Assembly: GCA_016844925.1 (NCBI GenBank)
Contig: JAERTI010000036.1
Location: 11,053 to 75,052, forward strand
Length of the DNA: 64,000 nucleotides
Origin: Candidatus Uhrbacteria bacterium
GTDB lineage: Bacteria > Patescibacteriota > Patescibacteriia > UBA9934 > GWF2-40-263
Reading direction: 5' to 3'
The notes under the pieces were generated by a model. It was given only the letters and a program-made list of their open reading frames with translations, was not told the origin of the DNA and did no database searches. The position numbers and the translations under genes were made by a program. This document shows, piece by piece, positions 1 to 64,000 of this stretch. How positions within the stretch are numbered: position 1 is the first letter of the stretch; each line of letters opens with the position of its first letter.

Positions 1-2588
1 CATCAATGGTAACCGTTGCGTTTTCTGCACCGGACCCACTGACACTAATTGTATTGTTCCCTGCGTCAGCAATTGTAGCCACATAATCACCAGTAGTATC
101 AGTACCCAACGTGACCGCGTCTGCAGAAATCGACGCGACTCCAGCGCTGGAAACATCCACGTCACCACTAAGATCAACGGGGTTGTAGCTCGTTCCATCA
201 GCCACGAGGATGAAACCAGATGTGTTGGTATTCATCATCAGATCATCACCAGCAATCTTCAGATCCCCAGAAGTCTCAAGGTTTCCAGTGGTGCCCATGT
301 CCGTAAGTGTAAGAAGGACATTTGTTCCATCACTGAAGGTCAGGACCTCTGTGTTGTTGATGGCAATATTTGGAGTCGTGGCATCGAACGTAATGTCAGC
401 GCCGATCGATGGAACACCGTTGATGTCGACCGTGGAGTCGAAACGTGTTGCGCCATCAACCTCTAGGGCACCCTCGACGAAAAGAGTGTCATCTGCGAGT
501 GCTGTCAGACTATCTGGTGTTGAGCCAGAGCCAATTCGTGCGCCTGAGACAACGGTCAGATCTGATTCTACGTTTGCGTTTGCCGTAAATGTCGTGAGTC
601 CGTCGAACGTAAAGGATCCATCGTCCGATGCCGTGAATCGATCCGCTCCATTGTCCTGAATCACGAAATCTCCCGTTGAAGCAAGGTTGAAAATGATTTT
701 TCCTGTTCCATTGTTTGTGAAAAGAAGCTGGTCATCAGAATCCATGGTAATGGATGTAGACGCATCGAGTCCGAGTGTGTCACTTAAGACAGCAAAGTCG
801 AGACAGTCGTTACAGTTCACATCTACCACATCAAGTGTTACTGGAGCACCCTCAGAACCAGATCCAACCACAGTCACTGTACCGTTCCCCGCGTCAGCGA
901 CCGTGGCAACGTAATTACCCGTTGTGTCTGTACCTAGCGCAACGGCATTAGATGCAATCGTAGCCACTCCAGCGCTAGAGACATCGACGTCACCACTAAG
1001 ATCTACCGGGTTGTAATTCGTTCCATCGGCCACAAGGATGAAGCCTGAGGTGTTGGTACCCATGGTGAGGTCGTCACCTGAAATCGTCAGGTCACCTGAA
1101 AGCGTGAGGTTCCCGGTTGTACCCGCATCAGCCAACGTGAACAAGGTGTTCGTGCCGTCGGTAATGGTGAGAGACTCACCATTATTAATCGCAACATTTG
1201 GTGTTGTGGCATCGAATGTGATGTCAGCACCAATCGATGGGACACCGTTGATGTCGACCGTGGAATCGAAACGTGTCGCACCATCAATCTCTAAGGCACC
1301 CTCGACGAAGAATGAATCATCCGCTAGGGCTGTAAGACTATCTGGTGTTGAACCTGTTCCAATACGCGCGCCTGATGTGACAATCAGATCCGCTCCAATA
1401 GTTGCATCGTTGTCTGTTGAAATCGTTCCGATTCCAGACAAGTCACCTGTGGCGGAGATGTCCCAGTCGCTCGTGTTGATCGCAATGGAGTCGCCCCCAT
1501 CACCAATGGTTGTGTTTTGTGCAAACGTCAAATCGCCACCGGCAATAGACAGAGCCAAATCTGTCGAACCGGTCGTGGTTATAACGCCTGAATCAAACGT
1601 GGTATCGGTTCCCACTCCAAATCCACCATCACTAAACACTTTCCCCTCTACACCAATGGATCCTGCGACAAATAGATCGTCACCCCCGAGAGAGAAAGAT
1701 GTGTGCGAAAGTGTTTCCGTGGAACTTGTTGAAGCTCCTATGACAAGGTCATTATCAATAAACCCATCACCCATAACCTCGAGCTCGTCGACAATCTGCA
1801 AATCCCCAACTCCTCCAGAGGCGTAAGTGAATGAAGTATTTGCTCCAATAACAACAGCGCTATCATCCTCATAGATATGAGGTGGCACCGAAGTAGTCTC
1901 CCACACAGAGGTAACGTCTGAAGTGAACGCAATGGTTCCTGAACTATCCTTAAAGGTATAGACGTTGTCACCTGTTGGATCAGTGAACGCGAATGTTGAC
2001 TCAAAATCATCTGCTGTTGCCCCCTCGAAGACAAATGGAGATGCGCCTGAGAGCGTCGCGCCAGTGAAGTCGAAGACTCCCGTACCAGTATCACCAGTCG
2101 CCGCTAAGAATCCCGTTGAATCGATTCCATCGAGACGCTGAGCATTGATGGCGTATGGTGCTGCCGTAAGCTGCTTACGTGGTGAAAGTGTCTCGCCGGC
2201 AATATCGACCTCAAGATAGATATTTGTATTGTCACCAAAGACCGAGTCGGCAATGGCAGCGTACGAGTTGCTCGTGTCGCCAAGGTTCTCTGTGAAAAGT
2301 CCCGATGTAAGCGTTACGGAGCGACCTGTTGTGGAAGCTGGTGTGTTGCTATCACAGTCCGCACTTGAGTTTGACCACAGACACGTTCCCGATGTCGATG
2401 CGTCGTACAAGAAGAACTTCATTGTCAGACTCGAATCGCTGGCAGGAACGCCATTATTATCAAGAACCCGCCCTTGATAGGTAACGATGTTTGGCGGCGC
2501 AGCAGATTGCACAATGCCAAATACTGCCATCAGTGAGAGGATGACGAGTATTCCTGTGACAAATTGTGAACTGTGTTTGAGTAACATA
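1..2588 (-). CDS. Large repetitive secreted surface protein (partial; start codon at 2588, continues beyond window start). Has an N-terminal signal peptide (MLLKHSSQFVTGILVILSLMAVFGIVQSA) and long Gly/Thr/Asp/Ser-rich beta-repeats, with an internal ~830-bp diverged tandem duplication
   Basis: Manual reverse-strand translation gives an uninterrupted ORF from the ATG at 2586-2588 to position 1. The + strand ORFs 210..659, 687..914 and 1038..1826 are antisense artefacts of it. AGGAGG lies just upstream. The ORF track does not list it because it runs off the window edge. Confidence 0.7.
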
Positions 2589-2593
2589 GCCTC

Positions 2594-5500
2594 CTATGAA
2601 GTTGGTGCTGGTGGAATATTTGTCAGATCAATATCTGGCTCAAGCCCAACCTCCTGAGAGAAGTCGATGGGCTCGGTGAGTTGTGAGTAGTCGATGGGAC
2701 GAATTTCCATCGGCTTGAATCCTTCTTTTTGGAACGTAGCGAAGTATTTGTTTGGTCCGAGCATGAACGCATAGCGCCCCTTGCTATCAGTAATTTGTGT
2801 CTCGAGTACCTTGTTGTATTTCGGCTCGAAGATACGCGCGACCACACGCGAGAGCGGACGACCTGTGTAGGAGTCGTACACCACACCCCAGCTAATAGGT
2901 TTTCGAGGTCGAGCCAGACGCTTGGCCAAGAAGAATACTCCTAGCTGAATGCCGATCATGCCGAGCGAGAATGGTGTCGGTCGAATGGCACCAAACGCTC
3001 CGGCTGCAAGAACACCTCCGAAGGCCAACACATGCTGAGCCGTGCGCAGCCACTTGCGTCGTATAGCTGTTGTAGACGCTTGCGCCACATCCTGCTGCAC
3101 AGGATCAAGTGGAATGTTGGCTGAGATGACCGCACTAGCGTCCGTCACCTCAATAGGCTCTGAGTGGTAGACATCTAAGTACTGTCCATCCACTTTCTCC
3201 CCTGCTAGATACTGTGATGGGAATTGATATCCCGATTTTGTGACTTGAATGCGATACCTTCCTGTATCAACCAAGAAGAAGTATCGCCCCCCCTTGTCGG
3301 TAACCCGACTCTTGACGAGACGACCAGGTAACCCGGCCGCCTCGTCTTGTTGTGTGACTTGAAAGAGACGTACCACCGCAAGATCCACTGGGGTCTTGGA
3401 GATAGCGTTATAGACGACTCCGTAACTCTTCCTGCGTCTGCGCCAGAAAAAGAGAATTGGCGCTGTGAAAATGTATTGCAGGAATGGAAGGAAATCGAAC
3501 GCGACAGAAAGTACGACCACACTCGCCCCCGCCGTAACAGCAAGTGTGGGAACAGATACTTCTGCGGCCTCTTCTACACCGGGGAGCTCTCGAATGGTTT
3601 CGAGGCCCTCTTGTACTGCCTGGATTGGTTCAAGATCGAGCACGGTCTCGATCACACTAAGAGCAGCTGCCGTGTCATCCACTTCCTCAGCTTCAGGTTC
3701 TTCGTCTTCAGCTTCGGCTTCAATGATTGGCTCCTCGTCCTCTTCCTGCTCGTACGCTGCAAGAACAATGCGAGGATTCACAATCGCATTTGCGACCACA
3801 AGCTGACCCGTGCTTGTAGTCTCAAAGCCTTCTGCTTCGACTTCGACAAGATAGGTGCCGTTTGGCACATACCAAGCGAATGACCCGTCTGAGGAAACGG
3901 TTGTTGGGTTGAACTGGTTATATGGGGACCCATCCCACACCACCTGCTCACCATCAACGATTTCAAAGAGCGTAACGGTTGCGTTTGATACCGTTGTTTC
4001 TTCACCATCGATGACCTGGAGTGCGTAGCCCTGAGAGACAACGCGCAGGTATGAAGAAACAAATTCAGATGAACCATCGTCGTATTCGACTTCTATGATC
4101 ACCTGTTGAATGCCTTTAGCACTCGGTACGGCAACATCCGCGTTGTAAAGAACGCCTGTCTCGTCTAGAGACAGAAGGAATAGATCGCTGCCTATGGACA
4201 GCTGAACGCTGCTAACATCGTCAGCAACTTCTGACACGGGAATCTGCACACTCAACGTGCTTGTGGGAAGCACCTCAACCACACCGGAGCTGGTGGTCTC
4301 GAGCGTAAGAGATCTCTCCGCGACAAGATAACTGATGTCACTATCGGTTAGTTCACCTTCCTCCGCACCCAAGGAGGTAGGTTCACTCACGCTAGGACAA
4401 TCGATTGGACATGAGGCTGATGATTCAGACTCAGAACACACACCGTCTCCACAGGAAACCGCCAGACCTGAAGAGTCGTCTGTCTCTGAGATGTCATCAT
4501 CTCCTGTCACATCACCGGATCCACCTGATTCAGAATCTTCTTCGGACCCCTCCGTAGAATCTTCTTCACCTTCTTCGGTGGCCGGCTCTTCCTCTGAAGG
4601 AACTTCCTCCTCAGAGGGCACCTCTTCTACTGGAGCACTTGGTAACCCAGATCCAAGCGCACCAGAAGCAAACTGCCCTGCTTCATCGTAGGAAAAAACT
4701 CCAAGGTAATAAGTAAGATCAGCTGTTAAACCAGACAACGTCCCTTCTTCAGTAAGATCGTCGAGGCCTGTCGTGCAATCTTCATCTGTTGGACCGTCTG
4801 GATAGTCATCTTCACAAACCAACACGAGAACTCCATCCAAATCTTCATCCGTTGGATTTGTCCAAGACAATGAAAGGGACTCAACGCCGGACTCTACCAG
4901 CAAGTCTGAAACATTTGCCGGTGGCAAATCTTCCTCTGTCGTGAAGGTGTTATCTGCAGAAAACGCTTGATTCGAGAATTTGTCTGTCGAAACAGCTTGA
5001 AAATGATATTCCGTCTCATCATCAAGTCCCGTCAACAAAACAGAGTGTGATGTGACATATTCGCCGTCATATCCAGTAGACTCATAGGTTTCCGTAAGCC
5101 CATAAGAGACCACACTGTTGGCATCTTCATTGGTCGTCCAAGTGATTCGCGCCGAATCATACGTGATATCAATCACTTCAATATCTGAAATAACAGGCGC
5201 TGTTTGATCCAACGTTGTGAACACGAGCGTGTCTGAAATTCCGACATTAGATGCACTGTCAGTTGAATTGGCGTTGAAGTAATAGGTTTCCCCCTCACTC
5301 AACCCAGTCAACGTTAGACTGTGGGATGTCACGAACTCACTGCTGTAGAAGTTATCTAGATCGACATACTCATCTAAACCAATATTCACCCTTGAATCTG
5401 ACGATTCATCGGTTGTCCAACTCACCACAGCCGAAGTTGTGCTCACGGACGAAACCTTGAGTCCAGAGAGTACTGGCGCTGTGGAATCAGGACTTCCGCC

Positions 5501-6097
5501 ACCACCCCCAGTCTCTGGAGGTTCAGGGACTGTTGCCGAAACAGGAATGCTTCCATCCCCATTAATTGGTAAGGCAATGGAACCACGGTCACCAAACGTT
5601 CCAGCAATGGAGATAAAATGCGTGCCACTTGTTACCGGATTAGTAACTTGATTTGCACCCGTTCCGCTTTCTGTGGCATTCGTCCCCACCTCAACGGTAA
5701 CTTGACTTGCCGCCGCAACGGCCCCACCGTCGCCGGCACAGATAGTAATTGTCACTACATCTGAAGCGATTTCAACGGAAGCTTGCTCTGTTCCAGAGCA
5801 GTCTGCAGCCGTAGTCAGATCGACTCCGTCATCAGCCACATCTACATCATCTTCAATGATCGATGATGTATCGAAGGCTGAAGCAAATGTAATCGTTACG
5901 TTTTCACCTTCTGCTATACCTGAAGGAGTTGTAAAGATCAGCTTATGATCCGCAGGAAGGAACGCCTGGAGCGTGGAAGGATAATCATTCCCCGCTGTAA
6001 GCGTCGCTGCTGACACCTGCGAAGCACCCACAATAATCGCCGTTGCAAATACCGCGACTAATAGGATGTTTCGAGTTGTATTGATGAGCGTTCGCAC
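2594..6097 (-). CDS. 1167-aa secreted surface protein. It has a signal peptide, fibronectin-III-like repeats (TAPV.S...VSW.T.E...Y.F), an acidic Ser/Glu-rich linker, and two C-terminal hydrophobic anchors. Each anchor is followed by an Arg/Lys tract and a carboxypeptidase-regulatory/Cna-B-like beta-sandwich domain
   Basis: ORF track protein. Signal peptide MRTLINTTRNILLVAVFATAIIVGASQVSAA; TM segments at ..AGASVVVLSVAFDFLPFLQYIFTAPILFFWRRRRK and ..VLAFGGVLAAGAFGAIRPTPFSLGMIGIQLGVFFLAKRLARPRKP. It is the same operon as the flanking genes, with gaps of only 3-6 bp. Confidence 0.8.
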   Translation of the reverse strand: MRTLINTTRNILLVAVFATAIIVGASQVSAATLTAGNDYPSTLQAFLPADHKLIFTTPSGIAEGENVTITFASAFDTSSIIEDDVDVADDGVDLTTAADCSGTEQASVEIASDVVTITICAGDGGAVAAASQVTVEVGTNATESGTGANQVTNPVTSGTHFISIAGTFGDRGSIALPINGDGSIPVSATVPEPPETGGGGGSPDSTAPVLSGLKVSSVSTTSAVVSWTTDESSDSRVNIGLDEYVDLDNFYSSEFVTSHSLTLTGLSEGETYYFNANSTDSASNVGISDTLVFTTLDQTAPVISDIEVIDITYDSARITWTTNEDANSVVSYGLTETYESTGYDGEYVTSHSVLLTGLDDETEYHFQAVSTDKFSNQAFSADNTFTTEEDLPPANVSDLLVESGVESLSLSWTNPTDEDLDGVLVLVCEDDYPDGPTDEDCTTGLDDLTEEGTLSGLTADLTYYLGVFSYDEAGQFASGALGSGLPSAPVEEVPSEEEVPSEEEPATEEGEEDSTEGSEEDSESGGSGDVTGDDDISETDDSSGLAVSCGDGVCSESESSASCPIDCPSVSEPTSLGAEEGELTDSDISYLVAERSLTLETTSSGVVEVLPTSTLSVQIPVSEVADDVSSVQLSIGSDLFLLSLDETGVLYNADVAVPSAKGIQQVIIEVEYDDGSSEFVSSYLRVVSQGYALQVIDGEETTVSNATVTLFEIVDGEQVVWDGSPYNQFNPTTVSSDGSFAWYVPNGTYLVEVEAEGFETTSTGQLVVANAIVNPRIVLAAYEQEEDEEPIIEAEAEDEEPEAEEVDDTAAALSVIETVLDLEPIQAVQEGLETIRELPGVEEAAEVSVPTLAVTAGASVVVLSVAFDFLPFLQYIFTAPILFFWRRRRKSYGVVYNAISKTPVDLAVVRLFQVTQQDEAAGLPGRLVKSRVTDKGGRYFFLVDTGRYRIQVTKSGYQFPSQYLAGEKVDGQYLDVYHSEPIEVTDASAVISANIPLDPVQQDVAQASTTAIRRKWLRTAQHVLAFGGVLAAGAFGAIRPTPFSLGMIGIQLGVFFLAKRLARPRKPISWGVVYDSYTGRPLSRVVARIFEPKYNKVLETQITDSKGRYAFMLGPNKYFATFQKEGFKPMEIRPIDYSQLTEPIDFSQEVGLEPDIDLTNIPPAPTS

Positions 6098-6103
6098 ACA
6101 TGT

Positions 6104-7042
6104 TTAGGTTTTGTGTGTCCTCCTCGATGCACGCGCACCGAATTTGTAAACGATGAGTAATAGAGCTGCTGCTGCAAAAACCGTGAGGATCAACTGCCAT
6201 GGAATCAGCCAGAATGTGAACTCTGCGTTCATCATGTCATCACCATCGCCATAGCTGACGTTTAGCAGAGCCGTAACAGGACCAATGCTGAAATGCTGTG
6301 CCTGATAATTCACCAACTCATACCAACTCGCATGCTCGCCGGATGAAATACTTCCTCGGTACGTTCGTGTGGATCCAGGAAGGACACGTCCACCCGACTG
6401 ATTTGCATCAACGCGTGAAATTTCTCTTCCTAAGAAATCCGTTACAACAACCTCGCCAGTTGGGAGAATATGTACATTCCCCTGATTCTGCACACGATAT
6501 TGAAAATCAATATCTAACGTCGAGAGCAATGCAGCAGGGGTCTCACTTGTGAAATCAAGCAAACTGGCCTTCTCAGTCGTCTCACCAGCAACTGTTAATA
6601 GCACTAAGACGGCTGTTTTTGCCTCGATAATGGCACCATTGCTCGCAACCACATCCTCTGGAGCTGGCGACACTGTAATCGCGGCATAGTAACCACCGGA
6701 GGCAACATCCTGGGGGACACGGACTTCAAACGGAATATCTGCAGCACTTTCTGCTGGCACAACAACGACCTCTGAATCGAATGTAAACCATTCAAGATAG
6801 TCGGCAGTTGATTCACCTGTTGGAATGAACTGTGGCTCTCCTCCTTCATCACGAGCCGTAAACTCGATTACGTCCAAATAGTACGTTTGATCGATTCCAC
6901 TCGTGTTGATGACGGAAATCGCATCCTCAGTAAGGCTTCCTCGCTCTAGAACCATCTCTACTAGCGAAGGGGAGACACTTGCTGCGGATACCATTACTGG
7001 CATCAGAAGCAGGATAAACAACGTGATGACAAGCTGTTTCAT
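6104..7042 (-). CDS. 312-aa cell-surface protein with N-terminal signal peptide and C-terminal TM anchor plus basic tail (reminiscent of DUF916-type surface proteins of Gram-positives)
   Basis: ORF track. Signal peptide MKQLVITLFILLLMPVMVSAAS; C-terminal WQLILTVFAAAALLLIVYKFGARASRRTHKT. Confidence 0.7.
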   Translation of the reverse strand: MKQLVITLFILLLMPVMVSAASVSPSLVEMVLERGSLTEDAISVINTSGIDQTYYLDVIEFTARDEGGEPQFIPTGESTADYLEWFTFDSEVVVVPAESAADIPFEVRVPQDVASGGYYAAITVSPAPEDVVASNGAIIEAKTAVLVLLTVAGETTEKASLLDFTSETPAALLSTLDIDFQYRVQNQGNVHILPTGEVVVTDFLGREISRVDANQSGGRVLPGSTRTYRGSISSGEHASWYELVNYQAQHFSIGPVTALLNVSYGDGDDMMNAEFTFWLIPWQLILTVFAAAALLLIVYKFGARASRRTHKT

Positions 7043-7045
7043 ACA

Positions 7046-7951
7046 TTAGAAGTTTCCTGACGCAATAAACGAAAGTGTTTGAGAATAGGAGCCTGCAGTT
7101 GCCCCATCTGCAACAGCCGCCTTTAGAGTAAGGAAGTTTCTGCTCGAGAAACTCGCTGATGACTCTGTGGCTATATCTTGATAGGTCGTCGTAATCGCTG
7201 CGTCTGCTGAATCGAAATCACTTGAGGCGAGAGTTGTGTCTGATGATCGAGCACCATATTCTGTGGCCCCCGAACTTACCGCACCATCTGAAACATCTGT
7301 AATGGCATTGCCTCCACTCCTAAGGTCACCATCCTCGAACAACTGCACAACATAACCGTTATCATTCTCAACATTCACCTCGATTCCAATGATGGCGGTA
7401 GAAACAGAACTTGATGAAAGCTCACCAAAAGCAATCGAGGAAGCATCCAATTGATAGACATAGTCATTAGATCCATCAATAGAAGGGGCTGTTCCACCGT
7501 TTGTCAGGCTATCTACCGTAATAGTTGATGCACCGACACTCGTCACCTTTCCAATAGCTCCAACCTGATTAACTCCCCTGTCTTGGATCAAAGCAACGTA
7601 GTTACCAACACTGATACCACTTACAGAAGTTGTAATCGTTGTCCCAGAAAGCCCTGATGCGGAACGAGCGTCAGATAAATCTTGTACCTGTACATCAAAT
7701 GTAATGATCTGATCGTAGACACCTTCTCTATAACCCTGCCCAAGGATATAGCTGGAGCTCGATGAACGACCCGCAGGGCCATTTTCAACAGAGTCCCTTA
7801 AGAGGTAGTTAGATGAACTGGATGTATCAGAACCACCGGTGCTGAACGTATCCCACCTAATCTCGTAGTTTGTGGATGTCATTTCGGCCTGGGTAAAACC
7901 AGCGCATACAAAAAACCCCACAAGCGCAAAGGTGAAAAGATGTAATCTCAT
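7046..7951 (-). CDS. ~300-aa secreted Ser/Thr/Gly-rich surface protein, first gene of the surface-protein operon
   Basis: ORF track 7046..7981. The more likely start is the ATG at 7949-7951 (MRLHLFTFALVGFFVCAGFTQA signal peptide), preceded by GAGG. A TTGACT-N17-TATACT promoter lies just upstream. Confidence 0.65.
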   Translation of the reverse strand: MRLHLFTFALVGFFVCAGFTQAEMTSTNYEIRWDTFSTGGSDTSSSSNYLLRDSVENGPAGRSSSSSYILGQGYREGVYDQIITFDVQVQDLSDARSASGLSGTTITTSVSGISVGNYVALIQDRGVNQVGAIGKVTSVGASTITVDSLTNGGTAPSIDGSNDYVYQLDASSIAFGELSSSSVSTAIIGIEVNVENDNGYVVQLFEDGDLRSGGNAITDVSDGAVSSGATEYGARSSDTTLASSDFDSADAAITTTYQDIATESSASFSSRNFLTLKAAVADGATAGSYSQTLSFIASGNF

Positions 7952-8012
7952 AGGCTTACCTCTACAAATAGAGTATATCATGAATACTAAATGTAGTCAA
8001 AGTATTTCTTTG

Positions 8013-8038
8013 CTAAGCTTAGCAAAGAAATGGACCTT
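8013..8038. promoter_or_regulatory. Perfect 26-bp palindrome TTTCTTTGCTAAGC|TTAGCAAAGAAA abutting the -35 box of the surface-protein operon promoter; candidate operator
   Basis: Read directly. A perfect DnaA-box nonamer TTATCCACA also occurs at 8100-8108 in the same intergenic region. Confidence 0.5.
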
Positions 8039-8288
8039 TTTTGATGCAAAAGTAGGAAAAAAATAGAAAAAACTTCTAAAACTCTTTGAAATTGCCGCTT
8101 ATCCACATTTTTCCCTGTTTGTCTACCCCAGTGTTGCCAAATAACTAAAATCCACCAAAAGTTGGTGGATTTTAGTTCGATCTATTTAACCTTATCGCTT
8201 GCATCTCATAACTACTGTGATCTGATCTACTTAACCATGACTTCAGATTTCACAGTATCGTTTCTCGTGAAACACCATCAGAATTTTA

Positions 8289-8364
8289 TGGTGTCCCCGG
8301 AGGGACTCGAACCCCCATGTCATCCTTAGGAGGGATGCGCTCTATCCTGTTGAGCTACGAGGAC
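8289..8364 (-). tRNA. tRNA-Arg (anticodon CCT), CCA encoded
   Basis: Manual cloverleaf fold of the reverse complement: acceptor GTCCTCG/CGGGGAC, anticodon stem CATCC/GGATG with loop CTCCTAA, T-arm GGGGG-TTCGAGT-CCCTC. A hairpin terminator lies downstream at ~8143-8170. Confidence 0.8.
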
Positions 8365-8444
8365 AATTGACATATTTTACTCTGTGAAATAAGAGCTATT
8401 GCGCATGATATAATCCCAGAGCGTCGTTATAATACGCCACTCAA

Positions 8445-9581
8445 TTGGCACAGTCAAAACTTTTTATGTCAACAGAAGCATTTTTAACTTCAGTCATTGT
8501 TGCACTAGTTCTAGGGATCTTGTTCTTAGCTACTAGAAAACCTCGCTCAAAAAGTCCAGATACTGATTCAAACCTGCTCGCACTCATTAATGATTTAAGA
8601 AAAGAGATACAATCTACAACCAACTCTCAAAGAAAAGAGGTTGAAGGAAAGCTTGATCAAATGCATGATCGGCTCCTCCAGAATATGCAAGAGTCTTCTT
8701 CAACTCTTCAGAAGCATTTTAGGCACACATCAGTCATCATAAAGGATGTGACTGAACGTCTCACGCAACTTGATGACACGAATAAACAAGTCCTTGGTTT
8801 TTCTGAACAACTTCAAAGCTTGGAAAACATCTTAAAAAATCCAAAACAACGAGGAATCCTAGGTGAATATTGGCTTGAATCCCTTTTAAATCAAGTTCTT
8901 CCTCCTGGGCAATATAAAATGCAACACGATCTAGGTATCAACGAAAAGACCGGGCAAAAACTAATTCCAGATGCAGTTATTTTTGTTAAAGATTTTATCA
9001 TTCCAATTGATTCAAAGTTTTCTCTTGAAAACTACAACCGTATTTCACAAGAAACAGATCAAGCAAGACGCTCACTACTTGAAAAAGAGTTTAAAGCTGA
9101 CGTTAAACTCAGGATCGATGAAACGTCTAAATATATCCAGCCAGAGAAAGGAACAACGAACTTTGCATTCATGTTCGTGCCCGCAGAAGGTGTCTACCAC
9201 AACCTGATCACTCAAAACGTTGGGGCTGTAAAAGTAAACACCCGAAATCTTATTGAGTATGCTTTTGAAAAAGGTGTGATGATCGTTTCTCCAACATCAT
9301 TTTTTGCCTACCTACAAACGGTGATCTTGGGATTAAAAGCTCTTCAAATCGAAGAATCTGTTAAAGACATTCAGATGCAGTCAGAAAAACTCATGCGTCA
9401 CATGAAGGCCTATGAAGATCATCACAACAGAGTGGGCAAGCACCTTGAGACAACGGTCCGGGCGTACACAGCATCATCTAAAGAATTGAAAAAGGTCGAT
9501 AAGGACATCTATAAAATCACTGACGGCATCGCCGGTAAAGAGCTTGAGCCAATAGAGCTTGAAGTGCCCCAAAGGGACTAA
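8445..9581 (+). CDS. rmuC: DNA recombination protein RmuC
   Basis: N-terminal TM, coiled coil, and a conserved RmuC C-terminal region (..GEYWLESLLNQVLPPGQYKMQ.., FMFVPAEGVYHNL..). Confidence 0.7.
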   Translation: MAQSKLFMSTEAFLTSVIVALVLGILFLATRKPRSKSPDTDSNLLALINDLRKEIQSTTNSQRKEVEGKLDQMHDRLLQNMQESSSTLQKHFRHTSVIIKDVTERLTQLDDTNKQVLGFSEQLQSLENILKNPKQRGILGEYWLESLLNQVLPPGQYKMQHDLGINEKTGQKLIPDAVIFVKDFIIPIDSKFSLENYNRISQETDQARRSLLEKEFKADVKLRIDETSKYIQPEKGTTNFAFMFVPAEGVYHNLITQNVGAVKVNTRNLIEYAFEKGVMIVSPTSFFAYLQTVILGLKALQIEESVKDIQMQSEKLMRHMKAYEDHHNRVGKHLETTVRAYTASSKELKKVDKDIYKITDGIAGKELEPIELEVPQRD

Positions 9582-9730
9582 TCTAAGGACCTGATTGTCT
9601 ATCCAAAGTATTTTACGACACAAATATCAATGAGCTGTGTATATAGATTGACACATCACCATTATCAGCTATACTACCGACGTCTCAGTTAGCGCCATTG
9701 CTAACAAAAATACGCTCAACATATAGAACT

Positions 9731-10000
9731 ATGCCAAACTTAAAGAATGCAAAGAAAGCTATTCGCCAAAGCGACAAACGCGCACAGCGCAATAAAATCG
9801 CCAAAGCGGAGATCAAGTCCCTTCGCGTAAAACTGCGTAAGGCACTTACAGCAAGTAACCTTGACGAAGCGGCAACTGTTGCGCAGCTCGTCGGGAAAAA
9901 ACTCGACAAAGCCGTCAAGAAGAACATCTTCAAGAAGAACACTGTGGCTCGATACAAGTCACGCATGATGAAGAAGATCAACGCGCTGAAAAATGCGTAG
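9731..10000 (+). CDS. rpsT: 30S ribosomal protein S20
   Basis: MPNLKNAKKAIRQSDKRAQRNKIAKAEIKSLRVKLRKA.. is a typical S20. The TTGACA-N16-TATACT promoter sits at ~9650-9680 and a hairpin terminator at 10003-10032. Confidence 0.85.
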   Translation: MPNLKNAKKAIRQSDKRAQRNKIAKAEIKSLRVKLRKALTASNLDEAATVAQLVGKKLDKAVKKNIFKKNTVARYKSRMMKKINALKNA

Positions 10001-10077
10001 AAAAAATAGACCCATGAGGGTCTATTTTTTAATTAGATTCATCTTACTAAGATTGGATTTCTACCAACCAGATAAAC

Positions 10078-11040
10078 TCAGCTCATCAGCTTCATCGCGA
10101 CAAGATCTACTGCCATATCAGCTTGAACTTGCCCAGTCTTTAATTGACGATCAAATACAAACAGCTGTTCATGGACATGCCTCAAATGCTCGAGTGAAAA
10201 GCCGCGCGCTTGAGTAAGGGCCTTACTTGCAACAAACGGATGTAGCCCCATGATACTCGCGAGTTCCTGTTTATCAGCACTGGGGTTCTCATCAAGAATC
10301 GCACGAGCGCCAAGAAGTATCCGAACCTGACGCCCCAACATGGTAAGTAGGTAATGGTCATTTGCTCCGCTCCATCTCTCTTCCTGCAATAGCCGAATTG
10401 CTTGTTTTGAGTTTCGGCGCGAAATAGCATCTATCAGGTCGAAAATCTTCCCCTCGAAACTAGCATGAACCAATTTATCAACCATCCCAACTTCAATCTC
10501 TTGAGTGTCGGCAAATGCTACAAGTTTTCCAATCTCATGATCCATTTGCCACAGATCAGGGCCAACTCTCTCAATTAACGCCCTCAGTGCCCCCGAGTTT
10601 ATGCTCCCTGAACGTGCACGAACCCTCTCTGAAACCCATGCTGTGAGCTGTGCGCCTTTCAATTGAGGAAACGCGTAATGATGAACCTCCGCAGAGTCCT
10701 GAAGAGCCTTGAACAGAGGCTTCTTCTCAAGCTTTGCAGGCTCCTCCGTTTCCCAAAAAATAACAATTGAACTCTCTGGAGCATCTTTCAGGCCCTCAAC
10801 CCACACATTCATATCGGCCTTTTTTGTTGAGCCGATCAAGTCCCGAACCACAACCATTCGTTTCTGTCCCATAAATGGCATCGAGCGCGCAGATTGGATC
10901 ACCTGACCAGGGTCTAGCTTGCCACTGTACTCTGCCGTGTTCAGCCCGGTAGGATCAAACTTCTCGCCAAACGCCGCCTTCATAACTTGGACTTTCTCCT
11001 GCACGCGAAAGCTATCGTCTCCGTAAATAAATATCAGCAT
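10078..11040 (-). CDS. holA: DNA polymerase III delta subunit
   Basis: 320-aa protein with the HolA-like fold signature (MLIFIYGDDSFRVQEKVQ.., C-terminal helical domain). Confidence 0.7.
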   Translation of the reverse strand: MLIFIYGDDSFRVQEKVQVMKAAFGEKFDPTGLNTAEYSGKLDPGQVIQSARSMPFMGQKRMVVVRDLIGSTKKADMNVWVEGLKDAPESSIVIFWETEEPAKLEKKPLFKALQDSAEVHHYAFPQLKGAQLTAWVSERVRARSGSINSGALRALIERVGPDLWQMDHEIGKLVAFADTQEIEVGMVDKLVHASFEGKIFDLIDAISRRNSKQAIRLLQEERWSGANDHYLLTMLGRQVRILLGARAILDENPSADKQELASIMGLHPFVASKALTQARGFSLEHLRHVHEQLFVFDRQLKTGQVQADMAVDLVAMKLMS

Positions 11041-11101
11041 AACGCGATCATCTTACCCCAGCTTAAGTTCCCCAACAAAAAAAGGGGCCTCGTCTAGGTC
11101 C

Positions 11102-11749
11102 CTAGTGACTCGCAGACGTCCGTGGACGCTGCATGACATCACGAATCTTGCCACGCATCAGGCGCCTCATCGTTGCATCGATCTCTTCCCATCGCGAAAG
11201 CGGATGTGTTTCCCGCAGACCAGGAAGGGTCACAACGATTTTGTTGTCCTTGACCTCCACCGTCGCGTTGGGAGCCCCCTCAATACGAAAGCTGTGCGTT
11301 CCAGGATCCTGTTGCGCTGACGCAAGCACAATGATCCCCTTGGATGATTCGTGACAGATGATGATCTCGTCTTCGTCCGGAATTCCCCAGATCAGCTCCG
11401 GACGCTCGTGCGTCATTGCGATCACCCGATGAGCAATGATCTCGTAGGGAATCCTCGCGGGGTGCCCCAGAGCTACGACCACGTCACTGGCACCACGCGC
11501 TGCCAACTGGCAAATCCGTGACATCGTCCCGACGGACAGTGCCGCCTGGCCAACCTGACGTGCAGGACGATTGAGCCGTCGGACTTCCCACCGAACCTCT
11601 TTCTTGGTCCTGAGCTGCATCGGCACCTGCTCGAACATGCCCCTCATGACCTCAAGGACCATCGGGTGCACGGGCTCTGTGAATGGTTCGTGCAAGGAAA
11701 GTGGGCTCTCACTCGGCCTCCATCCCAGCGTGAAAATCTTGGACGACAT
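11102..11749 (-). CDS. Hypothetical protein (C-terminal half weakly reminiscent of YmdB-type metallophosphoesterase; not confident)
   Basis: ORF track only; no firm motif match. Confidence 0.35.
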   Translation of the reverse strand: MSSKIFTLGWRPSESPLSLHEPFTEPVHPMVLEVMRGMFEQVPMQLRTKKEVRWEVRRLNRPARQVGQAALSVGTMSRICQLAARGASDVVVALGHPARIPYEIIAHRVIAMTHERPELIWGIPDEDEIIICHESSKGIIVLASAQQDPGTHSFRIEGAPNATVEVKDNKIVVTLPGLRETHPLSRWEEIDATMRRLMRGKIRDVMQRPRTSASH

Positions 11750-11845
11750 AGATACCTCCTCGCCGTGGCCTTAGATTAGAGGAATACCTAGATCAATGTC
11801 AAAAACAAAACAGAGGGATGCCACACCCCTCTGTTGCTCAATAAC

Positions 11846-14494
11846 TTATTCCAACCCTTTCATTTCTCCCCAATTTTTCCCAACTTCCACATCTACCTTT
11901 AGCGGCACATCGAACTCTGCCACACTTTCCATCATCTCCCTTAGCCCCTTAGCCACAGCATCCACCGCATCCTTGTCGCACTCCAGCACCAGTTCGTCAT
12001 GCACCTGCAAGAGCACCTTTGCGGGCCACTCACTTGTCTTGAGCCAGCCTCCCACTGCGAGCATAGCTTTCTTCATGAGATCTGAGGCCGTTCCTTGTAG
12101 CGGATGATTAACCGCCATACGCTCTGCAGCTGAAACGAGCATGGGGACACCACTTTCAATCTCAGGCACGTAGCGTCGGCGTCCAAACAATGTTTCAACA
12201 TACCCCTGCGCATGTGCCAACGCTTTCGTTTCTTCAATGAAATCGCGTACCGCTGTGTGGATCTCAAAGTATTTCGCAATGAATTCCTTTGCCTCGGAAA
12301 AACTCAGCCCAGTAGAACGTGCCAGTGCCCGAGGTCCCATGCCATACATGATCCCAAAATTGATCGCCTTGGCTGCACGACGCTGATCCTTCGTCACATC
12401 CTCCTCAGCAACCTCCCACACCTCTGCGGCCGTACGTGTGTGAATATCTGCCCCCTCCCGAAATGCCTGGATGAACGGCTTGTCTTTTGCTAGCACGGCA
12501 ATGAGACGCAATTCGATCTGACTGTAATCAGCAGCGATGAGACGCTTGCCACGTGGCGCCACGAACGCCTTGCGAATTTCTCGTCCGAGCTCTGTCTTGA
12601 TGGGAATGTTTTGCAAATTCGGTTCAGAAGAAGACAGGCGCCCCGTTGCCGCCACTGCCTGGTTGTACGTCGTGTGTACGCGCCCATCGCTCGCCACCAA
12701 CTTTGGCAGCGCCTCCACATACGTCGATTGCAACTTAGCCAACTCACGATACTTTGCGATCAACGGCACGATCTCATGCTCATCCCACAACTTCTCGAGC
12801 TCACTAGCCGCCGTAGAATATCCTGTCTTTGTTTTCTTAATTCCTTTTGTCGGCAACTCCAACTTCTCGAAAAAAATGACTGCTAACTGTGAAGGTGAAT
12901 TCAAATTGAACTCTTCTCCCGCAAGCTTTGTCACCTTCTTAATGAGGGAACTAATTTGCTTCGCCAAACTTTTCTGAAATATCGCAAGAGATTCTGTGTC
13001 GAGCATGATCCCCTCAACCTCCATCTGGTAAAGCACCGGCACCAGAGGCATCTCGATCTTGTCGAATACATCTTCCTGCCCAGCCTCTTTCAGGGCCTCA
13101 CGCATCTTCTTGGCCAAACGTGGGAGCGTAGCTGCCACCTGACCCAGTCGCTGATAATCCTTTTCCTTTGCAAACGCCTGGGGGATCTCCGGCACTTTCT
13201 CTTCTAATTGTCGATGCACAACGGAAGAGAGCTCATGTGTCCGCGAACCGGCGTGAAGCAAGTAGCTGGCAATCATGACATCAAACGTCGGTGTGCTGAT
13301 CCGTTTTTCGATTTGATGCATGAGGTGTTTTGCGTCGTGTGTCACCAGGAGCCCAGCCCCCAAGAGGGTCTCAAACACCTGCTCCACGGTCTCCTTAGAC
13401 GGATTCACCAGCACACTCGTTCGGCTCCCATCTGAGATAGCTAAAGCGGCCATGGTCGCGCCAAATAAATCTGCAGGTTGTTCTGCGATCAGAACCCCCA
13501 CGGGGCTATCAAATTTCTTCGCTGAATAGTCTTGCCCAGATCGAACAATCTCAACATGACCAACGGGCTCGCCCTCACCATTCTCCAGTGGTGGAGGTGG
13601 AAGCTCGCGTGCACCATGAACGTCCCCGTGCTTACGCAGAAGCGTTCGAAACTCTAAATTCCGATACAAGGGCAACAGCGCCTCATAGTCAGGAGGACTC
13701 ATCTTAGCCTGAGGAAAACGGAACCCCGTCTTCACATCCCGAACAATTGTCACAAGCGTTTTAGATGTTTCGACCTCCTCCTCAAACCCGCGGAACTTCT
13801 TCGCAAACTTCTCCGGCACCTCTCCACGCTCGATAGCATCATAAATACCCTCTACGGTCTCATGAGCCTGAAGCAATGTCGTAGCCGTCTTGTCTCCTAC
13901 TCCCTTGAGCCCAGGAATATTATCGCTCGAGTCTCCACGGAGCGCCTTATAATCGATTACCTGCTCCGGTGTAAGACCATACCGCTCGTGCACGGCCTCC
14001 CGGTCGTAAATCTTTGTCTGACTAATACCTTTTACAAAAAACACGACGTGCACGTCGTCGTCTACAAGCTGCAAGGCATCGAGATCTCCGGTCACAATCA
14101 ATGTCTTGTACCCTTTCTTGCTAGCTCTGGTGCTAAGCGTCCCGATGATGTCATCAGCCTCATATCCCTCAGCCTCAAGACAAGGAATCCCAAAGGCTTC
14201 AAGAATCTCTTTAATAATATCAATCTGATCGTACAGCTCCTGCTCCTTCTCTTCACGCCCGGCTTTATACTCCTCGTAAATCTCATTACGGAACGTCCCC
14301 CCAGGAAGATCCCACGCCACAGCCATGTAATCAGGCCGGTACGTCTCGATCATCTTTTCTGTGATCATGGCAAAGCCATAGGCGGCATTCACCACCAAAC
14401 CATCCTTGGTAGTAAGGGGAGGTAAAGCGTGCCACGCACGGTGCAACAGTGCGTTGCCGTCTAGTACTAAAAATGTAGGTTTTTTATCAGTCAT
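11846..14494 (-). CDS. polA: DNA polymerase I
   Basis: 5'-3' exonuclease N-terminus (MTDKKPTFLVLDGNALLHRAWHAL..) and polymerase motifs (..RRAAKAINFGIMYG.., ..LQVHDELVLE..). The start was moved to the ATG at 14494, downstream of the ORF-track start. Confidence 0.9.
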   Translation of the reverse strand: MTDKKPTFLVLDGNALLHRAWHALPPLTTKDGLVVNAAYGFAMITEKMIETYRPDYMAVAWDLPGGTFRNEIYEEYKAGREEKEQELYDQIDIIKEILEAFGIPCLEAEGYEADDIIGTLSTRASKKGYKTLIVTGDLDALQLVDDDVHVVFFVKGISQTKIYDREAVHERYGLTPEQVIDYKALRGDSSDNIPGLKGVGDKTATTLLQAHETVEGIYDAIERGEVPEKFAKKFRGFEEEVETSKTLVTIVRDVKTGFRFPQAKMSPPDYEALLPLYRNLEFRTLLRKHGDVHGARELPPPPLENGEGEPVGHVEIVRSGQDYSAKKFDSPVGVLIAEQPADLFGATMAALAISDGSRTSVLVNPSKETVEQVFETLLGAGLLVTHDAKHLMHQIEKRISTPTFDVMIASYLLHAGSRTHELSSVVHRQLEEKVPEIPQAFAKEKDYQRLGQVAATLPRLAKKMREALKEAGQEDVFDKIEMPLVPVLYQMEVEGIMLDTESLAIFQKSLAKQISSLIKKVTKLAGEEFNLNSPSQLAVIFFEKLELPTKGIKKTKTGYSTAASELEKLWDEHEIVPLIAKYRELAKLQSTYVEALPKLVASDGRVHTTYNQAVAATGRLSSSEPNLQNIPIKTELGREIRKAFVAPRGKRLIAADYSQIELRLIAVLAKDKPFIQAFREGADIHTRTAAEVWEVAEEDVTKDQRRAAKAINFGIMYGMGPRALARSTGLSFSEAKEFIAKYFEIHTAVRDFIEETKALAHAQGYVETLFGRRRYVPEIESGVPMLVSAAERMAVNHPLQGTASDLMKKAMLAVGGWLKTSEWPAKVLLQVHDELVLECDKDAVDAVAKGLREMMESVAEFDVPLKVDVEVGKNWGEMKGLE

Positions 14495-14586
14495 GTGAGC
14501 ACAGTGTACCGCACCGAGGGATTGACAAAAAGGGATAATTCCAACAACATCGAAACGTTCCAACACGGGAACGGAAAGGTGCTCTC

Positions 14587-14901
14587 ATGCGCTATCTGCG
14601 ATGGTACTTGCGTAGCCTCTTCACCATCTTCCTCGGGCTGTACATGGTCAGCATGCCCACCATCCTGAGCCTCAAGCTCATAGACGGTTGGCCCTGGTGG
14701 ACGCTGACGATCCTCACGGCCGCAGTCGGCCTGATCAGCGGCATTCTCGCACTCTTCGGTCTGTTCAGTGGAGAATGCATCCCCACCTCCGAGGACGATG
14801 ACTGGTTCCTCGGCACCATCGTTCACACGGGTGTACACACCTACATCGGCGCCATCATCTTGATCGGACGCTACGCCTGGATCGGACTTCAGGCCAGCTA
14901 G
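14587..14901 (+). CDS. GC-rich small integral membrane protein (104 aa, 2-3 TM)
   Basis: ORF track. TTGACA at ~14523, RBS GGAAAGG, and terminator CCGCGTACGCGG+TTTTTTCTTTT at 14905-14930. Confidence 0.55.
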   Translation: MRYLRWYLRSLFTIFLGLYMVSMPTILSLKLIDGWPWWTLTILTAAVGLISGILALFGLFSGECIPTSEDDDWFLGTIVHTGVHTYIGAIILIGRYAWIGLQAS

Positions 14902-15006
14902 CTCTCAACCGCGTACGCGGTTTTTTCTTTTATGTTACCTGAGATAAACGCATTGACACTCCCTTTATAAGCCGCTAACGTGCCTGCGCCCTCAAAGGAG
15001 AATGTC

Positions 15007-15642
15007 GTGGAATTCTTGATTACCCACCTCACAGGCGTCGAGCCCCACTCGGAGCCTCTCACCCCCGAAGCCGTAGACCAACGTCTGCAGCAAGATCGGG
15101 TGATGTGGTTCATCACCAAGAGAATCGGTGATGGGTGCCGGACGCACGTCCTGTTCCCCAGCACCGTGCCCTCCGCACTGCACGCCGAGCCGGAACAGAT
15201 GCATCCGCCCGATTACAAGAACCTGACCAAGTTGGTCCAGGCGCTCTACCCGGGAAGCCGTCACCGTCGAAGCGTTCAGGGAGGACTCCTGAAGATCGGC
15301 GCGGACGGAAGCGACTGCTGGCGTCTCTCCGCAATCACCAAGCCCGACGAGCCCTGCGCCTCGCGCTACAACGACGTCTGGGCCCTGCACCTGATGCACC
15401 AGTGCGGCCGCATGGTCTGCGTCCGCTCGCCAAACGATCCGGTGGTGGTCTGCAGCCCGGAGGGACTGCACCTGAGCCCCGGCTTCGACGAGGCCGGCAT
15501 GACGCGCTGGACCAGTGAGCAGTTCCTGCACCTGGCCTTCCAGGAGGCCGCGCGCAAGCTCGGACAACGCTTCCAGCCCGTGCCGCTGGATATCAACGAC
15601 AAGGGGAAGGTGACCAAGTACCTCCTCGTCACTCAGGGCTAA
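15007..15642 (+). CDS. GC-rich hypothetical protein (~211 aa); likely GTG start
   Basis: ORF track 14980..15642; AAAGGAG-N6-GTG at 15007; TTGACAC promoter at ~14950; terminator CCGTGTC..GACACGG+TTTTTTATTTTT at 15643-15675, bidirectional and shared with trmB. Confidence 0.5.
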   Translation: MEFLITHLTGVEPHSEPLTPEAVDQRLQQDRVMWFITKRIGDGCRTHVLFPSTVPSALHAEPEQMHPPDYKNLTKLVQALYPGSRHRRSVQGGLLKIGADGSDCWRLSAITKPDEPCASRYNDVWALHLMHQCGRMVCVRSPNDPVVVCSPEGLHLSPGFDEAGMTRWTSEQFLHLAFQEAARKLGQRFQPVPLDINDKGKVTKYLLVTQG

Positions 15643-15669
15643 ACGCCTCCGTGTCTGTGACACGGTTTT

Positions 15670-16443
15670 TTATTTTTCTGGCTGATCAGCTTTAGACCAC
15701 ACCAAATCAAAAAGGGTCTTGTACGTCCGCGCTACATCACCCGAGGCAAGGATGATCATGGCGTTCTCTCTTCGAGTTGTAATAAATGCAACCTGATCAG
15801 CAAAGATAATAACCGTCGCTGGAAGATCAACATCCTTTGGCAGGAAACGCGACTCTCGCAACTCATTGATATCTTTCTCAACAATCTTCCGCGTGGCTCG
15901 ACTCTCAGGAATGAGTTGTTTTGAATGAATCCCTCGTTTTTTTCTTTCAGAAATAATCCGATCAACAAGGTAGGGCTCTTTTACATAATCAAGGAGCCCA
16001 ACCCCAGATGTAATCAAGCGATACTCTTTCACTTCCGACTCCAACAACTGTTTCCACAAGCGCTTAAACCCGTCCGTCCCTTCATAAAACGTCACACCCG
16101 GACCACCACGAGCCGTCTCCTGAAGGAGCTCTAGTGCTGGAACCGTTTTCTCAACCAAGCTCTCTCGCTCACGCATTTGCTCTTCTAAACGTCGCGGGGA
16201 CTCAGCGATGTACACGGTCGTCTTCTTCTCTTTACCGACACGAAACACTCCACGACGACGGAGTCGCTCCAAAATAGGGTAGAGCGTTGTGCGGGGTAGG
16301 CGTGTACGGCGTGAAAACTCCAGGACGCTCGCGCTCCCTAACTCAAGCCCTGCCAAATAAATCTTCGCCTCTTTTTTGTCGAGCCCGTAGGCCTGAAGGC
16401 CTTTCATGAGCTCGGAAGGATAGTGCATACGCATAGTAACCAT
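15670..16443 (-). CDS. TrmB-family transcriptional regulator
   Basis: N-terminal winged HTH (LQAYGLDKKEAKIYLAGLELGSASVLEFSRRTRLPRTTLYPILERLRRRGV) plus the TrmB C-terminal domain. GC is moderate, unlike its flanks. Confidence 0.75.
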   Translation of the reverse strand: MVTMRMHYPSELMKGLQAYGLDKKEAKIYLAGLELGSASVLEFSRRTRLPRTTLYPILERLRRRGVFRVGKEKKTTVYIAESPRRLEEQMRERESLVEKTVPALELLQETARGGPGVTFYEGTDGFKRLWKQLLESEVKEYRLITSGVGLLDYVKEPYLVDRIISERKKRGIHSKQLIPESRATRKIVEKDINELRESRFLPKDVDLPATVIIFADQVAFITTRRENAMIILASGDVARTYKTLFDLVWSKADQPEK

Positions 16444-16559
16444 AGGGTCTCACAGCCAGATGGGGGAGTCAAAAAGTTGTCGAAAATATCGTCAGATCTC
16501 CTGGGCAAATTTTTTTGGTCACGTAGTGTGATTATAGGTCATTCACAAAGGAGGCTCGC

Positions 16560-17270
16560 ATGAACTGCTATGTTCACGATCGTGGCCACCGCAGACAGGT
16601 TGCCGGACTCACCCCACATCTTGCCCGCACACATCGTGAAGGCACCCCTATGGATCCAGCTCTCATGTCTCCACTGGATGCGGCCACCTGCCACTGGGCC
16701 GGATGGCGCTTCGGTAAGGGAGTCAGCAGGGGAGAGACGCACGTCTTTGCCATGGCTACGGAGCTCACCTCCGGTCAGCATGCCGATATGGTCCAGGGCT
16801 TCGATCACGTCGATCCTCCACAGGGGTGCTACCACCACAGGTACCGTGTGCACGGCTTCGGTGGATTCCTGCGTTGGGTGTACTTCGCTCATCAGGGCGA
16901 TGCTGTCCTGGGCGTAGACTGGAGCCTGGCTGAGCGTGAGAACGCCGGCGTGGCCCTGTCCATGCTCGATGTGCACCGCCTTGCCGGATCGCTCATCGAT
17001 GCCGGAGCTAACCCCTCCACCACCCTTGCCCTGCTGAACCCGCAGATGTGCGAACCAGCAGAACTCGCTGCTTGGCGTCGTCACCACGGATTGAACACCT
17101 TGCGCGATTGGAGATGTGCCAGAGCCATCCTTGCCCCACACGGCATCCTTTGCGGACGTTGCGGATTGAAAACATTTGTTAGCCCCTGCGCGCGCTTCTG
17201 CGAGCAGTGCGGCGCCCCCAAACACTTGGTTGAGGAGCCCACCCATGGCTTGGAAAACGACCTCCCCTGA
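16560..17270 (+). CDS. GC-rich hypothetical protein with C-terminal zinc-ribbon (CGRCG...CEQCG)
   Basis: Promoter plus AAAGGAGG-N5-ATG at 16560. The antisense ORF 16539..17246 is rejected because it lacks signals and has antisense-like composition. Confidence 0.5.
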   Translation: MNCYVHDRGHRRQVAGLTPHLARTHREGTPMDPALMSPLDAATCHWAGWRFGKGVSRGETHVFAMATELTSGQHADMVQGFDHVDPPQGCYHHRYRVHGFGGFLRWVYFAHQGDAVLGVDWSLAERENAGVALSMLDVHRLAGSLIDAGANPSTTLALLNPQMCEPAELAAWRRHHGLNTLRDWRCARAILAPHGILCGRCGLKTFVSPCARFCEQCGAPKHLVEEPTHGLENDLP

Positions 17271-17613
17271 CTACTGCTTTCATGCGCAGCCCTCGGGACC
17301 ACCTCCCAAGCCTGCGGACACCTACTGCTGCAAGTGCGGTAAGAAGTACGGACACTCAGCCCGCTTCTGCGCCGCTTGTGCCAGGCCGCGCGGCGAGATC
17401 TCGCTGGTCAAGAACCTCATCCCCACACAGTGTGGGGAGTGCAACAAGTCCGTGGAGTCTGACGACAACTACTGCGGCCACTGCAGGACCCCCGTCGACA
17501 AGAGTTGGAAGGAAGTTCCTGCCTGCTCCTGCGGCACTCTGCTTGAGCCCAACGCCCAGTACTGCGGTGCCTGCGGCAAGTCCGTTCCCGGCGCAAGAAA
17601 GGAAGCGTCATGA
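17245..17613 (+). CDS. GC-rich tandem zinc-ribbon protein (three CxxC-N-CxxC ribbons)
   Basis: GAGGAG-N7-ATG at 17245; CCKCG..CAACA, CGECN..CGHC, CSCG..CGACG. It overlaps the upstream ORF end by 26 nt and the downstream start in an ATGA. Confidence 0.55.
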   Translation: MAWKTTSPDYCFHAQPSGPPPKPADTYCCKCGKKYGHSARFCAACARPRGEISLVKNLIPTQCGECNKSVESDDNYCGHCRTPVDKSWKEVPACSCGTLLEPNAQYCGACGKSVPGARKEAS

Positions 17614-17945
17614 TCCTCGACCTGCCTGCACGTCTTCTGGTCTACGCGGCCCTGCACTTCATCGGGGACTTCCCGTTCCAGAGCACCTGGATGGTCATGG
17701 AAAAGGGTAAGAGCTGGGAGATCATGCTCTACCACTGCCTGACCTACACGGCCCCCTTTGCCCTGATGGTCCTCGTACCCTCCATGGCGGACGCAGTCAC
17801 GATGCAAGGCCTCGCCTTCGTCTGTCTGAGCCACATGGTGGTCGACACCCTCAAGGCACGCTACAAGGTGATCAAGGAAATCTGGGTCGACCAGCTCCTG
17901 CACGTCGCCACCTTCGTCTTCTGTGTCGCTGTCGGCTGGCTGTGA
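17610..17945 (+). CDS. GC-rich small membrane protein (111 aa, 3 TM), translationally coupled to the zinc-ribbon gene
   Basis: ATGA overlap at 17610-17613, then terminator CCCCGATACGCATCGGGG+TTTTTTTT at 17950-17985. Confidence 0.55.
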   Translation: MILDLPARLLVYAALHFIGDFPFQSTWMVMEKGKSWEIMLYHCLTYTAPFALMVLVPSMADAVTMQGLAFVCLSHMVVDTLKARYKVIKEIWVDQLLHVATFVFCVAVGWL

Positions 17946-18099
17946 CACGCACACCCCACCCCCGATACGCATCGGGGATTTTTTTTGTGCAAAATAAATA
18001 CCCGCACTTGCTTCCGAAGAAGTGTAGTGCGGGGGAGTGGAGCCACGCGCTGGCTACACACTCAGTGCCCGACGTGCATCAGGCGGGTGTCCTGTCGGA

Positions 18100-19209
18100 C
18101 TAGGCCGCGAAGCGGTTCTCGCTCGCCGCCTCGACCATCTTGGCCACCTGCAGGCCGTAGGGCTTGTCGGTGTCCAGGTTGGTCGGGAAGAAGGACACGG
18201 CGTTCTCGCCGCCGTTGGTGTCGATCTCCTCGATCAGGCCGGCCGTGTGGCTGGCGCGGGTGATGCGGGGCAGCTCGACGTCCTCGCCCAGGTCGGCCAC
18301 CTTCACGCCGAAGGCGCTGTGGGGGATGAGCTGGATGGTGTCGTCGTCGATGCCGACGCTCACGGGGATCGCGGCGTACTCGCCGTCGTCCAGGGACAGG
18401 ATGAAGTTGTCGGTGTTGTCGACGCCCAGGGAGATCTCGGTCACGTTGCCCGGGGTCTGGAACTCGGCCCAGGCCAGCTCGTCCATCTCGCCGGAGAGGT
18501 ACTTGCTGATCTGCTCGGCGCTGACCACGTTCACCACGTTGGTGCCGTAGACGGACTCGAGCAGGAAGCGCGGGGAGTTGGCGTTGACCAGGGTGTTGTC
18601 GACGGTGTCGACGAAGTCGGAGCCGATGACCTTGTAGGACTCCGTGTCCTTGGAGATCATGCCGACCTTGGTGCGGACGCTGTCGCGGCCGATCAGGAGC
18701 AGCGTGGTCGCCTCGTTCTCGGAGCCGACGATGGTGCGGGTCTCGGAGTCGACGTACTGGTCGAAGCGCGCCTGCATGGCCCGCTCGGTCCAGCTGCCCT
18801 CGTAGTCCTGGCCCCAGACGCCGAAGTCGACGTTCTGGTCCATGGCGGTCACGGCGAAGCCGTAGCGCCAGTTCTTGCCCTTGTAGCGGCTCAGCAGCTC
18901 GGTCTTGTCGAGCGTGGCCTGGGCCTCGGTCAGGGACATGCCCTCGGGGGTGTCGACGATCGCGACGATCTGCCGCTTGTGGTCGCTGGCCTTGCTGTCC
19001 TCGCTCAGCTTGAGCGAGTTGTCGCCGTCGGCCACGATGGCCACGGGGTTCAGGCCCTGGTCCTGGATGAAGTCGGTCACGTGGTCGAACTGGCCCTCGA
19101 CGGCCAGGAGCTTGACGCCGCTCTTGTCCTCGTAGGTGTCGAGCTTGAGCGAGCCGATCTTCGGCTTCGTGGCGGCGAGGAGGGCGAGCGAGATGACGAT
19201 CCGGTTCAT
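18100..19209 (-). CDS. GC-rich secreted hypothetical protein (~369 aa) with signal peptide MNRIVISLALLAATKPKIGS
   Basis: ORF track 18100..19287, trimmed to the Met before the signal peptide. Promoter TTGACA..TATAGT at ~19300-19330 with a ~120-nt 5' UTR. The + strand 402-aa ORF 18037..19245 is antisense junk (G/V/D/H-rich). Confidence 0.6.
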   Translation of the reverse strand: MNRIVISLALLAATKPKIGSLKLDTYEDKSGVKLLAVEGQFDHVTDFIQDQGLNPVAIVADGDNSLKLSEDSKASDHKRQIVAIVDTPEGMSLTEAQATLDKTELLSRYKGKNWRYGFAVTAMDQNVDFGVWGQDYEGSWTERAMQARFDQYVDSETRTIVGSENEATTLLLIGRDSVRTKVGMISKDTESYKVIGSDFVDTVDNTLVNANSPRFLLESVYGTNVVNVVSAEQISKYLSGEMDELAWAEFQTPGNVTEISLGVDNTDNFILSLDDGEYAAIPVSVGIDDDTIQLIPHSAFGVKVADLGEDVELPRITRASHTAGLIEEIDTNGGENAVSFFPTNLDTDKPYGLQVAKMVEAASENRFAA

Positions 19210-19471
19210 TGGGAGTTCTCCAGTGTCCGCAGGCGGTTTGGTTGATGCCTTTGGACGTCTCTGCACACCAGTGAACTGCACTGGCACAGTGTTGCCCGTA
19301 TTCGGGACGAACGGCGGGAATACTATAGGAACCCTCTTAGGGTGTCAAGAGATCTGCCCGGGGATAAGTATTTAGCCCTTGTTTTAGGAAAAAAATCGGT
19401 TTTTCTCAGTAAAGTGATTAAGTGCAACGTTTTTACCTCAACGATGAAAAGCGATGCTACAATAAACTTCT

Positions 19472-20554
19472 ATGAAAGACCTTCTTATCCTCCTTGGCAT
19501 CGCCGGACTGCTAGTCGCTTTATTTACCGGCGCCATTTGGGCCGGCTCACGCATGAGCCAGACTCCAGATCTAGAAACAACCCAAACTATAGAACCCGAA
19601 GGAGCACCTGAGCTCCCATACCTGGGAACCATGCCTCCTATAGAAGGTATAGACGGTTGGATTAACAGCAACCCCTTAGTCCAAGACGACTTAGCTGGAA
19701 AAGTCATCCTCATCGACTTCTGGACATACAGCTGCATCAATTGCATCCGCACCCTCCCATATATCCAGTCCTGGCAAGAGAAGTACGCAGACGACGGCCT
19801 GGTCATCCTTGGTGTCCACGCACCAGAGTTTAATTTTGAAAAAGTGTATGAAAACGTTTTGGCAGCTGCTGTGCAGTACGGCCTCACGTACCCCATTGCT
19901 CAAGACAACAACCACACCACCTGGCGGAACTTCAACAACCGGTACTGGCCCGCCAAGTATCTCTTCGACCAAGACGGCAACCTGCGCTACTACCACTTTG
20001 GCGAGGGGAGTTATGAGGAGACCGAAGCCGCCATTCAACAACTCCTCTCTGTCAAAGAAGAAATGACCGAGGAGCTGGCCGTCGATCGTTCTGGCATCAA
20101 CTCTCCCGAGACCTACTTTGGCTACTGGCGCACAGAGAACTTTGCGAGCCCTGAAGGAGTCGTCGAGGACACCCCCACCACCTATACCAACCCGCAGACC
20201 CTCCCACTCAACCATTGGTCGCTCTCAGGCGACTGGTCTATTGAATACCAACACAGCGAGGCGCAAACCTCTGGCGCACGCTTTGCCTTTCACTACAGTG
20301 CCGGCGTTGCGAACCTCGTCATGGCCACGGCAGACGGCACGCTCCAAGACATTGTCGTCTACCTAGACGGCCAAGCGGTCCCAGCAGAACTCCTGGGCGC
20401 CCACACCGTCCGTGACGAGCTCACCGGCGGCACATTCATCCAAGTAGAGTTCTCAGATCTCTACGAACTCATCGCCGGAGAGCCTGGTGAGCACCTTCTA
20501 GAGATCGAGGTCCTTGAACCAGGCCTGCAGATCTACGCGATCACTTTCGGTTGA
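19472..20554 (+). CDS. Membrane-anchored thioredoxin-like (TlpA/DipZ-type) thiol-disulfide oxidoreductase with CxxC (WTYSCINCIR) and a C-terminal beta-rich domain
   Basis: ORF track; redoxin motif recognised by eye. Confidence 0.65.
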   Translation: MKDLLILLGIAGLLVALFTGAIWAGSRMSQTPDLETTQTIEPEGAPELPYLGTMPPIEGIDGWINSNPLVQDDLAGKVILIDFWTYSCINCIRTLPYIQSWQEKYADDGLVILGVHAPEFNFEKVYENVLAAAVQYGLTYPIAQDNNHTTWRNFNNRYWPAKYLFDQDGNLRYYHFGEGSYEETEAAIQQLLSVKEEMTEELAVDRSGINSPETYFGYWRTENFASPEGVVEDTPTTYTNPQTLPLNHWSLSGDWSIEYQHSEAQTSGARFAFHYSAGVANLVMATADGTLQDIVVYLDGQAVPAELLGAHTVRDELTGGTFIQVEFSDLYELIAGEPGEHLLEIEVLEPGLQIYAITFG

Positions 20555-20617
20555 CGTAGCTGCTTTTTCCCCCTAAAGTCGCCATTCGCACCTTCCAGCT
20601 GAACCCGAGGAGACTAC

Positions 20618-21883
20618 GTGACGCAGAAGCTGTTCTATCCAGACAAGGCGCTGAACTTCAGGCCGCTTCCGGAAGTGATGACCCTCATCACCAAGATGGG
20701 GCAGGAATTTAGGCGCCAGACTGAGGTGATTCACCTCCACGAGGACGACGCCTTCTACTTCGCCTACCTCCACACCTACCAGAGCCCTGACGCTCTAGGT
20801 TCGATGGAGTTCAATCAGCGCATGTCCAGATTCGTCGGCCTCGCCGTCGATATCGTGGAGCTCATGATCCGAGAGCACTTCCGCCCCATGGGCGACCTTC
20901 TCTCACTTCACAGCGACATCGCCAACTGCCTCGAACCCATCGAGCTGCTCATCATCGCCACCACCGACCCGGGTGCTGGCGCTTCCCCCCTGGACTTCAG
21001 AAGGCACTTCGAGGCGAGACGGAACCTCGCCATCGCCCTGCAGATCTACGAGATCGAGAAGTGTGACCCAGAGTACTGGGTCGCCAAGGACCTCAGGCAC
21101 ATCGAACAGCTCTGCTGGGGGCGCCTCTTCCTTCGCGGTGTTTCACAGACCATCTGGTTTACCACGCAAATCCCGGAGGATGGGAAGAGTCCCTGCAACA
21201 ACATCAAGCTCGCGTTTGCCAAAAGGCGCGCCAACCGCTTCAGAAGAGAATTCGATCCGACAAAGGGGCCCGTCATGGTCTCGTCCATGATGTGCCGCGT
21301 CGTAAGAATCTCGCGGAATCGTCGACTCATCATCTACGTCGTCAACCGCCGCAAGCGCATCTTCTCCACCCTGCTCAAGATGGAGCGTGGACGAGAACTG
21401 CGTGACCGTCGCGGGTGGAAGTACGTGGTTGTAGGGGTACAGACTGGCAACAAGATCCGCCCTGCCAAGCGAAGCGACGCGGAAGCGTTTGTTGCCTTCA
21501 CGCAAGAGCAACTCTGGAATCCACCTCTGTTCCACGAACCCGACGAATCCGCAGAGAACCCTGACAGCGACAAGGACTACTGGGACCGCAAGATCGTCGG
21601 TCGTTACCATCGAAAAGACAACGGTCGAGTCGTGGGCGCTGCCACCGAACAGCTGGTCACCACCATCCGTGACCATCTCAGCGACAAGTACTCACGAAGC
21701 AATCGCAACCACGAGATGTATCGACACCTTCAGGTGCTCAACCACCTCGGCCCTCTCTGGTTCCCCTCCACACGAGAGCACCTCCAACACCTCAAGTCCG
21801 TCCGCCTCCCAGGCTACGGCGTGAACTGGTACGGCCCCGCCACCAGGGAGACGCTCTGGAACTGGTGGCTCAGCCAGCTCTGA
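20618..21883 (+). CDS. GC-rich hypothetical protein (421 aa), GTG start
   Basis: TTGACG-N17-TAAAGT at 20552-20585; GAGGAG-N5-GTG; terminator CCCGCTTACGCAAGGCGGG+TTTTTTG at 21890-21915. No confident domain assignment. Confidence 0.5.
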   Translation: MTQKLFYPDKALNFRPLPEVMTLITKMGQEFRRQTEVIHLHEDDAFYFAYLHTYQSPDALGSMEFNQRMSRFVGLAVDIVELMIREHFRPMGDLLSLHSDIANCLEPIELLIIATTDPGAGASPLDFRRHFEARRNLAIALQIYEIEKCDPEYWVAKDLRHIEQLCWGRLFLRGVSQTIWFTTQIPEDGKSPCNNIKLAFAKRRANRFRREFDPTKGPVMVSSMMCRVVRISRNRRLIIYVVNRRKRIFSTLLKMERGRELRDRRGWKYVVVGVQTGNKIRPAKRSDAEAFVAFTQEQLWNPPLFHEPDESAENPDSDKDYWDRKIVGRYHRKDNGRVVGAATEQLVTTIRDHLSDKYSRSNRNHEMYRHLQVLNHLGPLWFPSTREHLQHLKSVRLPGYGVNWYGPATRETLWNWWLSQL

Positions 21884-21972
21884 GCCCCACACCCCCGCTT
21901 ACGCAAGGCGGGTTTTTTGATTGACAACCATGTAAGAAACAACTACGTTGACCACCCTGAACAGGAGAAAGG

Positions 21973-22296
21973 ATGGATCGGTTACAAGAGCTGGATGACC
22001 AGCTCTACGCACTTCACCATGACCATGTGCTTCACGGTGCCACGCTCGTCGAACACCACGAAGACGGCACGCAGTCGCGTGGACGTATCAGCAGCACAGG
22101 ACACGGATACGGTGAACTCGGACTATGGTGGCACAACGAAGATGATCGTCATCGACAGGCCTGCCTGAGTCACAGCAGCTGGAACTTCTCCAGAACGGGG
22201 AACGAGATTCGTTTCAGTAGGACTGGCCCTGACCGGAGAAGCTTCGACATCCCCCCCGGGGACGTCAACCTCTACGTCATCACCATCGCGGACTAG
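21973..22296 (+). CDS. GC-rich small hypothetical protein (107 aa, His-rich)
   Basis: TTGACA-N17-TACGTT immediately after the upstream terminator; AGGAGA RBS; terminator ending TTTTTTCTTTT at ~22300-22330. Confidence 0.45.
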   Translation: MDRLQELDDQLYALHHDHVLHGATLVEHHEDGTQSRGRISSTGHGYGELGLWWHNEDDRHRQACLSHSSWNFSRTGNEIRFSRTGPDRRSFDIPPGDVNLYVITIAD

Positions 22297-22391
22297 CACC
22301 ACGCCCAATACGGGGCGTTTTTTCTTTTATTCGCTTCCTGCTGGCGCTCTTTGCTTTCACCCGGTACAGTGATTTTAAGGAGGTAACACAC

Positions 22392-23306
22392 ATGCGTCAC
22401 GTGTACCTGGCTGCTCTTGGCACGCTCTGCCTGCTCCTCACCAGCTTCCACATCCCGAAGGACTCCACCCTGGAGCTCGGCGTGGAACACGCGAGCACCA
22501 GCGACAACGCGACGAGCCGCACCACGCGGCAGCAAGACGAGATGCTGCAGACCCTCGTCTCCCTGGCTACATACAAGCAGCGCTTGGAAGAAGCCTGCGA
22601 GGCGTTCCTGATCTCAGACGCCACGTCCGAAGATCTCTCCGCGCTCCTCACGGTCGCCGGCTCTCACCGCGACCCCGCCGCCGTCTTCGTACGTTGCGGC
22701 CTGGAAGAAGATGATGTCGAGGATCTCTTGATGAGCATGCTCAGTGACCGCATCGAGGAAGGGGACCGAGAGGCCTCCCGCATCGCCTTCGCCCTGGCTG
22801 GCACACAGTGTTCCCAGACGCCGCTACAGATCGACCGCGAGTGCGAAGACGCCGCCGATGAACTGGAGTGGCCCGTGACTCGCTGGCGCTCTTGCATCAA
22901 GGACGGCTACAGCAGCTACAAGCAGTGCAGCCTCGACGTCCTGACCGAGCACGGCGTGAGTGCCACCAAGGTGGAGGACGCTTACTTTGGCAAGTACGCC
23001 AAACAGACCAGCGACCTGGTGCACGCAGCCAAGGACGGAAGCGCCGACCCTCACGAGGTCGTCGACGAACTCATGCGCCGCGCCGAAGATCGCGTCCTGA
23101 TCGAGACCATGGGCACGGGTGCCATGGGCGCCTCCAGCTACATGATCTTCGCCCTCTCCCAGAACCTGAAGTTCCAGGGCGAGACGGAACTCCAGGAAGA
23201 GATGCAGCCCCTGCTCGACTTCTGGATCCACCGCTGCGACCTGGACCAAACCGGAGCCCTAGACGACCACGAAGTAGACGACATCCAACTCGCCTACAAC
23301 GACTGA
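22392..23306 (+). CDS. GC-rich secreted hypothetical protein (304 aa; signal peptide, acidic, Cys-containing)
   Basis: TAAGGAGG-N8-ATG; terminator GACCCCCTGAGGGTC+TTTTTCTTTTTT at 23306-23335. Confidence 0.5.
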   Translation: MRHVYLAALGTLCLLLTSFHIPKDSTLELGVEHASTSDNATSRTTRQQDEMLQTLVSLATYKQRLEEACEAFLISDATSEDLSALLTVAGSHRDPAAVFVRCGLEEDDVEDLLMSMLSDRIEEGDREASRIAFALAGTQCSQTPLQIDRECEDAADELEWPVTRWRSCIKDGYSSYKQCSLDVLTEHGVSATKVEDAYFGKYAKQTSDLVHAAKDGSADPHEVVDELMRRAEDRVLIETMGTGAMGASSYMIFALSQNLKFQGETELQEEMQPLLDFWIHRCDLDQTGALDDHEVDDIQLAYND

Positions 23307-23385
23307 CCCCCCTGAGGGTCTTTTTCTTTTTTGTTTAATCCCTGCCAACCAAACAAAAAGCCCTCGCTTTCGCGAAGGCTTTCTG

Positions 23386-23402
23386 TGGGGCGGCTAACGG
23401 GA
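23386..23402. repeat. 17-bp exact direct repeat of the 3' end of tRNA-His (TGGGGCGGCTAACGGGA = complement of ..CCCGTTAGCCGCCCCA), 151 bp downstream of the gene; att-like scar
   Basis: Identical string at 23554-23570 inside the tRNA gene. Confidence 0.7.
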
Positions 23403-23553
23403 GTCTCACGTCGCTTCGCTCCTCCAGGGGCTTGTGCCCCTAGGACGGCCTCCGGCCTGTACCCCCAGCATGTAAGGGGGTATCCCCCTTACCATCCCCC
23501 GTTCGATTCCCATTAGCCAACAGAAAACCCCCGATAAATTCGGGGGTTTTCTA

Positions 23554-23630
23554 TGGGGCGGCTAACGGGAATCGAACCCGTAATACCAGTACCACAAACT
23601 GGTGTGATAACCGTTTCACCATAGCCGCCA
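23554..23630 (-). tRNA. tRNA-His (anticodon GTG) with encoded G-1 and CCA
   Basis: Manual fold: G-1, acceptor GCGGCTA/TAGCCGC, C73, anticodon stem CCAGT/ACTGG with loop TTGTGGT. A hairpin terminator CCCCCGAATTTATCGGGGG lies at ~23527-23552. Confidence 0.8.
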
Positions 23631-23668
23631 TGGCTTGTTGAGGTTCAACGGAGCCAAGAATAGCAGAA

Positions 23669-24388
23669 CTATTCGATGGAATCAAGCATTGAATCAAGCT
23701 CGAATGTATCAGTGATCGCCTTTGCCTCAAGGAGCGCCGCCTCTGCCTCTTCTGAGTAACCGACGGTAGCCATGAGGATCCATGCATGTTCGCCATCATC
23801 TATATACTGAGACCTCACAGCTGGAGCTTCTCCGTCTCCGGAACATGGCTTTTTACACCCCCACTCGAGAACATAGCCATCCCGTCCCTTAAACTCACCC
23901 GGGGTCAAACTCTGATAAATGTCACTTGCTGTGATCCCAGCATTTGGAGAATCTGGATTCGCCTGAATATTCTCCACTGCTTCTTCAAGTGTCTCCTTGG
24001 ACGTAGAAAACTCTGTCACCACTTCATCGAAACTTCGCTCACCTTTTTCAATATCGAATATCCTCAAGAACACAGGGCTCTCGGTAAGGGGCACTTCTGG
24101 ATCTGCGTTCACGACGGTACTGCGGATAAGCATGCCATTTGCTCCACGTGGGTACACAATCGATTCTAGAATGTGCCAATCAACAGGCACGACCATGGAA
24201 TACCCATCCCCGCGCACGAGCGTCTCATCTTCTGCGTCGCGCTCGAGCTCTGATTCATAAACAAGACCCTGTGACTCTTGTTGATCTGTTGAGTCTTCCG
24301 TGTCTCCCCCCGTCCAAATGACAACTCCCACAACAAGCAGAACAAGAATGGCGGCACTTAGCAGGTATGATCGATTATCAAATTTCAT
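23669..24388 (-). CDS. Membrane-anchored acidic extracytoplasmic protein (239 aa), tandem paralog of the next gene
   Basis: N-terminal TM; shared motifs with 24395..25213 (VVP.DW, C..(P/A)C, W(I/V).(I/L)(M/T).(V/T)GY, A.A..DTFEL). Confidence 0.6.
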   Translation of the reverse strand: MKFDNRSYLLSAAILVLLVVGVVIWTGGDTEDSTDQQESQGLVYESELERDAEDETLVRGDGYSMVVPVDWHILESIVYPRGANGMLIRSTVVNADPEVPLTESPVFLRIFDIEKGERSFDEVVTEFSTSKETLEEAVENIQANPDSPNAGITASDIYQSLTPGEFKGRDGYVLEWGCKKPCSGDGEAPAVRSQYIDDGEHAWILMATVGYSEEAEAALLEAKAITDTFELDSMLDSIE

Positions 24389-24394
24389 AGAACG

Positions 24395-25213
24395 TTAATT
24401 GAGTTCAAAGCTATCCATAACCTCTTGCGCTTGCGCGAGGAGCTCATCTGCTTGATCGGAATACGCCGTGCGACCAGTAATCACCCACACTCTGTCACCT
24501 GCATCAATGTAATACGCAATCATCGCTGGTGGGGACCCTTCGATGTAACACGCCTGCTCACACACAAAGGTATTCATGTAAGCCTCTCGTCCGTCAATCT
24601 GAACTGACTCGAGCTCCACCGTAATGTGGGCATCCATGTACGCATCAATCTCTGACTGATCAGCCTCACTCAATTCGCCCCCTCCACCGAATAAGTAAAC
24701 CTGCACACCAAACCGAGCTCCATCTTCATCCATGGCCCATCTATCTACAACAGAATCCAGTGTCCACTCATCTCCTTTCTCATAATCCTCCACATGCACA
24801 GAAACTTCTGTTGGGTGCCCATAGGCCTCCTGTGCATCGAGGTTCTTGATCCACCCATGTGAGTAGCGACCACGACTTGAACGAGTGCTGCGCTCGCTTG
24901 CGCTCAGAACAAGCCAATCCTCTGGAACCAGGAGTGAAAATCCTTCACCAAGAACCACCGTCGGATCTGCGGCATCACGTTCAAGAGACAGCTGAGCTGG
25001 CTCTTCTTCTGTTTCCACCTCTTCTTCAGCTTCTTCTTCTGAAAGTACCTCCTCAATAAGATCCTCAATCTCTTGCTCAAGAAGCTCAATCTCCTCAAGA
25101 GCTAACTCTGGTGTTTCCAGAGGCGTTGGCTCAGCTTCCGGGGCCTTCACAACAGAAAGTGCCCAGACACCAATAGCCAGCAAGACGAAAAATAAACTGA
25201 TATTTCGAAACAT
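24395..25213 (-). CDS. Membrane-anchored acidic extracytoplasmic protein (272 aa) with Glu-rich coiled region, tandem paralog of 23669..24388
   Basis: ORF track plus shared C-terminal motifs. Confidence 0.6.
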   Translation of the reverse strand: MFRNISLFFVLLAIGVWALSVVKAPEAEPTPLETPELALEEIELLEQEIEDLIEEVLSEEEAEEEVETEEEPAQLSLERDAADPTVVLGEGFSLLVPEDWLVLSASERSTRSSRGRYSHGWIKNLDAQEAYGHPTEVSVHVEDYEKGDEWTLDSVVDRWAMDEDGARFGVQVYLFGGGGELSEADQSEIDAYMDAHITVELESVQIDGREAYMNTFVCEQACYIEGSPPAMIAYYIDAGDRVWVITGRTAYSDQADELLAQAQEVMDSFELN

Positions 25214-25236
25214 AAACTCTGATCAAGCAATAACGC

Positions 25237-25313
25237 TGGCGGCCCGAGTAGGATTCGAACCTACGACCTTGGGCTTAGAAGTCCCCTGCTCTATCCAGCT
25301 GAGCTATCGGGCC
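25237..25313 (-). tRNA. tRNA-Arg (anticodon TCT), CCA encoded
   Basis: Acceptor GGCCCGA/TCGGGCC, D-arm GCTC..GAGC, anticodon loop CTTCTAA, T-arm GTAGG-TTCGAAT-CCTAC. The anticodon stem has two non-Watson-Crick pairs. Confidence 0.65.
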
Positions 25314-25398
25314 AACAGCGACATTGCTTATCACGCGCGCATGGTAACCATTCTGCACAAAAAAGAAAACAGGCTCCGTGTGAGCCTGGTGTGGAGCG

Positions 25399-26076
25399 CT
25401 AGTGGCTCCGGACGATGTTGCCGACGAGCACGCGCTGCTCGCCGATCGGCTGGATCTCCTTCAGCTTCCGCTTGGCGAACCAGTCGATGTCCTTGTTGGT
25501 GCGTCCCGACAGGCTGATCAGGGGAATCCCGACCTCCGTGGAAGACTGGGCCGTCTTGATTGCCCTGTCGAGCAGGGCCGTACCAACACCATGCTCACGC
25601 CACTGGGGCCGCACGATCAGGTGCTGGATGTAGAAGTAGGCACCGCAGCGCCCCAGCTCCCGCACCACCGATGCCATCACCTGGGCTCCGACCTGTTCGT
25701 TGAGCTGATCCATGGCCAGCGGGCGTAGCTCGATCACCCCTACGGGCATCGGATGACCAGAGCTCACCACGAAGGCTACGAGGGTCTGAGCGCAGCGCAT
25801 GCGGAGAGCCTCGATGGTCTCGCGCTCGGCGCGCCGCTCGGTCCAGAGCTGCTGGACCACCCCCCCGCTGCACCAGGAACAGATCTCGTTCGCCGGCTTG
25901 CTGAGGAAGTCACGCTTGCATCCGCTGCAGCGCCACTGCTCGCCCCACGGCGCACCGCGGCGCCCCTCGACGATCATCTCCGCCAGACCCGGCACCAGAC
26001 GCTCGACACCCTGGCCCAGCCTGGCGACGTGCACTCGCTGCTCCACTCCTTCCCTCGCTACCGTGGCTACTTGCAT
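25399..26076 (-). CDS. GC-rich GNAT-family N-acetyltransferase with N-terminal Cys-rich (zinc-ribbon-like) region
   Basis: GNAT motif A (..YIQHLIVRPQWREHGVGTALLDRAI..); CSGCK...CSWCSGG; GGAGG-N5-ATG. Confidence 0.6.
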   Translation of the reverse strand: MQVATVAREGVEQRVHVARLGQGVERLVPGLAEMIVEGRRGAPWGEQWRCSGCKRDFLSKPANEICSWCSGGVVQQLWTERRAERETIEALRMRCAQTLVAFVVSSGHPMPVGVIELRPLAMDQLNEQVGAQVMASVVRELGRCGAYFYIQHLIVRPQWREHGVGTALLDRAIKTAQSSTEVGIPLISLSGRTNKDIDWFAKRKLKEIQPIGEQRVLVGNIVRSH

Positions 26077-26169
26077 CCATACCTCCGCTACAGCTCGTCC
26101 CAGTTTCTTTACCAGAACGAAGCGATGCTAGCGCAGACCCCCCCTCCTGTCAACCAAAAAACGCCCTTT

Positions 26170-27117
26170 TCAGGACGTTTTATTTTCTTCCTTAGGTTTT
26201 TTCCGAGCCCGATCATGAAACTTCTTATGCACCTCTTTCATCTTTTTGTTCGTGATGTGGGTATACACCTGGGTCGTCGTAATCGATGCGTGCCCAAGCA
26301 GGGACTGCACAGAACGAATATCCGCCCCTCCCATGAGCAGGTCCGTGGCAAACGTGTGCCGGAGCGTGTGTGGTGTAATGCGTTTGGTAATGCCCGCCTG
26401 CTTTGCATAGCGCTCCACGAGCCGCTGTACTGATCGCGACGTAAGCCCGCCTGTCTTTCCACGACCAGCTCGCGCCTTGTCGTGACAGATGAATAGGTAC
26501 TCAGACGTATCTCTTCGCTTCGCTAGATACTCTTTCAGTGCTTCTTTGGCTGTACTGGAGAGATACACGGCTCGCAACTTACCCCCCTTACCCCTCACCG
26601 TGAACTCATCTCGCTTCAAATTAATCTGTTCGATCTTCAGGTTCGAGAGCTCACTCACGCGCAAGCCCGTAGAGAAGAGCAGCTCGAGAATGGCTCGATC
26701 ACGCAACGCCACAAGATCTTTCCCAGCCGGCGCCGCTAACAATCGATCCAACTCCTCGACCTCCAAGAACGACACCTCTCGCTGCTCCTGCTTTGCGAGC
26801 TCGATCTTCTCCGGAGCCAGGGAAGTGATGTCTTCGCGCGCCAGGTATTTTAGAAATGATCGTAGAGCGATCAGGTGATAATTCTGCGTCGACTTCTTGA
26901 GCGTCTTTCCATCGCGACCAGCTACTTTCCGGTTCAGCCAAAGACGATACTTATGAATCATCTCGCTGGTAATCTCCTTGGGTTCTGGCCCCTTAGCCCA
27001 CTGAGAAAACCGTCGCAAATAAAAATGATAGTTGCGAATCGTCTTCTCCGTCCTCCCTCGCTCAACCTCTAGATATTCGAGGAACTTCGTGATCAATTTG
27101 TCGATCGTCGTGGGCAT
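26170..27117 (-). CDS. Xer-type tyrosine site-specific recombinase (XerC/XerD-like)
   Basis: C-terminal catalytic region ..HTLRHTFATDLLMGGADIRSVQSLLGHASITTTQVYTHI..; N-terminal core-binding domain. Start trimmed to MPTTIDKLI. Confidence 0.8.
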   Translation of the reverse strand: MPTTIDKLITKFLEYLEVERGRTEKTIRNYHFYLRRFSQWAKGPEPKEITSEMIHKYRLWLNRKVAGRDGKTLKKSTQNYHLIALRSFLKYLAREDITSLAPEKIELAKQEQREVSFLEVEELDRLLAAPAGKDLVALRDRAILELLFSTGLRVSELSNLKIEQINLKRDEFTVRGKGGKLRAVYLSSTAKEALKEYLAKRRDTSEYLFICHDKARAGRGKTGGLTSRSVQRLVERYAKQAGITKRITPHTLRHTFATDLLMGGADIRSVQSLLGHASITTTQVYTHITNKKMKEVHKKFHDRARKKPKEENKTS

Positions 27118-27568
27118 ATCTGCTCCTAGTATAACATCGGGGCCGTGTGATACCATGCACTCCACTATGGGAGCCGTCCTGACCCGCAGACTCCTGGCCG
27201 CCGCAACGATCTTCACCATGATCGCTTGCGGTTTTGTTTTCAGCACATCACAGAGCTGTCTGGCAGATTCCGGTGACTCAGGCTTTATCTGCACGGCCGA
27301 GGCGCTCTCAGCCCCAACAACCTGGATGGCCTCAGCAAATCACATGGCAATCCAGGCAAAGGAACTGTTCACGGTGGCAATCGTCGTGTTTACCGCCGCC
27401 ATCCTCATCACCCAAGGGCGCCGGTGGCAGCCGCCGCATACCTCACTCTGGATTGAGCGGAGAGCCCCCATACCAAACCACACATTCATCCCGCATTTAT
27501 CAGCCTCTCACGGTGGGTAGCTATCTCCCCTGAAACGCAGAACCTCTTGATTCACATGAACAGACTTT

Positions 27569-28360
27569 ATGGATAAACACCCACATACGACCCATCACAC
27601 AAAATCACTTTTTGACATCATCCCTGCCAAGCAGGCCTTCTGGCTCGGGTTTGGTACTGCCATTCTCTCCATCGGAACCCTCGGCTTCATCCTTCTTGGA
27701 AGCTGTGTCCTCCAGGGAGACTGCGCGGCTAGCGTTGTCTTCGAAGACGATGCTGAGGATGCAGATGACGACGATTACGCACCATCTGCCGCGGACCTTG
27801 CTGCAGCAGGTGCCCCAACCGTTCCAACAGCCCAAGGTGTTCCCGCTGTAGACGACGGTGATTACATCCGCGGAGACGTAGACGCTCCTATCACCATCAT
27901 TGAGTACTCCGACTTTGAGTGTCCCTACTGTGAGCGATTCCACCCAACCATGGAACAGGTCATGGAGGAGTACGATGGCCAGGTCCGTTGGGTCCTCCGC
28001 AACTTCCCACTTTCCTTCCACCCAAATGCTGAGGACGCTGGTGTCGCAGCTGAGTGTGCCGGACAGCAGGGCAAGTTCTGGGAGTACGGTGACGAGCTCT
28101 TTGCCAACCGCGCAAGCCTCGGTGAAGACTACTACGTTGAACTCGCTGGTGACTTCGATCTCAATATCAGTGAATTCACCACCTGCTACGAGGGAGACGA
28201 GGCTCGTTCCAAAGTACGTGCACAGGCCACAGGTGGTGCTGCTGCAGGTGTCACAGGAACCCCAGGAAGCTTCATCATCGATGAGGACGGTAACGCCACC
28301 CCAATCAAGGGAGCGCTGCCATACTCCTCCGTTGCTGCTGCGATCGACGCCATGCTCTAA
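27569..28360 (+). CDS. DsbA-family thiol:disulfide oxidoreductase, membrane anchored (CPYC active site)
   Basis: ..IIEYSDFECPYCERFHP..; hairpin terminator at ~28365-28395. Confidence 0.75.
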   Translation: MDKHPHTTHHTKSLFDIIPAKQAFWLGFGTAILSIGTLGFILLGSCVLQGDCAASVVFEDDAEDADDDDYAPSAADLAAAGAPTVPTAQGVPAVDDGDYIRGDVDAPITIIEYSDFECPYCERFHPTMEQVMEEYDGQVRWVLRNFPLSFHPNAEDAGVAAECAGQQGKFWEYGDELFANRASLGEDYYVELAGDFDLNISEFTTCYEGDEARSKVRAQATGGAAAGVTGTPGSFIIDEDGNATPIKGALPYSSVAAAIDAML

Positions 28361-28428
28361 GTTGATTCAAAACAGGCCCCATGGGCCTGTTTTTGTTTTC
28401 CCGCACCCATCCCTTATACTTGGAACAT

Positions 28429-30585
28429 ATGAAAAAACTATCCTATCTACTTCTTTTTTTGTTCTCTATTTTCTCGCTCTCCGCCTCACCGACGGCCGCC
28501 ATCAGCTCAAGTGAGCAGTGGTTCCAGCTTGAAAAAGGTTCATCCTCGGTCATCTACTACGACGTTGATGAGGGCCGAGATATGCTTGTTGCCGTGGGTC
28601 TAAGTGGAGAACTTATTTACTCCATGGACGATGGCGACACATGGACAGACGTCAACGAAACATCAAACACGCTCTACGCTGTTACTGAAAGTGACTTCGG
28701 TATTGTCGCCGCAGGTGAAAACGGCACAGTCGTCACCGCAGAAGATAACGAGTCCTGGAATGTTCAAACTATTGGTAGCGGGACTCTGGACATCATGGAT
28801 GTTGATTGTTCTGGAGACTACTGTGTTCTCGTCACAGACAGCGGCTATTACTACTACTCACGAGATGCTGGAGAGAGCTGGTCCACCGTCATCAGCCCTC
28901 CTTCATCAAGTAACTATCAAGGTGTGCACGTTGGCGCCTCAGGAACATTCTGGGTCTCAGGAGCCAATGGAGAACTCAAGCAAAGCTCCGCTGCCACCAT
29001 CACATCTTTCACAGAACAAACGAGTGGTTCTTCCCAGGTGCTTCTGGACGTCCACTTCCTCTCAGACGAACAGACCGGTTGGGCTGTTGGAGGGAGCGGA
29101 ACGATTGTTACTACCACAGATGGTGGAGACAACTGGACGGACGCATCTGTCGGATCAACCAACTGGTATCACATTGCAAGCAACCCCTCTGACGAAGATC
29201 ATCTCTTCATTCTTGGTGAAAGCGACATCATGGAGTCCACTGACGGCGGAAGTAGCTGGGACTCTGTCACACTTAGCTCATCCATGGCATCAGGCCTATT
29301 CTCCGGATCGATTGTTAATGGATCTCTCATTGCCGCAGGTGTCAGCAGCTCAGGTGGTGTGATCATCACCGATGACACAACGGCTCCATCAGCACCAACG
29401 AATCTTTCCACAAGCCCAAGCTCTCCATCTGCAAACCAAACGCCAACCTTGAGCTGGACCGATAGCACAGACGACAAATCCGGCATCGAGGGGTACTACG
29501 TCTATCTAGACGGCACCATGATCGACGGTGTCGAAAACGGATCTGGCGACGAGTCCTACACGTTCTCATCCCTGAGCGAAGGTGAGCACACGCTCGGCGT
29601 GATCGCCGCAGACTACGGAGAGAACGAATCTTCCATGGCGACCGTCACCTACCGCGTCGACAAGACGGGGCCAACGATTGGATCGCTCTCATCAACAACC
29701 GTTGCACCTGGCGAATCGACTATCACCAGCACCGTCACAGATGATTACGGAACCGTTGATGAATGTAACGCACATGTTGATGGGGCCACTTCTCAGGAAT
29801 ACCTACTTGAACGAGATACGCTACACATCACATTCACTCTTGAGGAAGTCGGGGAGTTCAACGTAAACATTGATTGCACCGATAGCTTTGGCAACACCAG
29901 CAACGCCAGTGAGATGATCACTGTGAGCGAGGAAACCAGCTCAGAGTCAGAAAGTTCAGAGTCGAGTGAATCGAGCTCTAGCTCATCCTCGGAAAGCAGC
30001 GAGTCGAGCTCATCTGAGTCTTCCAACGGCGGAAGCTCGAGCCCAACAGAGACCAGCGCTCCGGCCGTCGATGACTCTTCCAGCGCGGTGAGTAGTCTCT
30101 CTGAACTTTCCACGGGATCACTCATCAAGTTCGCCTGTGAAGAAGGGGCGCTCGTGAACGATCCTTGCACTGCGGTCTACTACTACGGCGCGGATGAAAA
30201 ACGTCACGCCTTCCCAAACAGCAAAGTCTACTTCACCTGGTATGAAGATTTCGACGACGTGATCGTTGTCACTCAGGACGTCATCTCTGACATTACCCTG
30301 GGCTCTAACGTGACCTACCGTCCAGGTGTCCGCATGGTGAAGTTCCTTTCTTGGAACACAGTCTACACTGTCAGCGCCGGGGGAGAGCTCCGCGCGGTTC
30401 CATCTGAAGAAGTCGCCATCGCCATGTACGGAGACGACTGGAACCAGCAGATCGATGACATCTCTGACGCGTTCTTCTCGAACTATTCGTTTGGCGACGA
30501 CCTAGAAGATGAGAACGATTACGATGCCGATGATGCCTACGGGGAGGTAGACGACATTGATGACGATATCGAGGCAAAATCTTAG
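28429..30585 (+). CDS. Secreted BNR/sialidase-like repeat beta-propeller protein with FN3-like domain and Ser/Glu-rich low-complexity linker
   Basis: Repeated S.D.G.(T/S)W motifs (SMDDGDTW, SRDAGESW, TTDGGDNW, STDGGSSW); signal peptide MKKLSYLLLFLFSIFSLSASPTAA; terminator ACGGGCCGAAAGGCCTG+TTTTTT. Confidence 0.7.
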   Translation: MKKLSYLLLFLFSIFSLSASPTAAISSSEQWFQLEKGSSSVIYYDVDEGRDMLVAVGLSGELIYSMDDGDTWTDVNETSNTLYAVTESDFGIVAAGENGTVVTAEDNESWNVQTIGSGTLDIMDVDCSGDYCVLVTDSGYYYYSRDAGESWSTVISPPSSSNYQGVHVGASGTFWVSGANGELKQSSAATITSFTEQTSGSSQVLLDVHFLSDEQTGWAVGGSGTIVTTTDGGDNWTDASVGSTNWYHIASNPSDEDHLFILGESDIMESTDGGSSWDSVTLSSSMASGLFSGSIVNGSLIAAGVSSSGGVIITDDTTAPSAPTNLSTSPSSPSANQTPTLSWTDSTDDKSGIEGYYVYLDGTMIDGVENGSGDESYTFSSLSEGEHTLGVIAADYGENESSMATVTYRVDKTGPTIGSLSSTTVAPGESTITSTVTDDYGTVDECNAHVDGATSQEYLLERDTLHITFTLEEVGEFNVNIDCTDSFGNTSNASEMITVSEETSSESESSESSESSSSSSSESSESSSSESSNGGSSSPTETSAPAVDDSSSAVSSLSELSTGSLIKFACEEGALVNDPCTAVYYYGADEKRHAFPNSKVYFTWYEDFDDVIVVTQDVISDITLGSNVTYRPGVRMVKFLSWNTVYTVSAGGELRAVPSEEVAIAMYGDDWNQQIDDISDAFFSNYSFGDDLEDENDYDADDAYGEVDDIDDDIEAKS

Positions 30586-30675
30586 TAAGCAAAAACGGGC
30601 CGAAAGGCCTGTTTTTTGTTGACGCACGTATGGGCGCATGCAAAGATGCCGGCGCACATTGAAAGTGGAGTACTC

Positions 30676-31590
30676 ATGTCAGCTACTGGCACCCAGGTCG
30701 AGCTCGGCCGCCAGATCATCGGTCGCATCTCTCAGGACCGACAAGGCCATATTTCCGAGCAGCAGCTCGAGGTGGCCAGGGCCTACCTGGTGGGCAACTA
30801 CCTCCCGCTGGGCGAGAACGACTTCCTCGCTGTCCCCACGCCGACGGGCAAGATCATCAGCCTGGTCGTGAACGAGAAGATGGAGCTCATGATCTGCATC
30901 GAGACCACCCCCGGCAACGAGTCGACCCGGCAGATGTGGCACGGCCCCCTCGGGAACCTGAAGCAACTGGAGACCACCCCCACCAGTGCGACCGAGTCGG
31001 ATAGCGACGATCCTGACAACGAACAGCTCCCTCTGCCACAGATGCCCCAGCGCTTCGAGACCGGTGGAGAGATCTTCGAAGTCCGCTGGACCGACCCACA
31101 GACCCCGGGACTCAACACGGTCTACTCGCACACACGCGGGGACGAGACGCTGATCGATGGCATGTACGTCATGATCACCGACCTGGCCGTGACGGACAAG
31201 CACCTCATCTTCACCTTCCACCTCGACGTCCTGGGCACGTCCACACAATGGCAGGTCAAGAAGACGCAGATCACCGTCGTGAATCGTGGAACGGGTGACC
31301 ACCGTATCGAGGAAGAGGGGGAGTTGATCCAGGCCCGATGGGCCTTGCAACCTCCGTTCAGGGAGCTGCACTCCACCGGCACACGCATTGTTGTGGTGAA
31401 GCGCCACCCCTACGGTGGCAAGCATGCCACGCTCGGCGGCGTCTCGATCTACACCAACCGTGGACACATCTTCCACCGACTCCGCGGTGACTTCTCCACG
31501 CTCCACTACGCCTGCGGCGCCCTCTGGACCTGGCGCCCCGCACCCGGCGGCGCGGTCCTGACGCGCTACGACCTCCCCAACAGCGACTGA
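30676..31590 (+). CDS. GC-rich hypothetical protein (305 aa)
   Basis: TTGACG-N17-AAAGAT placed immediately after the upstream host terminator T-run; AAGTGGAG-N5-ATG. The ORF track start at 30616 is probably too far upstream. Confidence 0.5.
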   Translation: MSATGTQVELGRQIIGRISQDRQGHISEQQLEVARAYLVGNYLPLGENDFLAVPTPTGKIISLVVNEKMELMICIETTPGNESTRQMWHGPLGNLKQLETTPTSATESDSDDPDNEQLPLPQMPQRFETGGEIFEVRWTDPQTPGLNTVYSHTRGDETLIDGMYVMITDLAVTDKHLIFTFHLDVLGTSTQWQVKKTQITVVNRGTGDHRIEEEGELIQARWALQPPFRELHSTGTRIVVVKRHPYGGKHATLGGVSIYTNRGHIFHRLRGDFSTLHYACGALWTWRPAPGGAVLTRYDLPNSD

Positions 31591-31647
31591 ATGCTGGCGG
31601 GGCTTTTTCTTTTTCAAATAAAAATCCGCACCAAGCGTGGTGCGGGA

Positions 31648-32445
31648 TCAGCTGCTCGCCGTCGTGATCTCCCAGCGTACATGGGGATCTTCTGGCGGCG
31701 TCAGGTCGAACGTGTCGGACAGGTAGAAGATGTGATCGATGATGAGGGCAGCCTGGTGAGGTGGCGCGCCCACTGTGGCGAGGGTTAAGACCCTCAGCTC
31801 ATCCTGCACGATCTTCCGTTCGCGCCTGCGAAGCTCCGGCTGGAACCGCTTCATAAGCACGTCACGGATGTGCGTGAAGAAGGGGTGTGCCTTGGACAGA
31901 AGCGACACAGCTGCGACGGACTTCTGACCACTCAGCGCCAACGTCGCCGTCACCACCTCACAGTCCTCCCTAGGAAGGAGAAGGAGCGGGACAGCTCCGG
32001 GGTATAGATCCACGAATGAACCTTGGTCACGACAACGCTCAACGAGGCGCCTCAGTGCCTCATCGAACTTCTGGTAGAACTCCTCACCGAGCGCCGCATC
32101 GCCCAGAATCTCCTGGAGGCAGTCCGAAGCCGCCATGAGTACCGAGGCGACATCGCGACCAATCTCGCTCGCATGTTTGAATGCCTCATCCGTGGGTGCG
32201 TCCAGGAGCAAGTACGCCCCCTCATCAGCATCCTCGTAGCCAGCGTCGTATCCGAACGTGTACGTTCCAGCCGGTGCATCACGCACCCACCGGTCAGAGA
32301 ACGCCTCTACCAGGGCAGGGGGAATGCCTGACTCACAGGTCGGCGTCATGTTTAGTGTCAGGCGTGCCTGACTCTCTGTGCGCGTCACCTCAGCAACCAG
32401 CACGACTCCCGTCTCCGACATCTCAACGGTAGGAAGGTCAGCCAT
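31648..32445 (-). CDS. GC-rich hypothetical protein (266 aa), convergent with the previous gene
   Basis: TTGACG-N17-TAGCGT plus GAGGAGG-N5-ATG (MADLPTVE..); hairpin CCGCACCACGCTTGGTGCGG in the convergent terminator region. Confidence 0.5.
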   Translation of the reverse strand: MADLPTVEMSETGVVLVAEVTRTESQARLTLNMTPTCESGIPPALVEAFSDRWVRDAPAGTYTFGYDAGYEDADEGAYLLLDAPTDEAFKHASEIGRDVASVLMAASDCLQEILGDAALGEEFYQKFDEALRRLVERCRDQGSFVDLYPGAVPLLLLPREDCEVVTATLALSGQKSVAAVSLLSKAHPFFTHIRDVLMKRFQPELRRRERKIVQDELRVLTLATVGAPPHQAALIIDHIFYLSDTFDLTPPEDPHVRWEITTASS

Positions 32446-32527
32446 TATCACCTCCTCGGATCCACACGCTACCGACCACAACCCACTTCGTCAACCAAAA
32501 AACCGCGTCTGAACGCGGTTTCCATCC

Positions 32528-33745
32528 TCAGCTCTGCGCATGATACTGCGAGAGCGCATTGATACCAAGGCTTGTAAACGCCGCAATAAAGAACGACGCG
32601 GATATGGAAAAGTAACTTGTTACCACCATCAGGAAGACCATCATCAGCACGCGCCCAATAGAGAGCGAAATCTCTCGAAGCACTGTATATTCATCCACGT
32701 AGTGCCCACTATCAGCTGCTTGCTCGTACATGAGTGTATCCATGGGTGTGCGCAGCATAATGGAACCAAGGTTGTGAAATGTGGAAGCGGCAAACACACC
32801 TACAACCGTTTCAACCAACCCTTTCCAGAGCCAACCAAGCGCGTAAACTCCCGTTCCCATCTTTAGCATGCGTACAGGAGATTTTTTATCTGCCTGCTTT
32901 CCAATAAACACTTCGAGTACCAGCGAGATGGTCACAATAACCGCTGTGAACGCTCCCACATTCAAGTAATCACCTTCAAACACCGAAAAGAGGAAGATGG
33001 GCCAGACGGCAAACCCAACGATGTTCTCTGCCCCGTAGGCCATCATAGAATAGGCCATGCCTCGATACCTCTTGGAGAACAGCTTTTTAAAACTCTCAAT
33101 GAACGTAAACTCGTACGCAACATTATATGGAGGCAGGAAGAACAGGGGCACAATCGATGCAGCAGCGATGAGCAACCCCAGAGCAAAGTTCATGCCATAG
33201 CCAAACCGCGTGATAATAAACCCAGCGCCAATCGGTGCAAGCACACTTATAAGACGCTGTGCCGCATAAAAAACACCAATCTGTTTTCCCCGATGCTTCT
33301 TTGAAGAAAACTCTGCAAAGTCGATGTGAAAGGGAGACCAATAAAAGACACTTACGATTGTCAGCCCCACCATACCAAGCCCCATCAGAGCATAGGGATC
33401 AATCGCACTCCCTGTATCAAGAAGATAGAACGTGAGATAAAAAAACATGAGCCCCATCACACCAAAAACCATCGAAGGGACTAAGCCTGTTTTTGAAAAA
33501 ATCTTTGCCCCCCAAATAAAGAACGGGATCTTTATGACAAAGTTAATGGCATACCAAGCAAGCACCAGTGTGATGGACATCCCAAAAAACTCGTAGAGAA
33601 AGATGGGGAGAAACATTCCCGTTACTGATGAAGCCGCGAATCCCAGTAAACGATTCGTCATCAGTGCAGGAAGTCCTCCCACATGTGAGAGAGAGTGACG
33701 ATGTGTACGAAACGGATGAGATGTTGCGTGATGTGTACGTGGCAT
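32528..33745 (-). CDS. MFS-type transporter (about 12 TM)
   Basis: The ORF-track entry 32528..34372 is over-extended and overlaps rpsO. It was trimmed to MPRTHHATSH.., after which continuous TM helices follow. Terminator GGAAACCGCGTTCAGACGCGG+TTTTTT on the minus strand. Confidence 0.6.
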   Translation of the reverse strand: MPRTHHATSHPFRTHRHSLSHVGGLPALMTNRLLGFAASSVTGMFLPIFLYEFFGMSITLVLAWYAINFVIKIPFFIWGAKIFSKTGLVPSMVFGVMGLMFFYLTFYLLDTGSAIDPYALMGLGMVGLTIVSVFYWSPFHIDFAEFSSKKHRGKQIGVFYAAQRLISVLAPIGAGFIITRFGYGMNFALGLLIAAASIVPLFFLPPYNVAYEFTFIESFKKLFSKRYRGMAYSMMAYGAENIVGFAVWPIFLFSVFEGDYLNVGAFTAVIVTISLVLEVFIGKQADKKSPVRMLKMGTGVYALGWLWKGLVETVVGVFAASTFHNLGSIMLRTPMDTLMYEQAADSGHYVDEYTVLREISLSIGRVLMMVFLMVVTSYFSISASFFIAAFTSLGINALSQYHAQS

Positions 33746-33941
33746 AACGCTTAGTAGTATAGCAGTGATCGTGCACAGCCCCGTCCACAGTCCTGTGTGT
33801 TCCAAAAGTGAACTCAATAGCCACCGCCCCTTGACCAAAACCCATCTTTTCGCTACGATTCGGCCGTAAATACTAACCAGGACGACGTCTTGGATGAGGA
33901 ATGAGCCCCTCTTCTCGGATATCGCCATGTAATCAAGAACT

Positions 33942-34205
33942 ATGCTCACAGCCAAGAAGAAGCAGAACATCATTAAGAAGTACCGCACGCACGACTCAGA
34001 CACTGGGTCACCGCAGGTCCAGATCGCTATTTTGACCGCTGAGATCGCCGACCTCACCATCCACTTGCGCGAGCACAAGAAGGACAACTCCTCTCGCCGT
34101 GGTTTGATCAGCAAAGTCAACGAGCGCCGTAAGCTTATGAAGTATTTGGAGCGCGAAGATCTCGCTGCTCTTACAAAGCTAAAGGAAGCTCTCAAAATAA
34201 GGTAA
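33942..34205 (+). CDS. rpsO: 30S ribosomal protein S15
   Basis: ..DTGSPQVQIAILTAEIADLTIHLREHKKDNSSRRGLISKVNERRKLMKYL.. is a canonical S15. Confidence 0.9.
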   Translation: MLTAKKKQNIIKKYRTHDSDTGSPQVQIAILTAEIADLTIHLREHKKDNSSRRGLISKVNERRKLMKYLEREDLAALTKLKEALKIR

Positions 34206-34319
34206 AATGAATACCCTGCCAGACCGGCAGGGATTTCGCTTTTTTTAACCAGGCACACCCACGCATTGTTCGGTCGAGACAAGCACCGTATTGTGCCTGA
34301 CATTTTTTCAAAAACACGT

Positions 34320-34979
34320 ATGTTTAAGCACAAAGACCAGCGTGTCGGCGTTTTTATCGACACGCAAAACATGTACTACAGCGCGAGAAATCTTTTTAAG
34401 CGCAAAGTGAACTTTAAAAATATCGTCGAGGACGCCGTTGCCGGACGGAAGCTCATCCGAGCCATGGCCTACGTCGTCGCTACAGAGGACGGCCAAGAGA
34501 AGCCTTTCTTTGACGCCCTTGAGAAGGCAGGAATCGAAACCATCGCAAAAGACCTTCAGGAATATGCCTCCGGAGCAAAGAAGGCGGACTGGGATGTGGG
34601 ACTCGCCATCGATGTCGTGCAAATGCTCGACACTTTGGACGTCGTTGTCCTTGCTTCCGGAGATGGGGACTTCCTCCCTCTTGTAAACTATGTTCACTCT
34701 CGAGGCAGAATGATAGAGGTCATGGCCTTTGGTCAGACCACCTCAGGAAAACTTCGTACACTTGCCAATGACTACACGGACCTTTCAGGAAACAAGCGCC
34801 GATACCTCATCGGACCAAAACTTGACGGGCCAAAAGCTAGCGCAAAAAAGAGCCGAACCATCGCCCAAGAGGAACGCGAGGTGCCAGAAAAGGAAACTGG
34901 TGACACAGGGGGATTCTTCATGGAGATCGAGGATGTAGACGACCAGGAAGAAAGCCGCACACGTCGACTGGAATTCTAG
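34320..34979 (+). CDS. NYN/LabA-like PIN-fold domain protein with acidic C-terminal tail
   Basis: ..RVGVFIDTQNMYYSARNL..; ..VVVLASGDGDFLPLVNYV.. Confidence 0.65.
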   Translation: MFKHKDQRVGVFIDTQNMYYSARNLFKRKVNFKNIVEDAVAGRKLIRAMAYVVATEDGQEKPFFDALEKAGIETIAKDLQEYASGAKKADWDVGLAIDVVQMLDTLDVVVLASGDGDFLPLVNYVHSRGRMIEVMAFGQTTSGKLRTLANDYTDLSGNKRRYLIGPKLDGPKASAKKSRTIAQEEREVPEKETGDTGGFFMEIEDVDDQEESRTRRLEF

Positions 34980-35102
34980 TAGTCAGCCCATATCCGCCAC
35001 CGATACGTCGGTGGCCTCGATGGTCTAATTACTAATCTACTCCTGTAGAAACAACGAGATCTCGACATGGTCGAAATCTTTCGCTTCTACAGGAGACACA
35101 TT

Positions 35103-37397
35103 ATGCCAAACGCAAAACGCTACGAAACCCAGTGGGGAGGTCGAACCCTCTCCATTGAAGTGGGCAAGTTTGCCCAGCAAGCAGGTGGATCCTGCATCGT
35201 GCAGTATGGTGAGACCGTTGTTCTCGCCACTGCCACCATGAGTTCCCACGCACGACCAGGACTCAACTGGTTCCCGCTTATGGTCGACTTTGAAGAAAAG
35301 CTGTACGCAGCCGGCCGCATCAAAGGCAGCCGATTCATGAAGAAAGAAGGACGTCCTACAGACGAGGCTGTTCTCACCTCACGTATGATCGACCGCGCTC
35401 TGCGTCCGTTGTTTGATAGCAGCATCCGCAACGACGTTCAGGTGATCGTTACTGCCCTGGCCTACGATCAGGAGAACGACCCAGATGTTGTTGGGCTCAT
35501 TGCCGCCAGTTGCGCGCTGCACATGAGTGACATCCCATGGGCCGGCCCACTTGCTGGTGTTCGTGTGGGACACGTTGGAGGAGAGTACGTGCTCAATCCA
35601 ACGAAGTCACAAATGGAAGACTCACAGCTCGACCTCATCTTTGCCGGACTTAACGACAAGGTCATCATGGTTGAAGCAGGAGCCAACGAGGCAAAGGAAG
35701 ACATTGTCCTTGGAGGATTCTGGCATGGGCTCGATGAGATGAAGGCACCTATCGCCCTGATCGAAGAAGTCCGCGCCGCCCACGGAAAAGAGAAGCGTTA
35801 TCCTGGGGCCGCTGTTACAGATGAAGAAAAATCTGCAGAAGCAAGGCGAAAAGAGGTCGAAGATCTCGCTCGCCCGTATATCGTAGAGCAAGTACAAGAA
35901 CTCTTCTTTAAGGCCCCACAAGCTACAAAGGGCGAACGTGGAGCTGCCAAGAGTGAGCTTAAAGATCGTGTGAAAGCTTTTCTTGAAGAGAAGGGTGTAG
36001 AGGAAGAAGAGATTGGATACGGCACAGGCATCGCTGTTGACGTTCTCGAGTCTGAGATCCAACGCCTCGTTGTTGAAGAAGATCGACGTGTAGACGGACG
36101 TAGCACCACAGAGATCCGTGAGCTCATTTCAGAGACCGCCATTCTCCCCCGCGTGCACGGCTCTGCTCACTTCAGTCGTGGAGAGACGCAGGTCATGACG
36201 GTTGTCACCCTCGGTGCCCCTGGCGACGAACAGACACTCGACGGTATGCGTTACACGGGAACCAAGCGCTACTTCCACCACTACAACTTCCCTCCGTACT
36301 CCGTTGGTGAAGTAAAGCCAATGCGTGGACCATCCCGTCGTGACATCGGTCACGGGGGTCTCGCAGAAAAAGCACTGGCACCAATGATGCCAGACAAGGA
36401 AAGCTTCCCGTACACCATCCGTGCTGTCTCAGAAGTGCTTGGGTCAAACGGATCAAGCTCCATGGGATCCACCTGTGGTTCAACACTTTCCCTCATGGAC
36501 GCCGGTGTTCCAATCAAAGCTCCTGTCGCAGGTATTGCCATGGGCCTCGCCATGAACGAATCTGGCGACTGGAAAGTACTGACCGACCTTCAGGATCTGG
36601 AAGACGGAAAGGGAGGTATGGACTTCAAAATCGCTGGTTCCCGAGACGGGCTCACAGCCATCCAGATGGACACAAAGACCCACGGACTCTCCCGCGACAT
36701 TGTGCAGAAGACCTTTGAGCAGGCACTGGATGCCCGCATGGAAATCCTGGACGTGATTGAAAAAGAAATTCCAGCCCCACGTGCAGACCTTTCACCACAT
36801 GCGCCACGCATTATCTCTCTCAAGATCAACCCAGAATTGATTGGAAACGTCATTGGACCTGGAGGAAAGACCATCAACGAGCTCATCGCCACAACCGGCG
36901 TAGGTGCCATCGATATTGATGACGATGGTCTGGTCATGATCACCTCCACAGACGCAGAAGGGGCTCAGAAGGCTCTCGAGAGCATTAAGAACCTTACGCG
37001 AGAAGTGGTTGTAGGCGAGATCTATAAAGGAAAGGTTGTCCGCATCATGGACTTTGGAGCGATCGTCGAATTCCTGCCAAAACGTGACGGGATGGTACAC
37101 GTAAGCATGATGGCCCCTTGGCGAGTTGAAAAAGTTACCGATATCGTTAAGCTAGGGGATGAAGTGAACGTAAAGGTTATGGAGGTATCTCCAGACGGAG
37201 GCAAAATCAGCCTCTCTATGAAGGATGCTCCAGGAAACAAGCTTCCAGAGCGCCCAGCGTACAAACCACGTGAAGACCGTGGTGGACACGGACGCGGGCC
37301 ACGCCGAGGTGGAAATGGAGGTGGTCGCCCACAGGGAAACCGCCGTCCACCAGCTCCAAGAGCACCAAAACCAGCAGGGGGGTCTAGCGACCAATAA
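35103..37397 (+). CDS. pnp: Polyribonucleotide nucleotidyltransferase (PNPase) with C-terminal KH/S1 and Arg/Gly-rich tail
   Basis: Full-length PNPase architecture; AGGAGA RBS; start MPNAKRYETQWGGRTLSIEVGKFA. Confidence 0.9.
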   Translation: MPNAKRYETQWGGRTLSIEVGKFAQQAGGSCIVQYGETVVLATATMSSHARPGLNWFPLMVDFEEKLYAAGRIKGSRFMKKEGRPTDEAVLTSRMIDRALRPLFDSSIRNDVQVIVTALAYDQENDPDVVGLIAASCALHMSDIPWAGPLAGVRVGHVGGEYVLNPTKSQMEDSQLDLIFAGLNDKVIMVEAGANEAKEDIVLGGFWHGLDEMKAPIALIEEVRAAHGKEKRYPGAAVTDEEKSAEARRKEVEDLARPYIVEQVQELFFKAPQATKGERGAAKSELKDRVKAFLEEKGVEEEEIGYGTGIAVDVLESEIQRLVVEEDRRVDGRSTTEIRELISETAILPRVHGSAHFSRGETQVMTVVTLGAPGDEQTLDGMRYTGTKRYFHHYNFPPYSVGEVKPMRGPSRRDIGHGGLAEKALAPMMPDKESFPYTIRAVSEVLGSNGSSSMGSTCGSTLSLMDAGVPIKAPVAGIAMGLAMNESGDWKVLTDLQDLEDGKGGMDFKIAGSRDGLTAIQMDTKTHGLSRDIVQKTFEQALDARMEILDVIEKEIPAPRADLSPHAPRIISLKINPELIGNVIGPGGKTINELIATTGVGAIDIDDDGLVMITSTDAEGAQKALESIKNLTREVVVGEIYKGKVVRIMDFGAIVEFLPKRDGMVHVSMMAPWRVEKVTDIVKLGDEVNVKVMEVSPDGGKISLSMKDAPGNKLPERPAYKPREDRGGHGRGPRRGGNGGGRPQGNRRPPAPRAPKPAGGSSDQ

Positions 37398-38611
37398 TGC
37401 AACGACTCAACATTCCATTATCCAGACATAGCAGAACAACCCGTCATAACAGGCGGGTTGTTTGGATTCTGGTAATTTTTGGGCTTATCGCACTCGCTGT
37501 AGTCTGGAGAGGATCTGCAACCCTACTGAGCCGGGCAACCATCTTCTCCACTGCACCAGATGGCACCGTGGCCGCCGTCTATCTGCAGATAAACGACGAA
37601 ACAGGCCCCTATATCGATACATTGCTCCAGAGCGTACCCCTTATATCCAATAGAAGCATTGAATTAAAGGACATCGTGGAGGAAACTCGAGGGGATGTGG
37701 CTATATTTCTTACCGAGAATGGACAACGTTCTTTGGCCATCCGCTCAAATACAGAAGCTCTAGAAAGTCTCTCGTTAGAAGGAATAGGTGTGACCATACA
37801 GCAACATGGGCCCTTTTTGCTCCTTTCTGAGACACTTGTTTCCATTAGCGGGATAGACATCTCCCTCTCAAAGCCATTTTTCCCTTCGTTTTCGAAGACT
37901 TGGGTTGGTGGAGTTTGGGTTCAGGGCTATGGCCAGGGGGATATCCGGGTAAATAACCAAGGGGTTGAAGTTGCTTTTGAGACAGAAAAGCAACAAACAT
38001 CTGAAACAGTTCTCATGAACGATATGATCGCTCATGCTCTACTAAACAACCAAAATATAAATACCCCTCCACTCTCTTATGAGGAAATTTTTCCTTATTT
38101 TGGTCAAATTGAGGAGGTCATTATTCGTGAGAACGGAATTCTTATCTCCTTAGAACAGGGGACACTCGACGAAAACGATCTCACAAGCCAACTTCAGGAA
38201 ATTACCGCCCTAAATAATCCGTCCACGCTCACAAAAATAATGATTGACGGTAGTAGTTACGATGAACTTCAAATCGACCCAACTTTGATCACCGTAGAAG
38301 AAATAAGCATTGGCGGTGTGCGTGTTTTTCGCAGCGGAACACTCCTAGGGCTCCTGCAAGATGGTCGTGCCATTATCTCAACAAGTCAGCAGCTCGTTGA
38401 GGCCTTTGTAAAACCAGAAGAGAGTGAAGCCAACCTCTGTACAAACGCTTCAATCGTTGTGAGACCACAATCTTTGCTAGAAAGTATTTCATCGGTTCAT
38501 TACGACCCACGACTTACCCCACTCGCATTTATTGATCGTTTTTCAGTCATTTACCTTGAGAAGAATAAGTATTCAAACGTAATTCACCTTTCATCACATG
38601 ACTGTGGATAA
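37397..38611 (+). CDS. Hypothetical membrane-anchored protein (404 aa)
   Basis: ORF track; N-terminal TM; TAATG overlap with the pnp stop. Confidence 0.5.
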   Translation: MQRLNIPLSRHSRTTRHNRRVVWILVIFGLIALAVVWRGSATLLSRATIFSTAPDGTVAAVYLQINDETGPYIDTLLQSVPLISNRSIELKDIVEETRGDVAIFLTENGQRSLAIRSNTEALESLSLEGIGVTIQQHGPFLLLSETLVSISGIDISLSKPFFPSFSKTWVGGVWVQGYGQGDIRVNNQGVEVAFETEKQQTSETVLMNDMIAHALLNNQNINTPPLSYEEIFPYFGQIEEVIIRENGILISLEQGTLDENDLTSQLQEITALNNPSTLTKIMIDGSSYDELQIDPTLITVEEISIGGVRVFRSGTLLGLLQDGRAIISTSQQLVEAFVKPEESEANLCTNASIVVRPQSLLESISSVHYDPRLTPLAFIDRFSVIYLEKNKYSNVIHLSSHDCG

Positions 38612-38688
38612 GTTATTTATATCTCACCTTTTTTGTGGATAACTTTTCCTTTAGTCAAAATACCTCGAACACATAATGTATCCACCAC
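38604..38688. promoter_or_regulatory. Cluster of DnaA-box-like nonamers (TGTGGATAA at 38606 and 38634; TATCCACC at ~38678) in an AT-rich spacer
   Basis: Read directly; about 24 kb from dnaA. Confidence 0.45.
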
Positions 38689-38759
38689 CACAACTTCTTT
38701 CCTAAACTTAGCCAGATATCATAAATTGACCAGAGGTCAATTTTTTGGTATTATGTATT

Positions 38760-39150
38760 TGTAAGTCGTTCTTTCACACCAAACTCTTGGGAGGTTTCCC
38801 GAAATCACGTTGACAGCTTGTCGGCGGGTGCCCCACGCCCGTGTGCTTTAGGGAAACGTCTTACCGACTTTACTGTTCAGTGAACTGTAAAAACGAAAAC
38901 AAAAACGAACATTCCTAGGTTAGCCAGCACTATGACGACCTCGGTCGTTCGCAGGTAAAACCAATGAATGGTAAAGCGGAGAGTTTCTTACCGGTCCGTG
39001 TTCGTGCCCAAAGGGCGTTGAGTTGTGTGACAGCAAAACTGTCATAGAACCCAGCGCCTAGACAGGCCAACATCTAAACCGGTCCTACGTGAGGGCCACA
39101 TCTGAAGTAATCTTCATTAAAGCAGATGACATGGCCCTCTTCTTCTTTTT
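38760..39150 (+). ncRNA. Candidate structured non-coding RNA or long leader (~390 nt), with its own promoter (TTGACC-N17-TATTAT at 38727-38755) and a strong intrinsic terminator (GAGGGCCACATCTG...CAGATGACATGGCCCTC + TTCTTCTTTTT at ~39080-39145)
   Basis: No protein-like ORF. By eye it has no RNase P, tmRNA or SRP signatures; family unknown. Confidence 0.35.
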
Positions 39151-39184
39151 AAAAAATGGTGATACGCTTTCATCACTGTTTTTA

Positions 39185-39571
39185 ATGACAAGACGTATGG
39201 GAACCGATTTTGAAACAAAAATGAACGACTACTTGCAAGGAGAGAAGACTCGTCTAGAAAAAGAACTAGCGAGTTTTGCGCACCGCAACCTCAAGGCAAG
39301 TGAGACAGATTACGACACTGACTTTCCAAACATCGGAGATAAGGATGATGAAAACGCTTCAGAAGTCGCACAATTTTCAAACAACCTCTCTCTAGAAGAC
39401 GAACTAGAGAAGGCTCTACGCGACGTTGAATCTGCTCTCAAGCGCATCGAGGATGGCGCTTACGGGACTTGTAAGTACTGTTCACAACCAATCAACGAAA
39501 AGCGGCTGGTTGCACGCCCAACTTCTAGCTCTTGTATCCAGTGTAAGAAGACCCTCACACAAGAAGTGTGA
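39185..39571 (+). CDS. DksA/TraR-family C4 zinc-finger protein
   Basis: C-terminal CKYCSQPI...CIQCK; coiled-coil N-terminus. The start is uncertain (ORF track 39089; ATG at 39185 preferred because 39089-39180 overlaps the terminator hairpin). Confidence 0.55.
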   Translation: MTRRMGTDFETKMNDYLQGEKTRLEKELASFAHRNLKASETDYDTDFPNIGDKDDENASEVAQFSNNLSLEDELEKALRDVESALKRIEDGAYGTCKYCSQPINEKRLVARPTSSSCIQCKKTLTQEV

Positions 39572-40047
39572 AGTACACGCAGAAAACATTTTGGCTCCTG
39601 CTCCCGATCGCCCTCGTTGTTCTTGCAGATGAATGGATGAAGTACATTGCCCTAGGGCGACTCCCTCAAGAAGGGAGTCTTCTTAGTAACGGTATCTTTG
39701 ACCTGGCAATCCACAAAAACTACGGCATCGCTTTTGATATCCCTTTTAAGCTGGAGTTTGTCATTGCTTTTTCTCTCATTATCGGAGCAATTCTACTCAA
39801 GATCGCTTGTGAGAATAGGAAGAAGAAACCTGAAATCAGTTTTGCTGCTCTTGTCATCGTCATTGGAGCAATTGGAAACCTCTATGACCGCATCGTCTAT
39901 GGCTTCACGGTCGACTACATGATCTGGTTTGAGCGTTCAGCAATCAACCTGTCGGATATCGTTATTGTTATGGGTGTTGTACTGCTCTTACTGAATTCAA
40001 GACGAGGAAAGAGACGCTCACCAAGATTGACATCAAGGAAAAAATAG
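39568..40047 (+). CDS. lspA: Lipoprotein signal peptidase (signal peptidase II)
   Basis: ..AIHKNYGIAFDIP.., ..NLYDRIVYGFTVDYMIWF.., 4 TM; terminator hairpin after the stop. Confidence 0.8.
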   Translation: MKYTQKTFWLLLPIALVVLADEWMKYIALGRLPQEGSLLSNGIFDLAIHKNYGIAFDIPFKLEFVIAFSLIIGAILLKIACENRKKKPEISFAALVIVIGAIGNLYDRIVYGFTVDYMIWFERSAINLSDIVIVMGVVLLLLNSRRGKRRSPRLTSRKK

Positions 40048-40096
40048 CGTAGTCTAGCCATATAAATAAACCCCCTGCGTAATCGCTGGGGGTTTT

Positions 40097-41617
40097 ATGT
40101 TTCATATTATTTCAAGTGCCAACGTTGGAATCGAACCGGTTCCAATCACTGTAGAGACCGACGTTACCATGGGCCTTAGAGTATTTTCTGTTGTTGGATT
40201 GCCAGATGCATCCGTGCGTGAAGCGCGCGACAGAATTCGAGCAGCCATGCGTTGCTCAGGGTACAAGTTTCCGCGCGGACGCGTGACGGTAAATCTTGCA
40301 CCAGCCAACGTGCGTAAACAAGGACCTGTGTACGATCTACCTATCGCACTCTCTATCCTTGTAGCGATGGGCATTATTCCACGAACAGCTATCGAGCACG
40401 CCGTATTCATCGGAGAACTTGCCCTAGATGGAAGCGTGCGCCCTGTTCACGGAGCACTCACCACGGCCCTTATGGCACACCGAACTGGACGCACCGCGGT
40501 CTTTGTCCCAAAACAAAACGCTGCCGAAACCTGTGCACTACGCGGACTCACAGTGTACCCCGTTGAATCGTTGAGCACACTTGTCGATCACCTTCTTGGC
40601 ATCAAACGTATCAGTCCTGCCAAACGCGTTCGTCAAAACACAACAGCCACACATCGATACGACTTCTCGAATGTGAAGGGTCAGGAGGGAGCAAAGCGTG
40701 GATTGGAAATCGCTGCAGCTGGAGCTCATAACATTCTCTTGAAAGGCCCACCTGGGGCAGGGAAGACGCTCCTGGCTCGATCACTTCCATCCATTCTTCC
40801 AACTCTTACCTACGAAGAATCGCTTGAGGTGACATCCATCACATCGATTGCCGGCCTCCCACTTCCCGCCACGGGACTCATTCACAACAGACCATTTCGC
40901 GCACCACACCACAGCGCCTCTGCCGTAGCTCTCGTTGGTGGGGGAGCATGGCCAAAACCAGGGGAAGTCTCTCTGGCACATCGAGGCGTTCTCTTTCTAG
41001 ATGAGCTCCCTGAATTTTCGCGATACGCTCTTGAGCATCTTAGGCAACCGATTGAGGATGGTTGTGTGACCATCTCTCGTGCCACAGGATCTGTTCAATT
41101 TCCAGCACGGTTTCTCCTTATCGCCGCCATGAACCCATGCCCCTGCGGGCATTTCACCAACCCTCATCGCCAGTGCACTTGTCGATTGAACCAAATAACG
41201 AAGTATCAAAAGAAGATCTCCGGGCCGCTCCTTGACCGGTTCGATATTGTCATTGAAGTCCCCGCGGTGGAGCATGACAAACTCCTCTCAGACGAGACAC
41301 TCGAAACATCACAGAACGTCCGAACCCGAATCAAGCAAGCGCGCGTGGTTCAAGAGAAGAGAATGAAACCTCTTGGACTCCTCACGAACAATGAAATCAC
41401 CACTGGACAACTCGACACGATTTGCCATCTCTCCAGTGACGCCAAACAACTTCTTGAGCAAGCACTCAGGGCAAACAAACTTTCTGCACGCGGCTACACA
41501 AGGGTACGGAAGGTGGCACGAACCATTGCCGACCTGGCAGGCGAGGAATCCATTGCTGTCGAACATATCGCTGAAGCGCTTCAATATCGTGGGCAAGACG
41601 CTCTAGAGGTCTCATAG
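40097..41617 (+). CDS. comM: YifB/ComM-family Mg-chelatase-like AAA+ ATPase
   Basis: N-terminal Lon-like domain (..GIEPVPITVETD..), Walker A GPPGAGKT, C-terminal ComM domain. Confidence 0.85.
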   Translation: MFHIISSANVGIEPVPITVETDVTMGLRVFSVVGLPDASVREARDRIRAAMRCSGYKFPRGRVTVNLAPANVRKQGPVYDLPIALSILVAMGIIPRTAIEHAVFIGELALDGSVRPVHGALTTALMAHRTGRTAVFVPKQNAAETCALRGLTVYPVESLSTLVDHLLGIKRISPAKRVRQNTTATHRYDFSNVKGQEGAKRGLEIAAAGAHNILLKGPPGAGKTLLARSLPSILPTLTYEESLEVTSITSIAGLPLPATGLIHNRPFRAPHHSASAVALVGGGAWPKPGEVSLAHRGVLFLDELPEFSRYALEHLRQPIEDGCVTISRATGSVQFPARFLLIAAMNPCPCGHFTNPHRQCTCRLNQITKYQKKISGPLLDRFDIVIEVPAVEHDKLLSDETLETSQNVRTRIKQARVVQEKRMKPLGLLTNNEITTGQLDTICHLSSDAKQLLEQALRANKLSARGYTRVRKVARTIADLAGEESIAVEHIAEALQYRGQDALEVS

Positions 41618-41689
41618 AGGCCCTTGACACCCTCTACAGCCATGCTAATGTCTTCAGCCAGCACAACCCGAACGAGAAGGAGACTTTCC

Positions 41690-42196
41690 ATGCGACTCGT
41701 GCTGCTGATGGCGCTGTGCGCCACGACCCTGACCGCCTGCGGCCCCGACATGGTGGGCGGCAACGGTGGTGACGACACCGACGCCCCCGAGACCGAGACC
41801 TACCAGATCTGGGCCGAGCGCCTGGACGAGCACGCGCAGGTGAACGCCGAGCTGCTCGCCACCTGGGACGATCCCAACGCGCACGGCTGGCACTTCCAGC
41901 AGCCGGACACCGAGGGCGACGTCGAGCTCGAGTTCAACGACGCGCAGATCGAAGGTGCGCTCGCGAGCAACCCGGACTTCGACCTCGAGAACCTGGAGTG
42001 CATCCGCTTCAACGTCACCTGGGGCGAGGGCTGCGAGCAGGACGGCTCCCAGAGCCACTGCAACTGGCTGAGCTACGGACAGGGCGACAGTGCCTACACC
42101 ACCGGCGACTACAGCTTCGACGCCCCCGGCGACTGGGACACCCCCTGGATCATCGACGTCGACTCCGGCAGCTCCCTCATCAGCTGCCGCAACTGA
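41690..42196 (+). CDS. GC-rich lipoprotein (lipobox LTAC; acidic, Cys-containing), single-gene module
   Basis: TTGACA-N16-TAATGT plus GAGAAGGAG-N9-ATG. The promoter abuts the comM stop and the terminator ends TTTTCTTTTTG. The ORF-track start at 41624 is upstream of the signal peptide. Confidence 0.55.
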   Translation: MRLVLLMALCATTLTACGPDMVGGNGGDDTDAPETETYQIWAERLDEHAQVNAELLATWDDPNAHGWHFQQPDTEGDVELEFNDAQIEGALASNPDFDLENLECIRFNVTWGEGCEQDGSQSHCNWLSYGQGDSAYTTGDYSFDAPGDWDTPWIIDVDSGSSLISCRN

Positions 42197-42467
42197 GCCA
42201 CACCGGCTCCGCCCCTACCTCGGTAGCGGGCTTTTCTTTTTGAAGACAATTAGATCTTGTAACAAAAAACCGAGAGCTCGATGCCCTCGGTTTTTTACCC
42301 CCACCACCTCACCTTCCACTCGGTCCACCCTGGTGAACGAGCGCTGGGACAATTTTGAGTCGGACAGTGTCCCTACAGATCTCAACATTCGTCCCAGTGA
42401 TCGGCTCGCCCACTCATAGCGAGACCAACCCCCAGTCTTCGACGAGCTCCGAGCTTTGTCTCGTCAC

Positions 42468-43133
42468 CTACTTACCAAACCGCCGCTGCCTATTCTCAAA
42501 ATCCTCCAAGCACGCTTCCAAATCTTCCTCACCAAAATCCGGCCAATTCTTTTCAATAAACTTCAACTCACTATAGACACCACCCCACGTCAGGAACCCC
42601 GACAACCGTCGCTCACCTGATGTACGCACAATCATGTCTGCGTCAGGAATCGACTGTGACCAAAGCACCTGACTAATATTCTCCTCTGTCACCTCAACTC
42701 CAGAGTCAATCAACGCCTTCACTCCATCCACAATCTCGGCGCGCCCTCCATAGTTCACACATAAATTAATCTGCCCACGCTTGCCGCTCGCCGTTGTCTG
42801 CTCCGCCTTCTCAATCGCGGTAATAATCTTGTCACTCAACCCCTCACGCCGACCAACAACCTTCAAACGCACATCATGCTCCAAGAAAAAATCGAGGTCC
42901 TTTGTCAGGGCCTTAAGGAGCAGGTCCATCAGGTACCCAACCTCTTCCTCACTCCGCTTCCAGTTCTCCGTCGAGAATGCGTAGACAGTAAAAAATTCAA
43001 CACCGCGCTCAAGCGCGGCCAGTCCGATCGTTTTTACATTGTCGTATCCTCGACGATGTCCCTCCAGTGTTGGCAGACCCTTCTCACGAGCCCACCGCCT
43101 GTTTCCATCGATAATAATAGCTAGATGTTTCAT
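42468..43133 (-). CDS. uppS: Undecaprenyl-diphosphate synthase
   Basis: MKHLAIIIDGNRRWAREKGL.. plus the conserved cis-prenyltransferase core; start trimmed. Confidence 0.85.
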   Translation of the reverse strand: MKHLAIIIDGNRRWAREKGLPTLEGHRRGYDNVKTIGLAALERGVEFFTVYAFSTENWKRSEEEVGYLMDLLLKALTKDLDFFLEHDVRLKVVGRREGLSDKIITAIEKAEQTTASGKRGQINLCVNYGGRAEIVDGVKALIDSGVEVTEENISQVLWSQSIPDADMIVRTSGERRLSGFLTWGGVYSELKFIEKNWPDFGEEDLEACLEDFENRQRRFGK

Positions 43134-43531
43134 ATCAGCCGGAAGTATAGATAGATTCCTAGCAGAAGCGCAACCCAAGCTAATCCAATGGCGTCCATGA
43201 GCTTCATGCGCCACTGAAACTCCTCCCAACTACTCCAACCACCATACTTCCAGCTCCAGCGCCTCCCAAACAATAAGCAGGCAAACAAAGCCACGATCCC
43301 GAAGACAGGCACAAGCGAAAGCAGAAACCAAAGATATAAATGTGCGCCAAAGGCCCAACCTTGTGTAAATAGTAGCGCTCCAAGCGCTGGCCCACGAAGG
43401 TACCGCGCTCGAATCTTCTCATCCGGCTCAAGTACAAGCGTAAATCCGCATCCACCACAGCGCTCATTCCAGGTCTCGATCTCTTTTTTACATGATGTGC
43501 ACGTGCGTTCCATACCTGAGCAGTATAACAA
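43130..43531 (-). CDS. Small zinc-ribbon membrane protein (CxxC...CGGC then 3 TM)
   Basis: ORF track. Confidence 0.5.
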   Translation of the reverse strand: MLYCSGMERTCTSCKKEIETWNERCGGCGFTLVLEPDEKIRARYLRGPALGALLFTQGWAFGAHLYLWFLLSLVPVFGIVALFACLLFGRRWSWKYGGWSSWEEFQWRMKLMDAIGLAWVALLLGIYLYFRLI

Positions 43532-43554
43532 AACAGAGCCCTATGGGACTCTGT

Positions 43555-44829
43555 TTATCGAACGTAATCAAGTGGGTTCTGGAATCGGCCGTTGCGGATA
43601 ATCTCAAAGTGCAAGTGCGTTCCTGTTGAGCGTCCGGTGGTACCTGTCTGTGCGATCGCTTGCCCTGTCGAAACAGTATCACCTACACCCACGTAATTCT
43701 TCGCATGGTGCGCGTATCGAGTGACATATCCATCACCATGATCCACTTCCACCGTAAGTCCATATCCACTGCGCCACCCTGAGAAAATGACCACACCACC
43801 ACGGGCAGCGTAACTATTGGTCGAATAATCTCCATCGATATCCAATCCCGTGTGTCGCCAACCCCAGTACTGCGTAATCACGCGCCAGTCGGTAGGCCAG
43901 ACCCACCCTGTGGCAGACGACGTCGCCCCAGAGGCCGTAGATGGTGCCGTAAAGAGTGTTGTAAGTGAGGCACTCTTACGCGCGGTACTTGCTGGAGATG
44001 GTGGCTCGCCTCCTGGCAGAAGCAACTCGTCACCAATCGAAAGCGTATGAGCACTCTCCATGTTGTTTTGGTTCATGATGTCCTCGACGTCCACATCATA
44101 CCGACTCGCAATACGTGAAAGTGTGTCTCCACTTGTGACGGTATAAAGCACACCGTCGGACGGAAGAATTTTCAAATCATCACCTGGCTGAATCGTACTG
44201 TTGTATGTCAGGCCATTGGCCCAAAGTACTGTTGAGAGCGAGAGACCAAACTTCTCCGCAATCACCCCAAGCGTATCCCCCTGCTCAATCACATACGTCT
44301 CAACGCTCCCGCGAACAGGAATATCTCGAGCTGGCTCCTCTACAAGATCTGTACCCACCTGCGGTGTTACGTAAGACTCCTCCAAATAATGAAAGTCAAT
44401 GTGTCGACGCGCGTCCACAATCGTATCAGACATATAGGACGAACTTGACCCAAGTGACACAACAGGGCTCCCAGCCTCAACCACCTCCAGGACATAACTA
44501 TCATCCTGCGCCACCAGCTCATACAGCAAGCTCTGCTGACCAAAATCCTCAGCGCGCACTTCACGCGCGGAAAGATTCACAAACACGACACTCCCCACAA
44601 TGATCGCCATCATCACGTGCACGGTATAACGATTCGAGATAAAGAACGCGACGCGATGCTTGGCTGGCCCCATAACCCTGGCCACGTTCCGCCTGAAGAG
44701 AAGCACTAAGCGATACACGGGCACACCAATCACGCGGGTCAAAAAAAGACCAATACCCCTCATGGGCACGGCCATCTTCTGGAGGATTGGTCCCCCTTTC
44801 TGCTTTACAAAAACCAAGGCGCGCAGCAC
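43555..44829 (-). CDS. LysM-domain M23-family metallopeptidase (cell-wall hydrolase)
   Basis: Two LysM-like stretches (..YVIEQGDTLGVIAEKFG.., ..YTVTSGDTLSRIASRYDV..) and an M23 catalytic region (..HTGLDIDG.., ..GTHLHFEI..). Confidence 0.75.
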   Translation of the reverse strand: MLRALVFVKQKGGPILQKMAVPMRGIGLFLTRVIGVPVYRLVLLFRRNVARVMGPAKHRVAFFISNRYTVHVMMAIIVGSVVFVNLSAREVRAEDFGQQSLLYELVAQDDSYVLEVVEAGSPVVSLGSSSSYMSDTIVDARRHIDFHYLEESYVTPQVGTDLVEEPARDIPVRGSVETYVIEQGDTLGVIAEKFGLSLSTVLWANGLTYNSTIQPGDDLKILPSDGVLYTVTSGDTLSRIASRYDVDVEDIMNQNNMESAHTLSIGDELLLPGGEPPSPASTARKSASLTTLFTAPSTASGATSSATGWVWPTDWRVITQYWGWRHTGLDIDGDYSTNSYAARGGVVIFSGWRSGYGLTVEVDHGDGYVTRYAHHAKNYVGVGDTVSTGQAIAQTGTTGRSTGTHLHFEIIRNGRFQNPLDYVR

Positions 44830-44930
44830 GCCTAGAGCGGATTGAACGATGAGTTGTTTAATCCTGAGATTGATAAAAATCGCTTAATTTGCAGCCGGAA
44901 TCATAGCGGAAATGACCGTTTCTGTCCAGG

Positions 44931-45299
44931 CTAGTGGGGTCGCGTTGTTCCCTCGCGTCCGTAGTCATCTGAGAACCGTTCAATGTCATCTTCCCCAAAG
45001 TAGTCACCACGCTGCACCTCAATAAACACCAACGGCTCATCTCCAAGACAAGCAATACGATGCTTGGATTGCAAAGGAACGATCAACACCTCTCCAGGAC
45101 CGTGCTCTGTATCAACATCGTCGAGTGTAAACGTTCCCCGACCAGAAATGATGACCCAAAACTCTTCCCGGCGCTGATGCCTTTGATAGGAGAGCCTGCC
45201 ACCTGGCTGCACTTGAATGCGCTTCACTTGATGATCGGCTTGCACATCCAAAATGTCATAGCGTCCCCAAGGTCGAATATTTTCTGGCTGCTCGGTCAT
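44931..45299 (-). CDS. Cupin-domain protein (mannose-6-phosphate-isomerase-like cupin)
   Basis: ORF track; cupin His/Glu pattern. Confidence 0.55.
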   Translation of the reverse strand: MTEQPENIRPWGRYDILDVQADHQVKRIQVQPGGRLSYQRHQRREEFWVIISGRGTFTLDDVDTEHGPGEVLIVPLQSKHRIACLGDEPLVFIEVQRGDYFGEDDIERFSDDYGREGTTRPH

Positions 45300-45913
45300 A
45301 CCAATGTTGGATGGAATGTTTTATACGTCATGCGATGAATGGCACACGGGCCATGCTCCTTAATCGCCTGTCTGTGCGCGGCCGTACCATACCCTTTATG
45401 TCCATCGAATCCATATTGAGGAAATGCCTGTGCATGCTCACGCATCTGCCGATCTCGTGTCACTTTAGCCAAGATCGACGCGGCGGCAATGGAACGAATC
45501 TTTCGATCACCCTTGATAAATCCCTGCTGCGGAACCGTGAGTCCTGGAACAGTCCATGCATCAACGAGTGCGTAGTCGACTTGTGCAATCGACTCAACGG
45601 CACGCCTCATGGCTAAGTACGTTGCCGGACGAATACCAATCTTTTCAATCTCCTCAACACTTGCCTGTCCCACGCCCCAGCTCACTGATTGTTCTTTTAC
45701 CTGATCAAACAGCTCCTCACGCACCTTTTCACTTAAAAGCTTGCTATCACGAAGCTTTTCTAGTCCCGAATCGATGGTCAGAATCGCTGCCCCAGCCACC
45801 ACGGGCCCCGCAAGTGCGCCACAACCAGCCTCATCTACACCCACAATCCACTGATATCCCTGTGCCTGTAATGCTTGTTCAACTTTAAACGTAGGAGCCT
45901 GACGGATTGACAT
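45296..45913 (-). CDS. rnhB: Ribonuclease HII
   Basis: ..VGVDEAGCGALAGPVVAGA.. Confidence 0.85.
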   Translation of the reverse strand: MSIRQAPTFKVEQALQAQGYQWIVGVDEAGCGALAGPVVAGAAILTIDSGLEKLRDSKLLSEKVREELFDQVKEQSVSWGVGQASVEEIEKIGIRPATYLAMRRAVESIAQVDYALVDAWTVPGLTVPQQGFIKGDRKIRSIAAASILAKVTRDRQMREHAQAFPQYGFDGHKGYGTAAHRQAIKEHGPCAIHRMTYKTFHPTLV

Positions 45914-45988
45914 AAGGGGGCTATTTTCTTAGACTTACGACCGTATTTCCGTAAATAAATTAAATCTCGCATTTCGTATCGAGTCTCT

Positions 45989-47980
45989 ATGACTATTATA
46001 CAGTACGCTATTGGCGCGGGGATCCTGGCACTCCTTTATGGAGGGCTTTTGATTCAGTGGATCCTCAAGCGCCCAGCAGGAGAGGGGAAGATGAAAGGAA
46101 TCGCTTTGGCGATCCAAGAGGGAGCATCTGCCTACATGGCACGCCAGTACAAAATGATCGCCGGTATCGGTGTCGTGATGTTCTGGATCCTGGGCATGGT
46201 CCTGGGCTGGAACCTGGCCTTCGGGTTCGCTGTCGGTGCCGTTCTTTCAGGACTCGCCGGCTACATCGGCATGAGCGTGTCCGTACGTGCGAACGTTCGC
46301 ACCACTGAGGCAGCAAAGAAGGGTCTCTCAGAGGCCATGGACGTTGCTGTCCGCGGAGGAGCCGTTACTGGACTCTTCGTTGTTGGTCTCGCCCTCTTGG
46401 GTGTTGCTGGATTCTACGCAGCAACAGGAGACACTCACGCCCTCATCGGACTGGGCTTCGGAGGATCTTTGATCTCCGTCTTCGCACGTCTTGGAGGAGG
46501 TATCTTCACCAAGGCTGCTGACGTAGGAGCTGACCTCGTTGGAAAAACTGAGGCTGGCATCCCTGAGGATGACCCTCGTAACCCAGCTGTGATTGCTGAC
46601 AACGTTGGTGACAACGTTGGTGACTGTGCTGGAATGGCAGCCGACCTCTTTGAGACGTACGCTGTGACATCTGTCGCCGCCATGCTCTTGGCAGCACTCA
46701 CCTTTACTGGAAACGAGACCGTTGTTCTCTATCCACTTGCCTTGGGGGCTGTTGCGATCGTTGCCTCCATCGTTGGAACACTCTTTATCAAGATTGGAAA
46801 AGATAAGAACATCATGAAGGCTCTCTATAAGGGCCTCATCGTCGCAGGTATTCTCGCAGCTGCCGGTTTCTACCCTGTGACTACTTCCATGCTCGCGGGC
46901 ATTGAAGGACTCAACGCCATGAACGTGTATTACTCCGCCCTTCTGGGACTCGGTGTAACCGCGCTCATGATCATGATCACCGAGTACTACACTGCTACCG
47001 AGTACAAGCCTGTACAGCGCTTGGCTGAGGCTTCAGAGTCTGGACACGGAACCAACATCATCGCTGGTCTTGCTCTGTCCATGAAGTCCACCGCGCTTCC
47101 TGTGATCACCATCGTGGTTGGTATCTTAGTTGCCTTTGAACTCGCTGGACTCTTTGGTATCGCCATCGCTGCCATGTCCATGCTTTCACTCACCGGTATC
47201 ATTGTTGCCATGGACGCCTTTGGTCCTATCACCGACAACGCTGGTGGAATTGCTGAAATGGCCGAGCTCCCAGAGAAGGTCCGTGAAATCACCGACGCAC
47301 TGGACGCTGTTGGAAATACCACAAAAGCTGTAACCAAGGCGTACGCCATCGGTTCTGCCGGACTCGCTGCTCTCGTACTCTTCGGAGACTATGTGCACGC
47401 TATCGAGGCAGAGGGTGTAAGCGTCGTCTTTGAACTCGACGATCCAAACGTCATCGCCGGACTCTTCCTCGGAGGTCTCGTAACCTACCTCTTCGGCGCT
47501 ATGGCCATGGAAGCTGTTGGAAAAGCGGCTGGTGCGGTTGTCGAAGAAGTACGCCGCCAGTTCCGTGAAATTCCTGGCATCATGAAAGGAACGGCTAAGC
47601 CAGAGTACGGTAAGGCTGTAGACCTCGTAACTGGTGCCGCAATCCGTTACATGTTTGTTCCATCTCTGCTCGCTGTGCTTGCTCCAGTTGTTGTGGGATT
47701 CACCCTCGGTGTAGAGGCTCTCGGTGGACTCCTTATCGGATCCATCATCACCGGACTCTTCGTGGCTATTTCCATGACCACCGGTGGAGGAGCTTGGGAC
47801 AATGCAAAGAAATACATTGAAGTTGGAAACTATGGCGGTAAGGGCTCCGACGCCCACAAGGCTGCCGTTACAGGTGACACCGTAGGCGATCCCTACAAAG
47901 ACACCGCTGGCCCAGCTATCAACCCAATGATCAAGATCTTGAACATTGTGGCCCTGCTGATTGTCGCACTAATCGTCTAA
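45989..47980 (+). CDS. hppA: Membrane-bound proton-translocating pyrophosphatase
   Basis: ..[24 protein letters not shown].. and ~16 TM; hairpin terminator at ~47990-48022. Confidence 0.9.
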
Positions 47981-48092
47981 ATAGACAGAACAAAAACACC
48001 CCGGCCTCGGCTGGGGTGTTTTGATTTTGGCAAAGAAAAAACCGCCGCGTTGCGTACGGGCGGAGATGTGCTTGTCAGGAGGTCGAGTTGTT

Positions 48093-48362
48093 TCAGTCCT
48101 CCATTACACTGAGGACGTAGCGAGTCTTCTCCTTTCCACCGAGAGCCTTCAGAAGCGTCTCGATGGCTTTCTTGTGGACCCACTTCTTGCCAATGAACTT
48201 CCCGCGGTCACGTGGGGGGATGTCCACCTCAATGACGACGGATCTGGTGCCGACGACTTCTCGGACGTCGATTTCGTCGGGATTGTCCACGAGGGACTTG
48301 GCGATCTTCCTGACCAGCCAAGTGCCGTGACGTTCTCCGCAACTGGGATCGTAGCTGGCCAT
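48093..48362 (-). CDS. KH-domain RNA-binding protein (YlqC/UPF0109-like), GC-rich, stand-alone
   Basis: ..IAKSLVDNPDEIDVREVVGTRSVVIEVDIPPRDRGKFIGKKWVHKKAIETLLKALGG..; AAAGGAGG-N5-ATG; terminator CCGCC..GGCGG+TTTTTTCTTTG on the minus strand at ~48035-48065. The ORF-track entry 48093..48770 is over-extended. Confidence 0.65.
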   Translation of the reverse strand: MASYDPSCGERHGTWLVRKIAKSLVDNPDEIDVREVVGTRSVVIEVDIPPRDRGKFIGKKWVHKKAIETLLKALGGKEKTRYVLSVMED

Positions 48363-48478
48363 GACGACCTCCTTTGTGACAAGTGTGGCCAGCATGGTGC
48401 AAACGCGGGGGGAAGTCAAGAAAGAAAAAAGCCGCCGGAGTGATTCCAGGCGGCAGCGGAGTTGTGTCCGCACGTTGT

Positions 48479-49879
48479 CTAGGGCCGATCGATCTGGGAG
48501 GCGAGCTCCTTGACCGCGGCCACGATAGGCTCCGTTCGGGGGTTGCCCGAGAGCTCTCGGTTGAAGCGCACGCGCTTGCGCGGCTTGTTGCGCTCGAGTA
48601 CACGCCCCATGGTCAGGAACTGCCAGGCGCGATCGCGATCCCTCTCGCTGATCCGCAGTCGCCTGAAGTGCGGCTGACACAGACGCTTGAAGTCCGCATC
48701 GCTGACCCACGAACCTGTGAACGTGTTCGAGACGCTCTGCTCGGGCTGCAGCACACCGAACACCAGCCATACCTGCACCGCCGCCAAGTTGACCCTACCG
48801 GTCACGTAGGCGCCGATCTTCAGCTGACGGTGATCGAACGGTGGCAACACCGGCGGCGTAGCCTTGGCCTTGCGGGCCGGCGGCGGCTTGGGTGCTGGCG
48901 GCGGATCCGGTTCCGGCTCCTCCTCGTCCATCTGGCTCATCTGCTGCTCGAGGCGTGCGAACTCGATGAACTCACGATCCTCTCGATGACGATGATTGGC
49001 ATCGATCAGGTCACTGCTAAACGAGACCACACAGTCCTTCAGATCTTGCCCCTTCTCCCGCATGGAGTAGATCGCCAGCAGGTCGCCGAGCGCCTTGAGC
49101 GAGAGCGAGGGAAGCAGTCGGTGGTGCTGAATGAGCCCCTGAGCACTGTCGCTATCGAGCTCACCATCGAGCATGACGAGCACGTCGTCCAGCCGGTGGG
49201 CGAAGTGATCCATCAACTTCACGGTGGTCTCAACCGTGAGCGTGCGGCGCACCGACAGGGCACTGATGGCCAGCAGCTTGCACATGGGCAACGGCTGTGT
49301 CAGCCGGCTCATGAGTGCCACAAGGCGCTCGACGACTCCACGCGTCAGCCCCTCAGTGAGCACCGCTCCCATGGGCGCGTCTTCGCGATCGATCACCAGC
49401 GGCTCACAGCGCATGTGCGTGCCGATGAGCCAGAACAGCTCGGCGGGACGCTCCCAGTAGGCACGCTGCTGCGGCACCTTCTCCTTGGACCGACTCGAGA
49501 CACCCGGCGTGAGTGCATCGTAGATGGCCTTAAGGCTGGGCACCACATCCTCAGCACTGGCGAAACGAACACCGTAGTGCCAGGCCATGCCCAGCAGGTG
49601 AATGTGTCGCGGTGCGCGCTTGCGCGTACGCCCCTGGTTGATGGCGTCCACGCACTGCGCGAACGCTGCTTCCCTGGAGAGCGTACTGTCCTGAGACATC
49701 TTCACGGACGTCAGCGCGTGCAGCGCCGCGTTCGTGGCCACCACGAGCTCCGGGATGATCCCGAAGTCGACATAGACGGCCGGCACCTGAGAAGATCGCA
49801 GATCCGCGAGCTCTCTGGTGGCCTGGGGAGCCTTCAAGCTCCCGAGCTCCATGAGCCCTGAATGGATCATCTCCATGAG
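48479..49879 (-). CDS. GC-rich hypothetical protein (~466 aa) with Pro-rich acidic segment
   Basis: TTGACA-N17-TAGTCT plus CAGGAGG-N7-ATG (MEMIHSGL..); terminator GCCGCC..GGCGGC+TTTTTTCTTTCTT. The + strand 492-aa ORF 48383..49861 is rejected as antisense. Confidence 0.5.
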   Translation of the reverse strand, partial: LMEMIHSGLMELGSLKAPQATRELADLRSSQVPAVYVDFGIIPELVVATNAALHALTSVKMSQDSTLSREAAFAQCVDAINQGRTRKRAPRHIHLLGMAWHYGVRFASAEDVVPSLKAIYDALTPGVSSRSKEKVPQQRAYWERPAELFWLIGTHMRCEPLVIDREDAPMGAVLTEGLTRGVVERLVALMSRLTQPLPMCKLLAISALSVRRTLTVETTVKLMDHFAHRLDDVLVMLDGELDSDSAQGLIQHHRLLPSLSLKALGDLLAIYSMREKGQDLKDCVVSFSSDLIDANHRHREDREFIEFARLEQQMSQMDEEEPEPDPPPAPKPPPARKAKATPPVLPPFDHRQLKIGAYVTGRVNLAAVQVWLVFGVLQPEQSVSNTFTGSWVSDADFKRLCQPHFRRLRISERDRDRAWQFLTMGRVLERNKPRKRVRFNRELSGNPRTEPIVAAVKELASQIDRP

Positions 49880-49939
49880 ATTTCCTCCTGTCTGGGTCGA
49901 TAGGATATCTAAACCAGACGGTAGACTAGCCATTCATTG

Positions 49940-49977
49940 ACATTCTGTCAATCCATTGTTAACGTGCGTCCTCGCGG
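49940..49977. promoter_or_regulatory. Back-to-back divergent promoters whose -35 hexamers overlap in the palindrome TTGACATTCTGTCAA
   Basis: Read directly; serves 48479..49879 (-) and 49978..51025 (+). Confidence 0.5.
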
Positions 49978-51025
49978 ATTTTCCCGGGAGAAAGGGAGGA
50001 AAAACGTGGTAAACCGCTCCTACGCTTACCCAGCGCATGATGCACTGCGGCTCGCGTGGATGGCCTATCAACCGCGCGGACCCGTCCATGAGGACGACCG
50101 AATCCTGTACCTCGCCGGCGAAGAGAACCTGGAGCTTCCAGGTTACCGCCAGCTCGGCTACAGACCTGACCAGCTCCTTACCTGCGAACATGACCCTCGC
50201 CGCTTCCCTCACGTCCTGGCCAACGGCCAGGGAGTGAATGTGGCTCAGGGCAACATCGCCGATGCCATCGCTGCTCTCCAACAGTGGGAGTGGCCACGCT
50301 TGCGTGGCGCCTGGCTGGACTTCGACGGCAACTCCCATACCTACACCGACGAGCTCCTCAAGCTCGCGGCCGTGCTCCCATCACCCCGGGGTTCTACCCT
50401 GGGTGTGACGAGCTTCGCCGCGCGTGACAACGAGGCTCTAGTGCAGGGAACGGTGAACACCTGCAAGTTCCTTTCCGGACTCGAGAACCTCAGTCAATTC
50501 TTGCGCGAGTACGGAACACAGCTCAGGCAGTACGAACATCTACTGCGCTTCATTCGCCACGGCGAGTCGACCCCTACTTCGCACTTCCAACGCGAGATGG
50601 GGCTCCTCTGGTGGCTGGTGCTCATGTTCGGCTCGGTAGACCTCCCCAAGGGCGAGCGCTACTACCGCACCGACGGCGCTTTCTTGGATCGCTCTGCCAG
50701 CATCCTTGACGGACTCACCCGTAAGGTGGAAGGTGCTCTGAGCACCGGCTCACAGAGTCGCATGGTCTGGGAATTCGATCCCGCCCTGCGCGACCTGCTC
50801 GCTGGACGAAAGGTCAGCGTGTGGATCACGCACCTGGAGCGCTATGCGTTCTGGTCGCAGAACCGCCAGCCCATGCGAACCTGGTTCGTAAAGGTTCAGC
50901 CGGTCATCGAGGGCACCTTCGCGCCCACGATGCAGGAACTGTTGGTGCAAGTTTGGAAACTCGCGTGCCGAAGCCCGCTCATCTACATCGATGAGCAGGG
51001 TGGACGCGTGCAAATCGACCCCTAG
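49978..51025 (+). CDS. GC-rich hypothetical protein (~349 aa), GTG start
   Basis: GGGAGG-N6-GTG; ORF-track start 49937. No confident domain. Confidence 0.45.
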
Positions 51026-51040
51026 TGTAAGGAGGAAGCG

Positions 51041-51793
51041 ATGAAGGTCGCAGAGATCCTGGAGAAGGGAGCGGAGTTCCTGATGGGACTCGCTCAGCTG
51101 GCACGGATGGTGCCGGAGCTGGATGCGCGCGTGAAGGCGCTGGAAGAGCAGAGCTCGCCGCCCGAGCAGGACGGTGACAAGGAGCCCGAGCAGGGCGACG
51201 GTGGCAGCGCGGATCCCGAGCCCGAGCAGGGCGGAGACGGTGGTGGCGACGGTGCCACGGACCCGAAGGCCATCACGGCCGACCCGGACACCTGGCCGCT
51301 GCGCGAGCCGGATCTGTCCAGCCGGAAGATCCTCAAGCGCAAGAAGTACGACGTCGACGACGTCGACCGTGCCATCGTCGCGGCCGTGCTCGCCACGGAC
51401 CCCGACGACGCCACCTGGAACGAGGACCGCAAGAAGATCGCCAAGGTCCGCCGACTGATCCTCAAGCAGATCGACGGTCTGCACGCCGCGCACTCGCGTG
51501 CCAACGGCAACGGTGGTGGCGGTGGGGCCGACCCGGTCTACACCCACGTGCCGGCCACCTGGCCCACCCGGCCGCCCAAGCAGGTGCATCCCGACGGCTA
51601 CCCGCCACGCGGAGCCCAGAACTACGACAGCGATCAGACGGACCTGGCCATCGCCCTGGCCGTGCGCAAGCACGCCCCGAACGACTGGTCCACGCTCCGC
51701 TTCGAGATCGCCAAGGCCCGCCAGCTCACCACCCAGCAGGTGGCCGAGCTCGGAGCCCGCATCACCCGCCTGGGACTGCTAGACGCGGCCTAG
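51041..51793 (+). CDS. GC-rich hypothetical protein (250 aa; coiled-coil N-terminus, Gly/Asp/Pro low-complexity middle)
   Basis: TAAGGAGG-N6-ATG 16 nt after the upstream stop (same operon); terminator CGACCGCTACGACAGCGGTCG+TTTTCTTTTAC. Confidence 0.5.
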   Translation: MKVAEILEKGAEFLMGLAQLARMVPELDARVKALEEQSSPPEQDGDKEPEQGDGGSADPEPEQGGDGGGDGATDPKAITADPDTWPLREPDLSSRKILKRKKYDVDDVDRAIVAAVLATDPDDATWNEDRKKIAKVRRLILKQIDGLHAAHSRANGNGGGGGADPVYTHVPATWPTRPPKQVHPDGYPPRGAQNYDSDQTDLAIALAVRKHAPNDWSTLRFEIAKARQLTTQQVAELGARITRLGLLDAA

Positions 51794-51935
51794 ACGGCCA
51801 ACTTCCGACCGCTACGACAGCGGTCGTTTTCTTTTACTTCACAGGGGAAACCTCTTGACAAAGCGCTTTTTTCCGCCTAGGCTCCTCCTCTGGTAACCTT
51901 TCGTTACCGTTCATTCCCTTTCAGGAGGAGAACCC

Positions 51936-53852
51936 ATGTCAGGACGTAGATCCCGCCGCATCAGAGACGGCGGGGTCAGCGATGATCTGCGCCGCTCCCG
52001 AAACTTCCTTGCGCTACTGGGTCAGCTGGTAGACGCCGAGCAAGACGGAGATTTCGAAGACCATCTGTTCGACCCTGGTGCGTTCCAGCCGACCAAGGGA
52101 AGCCTCAGGACGGCCCTGGACCTCAAGCCACCGAGCGCAAGCCCGGCGAGCAACGAACCCAAGCCTGTTCAGGAAACCGAGCCTGCCGCCGAGCCGGAGC
52201 CGACTCCGGAACCCGAAGTCAAGCCCGAGCCCATCGAGGTTTCGCCGCCCGACCTTCCCGAGGAGCCTGCTCCTGAGGAACCTGCTGCCGAGCCGGAGCT
52301 GGAGATCGCTGCTGAACAGGAGCCCGAGCCGACTCCGGAACCCGAAGTCAAGCCCGAGCCGACCGATGCCAGCGAAGATCGCGCCGCGATCATCCAGCTG
52401 CATCCGCCGGCGCCTGCTCCTGAGCCGGAAGCGGCACACGAGCCGGACATCGAGCCCGAGGTGGAAGCCGAGGGACAGGACGCCGCAGACGAGATCACGC
52501 TCCTGGAGCTGATCGCCTACGCGAACGCCTTGCACACGAGCCATCCGCTCGCCGAGGGGCTGGAGAGCATCTCGCTCCGACGCATCCTCCGTGGTTTGGA
52601 CTCCGCCGGTGTCCTGGTGGAAGCCGTGGGCACTGGATCCCTCACGCAGGCCAAGAGTCTGTTGTCCGCGCGTCACCGCACGCTCAAGACACTGCTCGAT
52701 ACGGCACAACAGGAAGCAACGGCCGCTGGTGCACCCGGAGACCTTCCGGATGAAGACCAGGGTCTGATCCGTCGACTCAACTCGCTCGTTGCGGGCCAGG
52801 CGGAGCAGCTTGAAGATGTGCACTCGCAGATCTACATCTCCGTGACAGAAGCACAGGTCATCACCGATGCTGTCGTCGATCTGGGAAACCAGGTCACCCA
52901 GCACGAGGATGCCTTGCTGGCACAGGTGGCGGTGGTCAAGGGCCTGGAAGCCCACATCACTCGTTACCACCTCTTGCGCGCGCACTCGATCGAGCAGCGT
53001 GCTGCCAACGACAAGAAGCGAGATGGCTTCGTCACGCAGATGCGCACCATCACGGCACGCATCGACACCTTGCACGCGCAGATGCGCAGTGCCATCACGG
53101 CGGCCGAGAGCAAACTCTCGGAACGCCAGACACTGAACCTCACCACGCGCAAGCCGCGTGATCGCGCCAAGCGTGGCATCACGCAGCTGCGCGCGCAGGT
53201 CAGCGCTGTGGAACTGCTCGGCGCCCGCGTGCCGGACGACCTCCTCGAACAGATCGAGGGTCTGATCCAGCCGTTGGACCTCTCCTTGCGTCTGTGGAAG
53301 CGGAGCACGCCTCCGCTGGAGACCCCGGAACTCTCGATGGAAGTCGAGGAGGCACTGAAGGAACTCGAGGACATCAAGGGTCGAGTCATCGCCCTGTTGA
53401 GTGCCCCAGAGGGACCGTTCCTGGGTCGTGAGACCCGTGAGCTGGAGCTGCGCAAGCTGCTGCTGATCACCATGGAGCTGGTCATCCCTGAGGGGAACGA
53501 GACCACAGGGAGCAAGAAGTCTGTCCCTCACCGAGGCTACAAGACGGCCCACTACCTCAACGCCCTCCTGCACCTGGGCTACATCACCCAGGCTGAAGTG
53601 GACCTTGAGGAAGAAGAAAAGAACTTGATGAACTGGGCAAAGTTGGAGCGCAAGCGAAAGACAAACCCCAAGCTCAAGTACGCCAAGGGCCATGGTCGTA
53701 GGACCAGAGGCATGAACTGGCACTCGTTCAACCTGACCCAGCACGGACACGATCTGGCACAGGAGCACTTGAACGAGTTGCGGGACCGCGCTGCCTTCAC
53801 GGTAGCCATCAAGCGCGCCTTCAAGCACGTGCTTCCCAAGCACTGGCAGTAG
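51936..53852 (+). CDS. GC-rich hypothetical coiled-coil protein (638 aa) with Pro/Glu-rich N-terminal region containing a perfect 35-bp direct DNA repeat
   Basis: TTGACA-N17-TAGGCT; CAGGAGG-N7-ATG; terminator CCCCACCATCACGCGGTGGGG+ATTTTTTG. Confidence 0.55.
   Translation: MSGRRSRRIRDGGVSDDLRRSRNFLALLGQLVDAEQDGDFEDHLFDPGAFQPTKGSLRTALDLKPPSASPASNEPKPVQETEPAAEPEPTPEPEVKPEPIEVSPPDLPEEPAPEEPAAEPELEIAAEQEPEPTPEPEVKPEPTDASEDRAAIIQLHPPAPAPEPEAAHEPDIEPEVEAEGQDAADEITLLELIAYANALHTSHPLAEGLESISLRRILRGLDSAGVLVEAVGTGSLTQAKSLLSARHRTLKTLLDTAQQEATAAGAPGDLPDEDQGLIRRLNSLVAGQAEQLEDVHSQIYISVTEAQVITDAVVDLGNQVTQHEDALLAQVAVVKGLEAHITRYHLLRAHSIEQRAANDKKRDGFVTQMRTITARIDTLHAQMRSAITAAESKLSERQTLNLTTRKPRDRAKRGITQLRAQVSAVELLGARVPDDLLEQIEGLIQPLDLSLRLWKRSTPPLETPELSMEVEEALKELEDIKGRVIALLSAPEGPFLGRETRELELRKLLLITMELVIPEGNETTGSKKSVPHRGYKTAHYLNALLHLGYITQAEVDLEEEEKNLMNWAKLERKRKTNPKLKYAKGHGRRTRGMNWHSFNLTQHGHDLAQEHLNELRDRAAFTVAIKRAFKHVLPKHWQ
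52197..52360 (+). repeat. Two copies of an exact 35-bp direct repeat (GAGCCGACTCCGGAACCCGAAGTCAAGCCCGAGCC) at 52197-52231 and 52326-52360, encoding EPTPEPEVKPEP
   Basis: Read directly. Confidence 0.8.
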
Positions 53853-53927
53853 AAGGTACCCCCACCATCACGCGGTGGGGATTTTTTGTTGTAAGAAAAA
53901 ACCGACCGCGTAACGGTCGGGGACGTA

Positions 53928-55160
53928 CTAGTCGGTGACAACCAGTCGTGCGTAGAGGCGGAGCAGGGTCCGCAGCTCTTCGATCTGCTCTTCGATCTGG
54001 GTGATCTCGGGGAGACCCTCGGTGCTGAACGAACCGACGAGCTCGGTACGCTGCCCATCCAGATCCTTCAGGTCCTTTGCGACGCCGTCACGCGCAGCGG
54101 TCAGCTCCGCGATCTCACGGTCCAGCTCCTCTCGACGAGTCGTGAGGCTGGCGATCTGCTCGTCCAGCCCCTGCGTCGCCTCAGCGAGCTTCTCGCTGGC
54201 CACGCGCTCACGCTGAGCGAGCAGCTCGTCGATCTCGCCCTGGAGCTCCTCCGGCGTCTTCACGCGCGGAGACGCGGGCGGAGCGGGAACCGGGGGCTCC
54301 GGCTCCTCCTCGGGCTCGGACTCCTTCTGCACCAGCTCCTGCCAGCGCTGACACTCCTCCGGCGTGACGAGATCGCCCGCCAGGTTGAAGTACGGCCGGA
54401 GGACCACCACGTACATGGACGGGTCGGTCCGTGAGCGCAGCTTGCCACGCGTCACGTAGAGCAATCCGAGCCCCTTGAGGTCACGAATCATGCTCTGGGG
54501 CGACGTGATGTCCGCATCCTTGAGAACCTCCATGAGCTCCCCGAAGGTGAACTCGCGGTGACCCTCTCGAGCAGAAAACTCGCAAAGGGCCTCGACGGCT
54601 CTCTGTCGACGATCGGATCGAATCACGACCTGATCGGCGTCCGGAGGCATGATCCACGGCCCGTCGGGCAGAGGGCTCGGCCAGATCACTTCCGAAGGAC
54701 CGAGATCACCACGGAGCTTGCCGTCATGACCAGGCTTCTGACCCTTGAGATCCTCGGGCTCCCACCGCTCGTTGTCGTTGGCCTTGCAGATGAAGACCAC
54801 GCCGGAGGTGTAGGGCACCACCGGAACACTCACGCTGCCGACCTCTTCGACGGTCCCGATGGCGTCGCGCTGCTTCTTGAGCACGCCGAGCATGGTTGAG
54901 CCAGGAGTCTTGGCGTGCCAACCGACGATCTCATCGCGAACATCCTGGGGCACCGGACGCTTCCGGTTGTCCCAGAACCACCGCGTCAGATCCTTGACGA
55001 TGGCGTTCTCCACCTTGCCCAAGCGCACCTCGCGCAGGGGCTCCTCGCTCGCTCCAGCTCCGACTGCGCCTTGCATGGCGCTGGCATCGGAACGCGTTAC
55101 CGTTCGTCCTCCGCGCCCTGGACCTTGTCCAGTCGCCTGAGGGGCTGCCTCATTCGGCAT
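53928..55160 (-). CDS. GC-rich hypothetical protein (410 aa) with central winged-helix-like segment and C-terminal coiled coil
   Basis: TTGACA-N17-TAGGGT plus GAGAGGAGG-N6-ATG; terminator CCGACCGTTACGCGGTCGG+TTTTTTCTTAC on the minus strand. Confidence 0.5.
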   Translation of the reverse strand: MPNEAAPQATGQGPGRGGRTVTRSDASAMQGAVGAGASEEPLREVRLGKVENAIVKDLTRWFWDNRKRPVPQDVRDEIVGWHAKTPGSTMLGVLKKQRDAIGTVEEVGSVSVPVVPYTSGVVFICKANDNERWEPEDLKGQKPGHDGKLRGDLGPSEVIWPSPLPDGPWIMPPDADQVVIRSDRRQRAVEALCEFSAREGHREFTFGELMEVLKDADITSPQSMIRDLKGLGLLYVTRGKLRSRTDPSMYVVVLRPYFNLAGDLVTPEECQRWQELVQKESEPEEEPEPPVPAPPASPRVKTPEELQGEIDELLAQRERVASEKLAEATQGLDEQIASLTTRREELDREIAELTAARDGVAKDLKDLDGQRTELVGSFSTEGLPEITQIEEQIEELRTLLRLYARLVVTD

Positions 55161-55204
55161 TGGTACCTCCTCTCAGTGAAAAAACTGAGGGTTGACCCTA
55201 CGTC

Positions 55205-55262
55205 TGCAGCGCCTGGATGTCAAGGTTTTAGCCTTGACAGAGCCCAAACGCACTGTTAACTT
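55205..55262. promoter_or_regulatory. Divergent back-to-back promoters (..GATGTCAAGG TTTTAG CCTTGACAGAG..) forming an imperfect inverted repeat
   Basis: Read directly. Confidence 0.45.
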
Positions 55263-55331
55263 GTGCCTCTTCTGGGCGTTTTACAAAAAACCCCAGATTT
55301 AGGCTCTTTCCCCCCTACCGGAGGTAGCTCC

Positions 55332-56873
55332 ATGACAACGACACCCACCTGGAGTGTTCCCGAGTATGAATACCGGCGTGAGCTGCTGGGTAAGCAGTTC
55401 CACAGGCTCTTCAAGCAGTTCCTCGACGCCAACCGAGGTGACCCGTCACCCAAGACGGCGTTCAAGAGACTGAGCACTTCGGCGGTCGAGGCATTCGCCC
55501 GCGAGCCCACCGATCCGCTCCCTTTCGCCAAGTACTTCCCCAACATCGAGGAAGTCACGGGGATCGACATCGATCGGCTCATGGTCATCGATGCCAAGCT
55601 CAAGCTCATCAAGTTGTGGGAGGATCGATTCCTCCTGCGACGACGTGACGAGCCCCTGGCCTTCCTACTGGACCAGTGCGACGACTTGCCCGAGAGGTTC
55701 GAGTTCGATCGGTACCCAACTCGCGATGAGATTGTGCTGGAAATCCAGGCACTCAGCGACGAGATCGGCTCGCCGATGGTCGCCCAGCAGATGTTCGTGA
55801 ACCAAGGAACGGTCACCAAGTGGTGGGCCGCCAACAAGCCGGGTCGACCGGCAGGCGAAACCCTGATCAAGTGCATCGCCCTGCTGACGGTGGGACCCGT
55901 GCGCTTCCACGGTGGGATCAACTCCCGCGATGACGTCCGATTCCGACTGGTCGTTCGCAACCTTCTGGGCTGCGACCCCCACGAGGTCCTGGGCGTCCGC
56001 AACCTCCCCGAGGCCATCGCGGCACTGGAGCTCGGTGACATCGGCGACATGATCTCTGTGGTGGAGAACCGCACCGGACTTGGTGCTACCACCATCAAGA
56101 ACCTGCGCAAGTGGAGCGCCGAGACCTCCAGCGGCAAGATGCCCGCTCAGAGCATGATGAAGATCATCCGCTTGCTCCTGGCGCGCACCCACCCTGACAA
56201 GCTGACGGACTTCGACGCGGCCGGGAAGCTCTTCCTGGACGCGAAGAACCTCGGCTGGGGCGGCACACCGCTGTTCTGGCCCAAGGTAGTCCAGCAGCCG
56301 AAGCAGCCCGCACCGGAGCCTGAGCCCGTTGTGGCACAGGAGCCGGAGGAACCTGCACCGGAGCCGGCCATGGGACGCAACACCCCCAGTTCGCTCGAGC
56401 TCCTGGAGTTCAAGCGCGCAGTGGTGACGCTGGAACATCTGACCGAGCTCTTTCCTGGACTCCTCGACCAGCTCCCTGAGGCCCTCAAGCCCAAGGTGGC
56501 AGTCGATCCGGAACCGGAGCCCGAACCAGAGCCGGCCGTCGCCGCTCCAGAACCGCCCACCAATGGCGTCACGTCTGAGGTGGACCTGGAGAAGTTGGGG
56601 CCCAAGTGGTTCATCGCGCTGGTGGAGAGCGACAGGCGCCCCACGGCCGGAGAGCTCTCGCAGATCTCCGCGATCCTGCGTGCGTACCCCAAGCTGATCG
56701 GCCGCCTTCTGGGGCTGCCGGTCGAACAACGACGACGTTTCTTCCGAGGCGTTGATGGCTCCATGCTCGCAACCGCCGAGCGACTGCAGGCCGTCGACGC
56801 AACGGAACCCGAACGCTTCCTGAATTTCCTCGACCACGAACTCGAGGACCGGTTCAAGGCCGCAGGAGGCTGA
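55332..56873 (+). CDS. GC-rich hypothetical protein (~514 aa) with a Cro/C1-type helix-turn-helix segment (..SPMVAQQMFVNQGTVTKWWAANKPGRP..) and Pro/Glu-rich linkers
   Basis: TTGACA-N17-TAACTT; CCGGAGG-N8-ATG (MTTTPTW..). The ORF-track start at 55263 is upstream of the RBS. Confidence 0.5.
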   Translation: MTTTPTWSVPEYEYRRELLGKQFHRLFKQFLDANRGDPSPKTAFKRLSTSAVEAFAREPTDPLPFAKYFPNIEEVTGIDIDRLMVIDAKLKLIKLWEDRFLLRRRDEPLAFLLDQCDDLPERFEFDRYPTRDEIVLEIQALSDEIGSPMVAQQMFVNQGTVTKWWAANKPGRPAGETLIKCIALLTVGPVRFHGGINSRDDVRFRLVVRNLLGCDPHEVLGVRNLPEAIAALELGDIGDMISVVENRTGLGATTIKNLRKWSAETSSGKMPAQSMMKIIRLLLARTHPDKLTDFDAAGKLFLDAKNLGWGGTPLFWPKVVQQPKQPAPEPEPVVAQEPEEPAPEPAMGRNTPSSLELLEFKRAVVTLEHLTELFPGLLDQLPEALKPKVAVDPEPEPEPEPAVAAPEPPTNGVTSEVDLEKLGPKWFIALVESDRRPTAGELSQISAILRAYPKLIGRLLGLPVEQRRRFFRGVDGSMLATAERLQAVDATEPERFLNFLDHELEDRFKAAGG

Positions 56874-56996
56874 CACGCGGGTGAGGCACCCCTCGCCCCT
56901 TTTCTCAAGCAACTCATTCATCCTGAATGTGTTGCTGGAGCTAAAGACACGCTCCTTTCATTGTCATCTACCACTTCCCACACTGGAGAGAAGCCC

Positions 56997-59021
56997 ATGG
57001 GCGCTCGAAAGCTGAAGATCGCAGGGGGCGGCATCGACCGTTCCGCACTGCGCAAGAACACGGACGCGTACCTACGCTGGGTGGACATGTTCATCGAGCT
57101 GGCCAGCAACATCGAAGACGCTGGCGGCAACGAGGTCACCATCAAGTTCATGCGCATCAAGCGCAAGCTCTGTGTGCTGGTCTGGGGCAACGGCCCCGGC
57201 GTCATCAACTGGACTCCCTTCGTGAGCCTGCTGAACAGCCCCAGCGAGTCGGACCTGACCAAGCGTGGCAAGATGGGCTCGGGTTCCAAGTCCCCCCTGC
57301 GCCACGGCCAGGAGGTGACCTACCAGAGCCTGCGCCGCGGCGCCTCGCGCCTGCAGCAGCTCAGCTACACCGCCGAGCTGCTGGAGACCATTCTCCACGA
57401 CGGCGTGGAGCCCGAGCTGCTGGAGCTGGAGATCCCGGCCGGCTGCCCCCTGACCGGGAGCGGTCTGCTGGTGACCATCACGGGCATCGGCAAGGGGCCG
57501 TCGCAGTACGTCGACCCCAAGGAGGACCGCTCGTTCAAGCGGGCCATGGAGGACTACTCCACCCTGGCCTCGCGTTCGCTCGCGCACATGACCACGTTCA
57601 TCGACGAGCGTGGGCACAAGCACCAGGTCAAGCCCCGTGAGCTCGACGGCGAGCTCATCGAGCTGACCGGGGAGATCCCCGGTCTGGGCCCCATCGGCGC
57701 GCACGTGTCGGTGGCCAGCAAGCCCAACCGCCAGGAGCGCCTCTCGGTGTGGTCGCACGACCGCGCCTGCACCATGGGAGAGTTCCTGCGCCAGGCGGCG
57801 CGCATCCCGTCCAACCGTGATCTGGCCCTGCGCCTGCTCAAGGTCCTGGACGTCCCGCTCGTGCTCGGCGAGGTGAGCTGCAAGGGCTTCGGTCCGCACC
57901 ACGTCCGTGGGGCCAACACCGGCTTCATGCAGAGCCTGTACAACGACGAGGAGACCGTCTTCCTGTTCCTGCAGTGGCTGCAGGACAACCTGGTGCCCAA
58001 GGTGCTCGCCATCATGGGAGCTCCCGAGCCGGAGCAGGAGACCACCGACTCGGACCTGTGCCGAGAGCTGGTGCAGCGCTTCCAGCAGATCGGCGGCGCT
58101 CCCGAGGACGACACGGACACGCACGACCTGAACACCACGCAGCTGTCCACCGACCCCACGGTCATCACCCTGGAGTGCGGAGACGACTGCTGGATCACGC
58201 TCGGAGGAGCGCCTGAGGGTGCCTCTGTGCGGTGGGATGCCAAGAGCAGCGGAGGCTCGCTCAACCGCACCAGCGGCAAGCGCGTGCACTTCACCGCTGG
58301 CACGGACCGTGGCAAGTACAGGCTGTACATCCACGTGAACAAGGTCGTCCACGCGGTGCAGGTGGAGCTGTTCACCCGCCTGACCCCCAAGCTGCGTCAG
58401 CGCACCCGCACGGGCGCGCCCGACCAGATCATCACCTGGACCCTGGACCACACCGGTCACATCAAGGGCAAGGTGCAGTGGCGTCTGAACCCGCAAGACG
58501 CGGGAACGCTGGAGATCGCCGAGGACACCTTCTCGTGCAGGCACCGCCTGCCGGGCGTGACCACCAAGCCCATCGAGATCTTCCCCACGGGGAAGCTCGA
58601 CGACGGCACGAACATGAACCTCAAGGGCATGGTCATGGTGGCCCCCCGTTCGACCAAGCCGAGGGAATCCACGCCGCGCAAGCGGTCGGCTGTGGAGTGG
58701 ACGCTCGACGGCCACACCTACGCCCTGAAGATGTTCCGCGGCGGAGCGTCCAAGGACCTCGAGTCCTGCATGGTCGACCCGCACGACGAGGAGCCCTACA
58801 CCACGATCTTCATCAACCTGGCGCATCCCAAGTTCCAGGGCTCGGCCACCACGCGTCAGCGGGTGGCCGAGGTGGAGATCGCGGACGCCATCTCGGGTGA
58901 CGAGATGCGTCGCAAGCAGACGAACCTGCGCACCCGCAGGACGCTCAGCGCCGAGGACATGCTCCAGACCGTGCGCGAGCGTGCCAACGAGCTCTTCGTC
59001 CAGCTGATCCAGCTGGGCTAG
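56997..59021 (+). CDS. GC-rich ~675-aa protein with an N-terminal GHKL (Bergerat-fold, Hsp90/MutL/MORC-like) ATPase-like region and a large uncharacterised C-terminal region
   Basis: N-box-like ..FIELASNIEDAGGNEV.., G1-like ..VWGNGPGV.., G2-like ..GKMGSGSKS.. in the canonical order and spacing; GGAGAG-N6-ATG; terminator CCCCGACAACGCAACGTCGGGG+TTTTTTC at 59045-59080. The assignment is motif-based inference only. Confidence 0.5.
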   Translation: MGARKLKIAGGGIDRSALRKNTDAYLRWVDMFIELASNIEDAGGNEVTIKFMRIKRKLCVLVWGNGPGVINWTPFVSLLNSPSESDLTKRGKMGSGSKSPLRHGQEVTYQSLRRGASRLQQLSYTAELLETILHDGVEPELLELEIPAGCPLTGSGLLVTITGIGKGPSQYVDPKEDRSFKRAMEDYSTLASRSLAHMTTFIDERGHKHQVKPRELDGELIELTGEIPGLGPIGAHVSVASKPNRQERLSVWSHDRACTMGEFLRQAARIPSNRDLALRLLKVLDVPLVLGEVSCKGFGPHHVRGANTGFMQSLYNDEETVFLFLQWLQDNLVPKVLAIMGAPEPEQETTDSDLCRELVQRFQQIGGAPEDDTDTHDLNTTQLSTDPTVITLECGDDCWITLGGAPEGASVRWDAKSSGGSLNRTSGKRVHFTAGTDRGKYRLYIHVNKVVHAVQVELFTRLTPKLRQRTRTGAPDQIITWTLDHTGHIKGKVQWRLNPQDAGTLEIAEDTFSCRHRLPGVTTKPIEIFPTGKLDDGTNMNLKGMVMVAPRSTKPRESTPRKRSAVEWTLDGHTYALKMFRGGASKDLESCMVDPHDEEPYTTIFINLAHPKFQGSATTRQRVAEVEIADAISGDEMRRKQTNLRTRRTLSAEDMLQTVRERANELFVQLIQLG

Positions 59022-59135
59022 AGCCGGTCGAGCCACAAAGCACGACCAACCCCCGACAACGCAACGTCGGGGTTTTTTCATTGACAAAAACACCCAGGAC
59101 AGCTACCCTCCGGGCGTTATTTACTCCCATTTATT

Positions 59136-60428
59136 ATGCCAAACGTAGAAATCGAGAACTTGGAAAAAAACCAAGTAAAGCTCACATTTACCGTGAGTGC
59201 TGAAGAAGCTAAGCCCTACATGGAAGAAGCGGCGAAGGCCATCTCTCAGCAGACCAAGATCCCGGGCTTCCGCCCAGGAAAGGCTGATTATGAAGTGGTT
59301 AAGCAGCGCGTTGGAGAAATGAAGCTTTTAGAAGAGGCTCTTCAGAGCATCATCCGCAAGTCTTTCGTTTCAGCCGTGCTCGAGCATGACATCGACACTG
59401 TGGGCTCCCCACAAATTGACGTCGGTAAGCTCGCCCCAGGAAACGACATCGAGTTCACCGCTGTGGTAACAAAGATGCCACAAACCACTGAGCTCGCTGA
59501 CTTTGCAAAACTCACCGTGAAGAAGCAGACACCTGAGGTGAAGGACGAAGAGATCGACACTGCCCTGCGTGACGTACAGCGCATGCAGACCAAAGAAGTG
59601 CGTGGTACAGCCGAGGAGGCCGTTACCATCGAGGACAAGGTGGTCGTATCCATGAACATGAAGCTCGAGGGCGTGCCTGTGGAAGGTGGTCAGTCACCAA
59701 ACCACGCCATCTACTTGAACGAGGACTACTACATCCCAGGTCTGAAGGACCAGGTGGTCGGGCTCAAGGAAGGTGAGGAGAAGACCTTTACCCTCCCGTT
59801 CCCAGAGAACCACGTGCAGGACATGCTTGCAGGAAAGGACGTTGAGTTTGAGGTAAAAGTGAAGGAACTCTTCCACCTGCAGCCACCAGAACTCGATGAC
59901 GAGTTCGCTAAGGGCCTTGGCATGAAGGACATGGCCATGCTCCGCGAGACCGTTCAGAAAAACTTGCTCACAGAAAAAGAAGGAGAGGCTCGTGCAAGTG
60001 AAGAACGTGAGATGCTTGAGGCTGTGGCAAAGAAATCAAAGTTTGAAGACATTCCAGATCTGCTCATCAACGAGGAGATCCACAAGATGATCGAGGAGCT
60101 CAAGCGCGCTGTGGAGTCACAGGGGCTCGAGTTCGACACGTACCTGCAGAACATGAACAAGACCCTGCCGCAGATGAAGATCGACTTCTCTCCGCAGGCC
60201 CTCATGCGCATCAAGGTCGCCTTGGCTATGCGCGCTGTGGCGAAACAGGAAAAGATCGCTGTGGAGGAAGCAGAGCTCGATGCAGAGCTCGACCGCATTG
60301 CTGAGCAGTACAAAGAAAATAAAGAAGCACAGCAGCAAATCTTCTCCCCACAGCACCGCGACTACATGGAGCAGATCCTGCGCAACCGCAAGGTCATCGA
60401 GTTCCTCCGTGGCGCTATGGTCAAATAG
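59136..60428 (+). CDS. tig: Trigger factor
   Basis: Full-length trigger factor architecture (..GFRPGKAD.. ribosome-binding signature-like, PPIase, C-terminal arm). TTGACA promoter immediately after the upstream terminator. Confidence 0.85.
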   Translation: MPNVEIENLEKNQVKLTFTVSAEEAKPYMEEAAKAISQQTKIPGFRPGKADYEVVKQRVGEMKLLEEALQSIIRKSFVSAVLEHDIDTVGSPQIDVGKLAPGNDIEFTAVVTKMPQTTELADFAKLTVKKQTPEVKDEEIDTALRDVQRMQTKEVRGTAEEAVTIEDKVVVSMNMKLEGVPVEGGQSPNHAIYLNEDYYIPGLKDQVVGLKEGEEKTFTLPFPENHVQDMLAGKDVEFEVKVKELFHLQPPELDDEFAKGLGMKDMAMLRETVQKNLLTEKEGEARASEEREMLEAVAKKSKFEDIPDLLINEEIHKMIEELKRAVESQGLEFDTYLQNMNKTLPQMKIDFSPQALMRIKVALAMRAVAKQEKIAVEEAELDAELDRIAEQYKENKEAQQQIFSPQHRDYMEQILRNRKVIEFLRGAMVK

Positions 60429-60487
60429 ACCATCTAGGCAAAAAAGAATGAACAGTGATAGAGTGGTTAAACCACTCTATTTGTTTT

Positions 60488-61282
60488 ATGAGCCCAGCAG
60501 ACATCGCACAAAAAGCCGCACGAAAGGCCGGTTCGCTCATTCTTGAAGCGTTCCCTTGTCATAAAAATGTGCAGTTAAAAGAGGATTGTTCTCCTGTCAC
60601 AGAAACAGACCACGCCAGCCATGAACTGATTTCGCGCCTCATCTTAGACCAATTCCCAGGACACACCATCTTAAGCGAAGAGCAGCCTGGCGCGCTTGAA
60701 ACCCCTATTACCAATGAACCAACATGGGTCCTTGACCCCATCGACGGAACAAGCAACTTTATTGCGGGTATTCCTTTGTTTGCTGTGGCTATTGCCTATT
60801 TAGAAAACCGTGAGACCAAGATGGGTCTCATTTTTGATCCTTTGCACGATGAGATGTTCGTAGCCGTCGCGGGAGAAGGCGCAACACTCAACGGAGAGGC
60901 TATTCACGTGAGCGACAAACCGTCCGCGCGAGGAGCTATGTTGTTTGCAGGAAGGGGATACAAGGACCGCGACCAGGATCGTCATGGCCAAATCATCTAC
61001 GCCCTTGAGCAGCAAACAACGTACTTCCGCCGGCTCGGAACCGCCGCACTCATGCTCTCTTCTGTGGCTGCTGGCCGAGCAGACAGCGTCATCCTCACAG
61101 GATCAAAATCCTGGGACGTCGTCGCCGGTGCCCTCCTCATCCAGGAAGCTGGTGGGAAGATCACGGACTACTGCGGCAAGGCATGGACCTTGGACAGCGA
61201 AGACATGGTCGCCACCAACGGCCGTCTCCATGACCAACTAGTAGACATCACAAAAATCCAAGACGGGGCAAAATGCCTATGA
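60488..61282 (+). CDS. Inositol monophosphatase family protein
   Basis: ..WVLDPIDGTSNF.. and ..WDVVAGALLIQEAGG.. Confidence 0.75.
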   Translation: MSPADIAQKAARKAGSLILEAFPCHKNVQLKEDCSPVTETDHASHELISRLILDQFPGHTILSEEQPGALETPITNEPTWVLDPIDGTSNFIAGIPLFAVAIAYLENRETKMGLIFDPLHDEMFVAVAGEGATLNGEAIHVSDKPSARGAMLFAGRGYKDRDQDRHGQIIYALEQQTTYFRRLGTAALMLSSVAAGRADSVILTGSKSWDVVAGALLIQEAGGKITDYCGKAWTLDSEDMVATNGRLHDQLVDITKIQDGAKCL

Positions 61283-61500
61283 TGCTCACCTGCCACGTCC
61301 GCCCAGGAGCACGCGAGAATCGCGTCGAGTGGCTGAGTGATACTGAGGCGAAGGTGTGGCTAACTGCCGCACCAGAGAAGGGGAAGGCGAATAAGGCACT
61401 GATCGATCTGCTGGCAAAGGATCTAGGGATCGCCAAGAGTCGAATCGAGATCAAGTACGGAAAGACGGCAAAGGTGAAGACCCTTGAAATTGATACATAA
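61273..61500 (+). CDS. DUF167 (YggU-like) small protein
   Basis: ORF track; terminator AACCACCGTCTAAACGGTGG+TTTTTATTTT after the stop. Confidence 0.55.
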   Translation: MPMMLTCHVRPGARENRVEWLSDTEAKVWLTAAPEKGKANKALIDLLAKDLGIAKSRIEIKYGKTAKVKTLEIDT

Positions 61501-61510
61501 AAACCACCGT

Positions 61511-61792
61511 TTAGACGGTGGTTTTTATTTTGCTCTTTTCTGGCGGCTCATCAACTCCTCCTTGATTAAACGGATTGCATCTCAGGATGCGCCACGCTGT
61601 CAGGACACCTCCCTTCATCACCCCATGATCCTCGATGCACTTATACCCATATTGTGAACAGGTGGGATAAAAGCGGCAGTAGCCTTGGGGATAGAGCTTA
61701 CTGGGAAGTCCGTGATCAAATGAAAGGGTCTTTTGGTACAGACGAATCACGCCCAGCAACGCGAGACGGGGGAGAGCGAAGACCCATCTCAT
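61511..61792 (-). CDS. yidD: Membrane protein insertion efficiency factor YidD
   Basis: ..[25 protein letters not shown].. is a canonical YidD. Confidence 0.85.
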
Positions 61793-62130
61793 ACAAGCAA
61801 CTTCGCCTTGTCCAAGGTCTTCATGAGCTGCTCTTCGATTTCACTCGACTTCTTTCCAACAGCTTCTTTGCGAACAATGAGGAGGACGTCATACCCAGGA
61901 ACAATCTCATCTAAATGACTATGCACAATTGTGCGCACTTGCCGCTTCACACGGTTTCGGTCAACAGCCTTTTTGGAGACTTTTACCCCCGCCGCTACAG
62001 CAAAACGAGAAACGTTCAGATCGTTCTTTTGTGCCTTCACTCCCACGTACATACCAAAGACGCTCTTGCCTTTGGCAGAGAGCGTTTTGATATCCTTATC
62101 TGATTTTAGCCTATGCGCCTGAGGCAACAT
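61789..62130 (-). CDS. rnpA: Ribonuclease P protein component
   Basis: ..[39 protein letters not shown].. The ORF-track entry 61789..62295 is over-extended into rpmH. The start ATG at 62128-62130 is directly after the rpmH stop. Confidence 0.8.
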
Positions 62131-62131
62131 A

Positions 62132-62269
62132 TTACGCACTAAGCTGCTTGCGACCCTTTGCACGGCGACGCTTGAGAACGTTCTTGCCGCCTGGGGTAGC
62201 CATGCGTGCGCGGAAGCCGTGCACCTTGGCACGCTGCTTCGTCTTTGGCTGGTGAGTTCGTTTAGGCAT
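62132..62269 (-). CDS. rpmH: 50S ribosomal protein L34
   Basis: Manual translation gives [45 protein letters not shown]; not in the ORF track (too short). Confidence 0.9.
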
Positions 62270-62450
62270 ATATTTTTACGAGGAAACTGTAACACATTTA
62301 AAGCATCGAGATGCTAACACACTATCCACAGATGATCAACCCATATACACAGTTGCACCCCACTTGCCCACATGTGGATAGATGATCTAAACTACACGGC
62401 ACGTGTAACTTTTTAGGAGGATTTTTGCCCTTCATTCATACTCGCACCCT
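62270..62450. other. Probable chromosomal replication origin region (oriC) between rpmH and dnaA with DnaA boxes CTATCCACA (62325-62333) and TGTGGATAG (62375-62383) and GATC sites
   Basis: Conserved rnpA-rpmH | dnaA synteny plus DnaA-box nonamers read directly. The DNA-unwinding AT-rich element is not obvious and may lie downstream of dnaA, beyond or at the window end. Confidence 0.6.
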
Positions 62451-63863
62451 ATGAATACCAATGAACTTTGGCAAGCTGTACTCGGTGAGCTTGAACTTAC
62501 CCTCAGTAAAGCCAACTTTACCACCTGGTTTAAACACACATTCATTTCACATGTGGATGAAAACTCTGTGGTCATTGGTGTTCCAAACATGTTTACCAAA
62601 GCATGGCTTGAAAAGAAATATTCGAAGGAGATCCTTCGTTCACTGCAGGAACTTTCAAACAACTCTATTAAGCAGCTAACTTATCGCGTCGAGGCGCGAC
62701 CAGCTGCCCCACAGGCTGTCCCCGTTTTTGAAAAAGAAAAGGCACCAGAGCCTGCACCATCATACGCCCAGCCAACACACTACGGGCAAACACACACCCA
62801 TACACACGCGGCTCCAGTAAAAGAAATCCGTACGGGTGAATTCTCACTTAATGGGAAGTACTGCTTCGGTACCTTTATTGTTGGTAAACAAAATGAACTT
62901 GCCCACGCCGCCTCTCAAGCTGTGAGCACACAGCCGGGCGGTGTTTATAATCCACTATTTATCTACGGCGGTGTAGGACTGGGGAAAACACACCTCCTCC
63001 AAGCGATCGGAAACGAGTTGATGCGCAAAAACCCTAATACAAAGATCCTTTACGTTACTTGTGAGCGTTTCACCAACGACTTCATTGGTGCACTGCGATC
63101 AAACCGCATTAACGAATTCAAGAACCGTTACCGCACTGTGGATGTTTTGTTAGTAGATGACATTCAGTTCATTACGGGTAAAGAGGGGACGCAGGAGGAG
63201 TTCTTCCACACGTTCAACCAGCTCTATCAAAACAATAAACAGATTGTCATCTCGTCAGACCGACCTCCTAAGGCGATCCCTGCACTGGAGGACCGGCTCG
63301 TCTCCCGCTTTGAGTGCGGCATGCTCGCAGACGTTGGTTCACCAGATTTTGAGACGCGCTGCGCTATTTTGGACACAAAATGTAGGGAAAAACAGTATCA
63401 AATGGAGCGAGAGATCATGCATCACGTTGCCACTGTTGTGCAGACAAACGTACGTGAGCTCGAAGGGGCGCTCAATAAAATCATCGCGTTCCACCAATTC
63501 AAGAACGCTCGCCCAACACTCGACACCGTAAAACCGATCCTCACAAGCTTCCAGCCAGCGTCCATTCGAAAGAGTGTCACGCCAAAACAACTGATCCAGA
63601 CTGTGGCTGTCTACTTCGACATTCAAATAGAAGACCTTCTTGGAAAGAGCCGACAAAAACGCCTCGCATTCCCTCGCCAAATTGTGATGTACCTCATGCG
63701 AGAGGAAATGAAGTCCTCCTATCCATCTATTGGTACTGAACTTGGAGGCCGCGACCACACCACCGCCATGCACGCGTACGACAAAATCTCGAACTGTCTG
63801 TTGGAAGATGAAAAATTGCAGCACGACCTAGAGCTCATCAAACAAAAGATGTACGCCATGTAA
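62451..63863 (+). CDS. dnaA: Chromosomal replication initiator protein DnaA
   Basis: Walker A GGVGLGKTHLLQAIGN, sensor/box VII, C-terminal DNA-binding domain (..DHTTAMHAYDKI..). Confidence 0.95.
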   Translation: MNTNELWQAVLGELELTLSKANFTTWFKHTFISHVDENSVVIGVPNMFTKAWLEKKYSKEILRSLQELSNNSIKQLTYRVEARPAAPQAVPVFEKEKAPEPAPSYAQPTHYGQTHTHTHAAPVKEIRTGEFSLNGKYCFGTFIVGKQNELAHAASQAVSTQPGGVYNPLFIYGGVGLGKTHLLQAIGNELMRKNPNTKILYVTCERFTNDFIGALRSNRINEFKNRYRTVDVLLVDDIQFITGKEGTQEEFFHTFNQLYQNNKQIVISSDRPPKAIPALEDRLVSRFECGMLADVGSPDFETRCAILDTKCREKQYQMEREIMHHVATVVQTNVRELEGALNKIIAFHQFKNARPTLDTVKPILTSFQPASIRKSVTPKQLIQTVAVYFDIQIEDLLGKSRQKRLAFPRQIVMYLMREEMKSSYPSIGTELGGRDHTTAMHAYDKISNCLLEDEKLQHDLELIKQKMYAM

Positions 63864-64000
63864 AAACGCACTCCACAAGTTTCCCACGGGGATGAGATGG
63901 GGAAGAGGGTGTCCATAGCTATGTGTATGACACCGTTGATATGTGGGTACAACTCACCCTCCCCTTAGGACCCCTAAAGATATCCTCCCATCACCCACAG

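Follow-up and report, generated by a model that had tools for sequence, protein, structure and literature searches.

A probable, highly divergent RelA/SpoT-type synthetase with a remodelled acceptor loop in the chromosomal backbone of Candidatus Uhrbacteria

The window analysed here is a stretch of 64,000 nt from a Candidatus Uhrbacteria bacterium (assembly GCA_016844925.1, contig JAERTI010000036.1, positions 11,053-75,052, forward strand), and all coordinates refer to positions within it. Three consecutive open reading frames (ORFs) lie on its + strand at 20618-21883, 21973-22296 and 22392-23306, at the positions given in an earlier note, and they encode proteins of 421, 107 and 304 aa. All three are genuine. 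The 421-aa gene starts with GTG and is called the RSH-like gene below, after the RelA/SpoT homologues (RSH); its protein has full-length homologues. The gene is under purifying selection, the dN/dS against a 94%-identical relative being 0.14, compared with 0.18 for the 304-aa gene. Gene calling in an independent assembly likewise recovered the 107-aa ORF, and with 9.3% His its product is His-rich as described. The label "GC-rich" for this block stands only in part: its GC content is 59% against 54% for the window, but other stretches of the window attain 62-67%.

The earlier note gave each gene its own promoter and terminator. For the terminators this was borne out, as a GC hairpin with a T-run lies within about 10 nt of all three ORFs, with hairpin energies of -8 to -11 kcal/mol. 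On the + strand, the terminator-like hairpin 3' of the RSH-like gene occupies 21894-21912 (21894-21918 with the T-run; -10.9 kcal/mol), the one 3' of the 107-aa ORF 22301-22318 (22301-22328 with the T-run; -10.7 kcal/mol, z -3.6), and the one 3' of the 304-aa gene 23305-23320 (23305-23335 with the T-run; -8.0 kcal/mol). The closeness of a terminator to the next -35 box is also real, for a TTGACA at 21921-21926 begins 2 nt past the T-run of the first terminator. For the promoters, a consensus-like site was found for the 421-aa gene only, and the scan gave no passing site upstream of the 107-aa and 304-aa genes. The promoter-like site of the RSH-like gene (20551-20579, +; TTGACG-17-TAAAGT) has 9 of 12 matches in the consensus scan and overlaps the stop codon of the upstream thioredoxin-like gene; no terminator was found between that gene and the 421-aa gene. 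The number of consensus-like sites in the region is at chance level (5 found, 4.8 expected). In the seven loci inspected, a TTGAC-N17-TAnnnT-like element is placed at equal distance upstream of the orthologues (L005, L001, L006, L008, L003 and L002), and in divergent loci it is kept irrespective of which gene precedes the orthologue. The site at 20551-20579 probably acts as a promoter. In 14 of 15 loci inspected, the RSH-like gene has a hairpin with a T-run after its stop codon, with differing stem sequences; the compact hairpin is absent at L039.

Downstream of the block, tRNA-His(GTG) was located by ARAGORN and Rfam at 23554-23628 (- strand) and serves as a syntenic landmark. The pair of tRNA-His and tRNA-Arg(TCT) was present in nine of the ten related loci scanned, and L020 carries tRNA-His only. 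The repeat reported beside the block exists: a 17-nt sequence, the 3' end of tRNA-His, occurs in exact copies at 23386-23402 and 23554-23570. The first copy forms the 3' end of a tRNA-His-derived structured element of about 135 nt (23386-23519, - strand), with a minimum free energy of -66.9 kcal/mol (z -3.8) and a 12-bp closing helix. This arrangement is kept in L005, L001 and L006/7/12, and the element matches no Rfam family at gathering score. The proposed tie between the block and a tRNA attachment site did not hold, since the repeat is conserved in the clade, closes the structured element instead of flanking the block on both sides.

The identity of the 421-aa protein was not apparent from standard searches. 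There was no match in Pfam, NCBIfam, PADLOC or PHROG; in Pfam nothing appeared even at E<=1, and the gathering score of PF04607 (RelA_SpoT) was not reached. This model matched only 3 of 77 distant family members (best E 5.4e-4), and a local HMM built from nine canonical RSH domains did not detect the family. Profile-profile comparison was more sensitive. With hhalign, the family domain profile aligned to the nine canonical RSH synthetase domains with a probability of 93.5% (E 2.3e-7, 110 columns), from RxKxxxSxxxK to ExQxRT, and to long RSHs with 87% (E 4e-6), where the alignment reaches NHxxYR, paired with AHWxYK. The control with a reversed template gave 0.3%. Profile searches of the PDB returned RelQ 2be3 (E 0.012), RelA and Rel among the matches, each of the sequence matches being weak by itself (E 0.01-0.14). 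The AF2 model of the protein (pLDDT 93, pTM 0.91) contains the Pol-beta-like sheet and the RSH-specific helices of the synthetase fold, and its best 23 Foldseek matches are small alarmone synthetases throughout, with probabilities up to 1.0 at E-values of only 0.03-0.3. The synthetase (pyrophosphokinase) domain of RelA/SpoT type is thus assigned to residues 171-421 (21128-21883, +; pI 10.5) by hhalign, AF2 and Foldseek together. The earlier, hesitant guess of a nucleotidyltransferase-like protein was right, the more precise placement being the RelA/SpoT-type pyrophosphokinase branch of that fold.

Residue conservation was counted over 126 family sequences. The donor motif R244-K246-S250-K254-R257 (21347-21388, +) has the form R-x-K-x-x-x-S-x-x-x-K and aligns to those of RelA, RelQ and YwaC. 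K246 is found in all 126 sequences, R244 in 118 and K254 in 119 (with Arg in 6 more), while S250 is found in 56 and the position of R257 holds R or K in 94. The catalytic D263 (21404-21406, +) is invariant (126/126), with G266 in 110 and K or R at position 268 in 73 sequences; its strand aligns to D..G.R of RelQ and RelA, with D263 at the Mg2+-binding Asp. The Arg-rich stretches that had been quoted earlier are this ATP-donor motif (R244...R257) and the D263-RRG-x-K strand. E344, within E344-Q-L-V-T-T (21647-21664, +), is conserved in 125/126, stands opposite the Glu of EIQIRT in the alignments and would make up the Mg2+/catalytic pair with D263; the window protein, like most of the family, lacks the Arg of ExQxRT. 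The last motif, N364-H365-x-x-Y368-R369 (21707-21724, +), corresponds to H-x-x-Y-K, with H in 117 of the 126 sequences, and Y and R/K in 103 each. The RxKxxxSxxxK, ExQ..T and NHxxYR motifs are specific to RSH synthetases.

The acceptor side is different. In RSH synthetases the Tyr of the G-loop stacks on the acceptor base. The canonical G-Y-x-S-x-H was not found in the 421-aa protein, and hhalign puts its Tyr opposite the variable position 316 (D316). The family has instead a loop N314-P-x-S317-x-x-x-[Y/F]321-x-x-x-K325 (N314...Y321...K325 at 21557-21592, +), aromatic at position 321 in 120/126, and in the clade of the window protein this loop is acidic (HEPDESAENPDSDKDYW). Because the position of the G-loop Tyr is not conserved and the ExQxRT Arg is absent, the acceptor-site chemistry could differ from that of known RSHs. 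The C-terminal half had been described as basic, and the window protein indeed has a catalytic half with a net charge of +21 and a pI of 10.5; the median catalytic-domain pI of the family is 9.15, against 5.8 to 8.7 for the nine canonical domains. [quoted passage not shown] A basic patch is employed by the tRNA-targeting toxSAS; in housekeeping SAS the corresponding surface carries negative charge (10.1101/2021.04.30.441581).

The N-terminal domain (residues 1-170; 20618-21127, +) is all-helical, acidic (pI 5.5) and specific to the family, with helices spanning H8-H169 in the AF2 model at a pLDDT mostly above 90. No relatives of it were detectable. Its sole PDB sequence match, a designed helical repeat protein, was treated as spurious. 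Long RSHs (Rel, RelA, SpoT) carry an HD hydrolase/three-helix-bundle region, and the N-domain is unlike it, the hhalign probability being 0.4%; the short extension that follows the catalytic domain has no predicted domain of TGS, ACT or ribosome-binding type. The acidic N-domain may be a built-in regulator of the catalytic domain.

The RSH-like gene is a monocistronic, vertically inherited backbone gene, neither part of a toxin-antitoxin operon nor island cargo. In nearly all Uhrbacteria loci recovered it lies between polA and tRNA-His/tRNA-Arg/xerC/dsbA, and the gene downstream of it varies (the 304-aa gene, MazE/PIN, DUF5680 or a tRNA). Searches of IMG/VR, the INPHARED phages and the PLSDB plasmids turned up no relatives. 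The clade is confined to bacteria of the candidate phyla radiation; sampling is good for Candidatus Uhrbacteria, and a single distant member comes from Candidatus Magasanikbacteria. Among 1.84 billion proteins the family forms 137 clusters at 50% identity, a rarity that fits oddly with a core housekeeping role. When the related loci were compared for co-occurrence, the three genes differed in their phylogenetic distributions, and the idea that they are inherited as a unit had to be given up. They do not make up one functional block, nor a mobile three-gene island. Altogether, we consider it probable that the 421-aa gene encodes a divergent RSH synthetase with its donor site kept, its acceptor loop remodelled and a new N-domain, as a backbone gene separate from its neighbours. 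It would then belong to the RSH superfamily as a strongly diverged member that has so far escaped classification.

When compared with RelQ/SAS1 and RelP/SAS2 (PDB 5dec, 6fgk, 6ewz, 2be3), the RSH-like protein has in common the donor motif, the catalytic Asp, the Glu of ExQxRT and H..Y. It differs from them in its length, which is about twice theirs, in an identity of only 13-17%, in the failure of the Pfam RelA_SpoT model, in having NPxS...[YF]...K instead of GYxSxH, in a much more basic catalytic domain, and in the added helical N-domain of about 170 aa and C-terminal extension. The ATP-contacting residues R64/K66/S70/K74/R77 of FaRel2 (PMC11782079) have a spacing identical to that of its donor motif, and the catalytic Asp is shared as well. 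A basic catalytic domain, needed for tRNA binding, is also common to the tRNA-pyrophosphorylating toxSAS (FaRel2, PhRel2, CapRel), and CapRel has its regulator within the same polypeptide, as may be the case here. CapRel, however, has its regulator at the C-terminus, as a pseudo-Zn-finger that bears a YXXY motif (PMC11782079), whereas the candidate regulator here is N-terminal and helical. The toxSAS modules are bicistronic, often overlapping, with a cognate antitoxin gene (PMC7229694), whereas the RSH-like gene is monocistronic, lacks a conserved antitoxin partner and had no copies in the phage, plasmid and viral collections searched; its downstream neighbour is variable and a terminator intervenes in 14 of 15 loci inspected.

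Several other readings were weighed against this one. The earlier note implied that the three genes are the cargo of a mobile island integrated at tRNA-His, and the exact copy of the tRNA 3' end adjoining the block, a tyrosine recombinase 3 kb away and a GC content somewhat above the window average would fit. We regard this as highly improbable: just 151 nt lie between the repeat and the tRNA, relatives with 64-94% identical orthologues keep the repeat, the block lies outside both copies, and the RSH-like gene holds its position at loci without the repeat. The recombinase, with XerC/D-like N-terminal SAM-like and catalytic domains, is syntenic and 71-97% conserved, and we read it as the chromosomal Xer recombinase rather than an island integrase; the differing distributions of the three genes also argue against common cargo. 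The 421-aa and 107-aa genes could instead form a toxSAS toxin-antitoxin module with the small protein neutralising an RSH-like toxin, in line with the RSH fold, a small ORF of the same family directly downstream in three lineages, and the often small, system-unique antitoxins of toxSAS (PMC7229694). This is quite unlikely, as the small ORF is missing in about 27 of 30 loci with downstream sequence, and the 94%-identical relative that lacks it keeps the RSH-like gene intact at the dN/dS of 0.14. The genes are moreover separated by 89 nt including a terminator, where toxSAS operons overlap, and the small protein has no YXXY motif. A fused, auto-inhibited defence sensor like CapRel, whose N-domain would be released by a phage or host cue before tRNA pyrophosphorylation, deserves a little more credit but is still unlikely. 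A single gene with an extra domain of regulatory look, a basic catalytic domain joined to an acidic partner, and a variable spot just downstream that gathers MazE/PIN modules in relatives speak for it. Against it stand the fixed chromosomal position and vertical inheritance with orthologues down to 36% identity, the lack of a PADLOC match and of phage, plasmid or viral copies in the searches, an extra domain that is N-terminal and all-helical rather than a C-terminal pseudo-Zn-finger, and distant members that sit among ordinary genes (rpsG/rpsL/fusA, an EPSP-synthase-family gene).

On the chemistry, another nucleotidyltransferase of Pol-beta fold (cGAS/OAS-like, MenT-like or a terminal transferase), moving a nucleotide and not pyrophosphate, has a very slight chance, somewhat below that of the toxin-antitoxin module. 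Two structure-comparison methods rank SAS and Rel proteins at the top, the classical G[SG]...DxD metal-binding signature is lacking (after D263 come R and R/C, with no second conserved acidic residue), and RSH-specific motifs align to RSH synthetases at 87-93.5% probability. Most likely, the enzyme would move the beta,gamma-pyrophosphate group from ATP onto a 3'-OH of its acceptor. For this acceptor we lean towards a polyanion such as a tRNA or RNA 3' end, at not quite an even chance, with GDP/GTP or ATP as a serious but less probable candidate; the lean derives from the strongly basic catalytic domain and the lost canonical guanine-nucleotide loop, and from nothing else. A conventional housekeeping alarmone synthetase, making (p)ppGpp or (p)ppApp from GDP/GTP or ATP in place of a long Rel, is a real though minority possibility. 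The donor site and catalytic residues are of RSH type, the structures that match best are those of SAS1, SAS2 and RelP, all non-toxic, the gene is vertically inherited, monocistronic and under purifying selection in housekeeping-gene surroundings, and neither the window nor about 0.5 Mb of related loci yielded a canonical RSH. This reading is opposed by the replacement of the guanine-nucleotide G-loop GYxSxH, by an acidic acceptor loop where alarmone synthetases have a positive patch (PMC11782079), and by a catalytic domain far more basic than the nine canonical domains sampled; no alarmone-hydrolase (HD) gene was seen in any neighbourhood inspected, and the family is rare even inside the candidate phyla radiation. 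We tentatively propose, at a likelihood lower again, that these bacteria own a deep-branching RSH clade whose normal, non-toxic task is pyrophosphorylation of tRNA or RNA 3' ends and not (p)ppGpp synthesis, as a reversible brake on translation. Such a brake would act in host-dependent, slow-growing cells, with the acidic N-domain restraining the enzyme and the small downstream protein tuning it in some lineages.

In that case, pyrophosphorylation of RNA would serve housekeeping regulation as well as toxins, which would be relevant to the speculation, already published, that the synthetase domain originally had RNA as its acceptor (10.1101/2021.04.30.441581). The published RSH classification, with 30 SAS subfamilies, was obtained from HMM searches (PMC7229694), and as the Pfam model is not reached, such surveys probably miss the present clade. 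It holds a fixed locus in ultra-small, uncultured bacteria with reduced genomes. RSH enzymes are central to bacterial stress signalling and, as toxSAS, cause growth arrest; the protein offers a definite target for cloning, with a possible new acceptor specificity within the family, and the clade is a starting point for work on growth control in the candidate phyla radiation. The locus also illustrates that tidy promoter-gene-terminator modules beside a tRNA repeat may mimic an island and yet be ordinary backbone.

The two neighbouring genes have histories of their own. The 107-aa ORF is a sporadic accessory gene of a small uncharacterised family. Together with its ribosome-binding site and terminator it forms a 396-bp indel cassette (21934-22329, +), which in a pairwise DNA alignment is missing from the 94%-identical L005 as one clean gap between near-identical flanks. 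The protein retrieved only itself in a search of 5.8 billion proteins and had no match in Pfam or the PDB; distant homologues lie directly behind the RSH-like gene at L020 (26% identity, E 2e-8) and L039, and the ORF is present in about 3 of 30 loci. The search covered the surroundings of RSH-like genes only, and the "always adjacent" pattern is therefore partly ascertainment. Given this patchy recurrence immediately 3' of the RSH-like gene, the ORF may modulate it. The 304-aa gene is limited to some clades among the related loci compared. Its product is acidic (pI 4.4), Cys-rich and all-helical with an N-terminal hydrophobic signal or anchor, in keeping with the earlier description of an acidic, secreted protein, and we take it for a clade-specific, predicted exported, disulfide-rich helical protein. 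Thiol-disulfide oxidoreductase genes lie nearby, a thioredoxin-like gene upstream and DsbA about 4 kb downstream.

The three plus-strand open reading frames (ORFs) proposed in the earlier note were found where it had placed them: a 421-aa ORF at 20618-21883, with a GTG start after GAGGAG, a 107-aa ORF at 21973-22296 and a 304-aa ORF at 22392-23306. The genes of the block are real; relative to the 94%-identical locus L005, the 421-aa gene has a dN/dS of 0.14 and the 304-aa gene one of 0.18. The earlier observation is largely correct, and its description of the protein compositions holds: the 107-aa protein is rich in histidine (9.3% His), the 304-aa protein is acidic (pI 4.4) and has a hydrophobic N-terminus, and the C-terminal half of the 421-aa protein is basic (pI 10.5, net charge +21). 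A short, terminator-like GC hairpin with a T-run (-8 to -11 kcal/mol) lies behind each ORF. The description of the block as GC-rich applies only in a relative sense: the block has 59% GC, the window as a whole has 54%, and other parts of it reach 62-67%. Separate promoters were also claimed for each gene; a sigma-70-like site precedes the first gene (20551-20579) but the consensus scan was negative for the other two, and such sites are no commoner in the region than expected by chance. For all three proteins, scans of Pfam, NCBIfam, PADLOC and PHROGs gave only sub-threshold noise, and no Rfam match fell inside the block.

In the family alignment of the 421-aa protein, the motifs NRRKRxxSTLLKLERGRxxxDRRGWKYVVV, AEQLVTT and NHxxYR occur in this order. 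We took them to be RelA/SpoT synthetase-like, and this assumption was then tested in four independent ways. Structure prediction of 20618-21883, which the earlier note had suggested, gave an AF2 model (21 sequences) with pLDDT 93 and pTM 0.91, and the first 23 Foldseek matches of this model were all small alarmone synthetases (SAS). When the family profile was compared with PDB sequences, E. coli RelA, B. subtilis Rel, RelQ and YwaC appeared at E 0.04-0.14, while the profile of the catalytic domain reached RelQ (2be3) at E 0.012 with RvK..S..K, D..G and EIQI.T aligned. What dominated the full-length profile search was 7rdr, a designed protein of helical repeats; it matches the helical N-domain, and we took this for a compositional or repeat artefact. 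A canonical reference set was compiled from nine synthetase domains, namely E. coli RelA, three long RelA/SpoT homologues (RSHs) and five SAS from phage-collection records. Against this set hhalign gave a probability of 93.5% (E 2.3e-7, 110 columns); against the long RSHs it was 87%, the alignment reaching as far as NHxxYR opposite AHWxYK, and a reversed control gave 0.3%. In Pfam, 3 of the 77 distant family members touched PF04607.

The conservation of single residues was evaluated in 126 members. K246 and D263 are invariant, and E344 (125 members), K254 (119), R244 (118) and H365 (117) are nearly so. The spacing of R244, K246, S250, K254 and R257 is exactly that of R64, K66, S70, K74 and R77, by which FaRel2, a tRNA-pyrophosphorylating toxic SAS (toxSAS), holds the triphosphate of ATP, and D263 corresponds to the Asp that holds Mg2+ there (PMC11782079). 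By identity and general mechanism, the 421-aa protein is thus probably an RSH pyrophosphokinase, and the tentative hunch of a nucleotidyltransferase in the earlier note proved right.

Among RSH pyrophosphokinases the protein is new: it is deeply divergent, its N-domain is novel and its acceptor site has been rebuilt. It falls short of the Pfam RelA_SpoT model, and a local HMM of canonical synthetase domains also did not detect the family. The N-domain (residues 1-170) is helical and acidic, with a median pI of 5.7 in the family. We considered whether this could be a degenerate HD hydrolase, but rejected it because hhalign found no similarity to the HD/three-helix-bundle region of the long RSHs (0.4% probability). 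In canonical RSHs the G-loop reads GYxSxH, and its Tyr stacks on the acceptor base. The family instead has N314-P-x-S-x-x-x-[Y/F]321-x-x-x-K325, where position 321 is aromatic in 120 of 126 members and the position of the canonical Tyr is variable; in the clade of the 421-aa protein the alignment shows an acidic acceptor loop. The pI of the catalytic domain has a family median of 9.15, with 58% of the members above 9, compared to 5.8-8.7 in the nine canonical domains sampled. It was reported that tRNA-modifying toxSAS bind tRNA via a basic patch and that housekeeping SAS are negative there (10.1101/2021.04.30.441581), and that in alarmone synthetases the acceptor site bears a large patch of positive charge (PMC11782079). 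Because of this patch comparison, the basic catalytic domain and the lost G-loop motif, we lean weakly, by analogy, towards a polyanionic acceptor (RNA or a tRNA 3' end), which the enzyme may prefer over GDP/GTP. Across the window and the fetched loci, which make up a small part of each genome, the local HMM found no canonical RSH gene, and the papers covered by a literature search on RSH, ppGpp or toxSAS in candidate-phyla-radiation bacteria or Patescibacteria contained nothing relevant.

The 421-aa protein has 20 clusters of full-length homologues (36-94% identity), all annotated as hypothetical protein, whose named sources are Candidatus Uhrbacteria or Parcubacteria-group MAGs. A filter-free profile search of 1.84 billion proteins with 50% clustering gave 137 representatives, nearly all of them 360-470 aa long and spanning both halves of the protein; a single distant member came from Candidatus Magasanikbacteria. 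The source organism is a candidate-phyla-radiation bacterium, and the remaining window is ordinary chromosome, encoding PolA, Pol III delta, PNPase, RmuC, an H+-pyrophosphatase, an M23 peptidase and a recombinase with XerC/D-like domains.

We compared 40 related loci (31 distinct orthologues) drawn from genome and metagenome scans and contig look-ups. The 421-aa gene is fixed in Uhrbacteria chromosomes: in nearly every locus with enough flank it lies between polA and a group of tRNA-His, tRNA-Arg, GNAT, xerC and dsbA genes. A TTGAC-N17-TAnnnT-like element occurs 55-70 nt upstream whatever gene precedes, and a hairpin and T-run, differing in stem sequence, follow the stop codon in 14 of 15 loci inspected; therefore the gene is a conserved monocistronic unit. 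Distant family members stand alone among unrelated chromosomal genes, and no relatives of the protein were found in IMG/VR, the INPHARED phages or the PLSDB plasmids. The fixed locus, the monocistronic layout, the isolated distant members and the lack of phage, plasmid or viral relatives in these searches argue against both a toxin-antitoxin operon and island cargo. The three genes and the att-like repeat beside them do not make up one unit; the repeat copies do not bracket the block.

The 107-aa ORF lies inside a clean 396-bp indel relative to L005, and its absence from most loci, including this closest relative, excludes an obligatory antitoxin; the YXXY antitoxin motif is also absent. The large protein database returned only the protein itself, and a three-sequence profile of its family matched nothing in Pfam or PDB. 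When the fetched loci were searched with tblastn and HMMs, homologues came up in L020 (26% identity, E 2e-8) and in L039, whose copy is 43% identical to that of L020; in both loci the homologue immediately follows the RSH-like gene, and both belong to another branch of the tree than the window. Thus the ORF belongs to a real but patchy family of small genes with a conserved position, which hints at a link with the RSH-like enzyme.

The 304-aa protein has five homologue clusters, with a hydrophobic N-terminus and seven invariant cysteines. In one clade and one other lineage its gene comes immediately after the RSH-like gene; elsewhere this slot is filled by MazE/PIN, DUF5680 or tRNA genes. The AF2 model (six sequences, pLDDT 71) has an all-helical core of moderate confidence, and in structure comparison it matched nothing more specific than generic helical repeats. 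The gene that directly precedes the RSH-like gene encodes a thioredoxin-like protein with AhpC/TSA and Thioredoxin_10 domains, which looks membrane-anchored because of its hydrophobic N-terminus, and about 4 kb downstream there is a gene for DsbA. Our reading is that the 304-aa protein would be exported and disulfide-bonded, without a mechanistic tie to the RSH-like enzyme.

The att-like repeat of the earlier note copies 17 nt of the tRNA-His 3' end exactly. It belongs to a structured element of about 135 nt (23386-23519, minus strand; -66.9 kcal/mol, z -3.8) adjoining tRNA-His (23554-23628). On the tRNA strand, this second copy forms the 3' end of the element and pairs with the element's own 5' end as the 3' strand of a closing 12-bp helix. 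Terminator-like hairpins flank the element on both sides, the arrangement is kept in L005, L001 and L006/7/12, and no Rfam family matched. The element may be a small RNA derived from tRNA-His, or else the scar of an old att site.

In L005, a MazE/PIN (VapBC-like) toxin-antitoxin pair (10373-11003) separates the 304-aa gene from this element, while the corresponding window interval (23336-23385) has only about 50 nt and no such pair. This interval also contains a MazE/PIN pair in L008, L013, L014, L016 and L019, and therefore the stretch from the RSH-like gene to tRNA-His is a variable hot spot. In L003 (4637-4711) and L016 (9113-9187) tRNA-His is on the opposite strand, with the L003 repeat copy 1.45 kb away, which suggests that the surroundings of the tRNA have been inverted locally.

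Some other features of these loci were also recorded. In the window (21913-21926), and after the RSH-like gene in L005, L008, L020 and L014, the T-run of the terminator has TTGAC(A) only a few bases behind it, apparently as the -35 box of the next unit; from its recurrence in several Uhrbacteria loci, this compact terminator-promoter junction, which the earlier note had pointed out, seems to be a general trait of these genomes. L013, L020 and L021 (CAYHRJ010000022.1, CAZIDX010000006.1, CAZELN010000006.1) are TPA MAGs titled 'uncultured Gammaproteobacteria'. They carry the Uhrbacteria-type locus from polA to the RSH-like gene, running on into xerC and dsbA in L021, and the labels are probably wrong. 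Two tandem paralogous genes on the minus strand of the window (23669-24388 and 24395-25213; 30% identity, E 7e-23) encode very acidic proteins (pI about 4.1) with N-terminal hydrophobic segments and no Pfam match; their GC3 of 0.45-0.47 is much below the 0.64-0.85 of neighbouring genes. A 395-aa acidic ORF (18100-19287, minus strand), also without a Pfam match, has an extreme GC3 (96.5%), and a 402-aa ORF runs antisense to it. In L005 an IS1595-family transposase gene (4477-5265) lies between the DUF3307 and 395-aa genes, and it is missing from the window (17946-18099). Across the window, the GC content varies between 38% and 67%, an unusual spread for a small genome.

Follow-up and report, generated by a model that had tools for sequence, protein, structure and literature searches.

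A conserved module ending in a copy of the tRNA-His 3' end lies behind tRNA-His in Candidatus Uhrbacteria and recurs in other Patescibacteria

In a 64,000-nt stretch of Candidatus Uhrbacteria DNA (the window), a 17-bp direct repeat of the 3' end of tRNA-His had originally been read as the footprint of site-specific integration. We find that the repeated 17-mer forms the 3' end of a ~133-135-nt module (23386-23518, minus strand) that lies between two terminator-like hairpins behind tRNA-His. The module is ancestral to two lineages and evolves much slower than neutral sites. The same architecture recurs in Patescibacteria behind tRNA-His and in a single case, with an Arg-type tail, behind tRNA-Arg, and the module is absent from the RNA family catalogue (Rfam). 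The explanation that we favour, with guarded confidence, is that an insertion or duplication at the tRNA 3' end is now under selection, probably as an RNA-level tRNA-trailer module. A duplicated tRNA 3' end, which is routinely read as an island scar, appears here to mark a selected structured element, and island or att predictors would mis-call this locus and similar loci in Patescibacteria.

Architecture of the tRNA-His locus

The locus is made up of the following features.

23554-23628, minus strand: tRNA-His(GTG), called by ARAGORN and by the Rfam tRNA model (63.8 bits), with G-1 and CCA encoded
23522-23552, minus strand: hairpin T1 (A-tract, GC-stem, T-tract), directly after the tRNA CCA, recognised by inspection of the sequence
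23501-23518, minus strand: inverted (antisense) copy of the tRNA-His T-loop, T-stem 3' strand and acceptor 3' strand, reading GGCTAATGGGAATCGAAC, from the repeat search
23403-23500, minus strand: GC-rich core with three hairpins in predicted folds
23386-23405, minus strand: direct copy of the tRNA-His end including CCA, 17 nt exact or 19/20 over 20 nt
23355-23384, minus strand: terminator-like hairpin T2, directly after the direct copy; the plus strand reads AAAAA-GCCCTCGC-TTTC-GCGAAGGC-TTTCT
23305-23330, plus strand: intrinsic terminator of the convergent 304-aa gene, from the terminator scan; the outer boundary of the locus

The direct repeat is as originally predicted. The exact 17-mer TGGGGCGGCTAACGGGA occurs twice in the window (23386-23402 and 23554-23570), in the same orientation and with 151 nt between the copies. 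Matches to it with up to three mismatches averaged 0.14 in dinucleotide shuffles, and by simple arithmetic a second exact 17-mer would be expected in 64 kb with a probability of ~1e-5. Its template is the last 17-20 nt of tRNA-His. The repeat can be extended to 19/20 identical positions over GA[T/C]TCCCGTTAGCCGCCCCA and to 26/29 (90%) when 23377-23405 is compared with 23545-23573, so that in both copies the 29-nt version runs beyond CCA into the start of a hairpin. A search of the window for further copies, as the original prediction had proposed, gave no third exact copy, but revealed an inverted copy, GTTCGATTCCCATTAGCC, at 23501-23518 (18 nt, 94% complementary to 23560-23577). Neither this copy nor the hairpin that follows the direct copy had been noticed before. 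ARAGORN and Rfam called three true tRNAs only, and no 3'-end copies of the other two were found in the window. The tRNA-His sequence is 100% identical in a sister lineage and in the relatives L014 and L015. It had no exact match among species-representative genomes, indicating that the lineage of the window is unrepresented there.

The DNA between the direct copies is GC-rich, with a core of 66% GC compared to 54% for the window, and ends in the T1 hairpin; both properties had been predicted. Read on the minus strand, the module consists of the antisense copy of the T-loop and acceptor 3' strand, the GC-rich three-hairpin core and the sense copy of the last 17-20 nt of the tRNA. In the minimum-free-energy and centroid folds, the inverted copy pairs with 23387-23398 as the 5' strand of a 12-bp closing helix, and the direct copy supplies the 3' strand together with a free 5-nt CCCCA tail. 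The closing helix has the length of the tRNA acceptor/T-stem stack. Within the core, the predicted hairpins are GUAAGGGGG-AUA-CCCCCUUAC, GGCC-GGA-GGCC and GGGGC-ACAA-GCCCC, with GGAUGG/CCGUCC as a possible additional helix. The fold has a z-score of -3.2 in the window and -4.2 in the sister lineage, and the two strands are predicted to fold about equally well. The stem of T1 can be extended outward, with the 3' part of the tRNA pairing with the inverted copy, to give a hairpin of ~34 bp; the fold of 23495-23580 reaches -57.9 kcal/mol (z = -7.4). The consensus terminator scan called neither T1 nor T2. By eye, T2 resembles the hairpin that follows the tail copy in L021.

A promoter scan found no sigma-70-type promoter for the module itself. 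Rfam 15 returned tRNAs only, at gathering and permissive thresholds (E <= 10 on 23250-23700), for the window and for the relatives, and ARAGORN found no tmRNA. Likenesses to the tRNA-like domain of tmRNA, twister, SRP and K-turn were considered by eye, and no model supports any of them. Two small reading frames were not taken as coding: one of 61 aa on the plus strand (23331-23516), whose frame would be shifted by a 1-nt indel in the sister lineage, and one of ~24 codons on the minus strand, which passes through the T2 hairpin.

Constraint in a sister lineage and recurrence in Patescibacteria

The sister lineage shares ~90% DNA identity with the window and is represented by eight contigs from several samples. 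The module is present without length change in all eight and in both contigs of the window's own lineage, and none of these ten contigs carries an empty site. Between the two lineages, the module differs by four substitutions and one indel in 135 nt, which corresponds to 97% identity. In comparison, identity is 77.1% at third codon positions of eight flanking genes, 88% in the Xer-DsbA spacer, and 85% and 87.5% in the flanking hairpins T1 and T2, respectively. The probability of five or fewer changes in the module was 7e-4 at the rate of the Xer-DsbA spacer, 1e-3 at that of the pooled spacers and 5e-10 at that of the third positions; the smaller GNAT-Xer spacer gave a weaker value of 0.02. The same degree of conservation (97.5-98.8%) is seen in two other spacers close to tRNA genes. 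The identity of 97%, against 77% at third positions and ~88% in spacers, indicates that the module is under constraint, and the neutral evolution expected of a decayed insert was not observed. Three of the substitutions fall in predicted helices and all preserve pairing (U.G to C-G, G-C to G.U and U.G to U-A). The tail in the sister lineage reads GCUCCA. The original prediction had itself named, as findings that would speak against an integration scar, an ancestral duplicated segment of constant length in related genomes and a repeat belonging to a conserved tRNA-like structure. Here, the duplicated segment is ancestral and shows no length change in the eight sister contigs, and within the conserved module the tRNA-like closing helix takes its 3' strand from the repeat.

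Beyond the sister lineage, the order tRNA-His, hairpin, structured insert, tail copy, hairpin was found behind tRNA-His in at least ten other Patescibacteria (L015, L101, L061, L103, L048, L117/L089, L020, L021, L026, L087 and L067) and behind tRNA-Arg once. An order that also includes the antisense T-loop motif GGAAT[CT]GAAC is shared by the window, L015, L101 (twice), L061, L103 and L048. Five of the elements have a related core, termed type A, in which 89% of cells are paired compared to 77% in shuffles, and 15 pairs show compensatory changes compared to 6.8 in shuffles, a value that was reached in 0/500 shuffles. Controls in which type A was slid gave 26-45% paired. Covariation thus supports the hairpins in the type A core, not in the core of the window, where only 4-5 differences are available to draw on. 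Two further elements, type B, have long hairpins at shared positions and differ in sequence. The core of the window aligned with neither type A nor type B cores. The type-A covariance model scored the element of the window at a modest 31.2 bits (E = 5e-7), compared to ~17-21 bits for bare tRNA-His 3' ends. In type-A helices, G.U and A.C counts were 10 and 6, which is not decisive for the strand.

L101 carries the same core behind tRNA-His and behind tRNA-Arg. The Arg-linked element ends in GATTCCATCCGGGGGTACCA, an older Arg tail that is still present in tRNA-Arg of L015, tRNA-Arg of L101 having since changed by one base pair. The retention of this older tail indicates that the copy has been kept over a long time. 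The last bases of the tail also vary (GCUCUA in L026 and ACCUCG in L021); since discriminator and CCA are not kept everywhere, it is doubtful that a tRNA-like CCA end is strictly needed. The distribution of the module is patchy. Relatives whose Xer proteins are 77-81% identical lack it, and in L014, L039, L122, L123 and others tRNA-His is followed by a plain terminator only. The search for an empty site has a divided outcome: the two close lineages contain none, and the more distant relatives offer candidates in which the correspondence of the plain terminator to T1 or T2 is ambiguous. The literature that we searched held nothing relevant on an equivalent described in Patescibacteria.

Origin of the module and competing explanations

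The neighbouring GC-rich block had been proposed as former cargo of an integrated element. The sister lineage, L021/L121, L122 and L123 have its genes, which encode proteins of 421 aa and 304 aa, downstream of tRNA-His, and L039 and L038 have homologs near tRNA-His. Because these genes are syntenic across relatives, the block is conserved core and not former cargo. As predicted, 23403-23553 holds no ORF that matches an integrase, and the tyrosine recombinase at 26170-27117 is Xer-like, with its best matches, of 241-260 bits, to the XerD, XerC and XerA models. At least nine related loci show its gene in synteny with the tRNA-Arg/tRNA-His pair, and the gene is present with or without the module. 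In L034, another member of the Uhrbacteria, a 3.6-kb island without an integrase of its own occupies the same site, between 56-nt repeats that comprise the last 20 nt of tRNA-His and its terminator. The sister lineage differs nearby by a single indel, a VapBC cassette, which is located outside the pair of repeats and is not bounded by copies of the site. A phage attP was rejected as the source of the 17-mer, which in viral contigs matched only phage-encoded tRNA-His within tRNA arrays; the type-A core motif matched only high-GC coding DNA in these contigs.

Integration by tyrosine recombinases at the 3' ends of tRNA or tmRNA genes leaves attL/attR duplications, of which decayed CIMEs are one outcome (PMC5704250), and ssrA-targeted islands of Dehalococcoides provide an example (PMC3146451). 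The locus resembles such scars in the same-orientation repeat of the last 17-20 nt or more of an intact RNA gene, and in the island that uses the same site in L034. This part of the original prediction stands, and the combination of att-type geometry with that island makes an origin by insertion or duplication plausible. The reading as a decaying remnant is not supported. A neutral scar, in which a larger island or prophage has decayed between attL and attR, is largely refuted and, in our view, very improbable: the module contains neither integrase nor remnant, its insert is only ~150 nt, its conservation is far above neutral, its strong secondary structure is retained, and the adjacent block is conserved core. 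The same architecture, with a nearly constant 157-199 nt between copies, also occurs in many lineages with unrelated cores. In contrast to attL/attR duplications, the module has an extra inverted copy of the target and is fixed, highly structured and under purifying selection in two lineages. Besides the att-like repeat, a weak collinear resemblance between 23403-23502 and the part of the Xer-like gene for the catalytic region could favour decay. These short matches have no counterpart, by eye, in related elements, and the similarity shrinks to an 18-nt local match; an integrase pseudogene in the 151 nt (TGDGKGD against TVRGKGGK, AKRRET against AKRRDT) was accordingly dismissed as chance.

A more serious contender, although still unlikely, is a miniature non-autonomous, CIME-like integrative element. 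It would form a circle of ~165-190 bp with an attP that carries the tRNA 3' end, be moved in trans by a tyrosine recombinase, possibly the Xer-like one encoded 2.6 kb upstream, and have a core that serves the element and not the host. Such an element would fit the insert flanked by direct repeats of the target's 3' end, its patchiness among close relatives, the same core behind two different tRNAs in L101, the L034 island, the linkage of the Xer-like gene, and the different core types that the window and L021 have at the same site although their Xer proteins are 87% identical. However, a fixed single-copy insert should decay neutrally, and the module is 97% identical compared to 77-88% for the proxies. 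There is no presence/absence polymorphism in the ten contigs of the two lineages, the module is single copy in the 64-kb window, related sequence was not found in viral contigs, and the Xer-like gene is there regardless of the module. Furthermore, a His-specific element could not restore tRNA-Arg, so tail-specific variants would be required.

It is improbable, in our view, that the module works at the level of DNA, as an attC- or dif-like recombination site or landing pad whose folded or palindromic form captures cassettes such as VapBC or the L034 island behind tRNA-His. Integron boxes have the consensus RYYYAAC (R'') and GTTRRRY (R'), and GGCTAA[T/C]...GTTAGCC departs from them by one mismatch per box. 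The module shares with attC sites and ORF-less integron cassettes a variable structured centre closed by an imperfect inverted repeat that has AAC...GTT boxes, a structure that is kept where sequence diverges, and the proximity of variable genes and a tyrosine recombinase gene. In contrast to attC, these boxes amount to no more than tRNA-His sequence, and the Arg-linked element of L101 lacks them. No IntI-type integrase, attI or cassette array is present; the recombinase reaches 140.7 bits on the integron-integrase model TIGR02249 against a cut-off of 265. The VapBC indel, as described above, is not bounded by copies of the site, and GC skew shows no terminus at the locus. Least probable of all is a functionless by-product of template switching at the terminator hairpin, a quasi-palindrome extension in which the tRNA 3' end was copied antisense and then sense. 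The two lineages have the loop of T1 in opposite orientations, a signature of template switching, the antisense copy directly continues the T1 stem in L026 and L021, and in the window T1 and its flanks form the ~34-bp hairpin. Template switching would nevertheless leave the conserved core, the purifying selection and the Arg-linked copy without antisense acceptor unexplained.

We therefore return to an insertion or duplication that is now selected. A Campbell-type event at the tRNA 3' end would account for the att-like geometry and for the presence of the terminator within the repeat in some genomes. Selection would at present keep a structured, most likely RNA-level, tRNA-trailer element. Its transcription would depend on read-through of the terminator-like T1, which we assume. 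Since module and tRNA share their 3' terminus, the enzymes that process tRNA 3' ends could also set the module free, a route that has been proposed for rtT RNA. Because the genomes of Patescibacteria are tiny and spare little DNA, a conserved unit of 130-190 nt that accompanies tRNA-His and tRNA-Arg makes a good candidate for a new non-coding RNA with a role in the maturation, decay or sensing of tRNAs. We put forward only tentatively the wider idea that these elements belong to an uncatalogued class of structured RNA modules in Patescibacteria tRNA trailers, each closed by a mimic of its own tRNA's acceptor/T-stem and ending in the 3' tail of that tRNA, that spread between His and Arg genes by local tail capture. 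If true, such a module would in effect be a miniature mobile RNA gene that depends on a tRNA tail and also uses this tail as its processing signal. The family also spans an empty site, a small module and a 3.6-kb island, a natural series in which to study DNA capture at tRNA 3' ends in organisms with very few recombinases.

Comparison with known RNA and repeat elements

A parallel in layout is rtT RNA, which is encoded by 178-bp repeats in the E. coli tyrT operon (Rfam RF00391). It is structured, follows a tRNA gene on the same strand and closes with a ~19-nt copy of the 3' end of that tRNA, CCA included, so that the tRNA-processing machinery can excise it. The module resembles rtT in its position downstream of a tRNA, on the same strand, and in ending in a copy of the CCA-bearing 3' end of that tRNA. 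It differs in having no similarity to the sequence or to the RF00391 model, in belonging to another phylum, and in being a single unit, where rtT has 3.14 tandem units, with an antisense copy and flanking hairpins.

Structures that imitate tRNA, among them a histidine-accepting viral TLS, are known (PMC8127992). Like the tRNA-like domain of tmRNA, YrlA (Y-RNA-like) and viral TLS, the module has a helix that imitates the acceptor/T-stem stack and an NCCA-type 3' end. Unlike them, it has no mimic of the T-loop or D-loop, is not detected by ARAGORN or the Rfam models, and varies in discriminator and CCA among relatives. Finally, the module shares with MITEs and REP palindromes (Correia, ERIC and REPIN) a length of 100-200 nt, terminal inverted repeats, a long-hairpin fold and an intergenic position beside terminators. 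In contrast to these, it occurs once in 64 kb, always sits at a tRNA 3' end with that tRNA's own tail, and is bounded by a duplication of 17-56 nt (17-29 nt in the window) rather than by a short target-site duplication.

Anatomy of the module behind tRNA-His

The original prediction held that the 3' end of tRNA-His is duplicated as a 17-bp exact direct repeat. The 17-mer TGGGGCGGCTAACGGGA, which is the plus-strand reading of the last 17 nt of tRNA-His, indeed occurs at 23554-23570 and again at 23386-23402, in identical orientation and with 151 nt between. A search of the window returned these two exact matches and no more, and shuffles averaged 0.14 matches when 3 mismatches were tolerated. 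The repeat is longer than predicted, with 19/20 identities over GA[T/C]TCCCGTTAGCCGCCCCA and 26/29 over 23377-23405 versus 23545-23573, and both copies pass the CCA and enter the first bases of a hairpin. Between the two hairpins, T1 and T2, lies a structured module of ~133-135 nt. The features of the locus are as follows.

23554-23628, minus strand: tRNA-His(GTG), called by ARAGORN and Rfam, with G-1 and CCA encoded
23552-23522, minus strand: T1, a hairpin of A-tract, GC-stem and T-tract after tRNA-His
23518-23501, minus strand: antisense copy GGCUAAUGGGAAUCGAAC, 18 nt, 94% complementary to 23560-23577
Between the antisense and sense copies, minus strand: core of 98 nt, 66% GC, folding into three hairpins
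23402-23386, minus strand: sense copy UCCCGUUAGCCGCCCCA, the repeat of the tRNA-His tail
23384-23355, minus strand: T2, a second terminator-like hairpin after the sense copy
23305-23330: terminator of the convergent 304-aa gene, the sole terminator called by the scan at the locus

The antisense copy, overlooked in the original prediction, is the antisense of the T-loop, the T-stem 3' strand and the acceptor 3' strand of tRNA-His. In the predicted fold it pairs with the sense copy over 12 bp to form a closing helix, leaving over a 5-nt CCCCA tail. The acceptor/T-stem stack of a tRNA has the same length of 12 bp. Alternatively, the antisense copy can pair with the 3' part of tRNA-His itself, which would lengthen T1 to a ~34-bp hairpin (-57.9 kcal/mol, z = -7.4). 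For the module by itself the fold z-scores are -3.2 (window) and -4.2 (a sister lineage, described below). T1 and T2 were not called as terminators by the consensus scan because their T-runs lie partly inside the stems, and the promoter scan found no sigma-70-type promoter at the locus. Small ORFs in the module region were not treated as coding, and resemblances to known RNAs were rejected, no model supporting them. An integrase remnant inside the insert was likewise rejected, the similarity to the Xer-like gene shrinking to an 18-nt local match, and scans of viral contigs found no sequence related to the module.

Ancestry, constraint and neighbouring genes

The neighbouring 239-aa protein has one homolog cluster, at 84% identity, which marks the sister lineage. 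Its contigs (L006-L013; eight places in ENA, JGI and Logan samples) share the synteny of the window at 88-93% DNA identity. The module was found in the same position in 8/8 sister contigs, with no length polymorphism. At 97% identity over 135 nt, it is separated from the window's copy by 4 substitutions and 1 indel. The corresponding identities between window and sister are 77.1% at third codon positions (eight flanking genes), 88% in the Xer-DsbA spacer, 91% in the GNAT-Xer spacer, 85% in T1 and 87.5% in T2. Five or fewer changes in the module would be expected with a probability of 1e-3 at the pooled spacer rate, 7e-4 at that of the Xer-DsbA spacer and 5e-10 at the third-position rate; with the smaller GNAT-Xer spacer as yardstick the probability is only 0.02. 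Base pairing survives each of the three substitutions located in predicted helices: the closing helix changes from U.G to C-G, the first hairpin from G-C to G.U, and a GGAUGG/CC[G/A]UCC helix, if it forms, from U.G to U-A. The remaining substitution alters the tail's discriminator position (GCCCCA to GCUCCA). The module therefore predates the split of the two lineages and is under constraint. This ancestry, together with the sense copy being one strand of a conserved, tRNA-like closing helix, contradicts the original reading of the repeat as an att-like scar.

The only indel near the locus is a ~700-bp VapBC cassette between T2 and the 304-aa gene of the sister lineage; it falls outside the repeat pair, with no repeat copies at its borders. 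In sister contig L007 (11035-11737) this toxin-antitoxin cassette consists of a PIN protein (127 aa) and a MazE/AbrB-like partner (79 aa), and the window has only ~21-24 nt at this position (23331-23354). A PIN-like gene directly follows the tRNA-His terminator in the related locus L039. The T1 loop (23535-23539; L007 10850-10858) is inverted between the lineages, GAATTTATC versus GATAAATTC on the tRNA strand, on the same stem, a signature of template-switch loop inversion. An IS1595-family transposase gene is present in L007 (16786-17574) and absent from the matching window point (~17960-17988), and segment 21931-22326, with a 107-aa ORF (21973-22296), is missing from the sister lineage.

The GC-rich block (20.55-23.34 kb), proposed as candidate former cargo, proved to be conserved core that recurs by tRNA-His in relatives. 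Its 421-aa and 304-aa genes, and the thioredoxin-like gene beyond, also lie downstream of tRNA-His in the sister lineage and in L021/L121 (Xer 87% identical; proteins 64% and 51% identical), near tRNA-His in L039 and L038 (34-43% identity), and, by reported gene order with homology unconfirmed, downstream in L122 and L123. Across the window, GC ranges from 0.38 (8000-10000, beside tRNA-Arg(CCT) at 8289-8364) to 0.67 (57-59 kb, in the 48000-59000 region), a strong heterogeneity for a single contig; no 3'-end repeat of this tRNA-Arg was found.

The recombinase at 26170-27117 scores as XerD, XerC or XerA, confirming its Xer-like assignment, and its score as an integron integrase was under the cut-off. 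At least 9 related loci have the recombinase gene in synteny with the tRNA-Arg(TCT)/tRNA-His pair, some carrying the module and others lacking it. Between these tRNAs the window carries 239-aa and 272-aa genes (23669-25213), paralogs with no family match that evolve fastest at the locus (third-position identity to sister 0.60-0.63); a set of 5.8 billion proteins contains only two clusters of the 239-aa protein. In L015, L034 and L101 the two tRNAs are adjacent, so the gene pair could have arisen by insertion behind tRNA-Arg; no copy of the Arg tail was found.

A module family in Patescibacteria

The window sequence equals that of Logan contig L001, and homologs of its Xer-like recombinase carry the labels Candidatus Uhrbacteria or Parcubacteria group. 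Carriers of the 17-mer are mostly Patescibacteria tRNA-His genes; the full-length tRNA-His has no exact match in species-representative genomes and two matches in JGI metagenomes. We surveyed 47 true tRNA-His loci sharing the 17-mer, plus L015. The architecture of tRNA-His, hairpin, structured insert, second tail copy 157-199 nt downstream and another hairpin was complete in L015, L101, L061, L103, L048, L021, L026 and L087. Partial cases were L020 (cut by the locus end), L117/L089 (degenerate tail) and L067 (short form). Several core types occur, and none aligns with another.

Type A (L015, L101, L061, L103): GCGGGAAU[C/U]GAAC-GGCCGG-A-GCN-hairpin-GNGA-GGC-CCGGNC-...-CGAUUCC + tail
Type B (L021, L026, L020): starts with the full antisense acceptor GGGGCGGCUAAC

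The window has the 5' motif GGGAAUCGAACGG in common with type A; with type B it has, judged by eye, a GAGCGAAGCGACG-like motif in common. Across five type-A elements, 89% of cells were paired versus 77% in shuffles and 26-45% in slid controls, and compensatory changes occurred at 15/32 pairs versus 6.8 in shuffles (0/500 reached the observed value); the sequences are few, and the structure was derived from those same sequences. A type-A covariance model gave 31.2 bits (E = 5e-7) for the window element and 29.0 bits for that of the sister, versus ~17-21 bits for bare tRNA-His ends. In L021 and L026, long hairpins sit at corresponding positions and are unrelated in sequence.

The tails are tRNA-specific. 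A second type-A element of L101 (2270-2421, minus strand; 84.9 bits) lies between tRNA-Arg(TCT) and tRNA-His, and its 3' end GATTCCATCCGGGGGTACCA is a copy of an older tRNA-Arg tail. It fits the Arg acceptor that persists in the tRNA-Arg of L015 (..CUCCGGGGGUACCA); in L101's own tRNA-Arg a base pair has since changed (..CUCCGAGGGUACCA, with the 5' strand changed to match), so the copy has been kept over a long time. The core thus joins the tail of whichever tRNA precedes it, at the common T-loop bases GAUUCC. The antisense motif is GGAAUCGAAC with a UUCGAUU tRNA (window, L015, L101) and GGAAUUGAAC with a UUCAAUU tRNA (L061, L103, L048, L117), the single exception being L087. Because the lineages are not independent, this is only suggestive of tracking of the local T-loop variant.

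Duplication of tRNA 3' ends and tRNA-trailer RNAs ending in a tRNA tail are already known. What is new is a Patescibacteria family of structured modules, behind at least 2 tRNA species, in which the closing helix is an antisense/sense pair derived from the 3' part of the cognate tRNA. Neither the window module nor those of relatives matched Rfam 15, and no described equivalent in Patescibacteria was found in the literature searched. An unrelated structured repeat (..GAGCAC..CGUAC-loop-GUACG..GAGCG..CUGACAACG..) lies between tRNA-Arg and tRNA-His in L061 (253-545, two tandem units) and L087 (7141-7322, minus strand, one unit).

Possible role and origin

The distribution is patchy. Close relatives in which a plain terminator follows tRNA-His are L122 (Xer identity 81%), L123/L124 (78%), L039 (77%) and L038 (74%), and the module is also missing from L014, L027, L078, L081, L088 and others. 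In the Uhrbacteria locus L034, tRNA-His is followed by a 3.6-kb segment (2471-6146) with genes for a TrmB-type regulator and for the binding protein, permease and ATPase of an ABC amino-acid transporter; no integrase gene is among them. The segment is bordered by 56-nt direct repeats comprising the last 20 nt of tRNA-His and the terminator. Repeats that extend through the terminator, 29-56 nt long, would fit Campbell-type insertion of a circle carrying tRNA tail and terminator, by site-specific or homologous recombination alike, and would not fit target duplication at a staggered cut. Judged by eye, the sole terminator of L034, L027 and L122 looks like T2 of L015 and L087, and that of L051 like T1 of L101; terminator orthology gives no single consistent picture. 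Of the predicted integration footprint, the geometry stands, probably recording an insertion or duplication at the tRNA-His 3' end, but the present occupant is a selected, structured module and not debris.

We favour, at somewhat better than even confidence, a role of the module at the RNA level. Its anatomy, ancestry, constraint, recurrence, type-A covariation and tRNA-specific tail are observed; its transcription, processing and function we infer. Read-through of T1 would yield a trailer RNA containing the module, whose closing helix would imitate a tRNA acceptor/T-stem. Because its 3' end equals that of the tRNA, the tRNA 3'-end machinery could set the end of this trailer. E. coli rtT RNA is a tRNA-trailer RNA from the tyrT operon; it is the nearest functional analogy, and not a homolog. 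Against an RNA-level role, both strands fold alike, the 10 G.U versus 6 A.C in type-A helices are too close to point to one strand, the tail discriminator and CCA vary between relatives, and the distribution is patchy.

That patchiness would suit a miniature non-autonomous integrative element, as would two tRNA targets within one genome (L101) and differing cores at one site. Such an element is nevertheless less probable, since the single, fixed copy is under purifying selection and 10 contigs showed no empty site. An attC-like or landing-pad DNA site is improbable: GGCUAAC...GUUAGCC is one mismatch off integron boxes, but the box is plain tRNA-His sequence and is missing from the Arg-linked copy. 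A neutral scar, contradicted by the constraint on the module, is slightly more improbable still. Least probable is a by-product of template switching; the inverted T1 loop indicates that such events happen at the locus, but they leave the conserved core unexplained. An RNA-level role remains the preferred reading. Finally, in L028 (~3050-3240), a MAG labelled Opitutia, where neither ARAGORN nor Rfam calls a tRNA, two tRNA-His-tail-like copies 157 nt apart surround a structured insert.

Follow-up and report, generated by a model that had tools for sequence, protein, structure and literature searches.

A tandem pair of PsbP-like envelope protein genes between two tRNAs in a probable core-chromosome block of Candidatus Uhrbacteria

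Does a tyrosine recombinase next to duplicated surface-protein genes and tRNAs mark a locus that moves or switches? The question is raised by a segment of a Candidatus Uhrbacteria genome that we analysed within a window of 64 kb (the whole stretch of DNA considered here). A preliminary description of this sequence had listed tRNA-His and tRNA-Arg on either side of two paralogous genes, here called A and B, followed by a GNAT acetyltransferase and a tyrosine recombinase, and had read the ensemble as a recombination-prone accessory locus. The open reading frame list, ARAGORN, Rfam and Pfam place all of these features where that description had them, all on the minus strand. We conclude that the locus is probably a conserved block of the core chromosome rather than a mobile or recombinase-driven accessory island, and that A and B are tandem paralogs that may be co-transcribed with tRNA-Arg.

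Results

A and B belong to an unannotated family of extracytoplasmic proteins

Paralog A (239 aa; 23669..24388, minus strand; family HMM E = 9e-59) consists of an N-terminal transmembrane helix, an acidic linker and a PsbP/Mog1-fold domain with a WGCxxxC variant of the family's cysteine motif. Paralog B (272 aa; 24395..25213, minus strand) has a transmembrane helix, a long Glu-rich helical linker and a PsbP/Mog1-fold domain with the motif CxxxCYIEG. The two are 30% identical over 197 aa (BLASTP, E = 9e-23) and have C-terminal motifs in common, which bears out their description as paralogs. Their acidic composition (Asp plus Glu fractions of 0.20 and 0.23) and predicted N-terminal hydrophobic helices likewise agree with the membrane-anchored, acidic character first ascribed to them, and both are predicted to be surface exposed.

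Neither protein matched a Pfam family at E ≤ 0.1, an NCBIfam family at E ≤ 0.001 or any PADLOC family. Clustering at 50% gave 35 representatives of the family, nearly all of 210–260 aa; the exceptions are a 168-aa fragment and a protein of 2962 aa. In the family the VPxxW motif is invariant, and CxxxCYIEG nearly so. Its members have the alpha-beta-alpha sandwich with a central antiparallel sheet that characterizes the PsbP/Mog1-like fold. The N-terminal hydrophobic helix, a predicted extracytoplasmic signal, is found in A, B and nearly all other members, and four of them (P0010, P0011, P0014 and P0030) carry a lipobox-type cysteine. A profile search with a 4-sequence family alignment reached two genomes only, and among named genomes the nearest is a Parcubacteria-group metagenome-assembled genome. 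The family is thus a small, hitherto unannotated group of extracytoplasmic proteins in CPR-like bacteria. A and B would be exported, with disulfide bonding possibly carried out by an adjacent membrane-anchored DsbA-like thiol-disulfide oxidoreductase (27569..28360, plus strand; Pfam Thioredoxin_4 and DSBA, and synteny), and may serve the envelope as scaffolds or as modules that bind ligands, in the manner of DcrB, LpqN and MTC28.

The block is syntenic in six lineages

We found the arrangement DsbA–Xer–(GNAT)–tRNA-Arg(TCT)–PsbP-like gene–tRNA-His in six lineages, a recurrence that places it in the core chromosome. The preliminary description had proposed comparing the architecture among relatives; the order is kept in all six lineages, even where the bracketed PsbP-like protein has fallen to ~24–28% identity. 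This gene is single copy everywhere except in the window and its sister lineage, and B is the ortholog of the single-copy gene. Two apparent departures among relatives were discarded as gene-calling artefacts: a "220-aa opposite-strand gene" in place of the acetyltransferase in some sister contigs, where the DNA is collinear at ~88% and the GC-rich sequence misleads gene calling, and the supposedly different genes standing in place of the 304- and 421-aa genes in L003 and L006, which again lie on collinear DNA.

The recombinase is probably of the housekeeping type

The recombinase (315 aa; 26170..27117, minus strand) comprises a SAM-like N-terminal domain and a catalytic domain (Pfam Phage_int_SAM_1 and Phage_integrase, the latter at E = 1e-46; NCBIfam). 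The open reading frame as listed, 26170–27294, is too long: in L001 the gene is called from the equivalent of the ATG at 27117, and a gene on the opposite strand at 27155..27520 (plus strand) supports this start. That gene encodes a small membrane protein orthologous to the 123-aa product that relatives encode between DsbA and Xer (tblastn, 52% identity, E = 1.6e-36).

Xer profiles scored far above others (XerD, 260 bits; XerC, 253.6 bits; the XerA-type NF040815, 241 bits), with 141 bits for the integron integrase and less than 50 bits for phage-type integrases. These scores are below the curated equivalog cut-offs of NCBIfam for both XerD (329.6 bits) and XerC (335 bits), and the XerA-type single-Xer cut-off of 220 bits is passed. 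The best PDB matches were archaeal XerA and then E. coli XerD. The catalytic set (R, K, HxxR, H and Y) is complete and invariant in five lineages, and there is no arm-binding domain. Profiles and intact catalytic residues together uphold the original assignment to the Xer type, and the enzyme is probably a housekeeping-type Xer. No protein of the block is better conserved: it is 69–98% identical across relatives with a dN/dS of 0.019, and 81–86% identical where the GNAT protein is 42–57% and the bracketed protein 28–42% identical (28–57% for its neighbours across lineages overall). In at least 14 further metagenomic loci, too, Xer homologs lie within a few kilobases of this tRNA-His.

A dif-like 28-bp site, which the preliminary description had proposed to look for, did not appear anywhere in the 64-kb window when searched with the consensus sequences of Proteobacteria, E. 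coli and B. subtilis, with approximate ones for XerA/XerH, or with a generic 11-6-11 palindrome. Nor is there a conserved palindrome beside the gene or a second recombinase in the window. The cumulative GC skew is monotonic across the window, so the terminus does not lie within it, and the enzyme presumably works on a dif site in another part of the chromosome. Single-recombinase Xer systems of this general kind have been reviewed (PMC5357621, PMC2958812).

Signs of recombination are local

In Mycoplasma and Ureaplasma, Xer-like recombinases invert the surface-antigen loci vsp, vpma and mba (PMC3599477), a precedent for reading the present locus as one in which a Xer-like enzyme switches duplicated surface genes; the same elements could alternatively form an integrated island bounded by tRNAs. 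The recombinase does lie 1 kb from the duplicated surface proteins, and A and B are the most divergent part of the block: their dS is ~0.9 versus 0.2–0.44 in neighbouring genes (2–4-fold higher), and their segment is 75–82% identical in nucleotides versus ~92% for the rest of the shared block. Downstream, the tRNA-His 3' end recurs in both direct and inverted form, tRNA-His itself is inverted in L120 and L123 (the latter retaining an inverted 3'-half fragment), and small insertions beside it differ among relatives (VapBC, a 531-aa gene, a DUF2807 gene, the inverted tRNA-His).

Yet A and B form a tandem pair, both facing the same way and separated by 6 nt, and we detected no direct or inverted repeats around them or their upstream region that could serve as recombinase sites (seed 8 and seed 10), no short inverted repeats of the kind expected for phase variation and, among the assemblies available, no orientation variants. 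An integrated island fares no better, as no repeat of the tRNA-Arg 3' end was detected and A/B, GNAT and Xer occupy the same site in relatives; the gene order is identical in 7 of the 7 places listed for 15 sister-lineage contigs, and the bracketed gene occurs at one site in six lineages. The GC3 of A and B (0.45–0.47) is native-like, very strong purifying selection acts on Xer, which is syntenic with housekeeping genes, and the tRNA-His repeat spans only 137 nt with no genes. Switching by the recombinase and tRNA-bounded integration are both, in our judgement, very unlikely. What survives of the accessory-locus proposal are signs of local recombination, namely the divergent A/B segment, the tRNA-His repeats and the insertions in the flank; accessory status does not survive synteny in six lineages. 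Firm clustering with Xer in a locus both syntenic and invariant had been named as the outcome that would contradict the proposal, and we found the Xer affiliation and the synteny but not the invariance.

A may be a fast-diverged duplicate or an older paralog

The ancestral state would be a single PsbP-like gene between tRNA-Arg(TCT) and tRNA-His(GTG), of which the window's lineage has two. Both copies are under purifying selection (dN/dS versus the sister lineage of 0.09 for A and 0.14 for B), and their raised dS could reflect allelic exchange rather than simple vertical descent. A would be a duplicate that diverged fast or else a paralog of older origin, and it is equidistant (28–31%) from B, the single-copy orthologs and P0019.

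Some observations speak for a history other than recent tandem duplication: A groups with P0019 and apart from B in a neighbour-joining tree, the two have the WGCxKxC motif variant in common, P0019 is a single copy at the same slot in L123, and dS is raised in A and B. These would fit A being a paralog of older date that was differentially lost elsewhere, or an allele brought in by homologous recombination anchored on the invariant tRNAs, and not a recent tandem duplicate of B. However, A and P0019 are 28% identical, no nearer than A is to B (30%) or to the L010 protein (31%), long-branch attraction is likely in the neighbour-joining tree, and two copies occur only in the window's lineage. We therefore treat the older-paralog or import origin as a possible but rather unlikely account of A.

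The Zn-ribbon GNAT is a conserved neighbour

The gene beyond tRNA-Arg (225 aa; 25399..26076, minus strand) encodes a GNAT acetyltransferase (Pfam Acetyltransf_1, 25.6 bits, above the cut-off) with a Q/RxxGxG motif and invariant Zn-ribbon cysteines (C50xxC53...C66xxC69). Its high GC content and N-terminal cysteine cluster were correctly noted at the outset (GC 0.66, GC3 0.85). A GGAGG ribosome site lies 5 nt before its ATG, a promoter-like element kept in relatives (TTGACA-17-TAGCAT; 26125..26153, minus strand; promoter scan) lies upstream, and a terminator-like hairpin with a T-run follows the gene (25370..25388, minus strand). These elements suggest that the GNAT gene is transcribed on its own, as a conserved neighbour of the A/B pair. 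An AF2 model of the protein reached a pLDDT of 49.

The protein had been called toxin-like, and its GC3 excess over housekeeping genes (~0.5), its GNAT domain and the VapBC modules inserted nearby in sister strains could be taken to indicate the toxin of a GNAT/RHH-type toxin–antitoxin module or a recently acquired foreign gene. No antitoxin-like small open reading frame accompanies it in the 93 bp upstream or, by the open reading frame list, downstream; the upstream 93 bp hold a terminator and a promoter, and the 3' side is tRNA-Arg. Its own promoter and terminator and the missing partner argue against the toxin of a toxin–antitoxin pair, as does its build, 225 aa with a conserved N-terminal Zn-ribbon. 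PADLOC gave no match, and a PDB profile search revealed no specific similarity to GNAT toxins, with TacT entries (E = 0.4–0.9) scoring no better than polyamine or aminoglycoside acetyltransferases. Four lineages carry the gene in this position, with identity falling as low as 42% and the GC3 excess kept in all of them, which argues against a recent arrival. The toxin-like label thus falls away, and we regard a toxin or newly acquired foreign gene as extremely improbable. Separately, the protein has a weak, below-cut-off Pfam match to ESCO1/2 acetyltransferase (E = 0.03). Eco1 also has a Zn finger; the ESCO/Eco1 connection was unsupported by PDB searches and is kept as a lead only.

B and A may be transcribed from tRNA-Arg

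Both flanking tRNAs scored ~64 bits (ARAGORN and Rfam): tRNA-Arg(TCT), with an encoded CCA (25237..25313, minus strand), and tRNA-His(GTG), with an encoded G-1 and CCA (23554..23628, minus strand). The start codon of B lies 23 nt downstream of the tRNA-Arg CCA, that of A 6 nt after the stop codon of B, and tRNA-His 40 nt after the stop codon of A. All are on the same strand, these spacers are too short for a promoter, and a consensus scan from tRNA-Arg to tRNA-His returned neither a terminator nor a promoter match, which together is the pattern of a tRNA-punctuated operon. Across five lineages the CCA-to-start-codon spacer remains between 3 and 27 nt (23, 23, 27, 7, 3 and 6 nt), with L123 as an exception at 61 nt; tRNA-Arg(TCT) is directly upstream of the PsbP-like gene in L120 too. 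GGAGG is absent from these spacers, in contrast to the GNAT gene.

The conserved 3–27 nt spacing suggests that tRNA-Arg, B and A are co-transcribed and their mRNA matured by tRNA processing, a proposal drawn from spacing alone. B and A would be transcribed from the tRNA-Arg promoter as a tRNA–mRNA precursor, from which maturation of the tRNA-Arg 3' end would release an mRNA with a very short leader and no Shine–Dalgarno sequence, and A would be translated by coupling to B.

For tRNA-His, a promoter of its own is apparent, which counts against full co-transcription. The candidate element (TTGATT-17-TATTCT; 23657..23685, minus strand), read by eye from the sequences, overlaps the end of A and is kept as TTGATC-17-TATCCT in L010 and L014; it falls below the threshold of the consensus promoter scan.

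A folded element derived from tRNA-His trails the block

A palindromic terminator-like hairpin with A- and T-tracts (inverted repeat I5; 23517..23557, minus strand) immediately follows tRNA-His. Next to it is a strongly folded, tRNA-His-derived element (23386..23522, minus strand; repeats and folding), whose 5' end copies the tRNA-His 3' end in inverted form and whose 3' end repeats 17 nt of it exactly, in direct orientation. A second terminator-like hairpin, orthologous to one in L010, follows (23354..23385, minus strand), and VapBC is inserted just past it in sister strains. The element could be the scar of a rearrangement or, alternatively, a structured RNA. Its closing helix appears to reproduce the tRNA-His acceptor/T minihelix, including G-1:C73 and CCA, which would make it a plausible substrate of RNase P and possibly of HisRS.

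In other lineages a putatively related element, termed type 1, shows covariation, with double-sided changes in 15 of 38 pairs compared with 7.8 in shuffles. Its covariance model did not match the window's element, so kinship between the two is only putative, and Rfam recognized only tRNA in both. Scanning metagenomes with the tRNA-His 17-mer revealed 102 loci, of which none (0/102) encodes the PsbP-like family; the 17-mer is thus far more widespread than the protein. At L034, tRNA-His repeats lie 3.6 kb apart, and the interval holds an ABC transporter plus a TrmB-like gene but lacks an integrase. No attP with the 17-mer was found in viral contigs, which yielded only phage tRNA arrays.

Taken to its furthest, this evidence would suggest an envelope-protein mRNA made nearly leaderless by tRNA-Arg 3' processing across a CPR clade, a bacterial counterpart of mitochondrial tRNA punctuation kept over deep divergence, with the segment trailing tRNA-His as a new class of tRNA-His-mimicking structured RNA. 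We consider this combined reading improbable.

Discussion

Two tRNAs, a recombinase, duplicated surface genes and a gene of odd GC content give a locus the look of a mobile island, and here that look misleads, the block being old and syntenic. The analysis defines an unannotated PsbP-fold envelope family in CPR-like bacteria, whose surface biology is little understood and probably of central importance for episymbiosis, and it offers a testable case of bacterial mRNA maturation through tRNA processing. Two further observations, the structured element from tRNA-His and the gene-specific GC3 excess of the GNAT gene across lineages, could outweigh the finding that prompted this study, should they be confirmed.

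The E. coli thrU-tyrU-glyT-thrT-tufB operon is a tRNA–mRNA co-transcript. Mitochondrial tRNA punctuation yields leaderless mRNAs (PMC5716156). The present locus resembles these systems in having a same-strand coding gene right after a tRNA, no room for a promoter and a second tRNA afterwards; it differs in its spacer of 3–27 nt without a Shine–Dalgarno sequence, conserved across a bacterial clade and known here from sequence.

With the inversion loci of Mycoplasma and Ureaplasma it has in common a Xer-family recombinase by paralogous surface-protein genes in a reduced-genome bacterium, but here there are only two paralogs, in tandem orientation, no inverted-repeat sites are found and the available assemblies show no orientation variants. 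The recombinase itself is close in build to the single-recombinase systems of archaeal XerA, XerS/difSL and XerH/difH (~300 aa, SAM-like and catalytic domains, complete catalytic set, XerA-type cut-off passed). XerS has a dif-like site beside its gene whereas this enzyme has none, and XerA is archaeal whereas this enzyme is bacterial (CPR). The acetyltransferase has the GNAT fold and acetyl-CoA motif of the type II toxins TacT, AtaT and KacT, and is distinguished from them by an extra conserved Zn-ribbon N terminus, a stable syntenic position, no antitoxin and no specific sequence similarity.

DcrB, LpqN, MTC28, PsbP/CyanoP and DUF1795-type proteins are, like the A/B family, bacterial envelope proteins of the PsbP/Mog1 fold, a fold family of heterogeneous function. 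Sequence similarity to them is undetected (7–15% identity in structural alignments; no Pfam match at E ≤ 0.1), and the A/B family stands apart through its own CxxxCYIEG and VPxxW motifs, its long acidic linker and its confinement to a small clade.

Locus layout and genomic setting

All of the elements listed in the preliminary description are present in the window. ARAGORN and Rfam agree on two minus-strand tRNA genes, tRNA-His(GTG) at 23554-23628 and tRNA-Arg(TCT) at 25237-25313, with the membrane-anchored PsbP/Mog1-fold proteins B (272 aa, 24395-25213) and A (239 aa, 23669-24388) encoded between them; their proposed paralogy is borne out by 30% identity across 197 residues (E=9e-23). Beyond tRNA-Arg lie a GNAT gene (225 aa, 25399-26076) and a recombinase gene. 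The latter does encode a tyrosine recombinase, but its extension to 27294 was too long, given the start at 27117 set by gene callers (315 aa) and an orthologous 123-aa membrane-protein gene at 27155-27520 on the opposite strand. Equivalog-level matches to PolA, PNPase, a YifB-type ATPase and a membrane pyrophosphatase occur in the window, which, judged by its sequence, is chromosomal. Cumulative GC skew falls monotonically across it, placing the replication terminus outside.

Conservation of the block and history of A and B

The order DsbA-Xer-GNAT-tRNA-Arg-B-A-tRNA-His recurs in sister-lineage contigs (DNA identity ~88%), and more distant lineages retain the block with one homolog between the same two tRNAs. 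The tRNA-bracketed gene is therefore an old resident, and its presence in two copies is lineage-specific. The block is kept in L014, a Parcubacteria-group MAG; no named relative is closer to the locus, which makes a CPR/Patescibacteria genome the probable source of the window. In L010/L011 the GNAT is 58% identical, and the single homolog shares 42% identity with B and 31% with A. Other distant contigs differ in layout: in L123 (Xer 81%, GNAT 42% identical) a DUF2807 gene displaces tRNA-His, which is inverted; L015 lacks the GNAT, and a 531-aa gene separates the homolog from tRNA-His; in L120 tRNA-Arg is followed by a 6-nt gap, a PsbP-like gene and an inverted tRNA-His; and in L121 Xer adjoins tRNA-Arg, with the homolog 2 kb off. 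L015 (CAYJVP010000037.1) is labelled 'uncultured Gammaproteobacteria' yet carries the Xer-tRNA-Arg-PsbP-like-tRNA-His block with a 69% identical Xer, as in Parcubacteria-group relatives; mis-binning or a wrong label is probable. In this contig tRNA-His is followed by an excisionase/MerR-like HTH gene. A small HNH/Zn-finger-type gene (~101-103 aa; MPYKN.EDLY...CANCHRRK) adjoins tRNA genes in relatives (L010:10789-11100; L034:4518-4823, minus strand), overlapping the tRNA-Arg start in L010, and is absent from the window.

B clusters with the single-copy orthologs, and A, at 28-31% from everything alike, joins P0019, the single-copy family member of L123, in a neighbour-joining tree, a grouping possibly caused by long-branch attraction. 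Both copies are under purifying selection (dN/dS 0.09 for A and 0.14 for B).

A housekeeping-type recombinase

The recombinase scored 260 bits against the XerD profile, 254 against XerC, 253 against generic Xer and 241 against XerA-type, the last being the only one of the four whose cut-off was exceeded, compared with 141 bits for integron integrase and <50 bits for phage-type integrases. Among solved structures, archaeal XerA and E. coli XerD come closest. Identity is 98% in the sister contig L004, 85% in L010, 86% in L014, 81% in L123 and 69% in L015, with all catalytic residues invariant in these five, and among the genes of the block its dN/dS is the lowest, at 0.019. Xer homologs also lie a few kb or less from this tRNA-His in at least 14 other metagenomic loci. 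Neither the 64-kb window nor the immediate surroundings of the gene yielded a dif-like site, and no second recombinase was found within the window. Sequence comparison assigns the protein to the housekeeping-type Xer recombinases.

Of all contiguous stretches in the ~20-kb shared block, A/B has diverged most (75-82% nucleotide identity versus ~92%), with dS of ~0.9 against 0.2-0.44 in neighbours, and the tRNAs on either side are 100% conserved. Xer-driven switching of the type described in Mycoplasma (PMC3599477) is unsupported, since no repeats usable as recombinase sites flank A/B and gene order is identical at all seven places listed for the 15 sister contigs. An accessory, recombinase-driven locus is likewise unsupported, and what is left is a conserved chromosomal block in which PsbP-fold envelope proteins of a new sequence family are encoded beside a housekeeping Xer.

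Elsewhere in the window, a 734-aa BNR/Ycf48-like secreted protein (28381-30585, plus strand), which combines Ig-like domains with a tract of Ser/Glu-rich repeats, is encoded intact, as in L005, L007 and L123; it is missing in L010 and L014, and no gene was called over the region in L003/L004. Between a 369-aa gene and a DUF3307 gene, L004 carries an IS1595-family transposase (L004:17611-18399) that is absent from the matching window site (~18000).

GNAT and persistent GC3 excess

The GNAT had been read as toxin-like, which found no support: no partner antitoxin ORF would fit beside it, and no specific similarity to GNAT toxins was found. Its four Zn-ribbon cysteines and acetyl-CoA motif are invariant among the relatives compared, and the gene is equipped with a Shine-Dalgarno sequence, a terminator and a conserved promoter-like site of its own. 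It is indeed GC-rich, with GC3 of 0.85 versus 0.48-0.57 in housekeeping genes; values in every relative are likewise high (0.86, 0.67, 0.73 and 0.70; neighbours about 0.4-0.6), and two genes past tRNA-His (304 and 421 aa) show the same lasting excess. Across the window, GC3 of 0.78-0.97 against ~0.5 marks the genes at 25399-26076, 22392-23306, 20618-21883 and 18100-19287; their orthologs in L004, L010, L014 and L123 keep the excess even at 42-58% protein identity, and dS is low too (~0.2). Recent horizontal acquisition was rejected as the cause because the excess persists in orthologs across lineages; biased gene conversion and selection at synonymous sites are possibilities.

An apparently scar-rich tRNA-His flank

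tRNA-His is followed at once by a terminator-like hairpin (23517-23557), then by a 137-nt segment (23386-23522, minus strand) and a second hairpin (23354-23385). On its 3' side the segment ends in 17 nt identical to the 3' end of tRNA-His (0 matches expected by chance), and at its 5' end the tRNA-His 3' end is repeated in inverted orientation. It folds strongly on the tRNA strand (-72 kcal/mol, z=-4.6) and matches no Rfam family. Conservation in the sister lineage is ~96%, and two stems show G-C to G-U changes. On this sequence evidence, it could be either a rearrangement scar or a structured RNA mimicking tRNA-His. The terminator hairpin (window 23523-23551, L004:11670-11695) has the same stem in both lineages, whereas its loop is flipped, reading AATTTAT in the window and ATAAATT in the sister lineage.

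An inverted 3'-half tRNA-His fragment in L123 marks a rearrangement. Sister strains carry a VapBC-type (PIN/MazE) toxin-antitoxin pair just past the second hairpin, between window positions 23354 and 23330 (L004:11873-12503), which the window lacks; conversely, a 395-bp segment between the 421-aa and 304-aa genes (21931-22326) is private to the window, with no counterpart in the sister lineage. The private segment, which includes a 107-aa ORF (21973-22296), matched no family. The tRNA-His flank appears scar-rich.

The layout seen after tRNA-His recurs at 19 of the 103 loci having this tRNA-His 3' end. In other lineages a type 1 element trails tRNA-His (L010:12039-12202, L014:8867-9031, L065:509-664 and, on the minus strand, L046:6181-6336 and L052:326-454), with GGTTCGAT, GAGTGAGCG, CGAGCGA and ATAT-hairpin-ATAT in common. 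Its helices covary: among four sequences only, 92% of cells were paired versus 78% in shuffles, double-sided changes affected 15 of 38 pairs against 7.8 for shuffles and 1-6 for slid controls, and 0 of 500 shuffles scored as high. In L010 and L065 the element's ends pair in a helix of at least 12 bp resembling the acceptor/T minihelix of tRNA-His, CCA included. Type 1 is absent from Rfam; a model built on it found one further member and did not match the window's version.

Predicted expression of the tRNA-bracketed genes

The distance from the CCA of tRNA-Arg to the start codon is short in six contigs (23 nt in the window and L004, 27 in L014, 7 in L010, 3 in L015 and 6 in L120), and GGAGG, canonical in the GNAT gene, is absent from all six spacers. 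Only 6 nt separate the B stop from the A start, and no promoter or terminator matches were found between tRNA-Arg and tRNA-His. In the simplest reading, tRNA-Arg, B and A would share a precursor from which tRNA 3' maturation yields a near-leaderless mRNA. An upstream TTGAT(T/C)-17-TAT(T/C)CT common to the window and L010/L014 makes a separate promoter for tRNA-His probable as well. The tRNA-punctuated layout of this predicted co-transcribed block is of interest, and the E. coli tRNA-tufB operon offers a comparable case. Another is the tRNA punctuation of mitochondria (PMC5716156).
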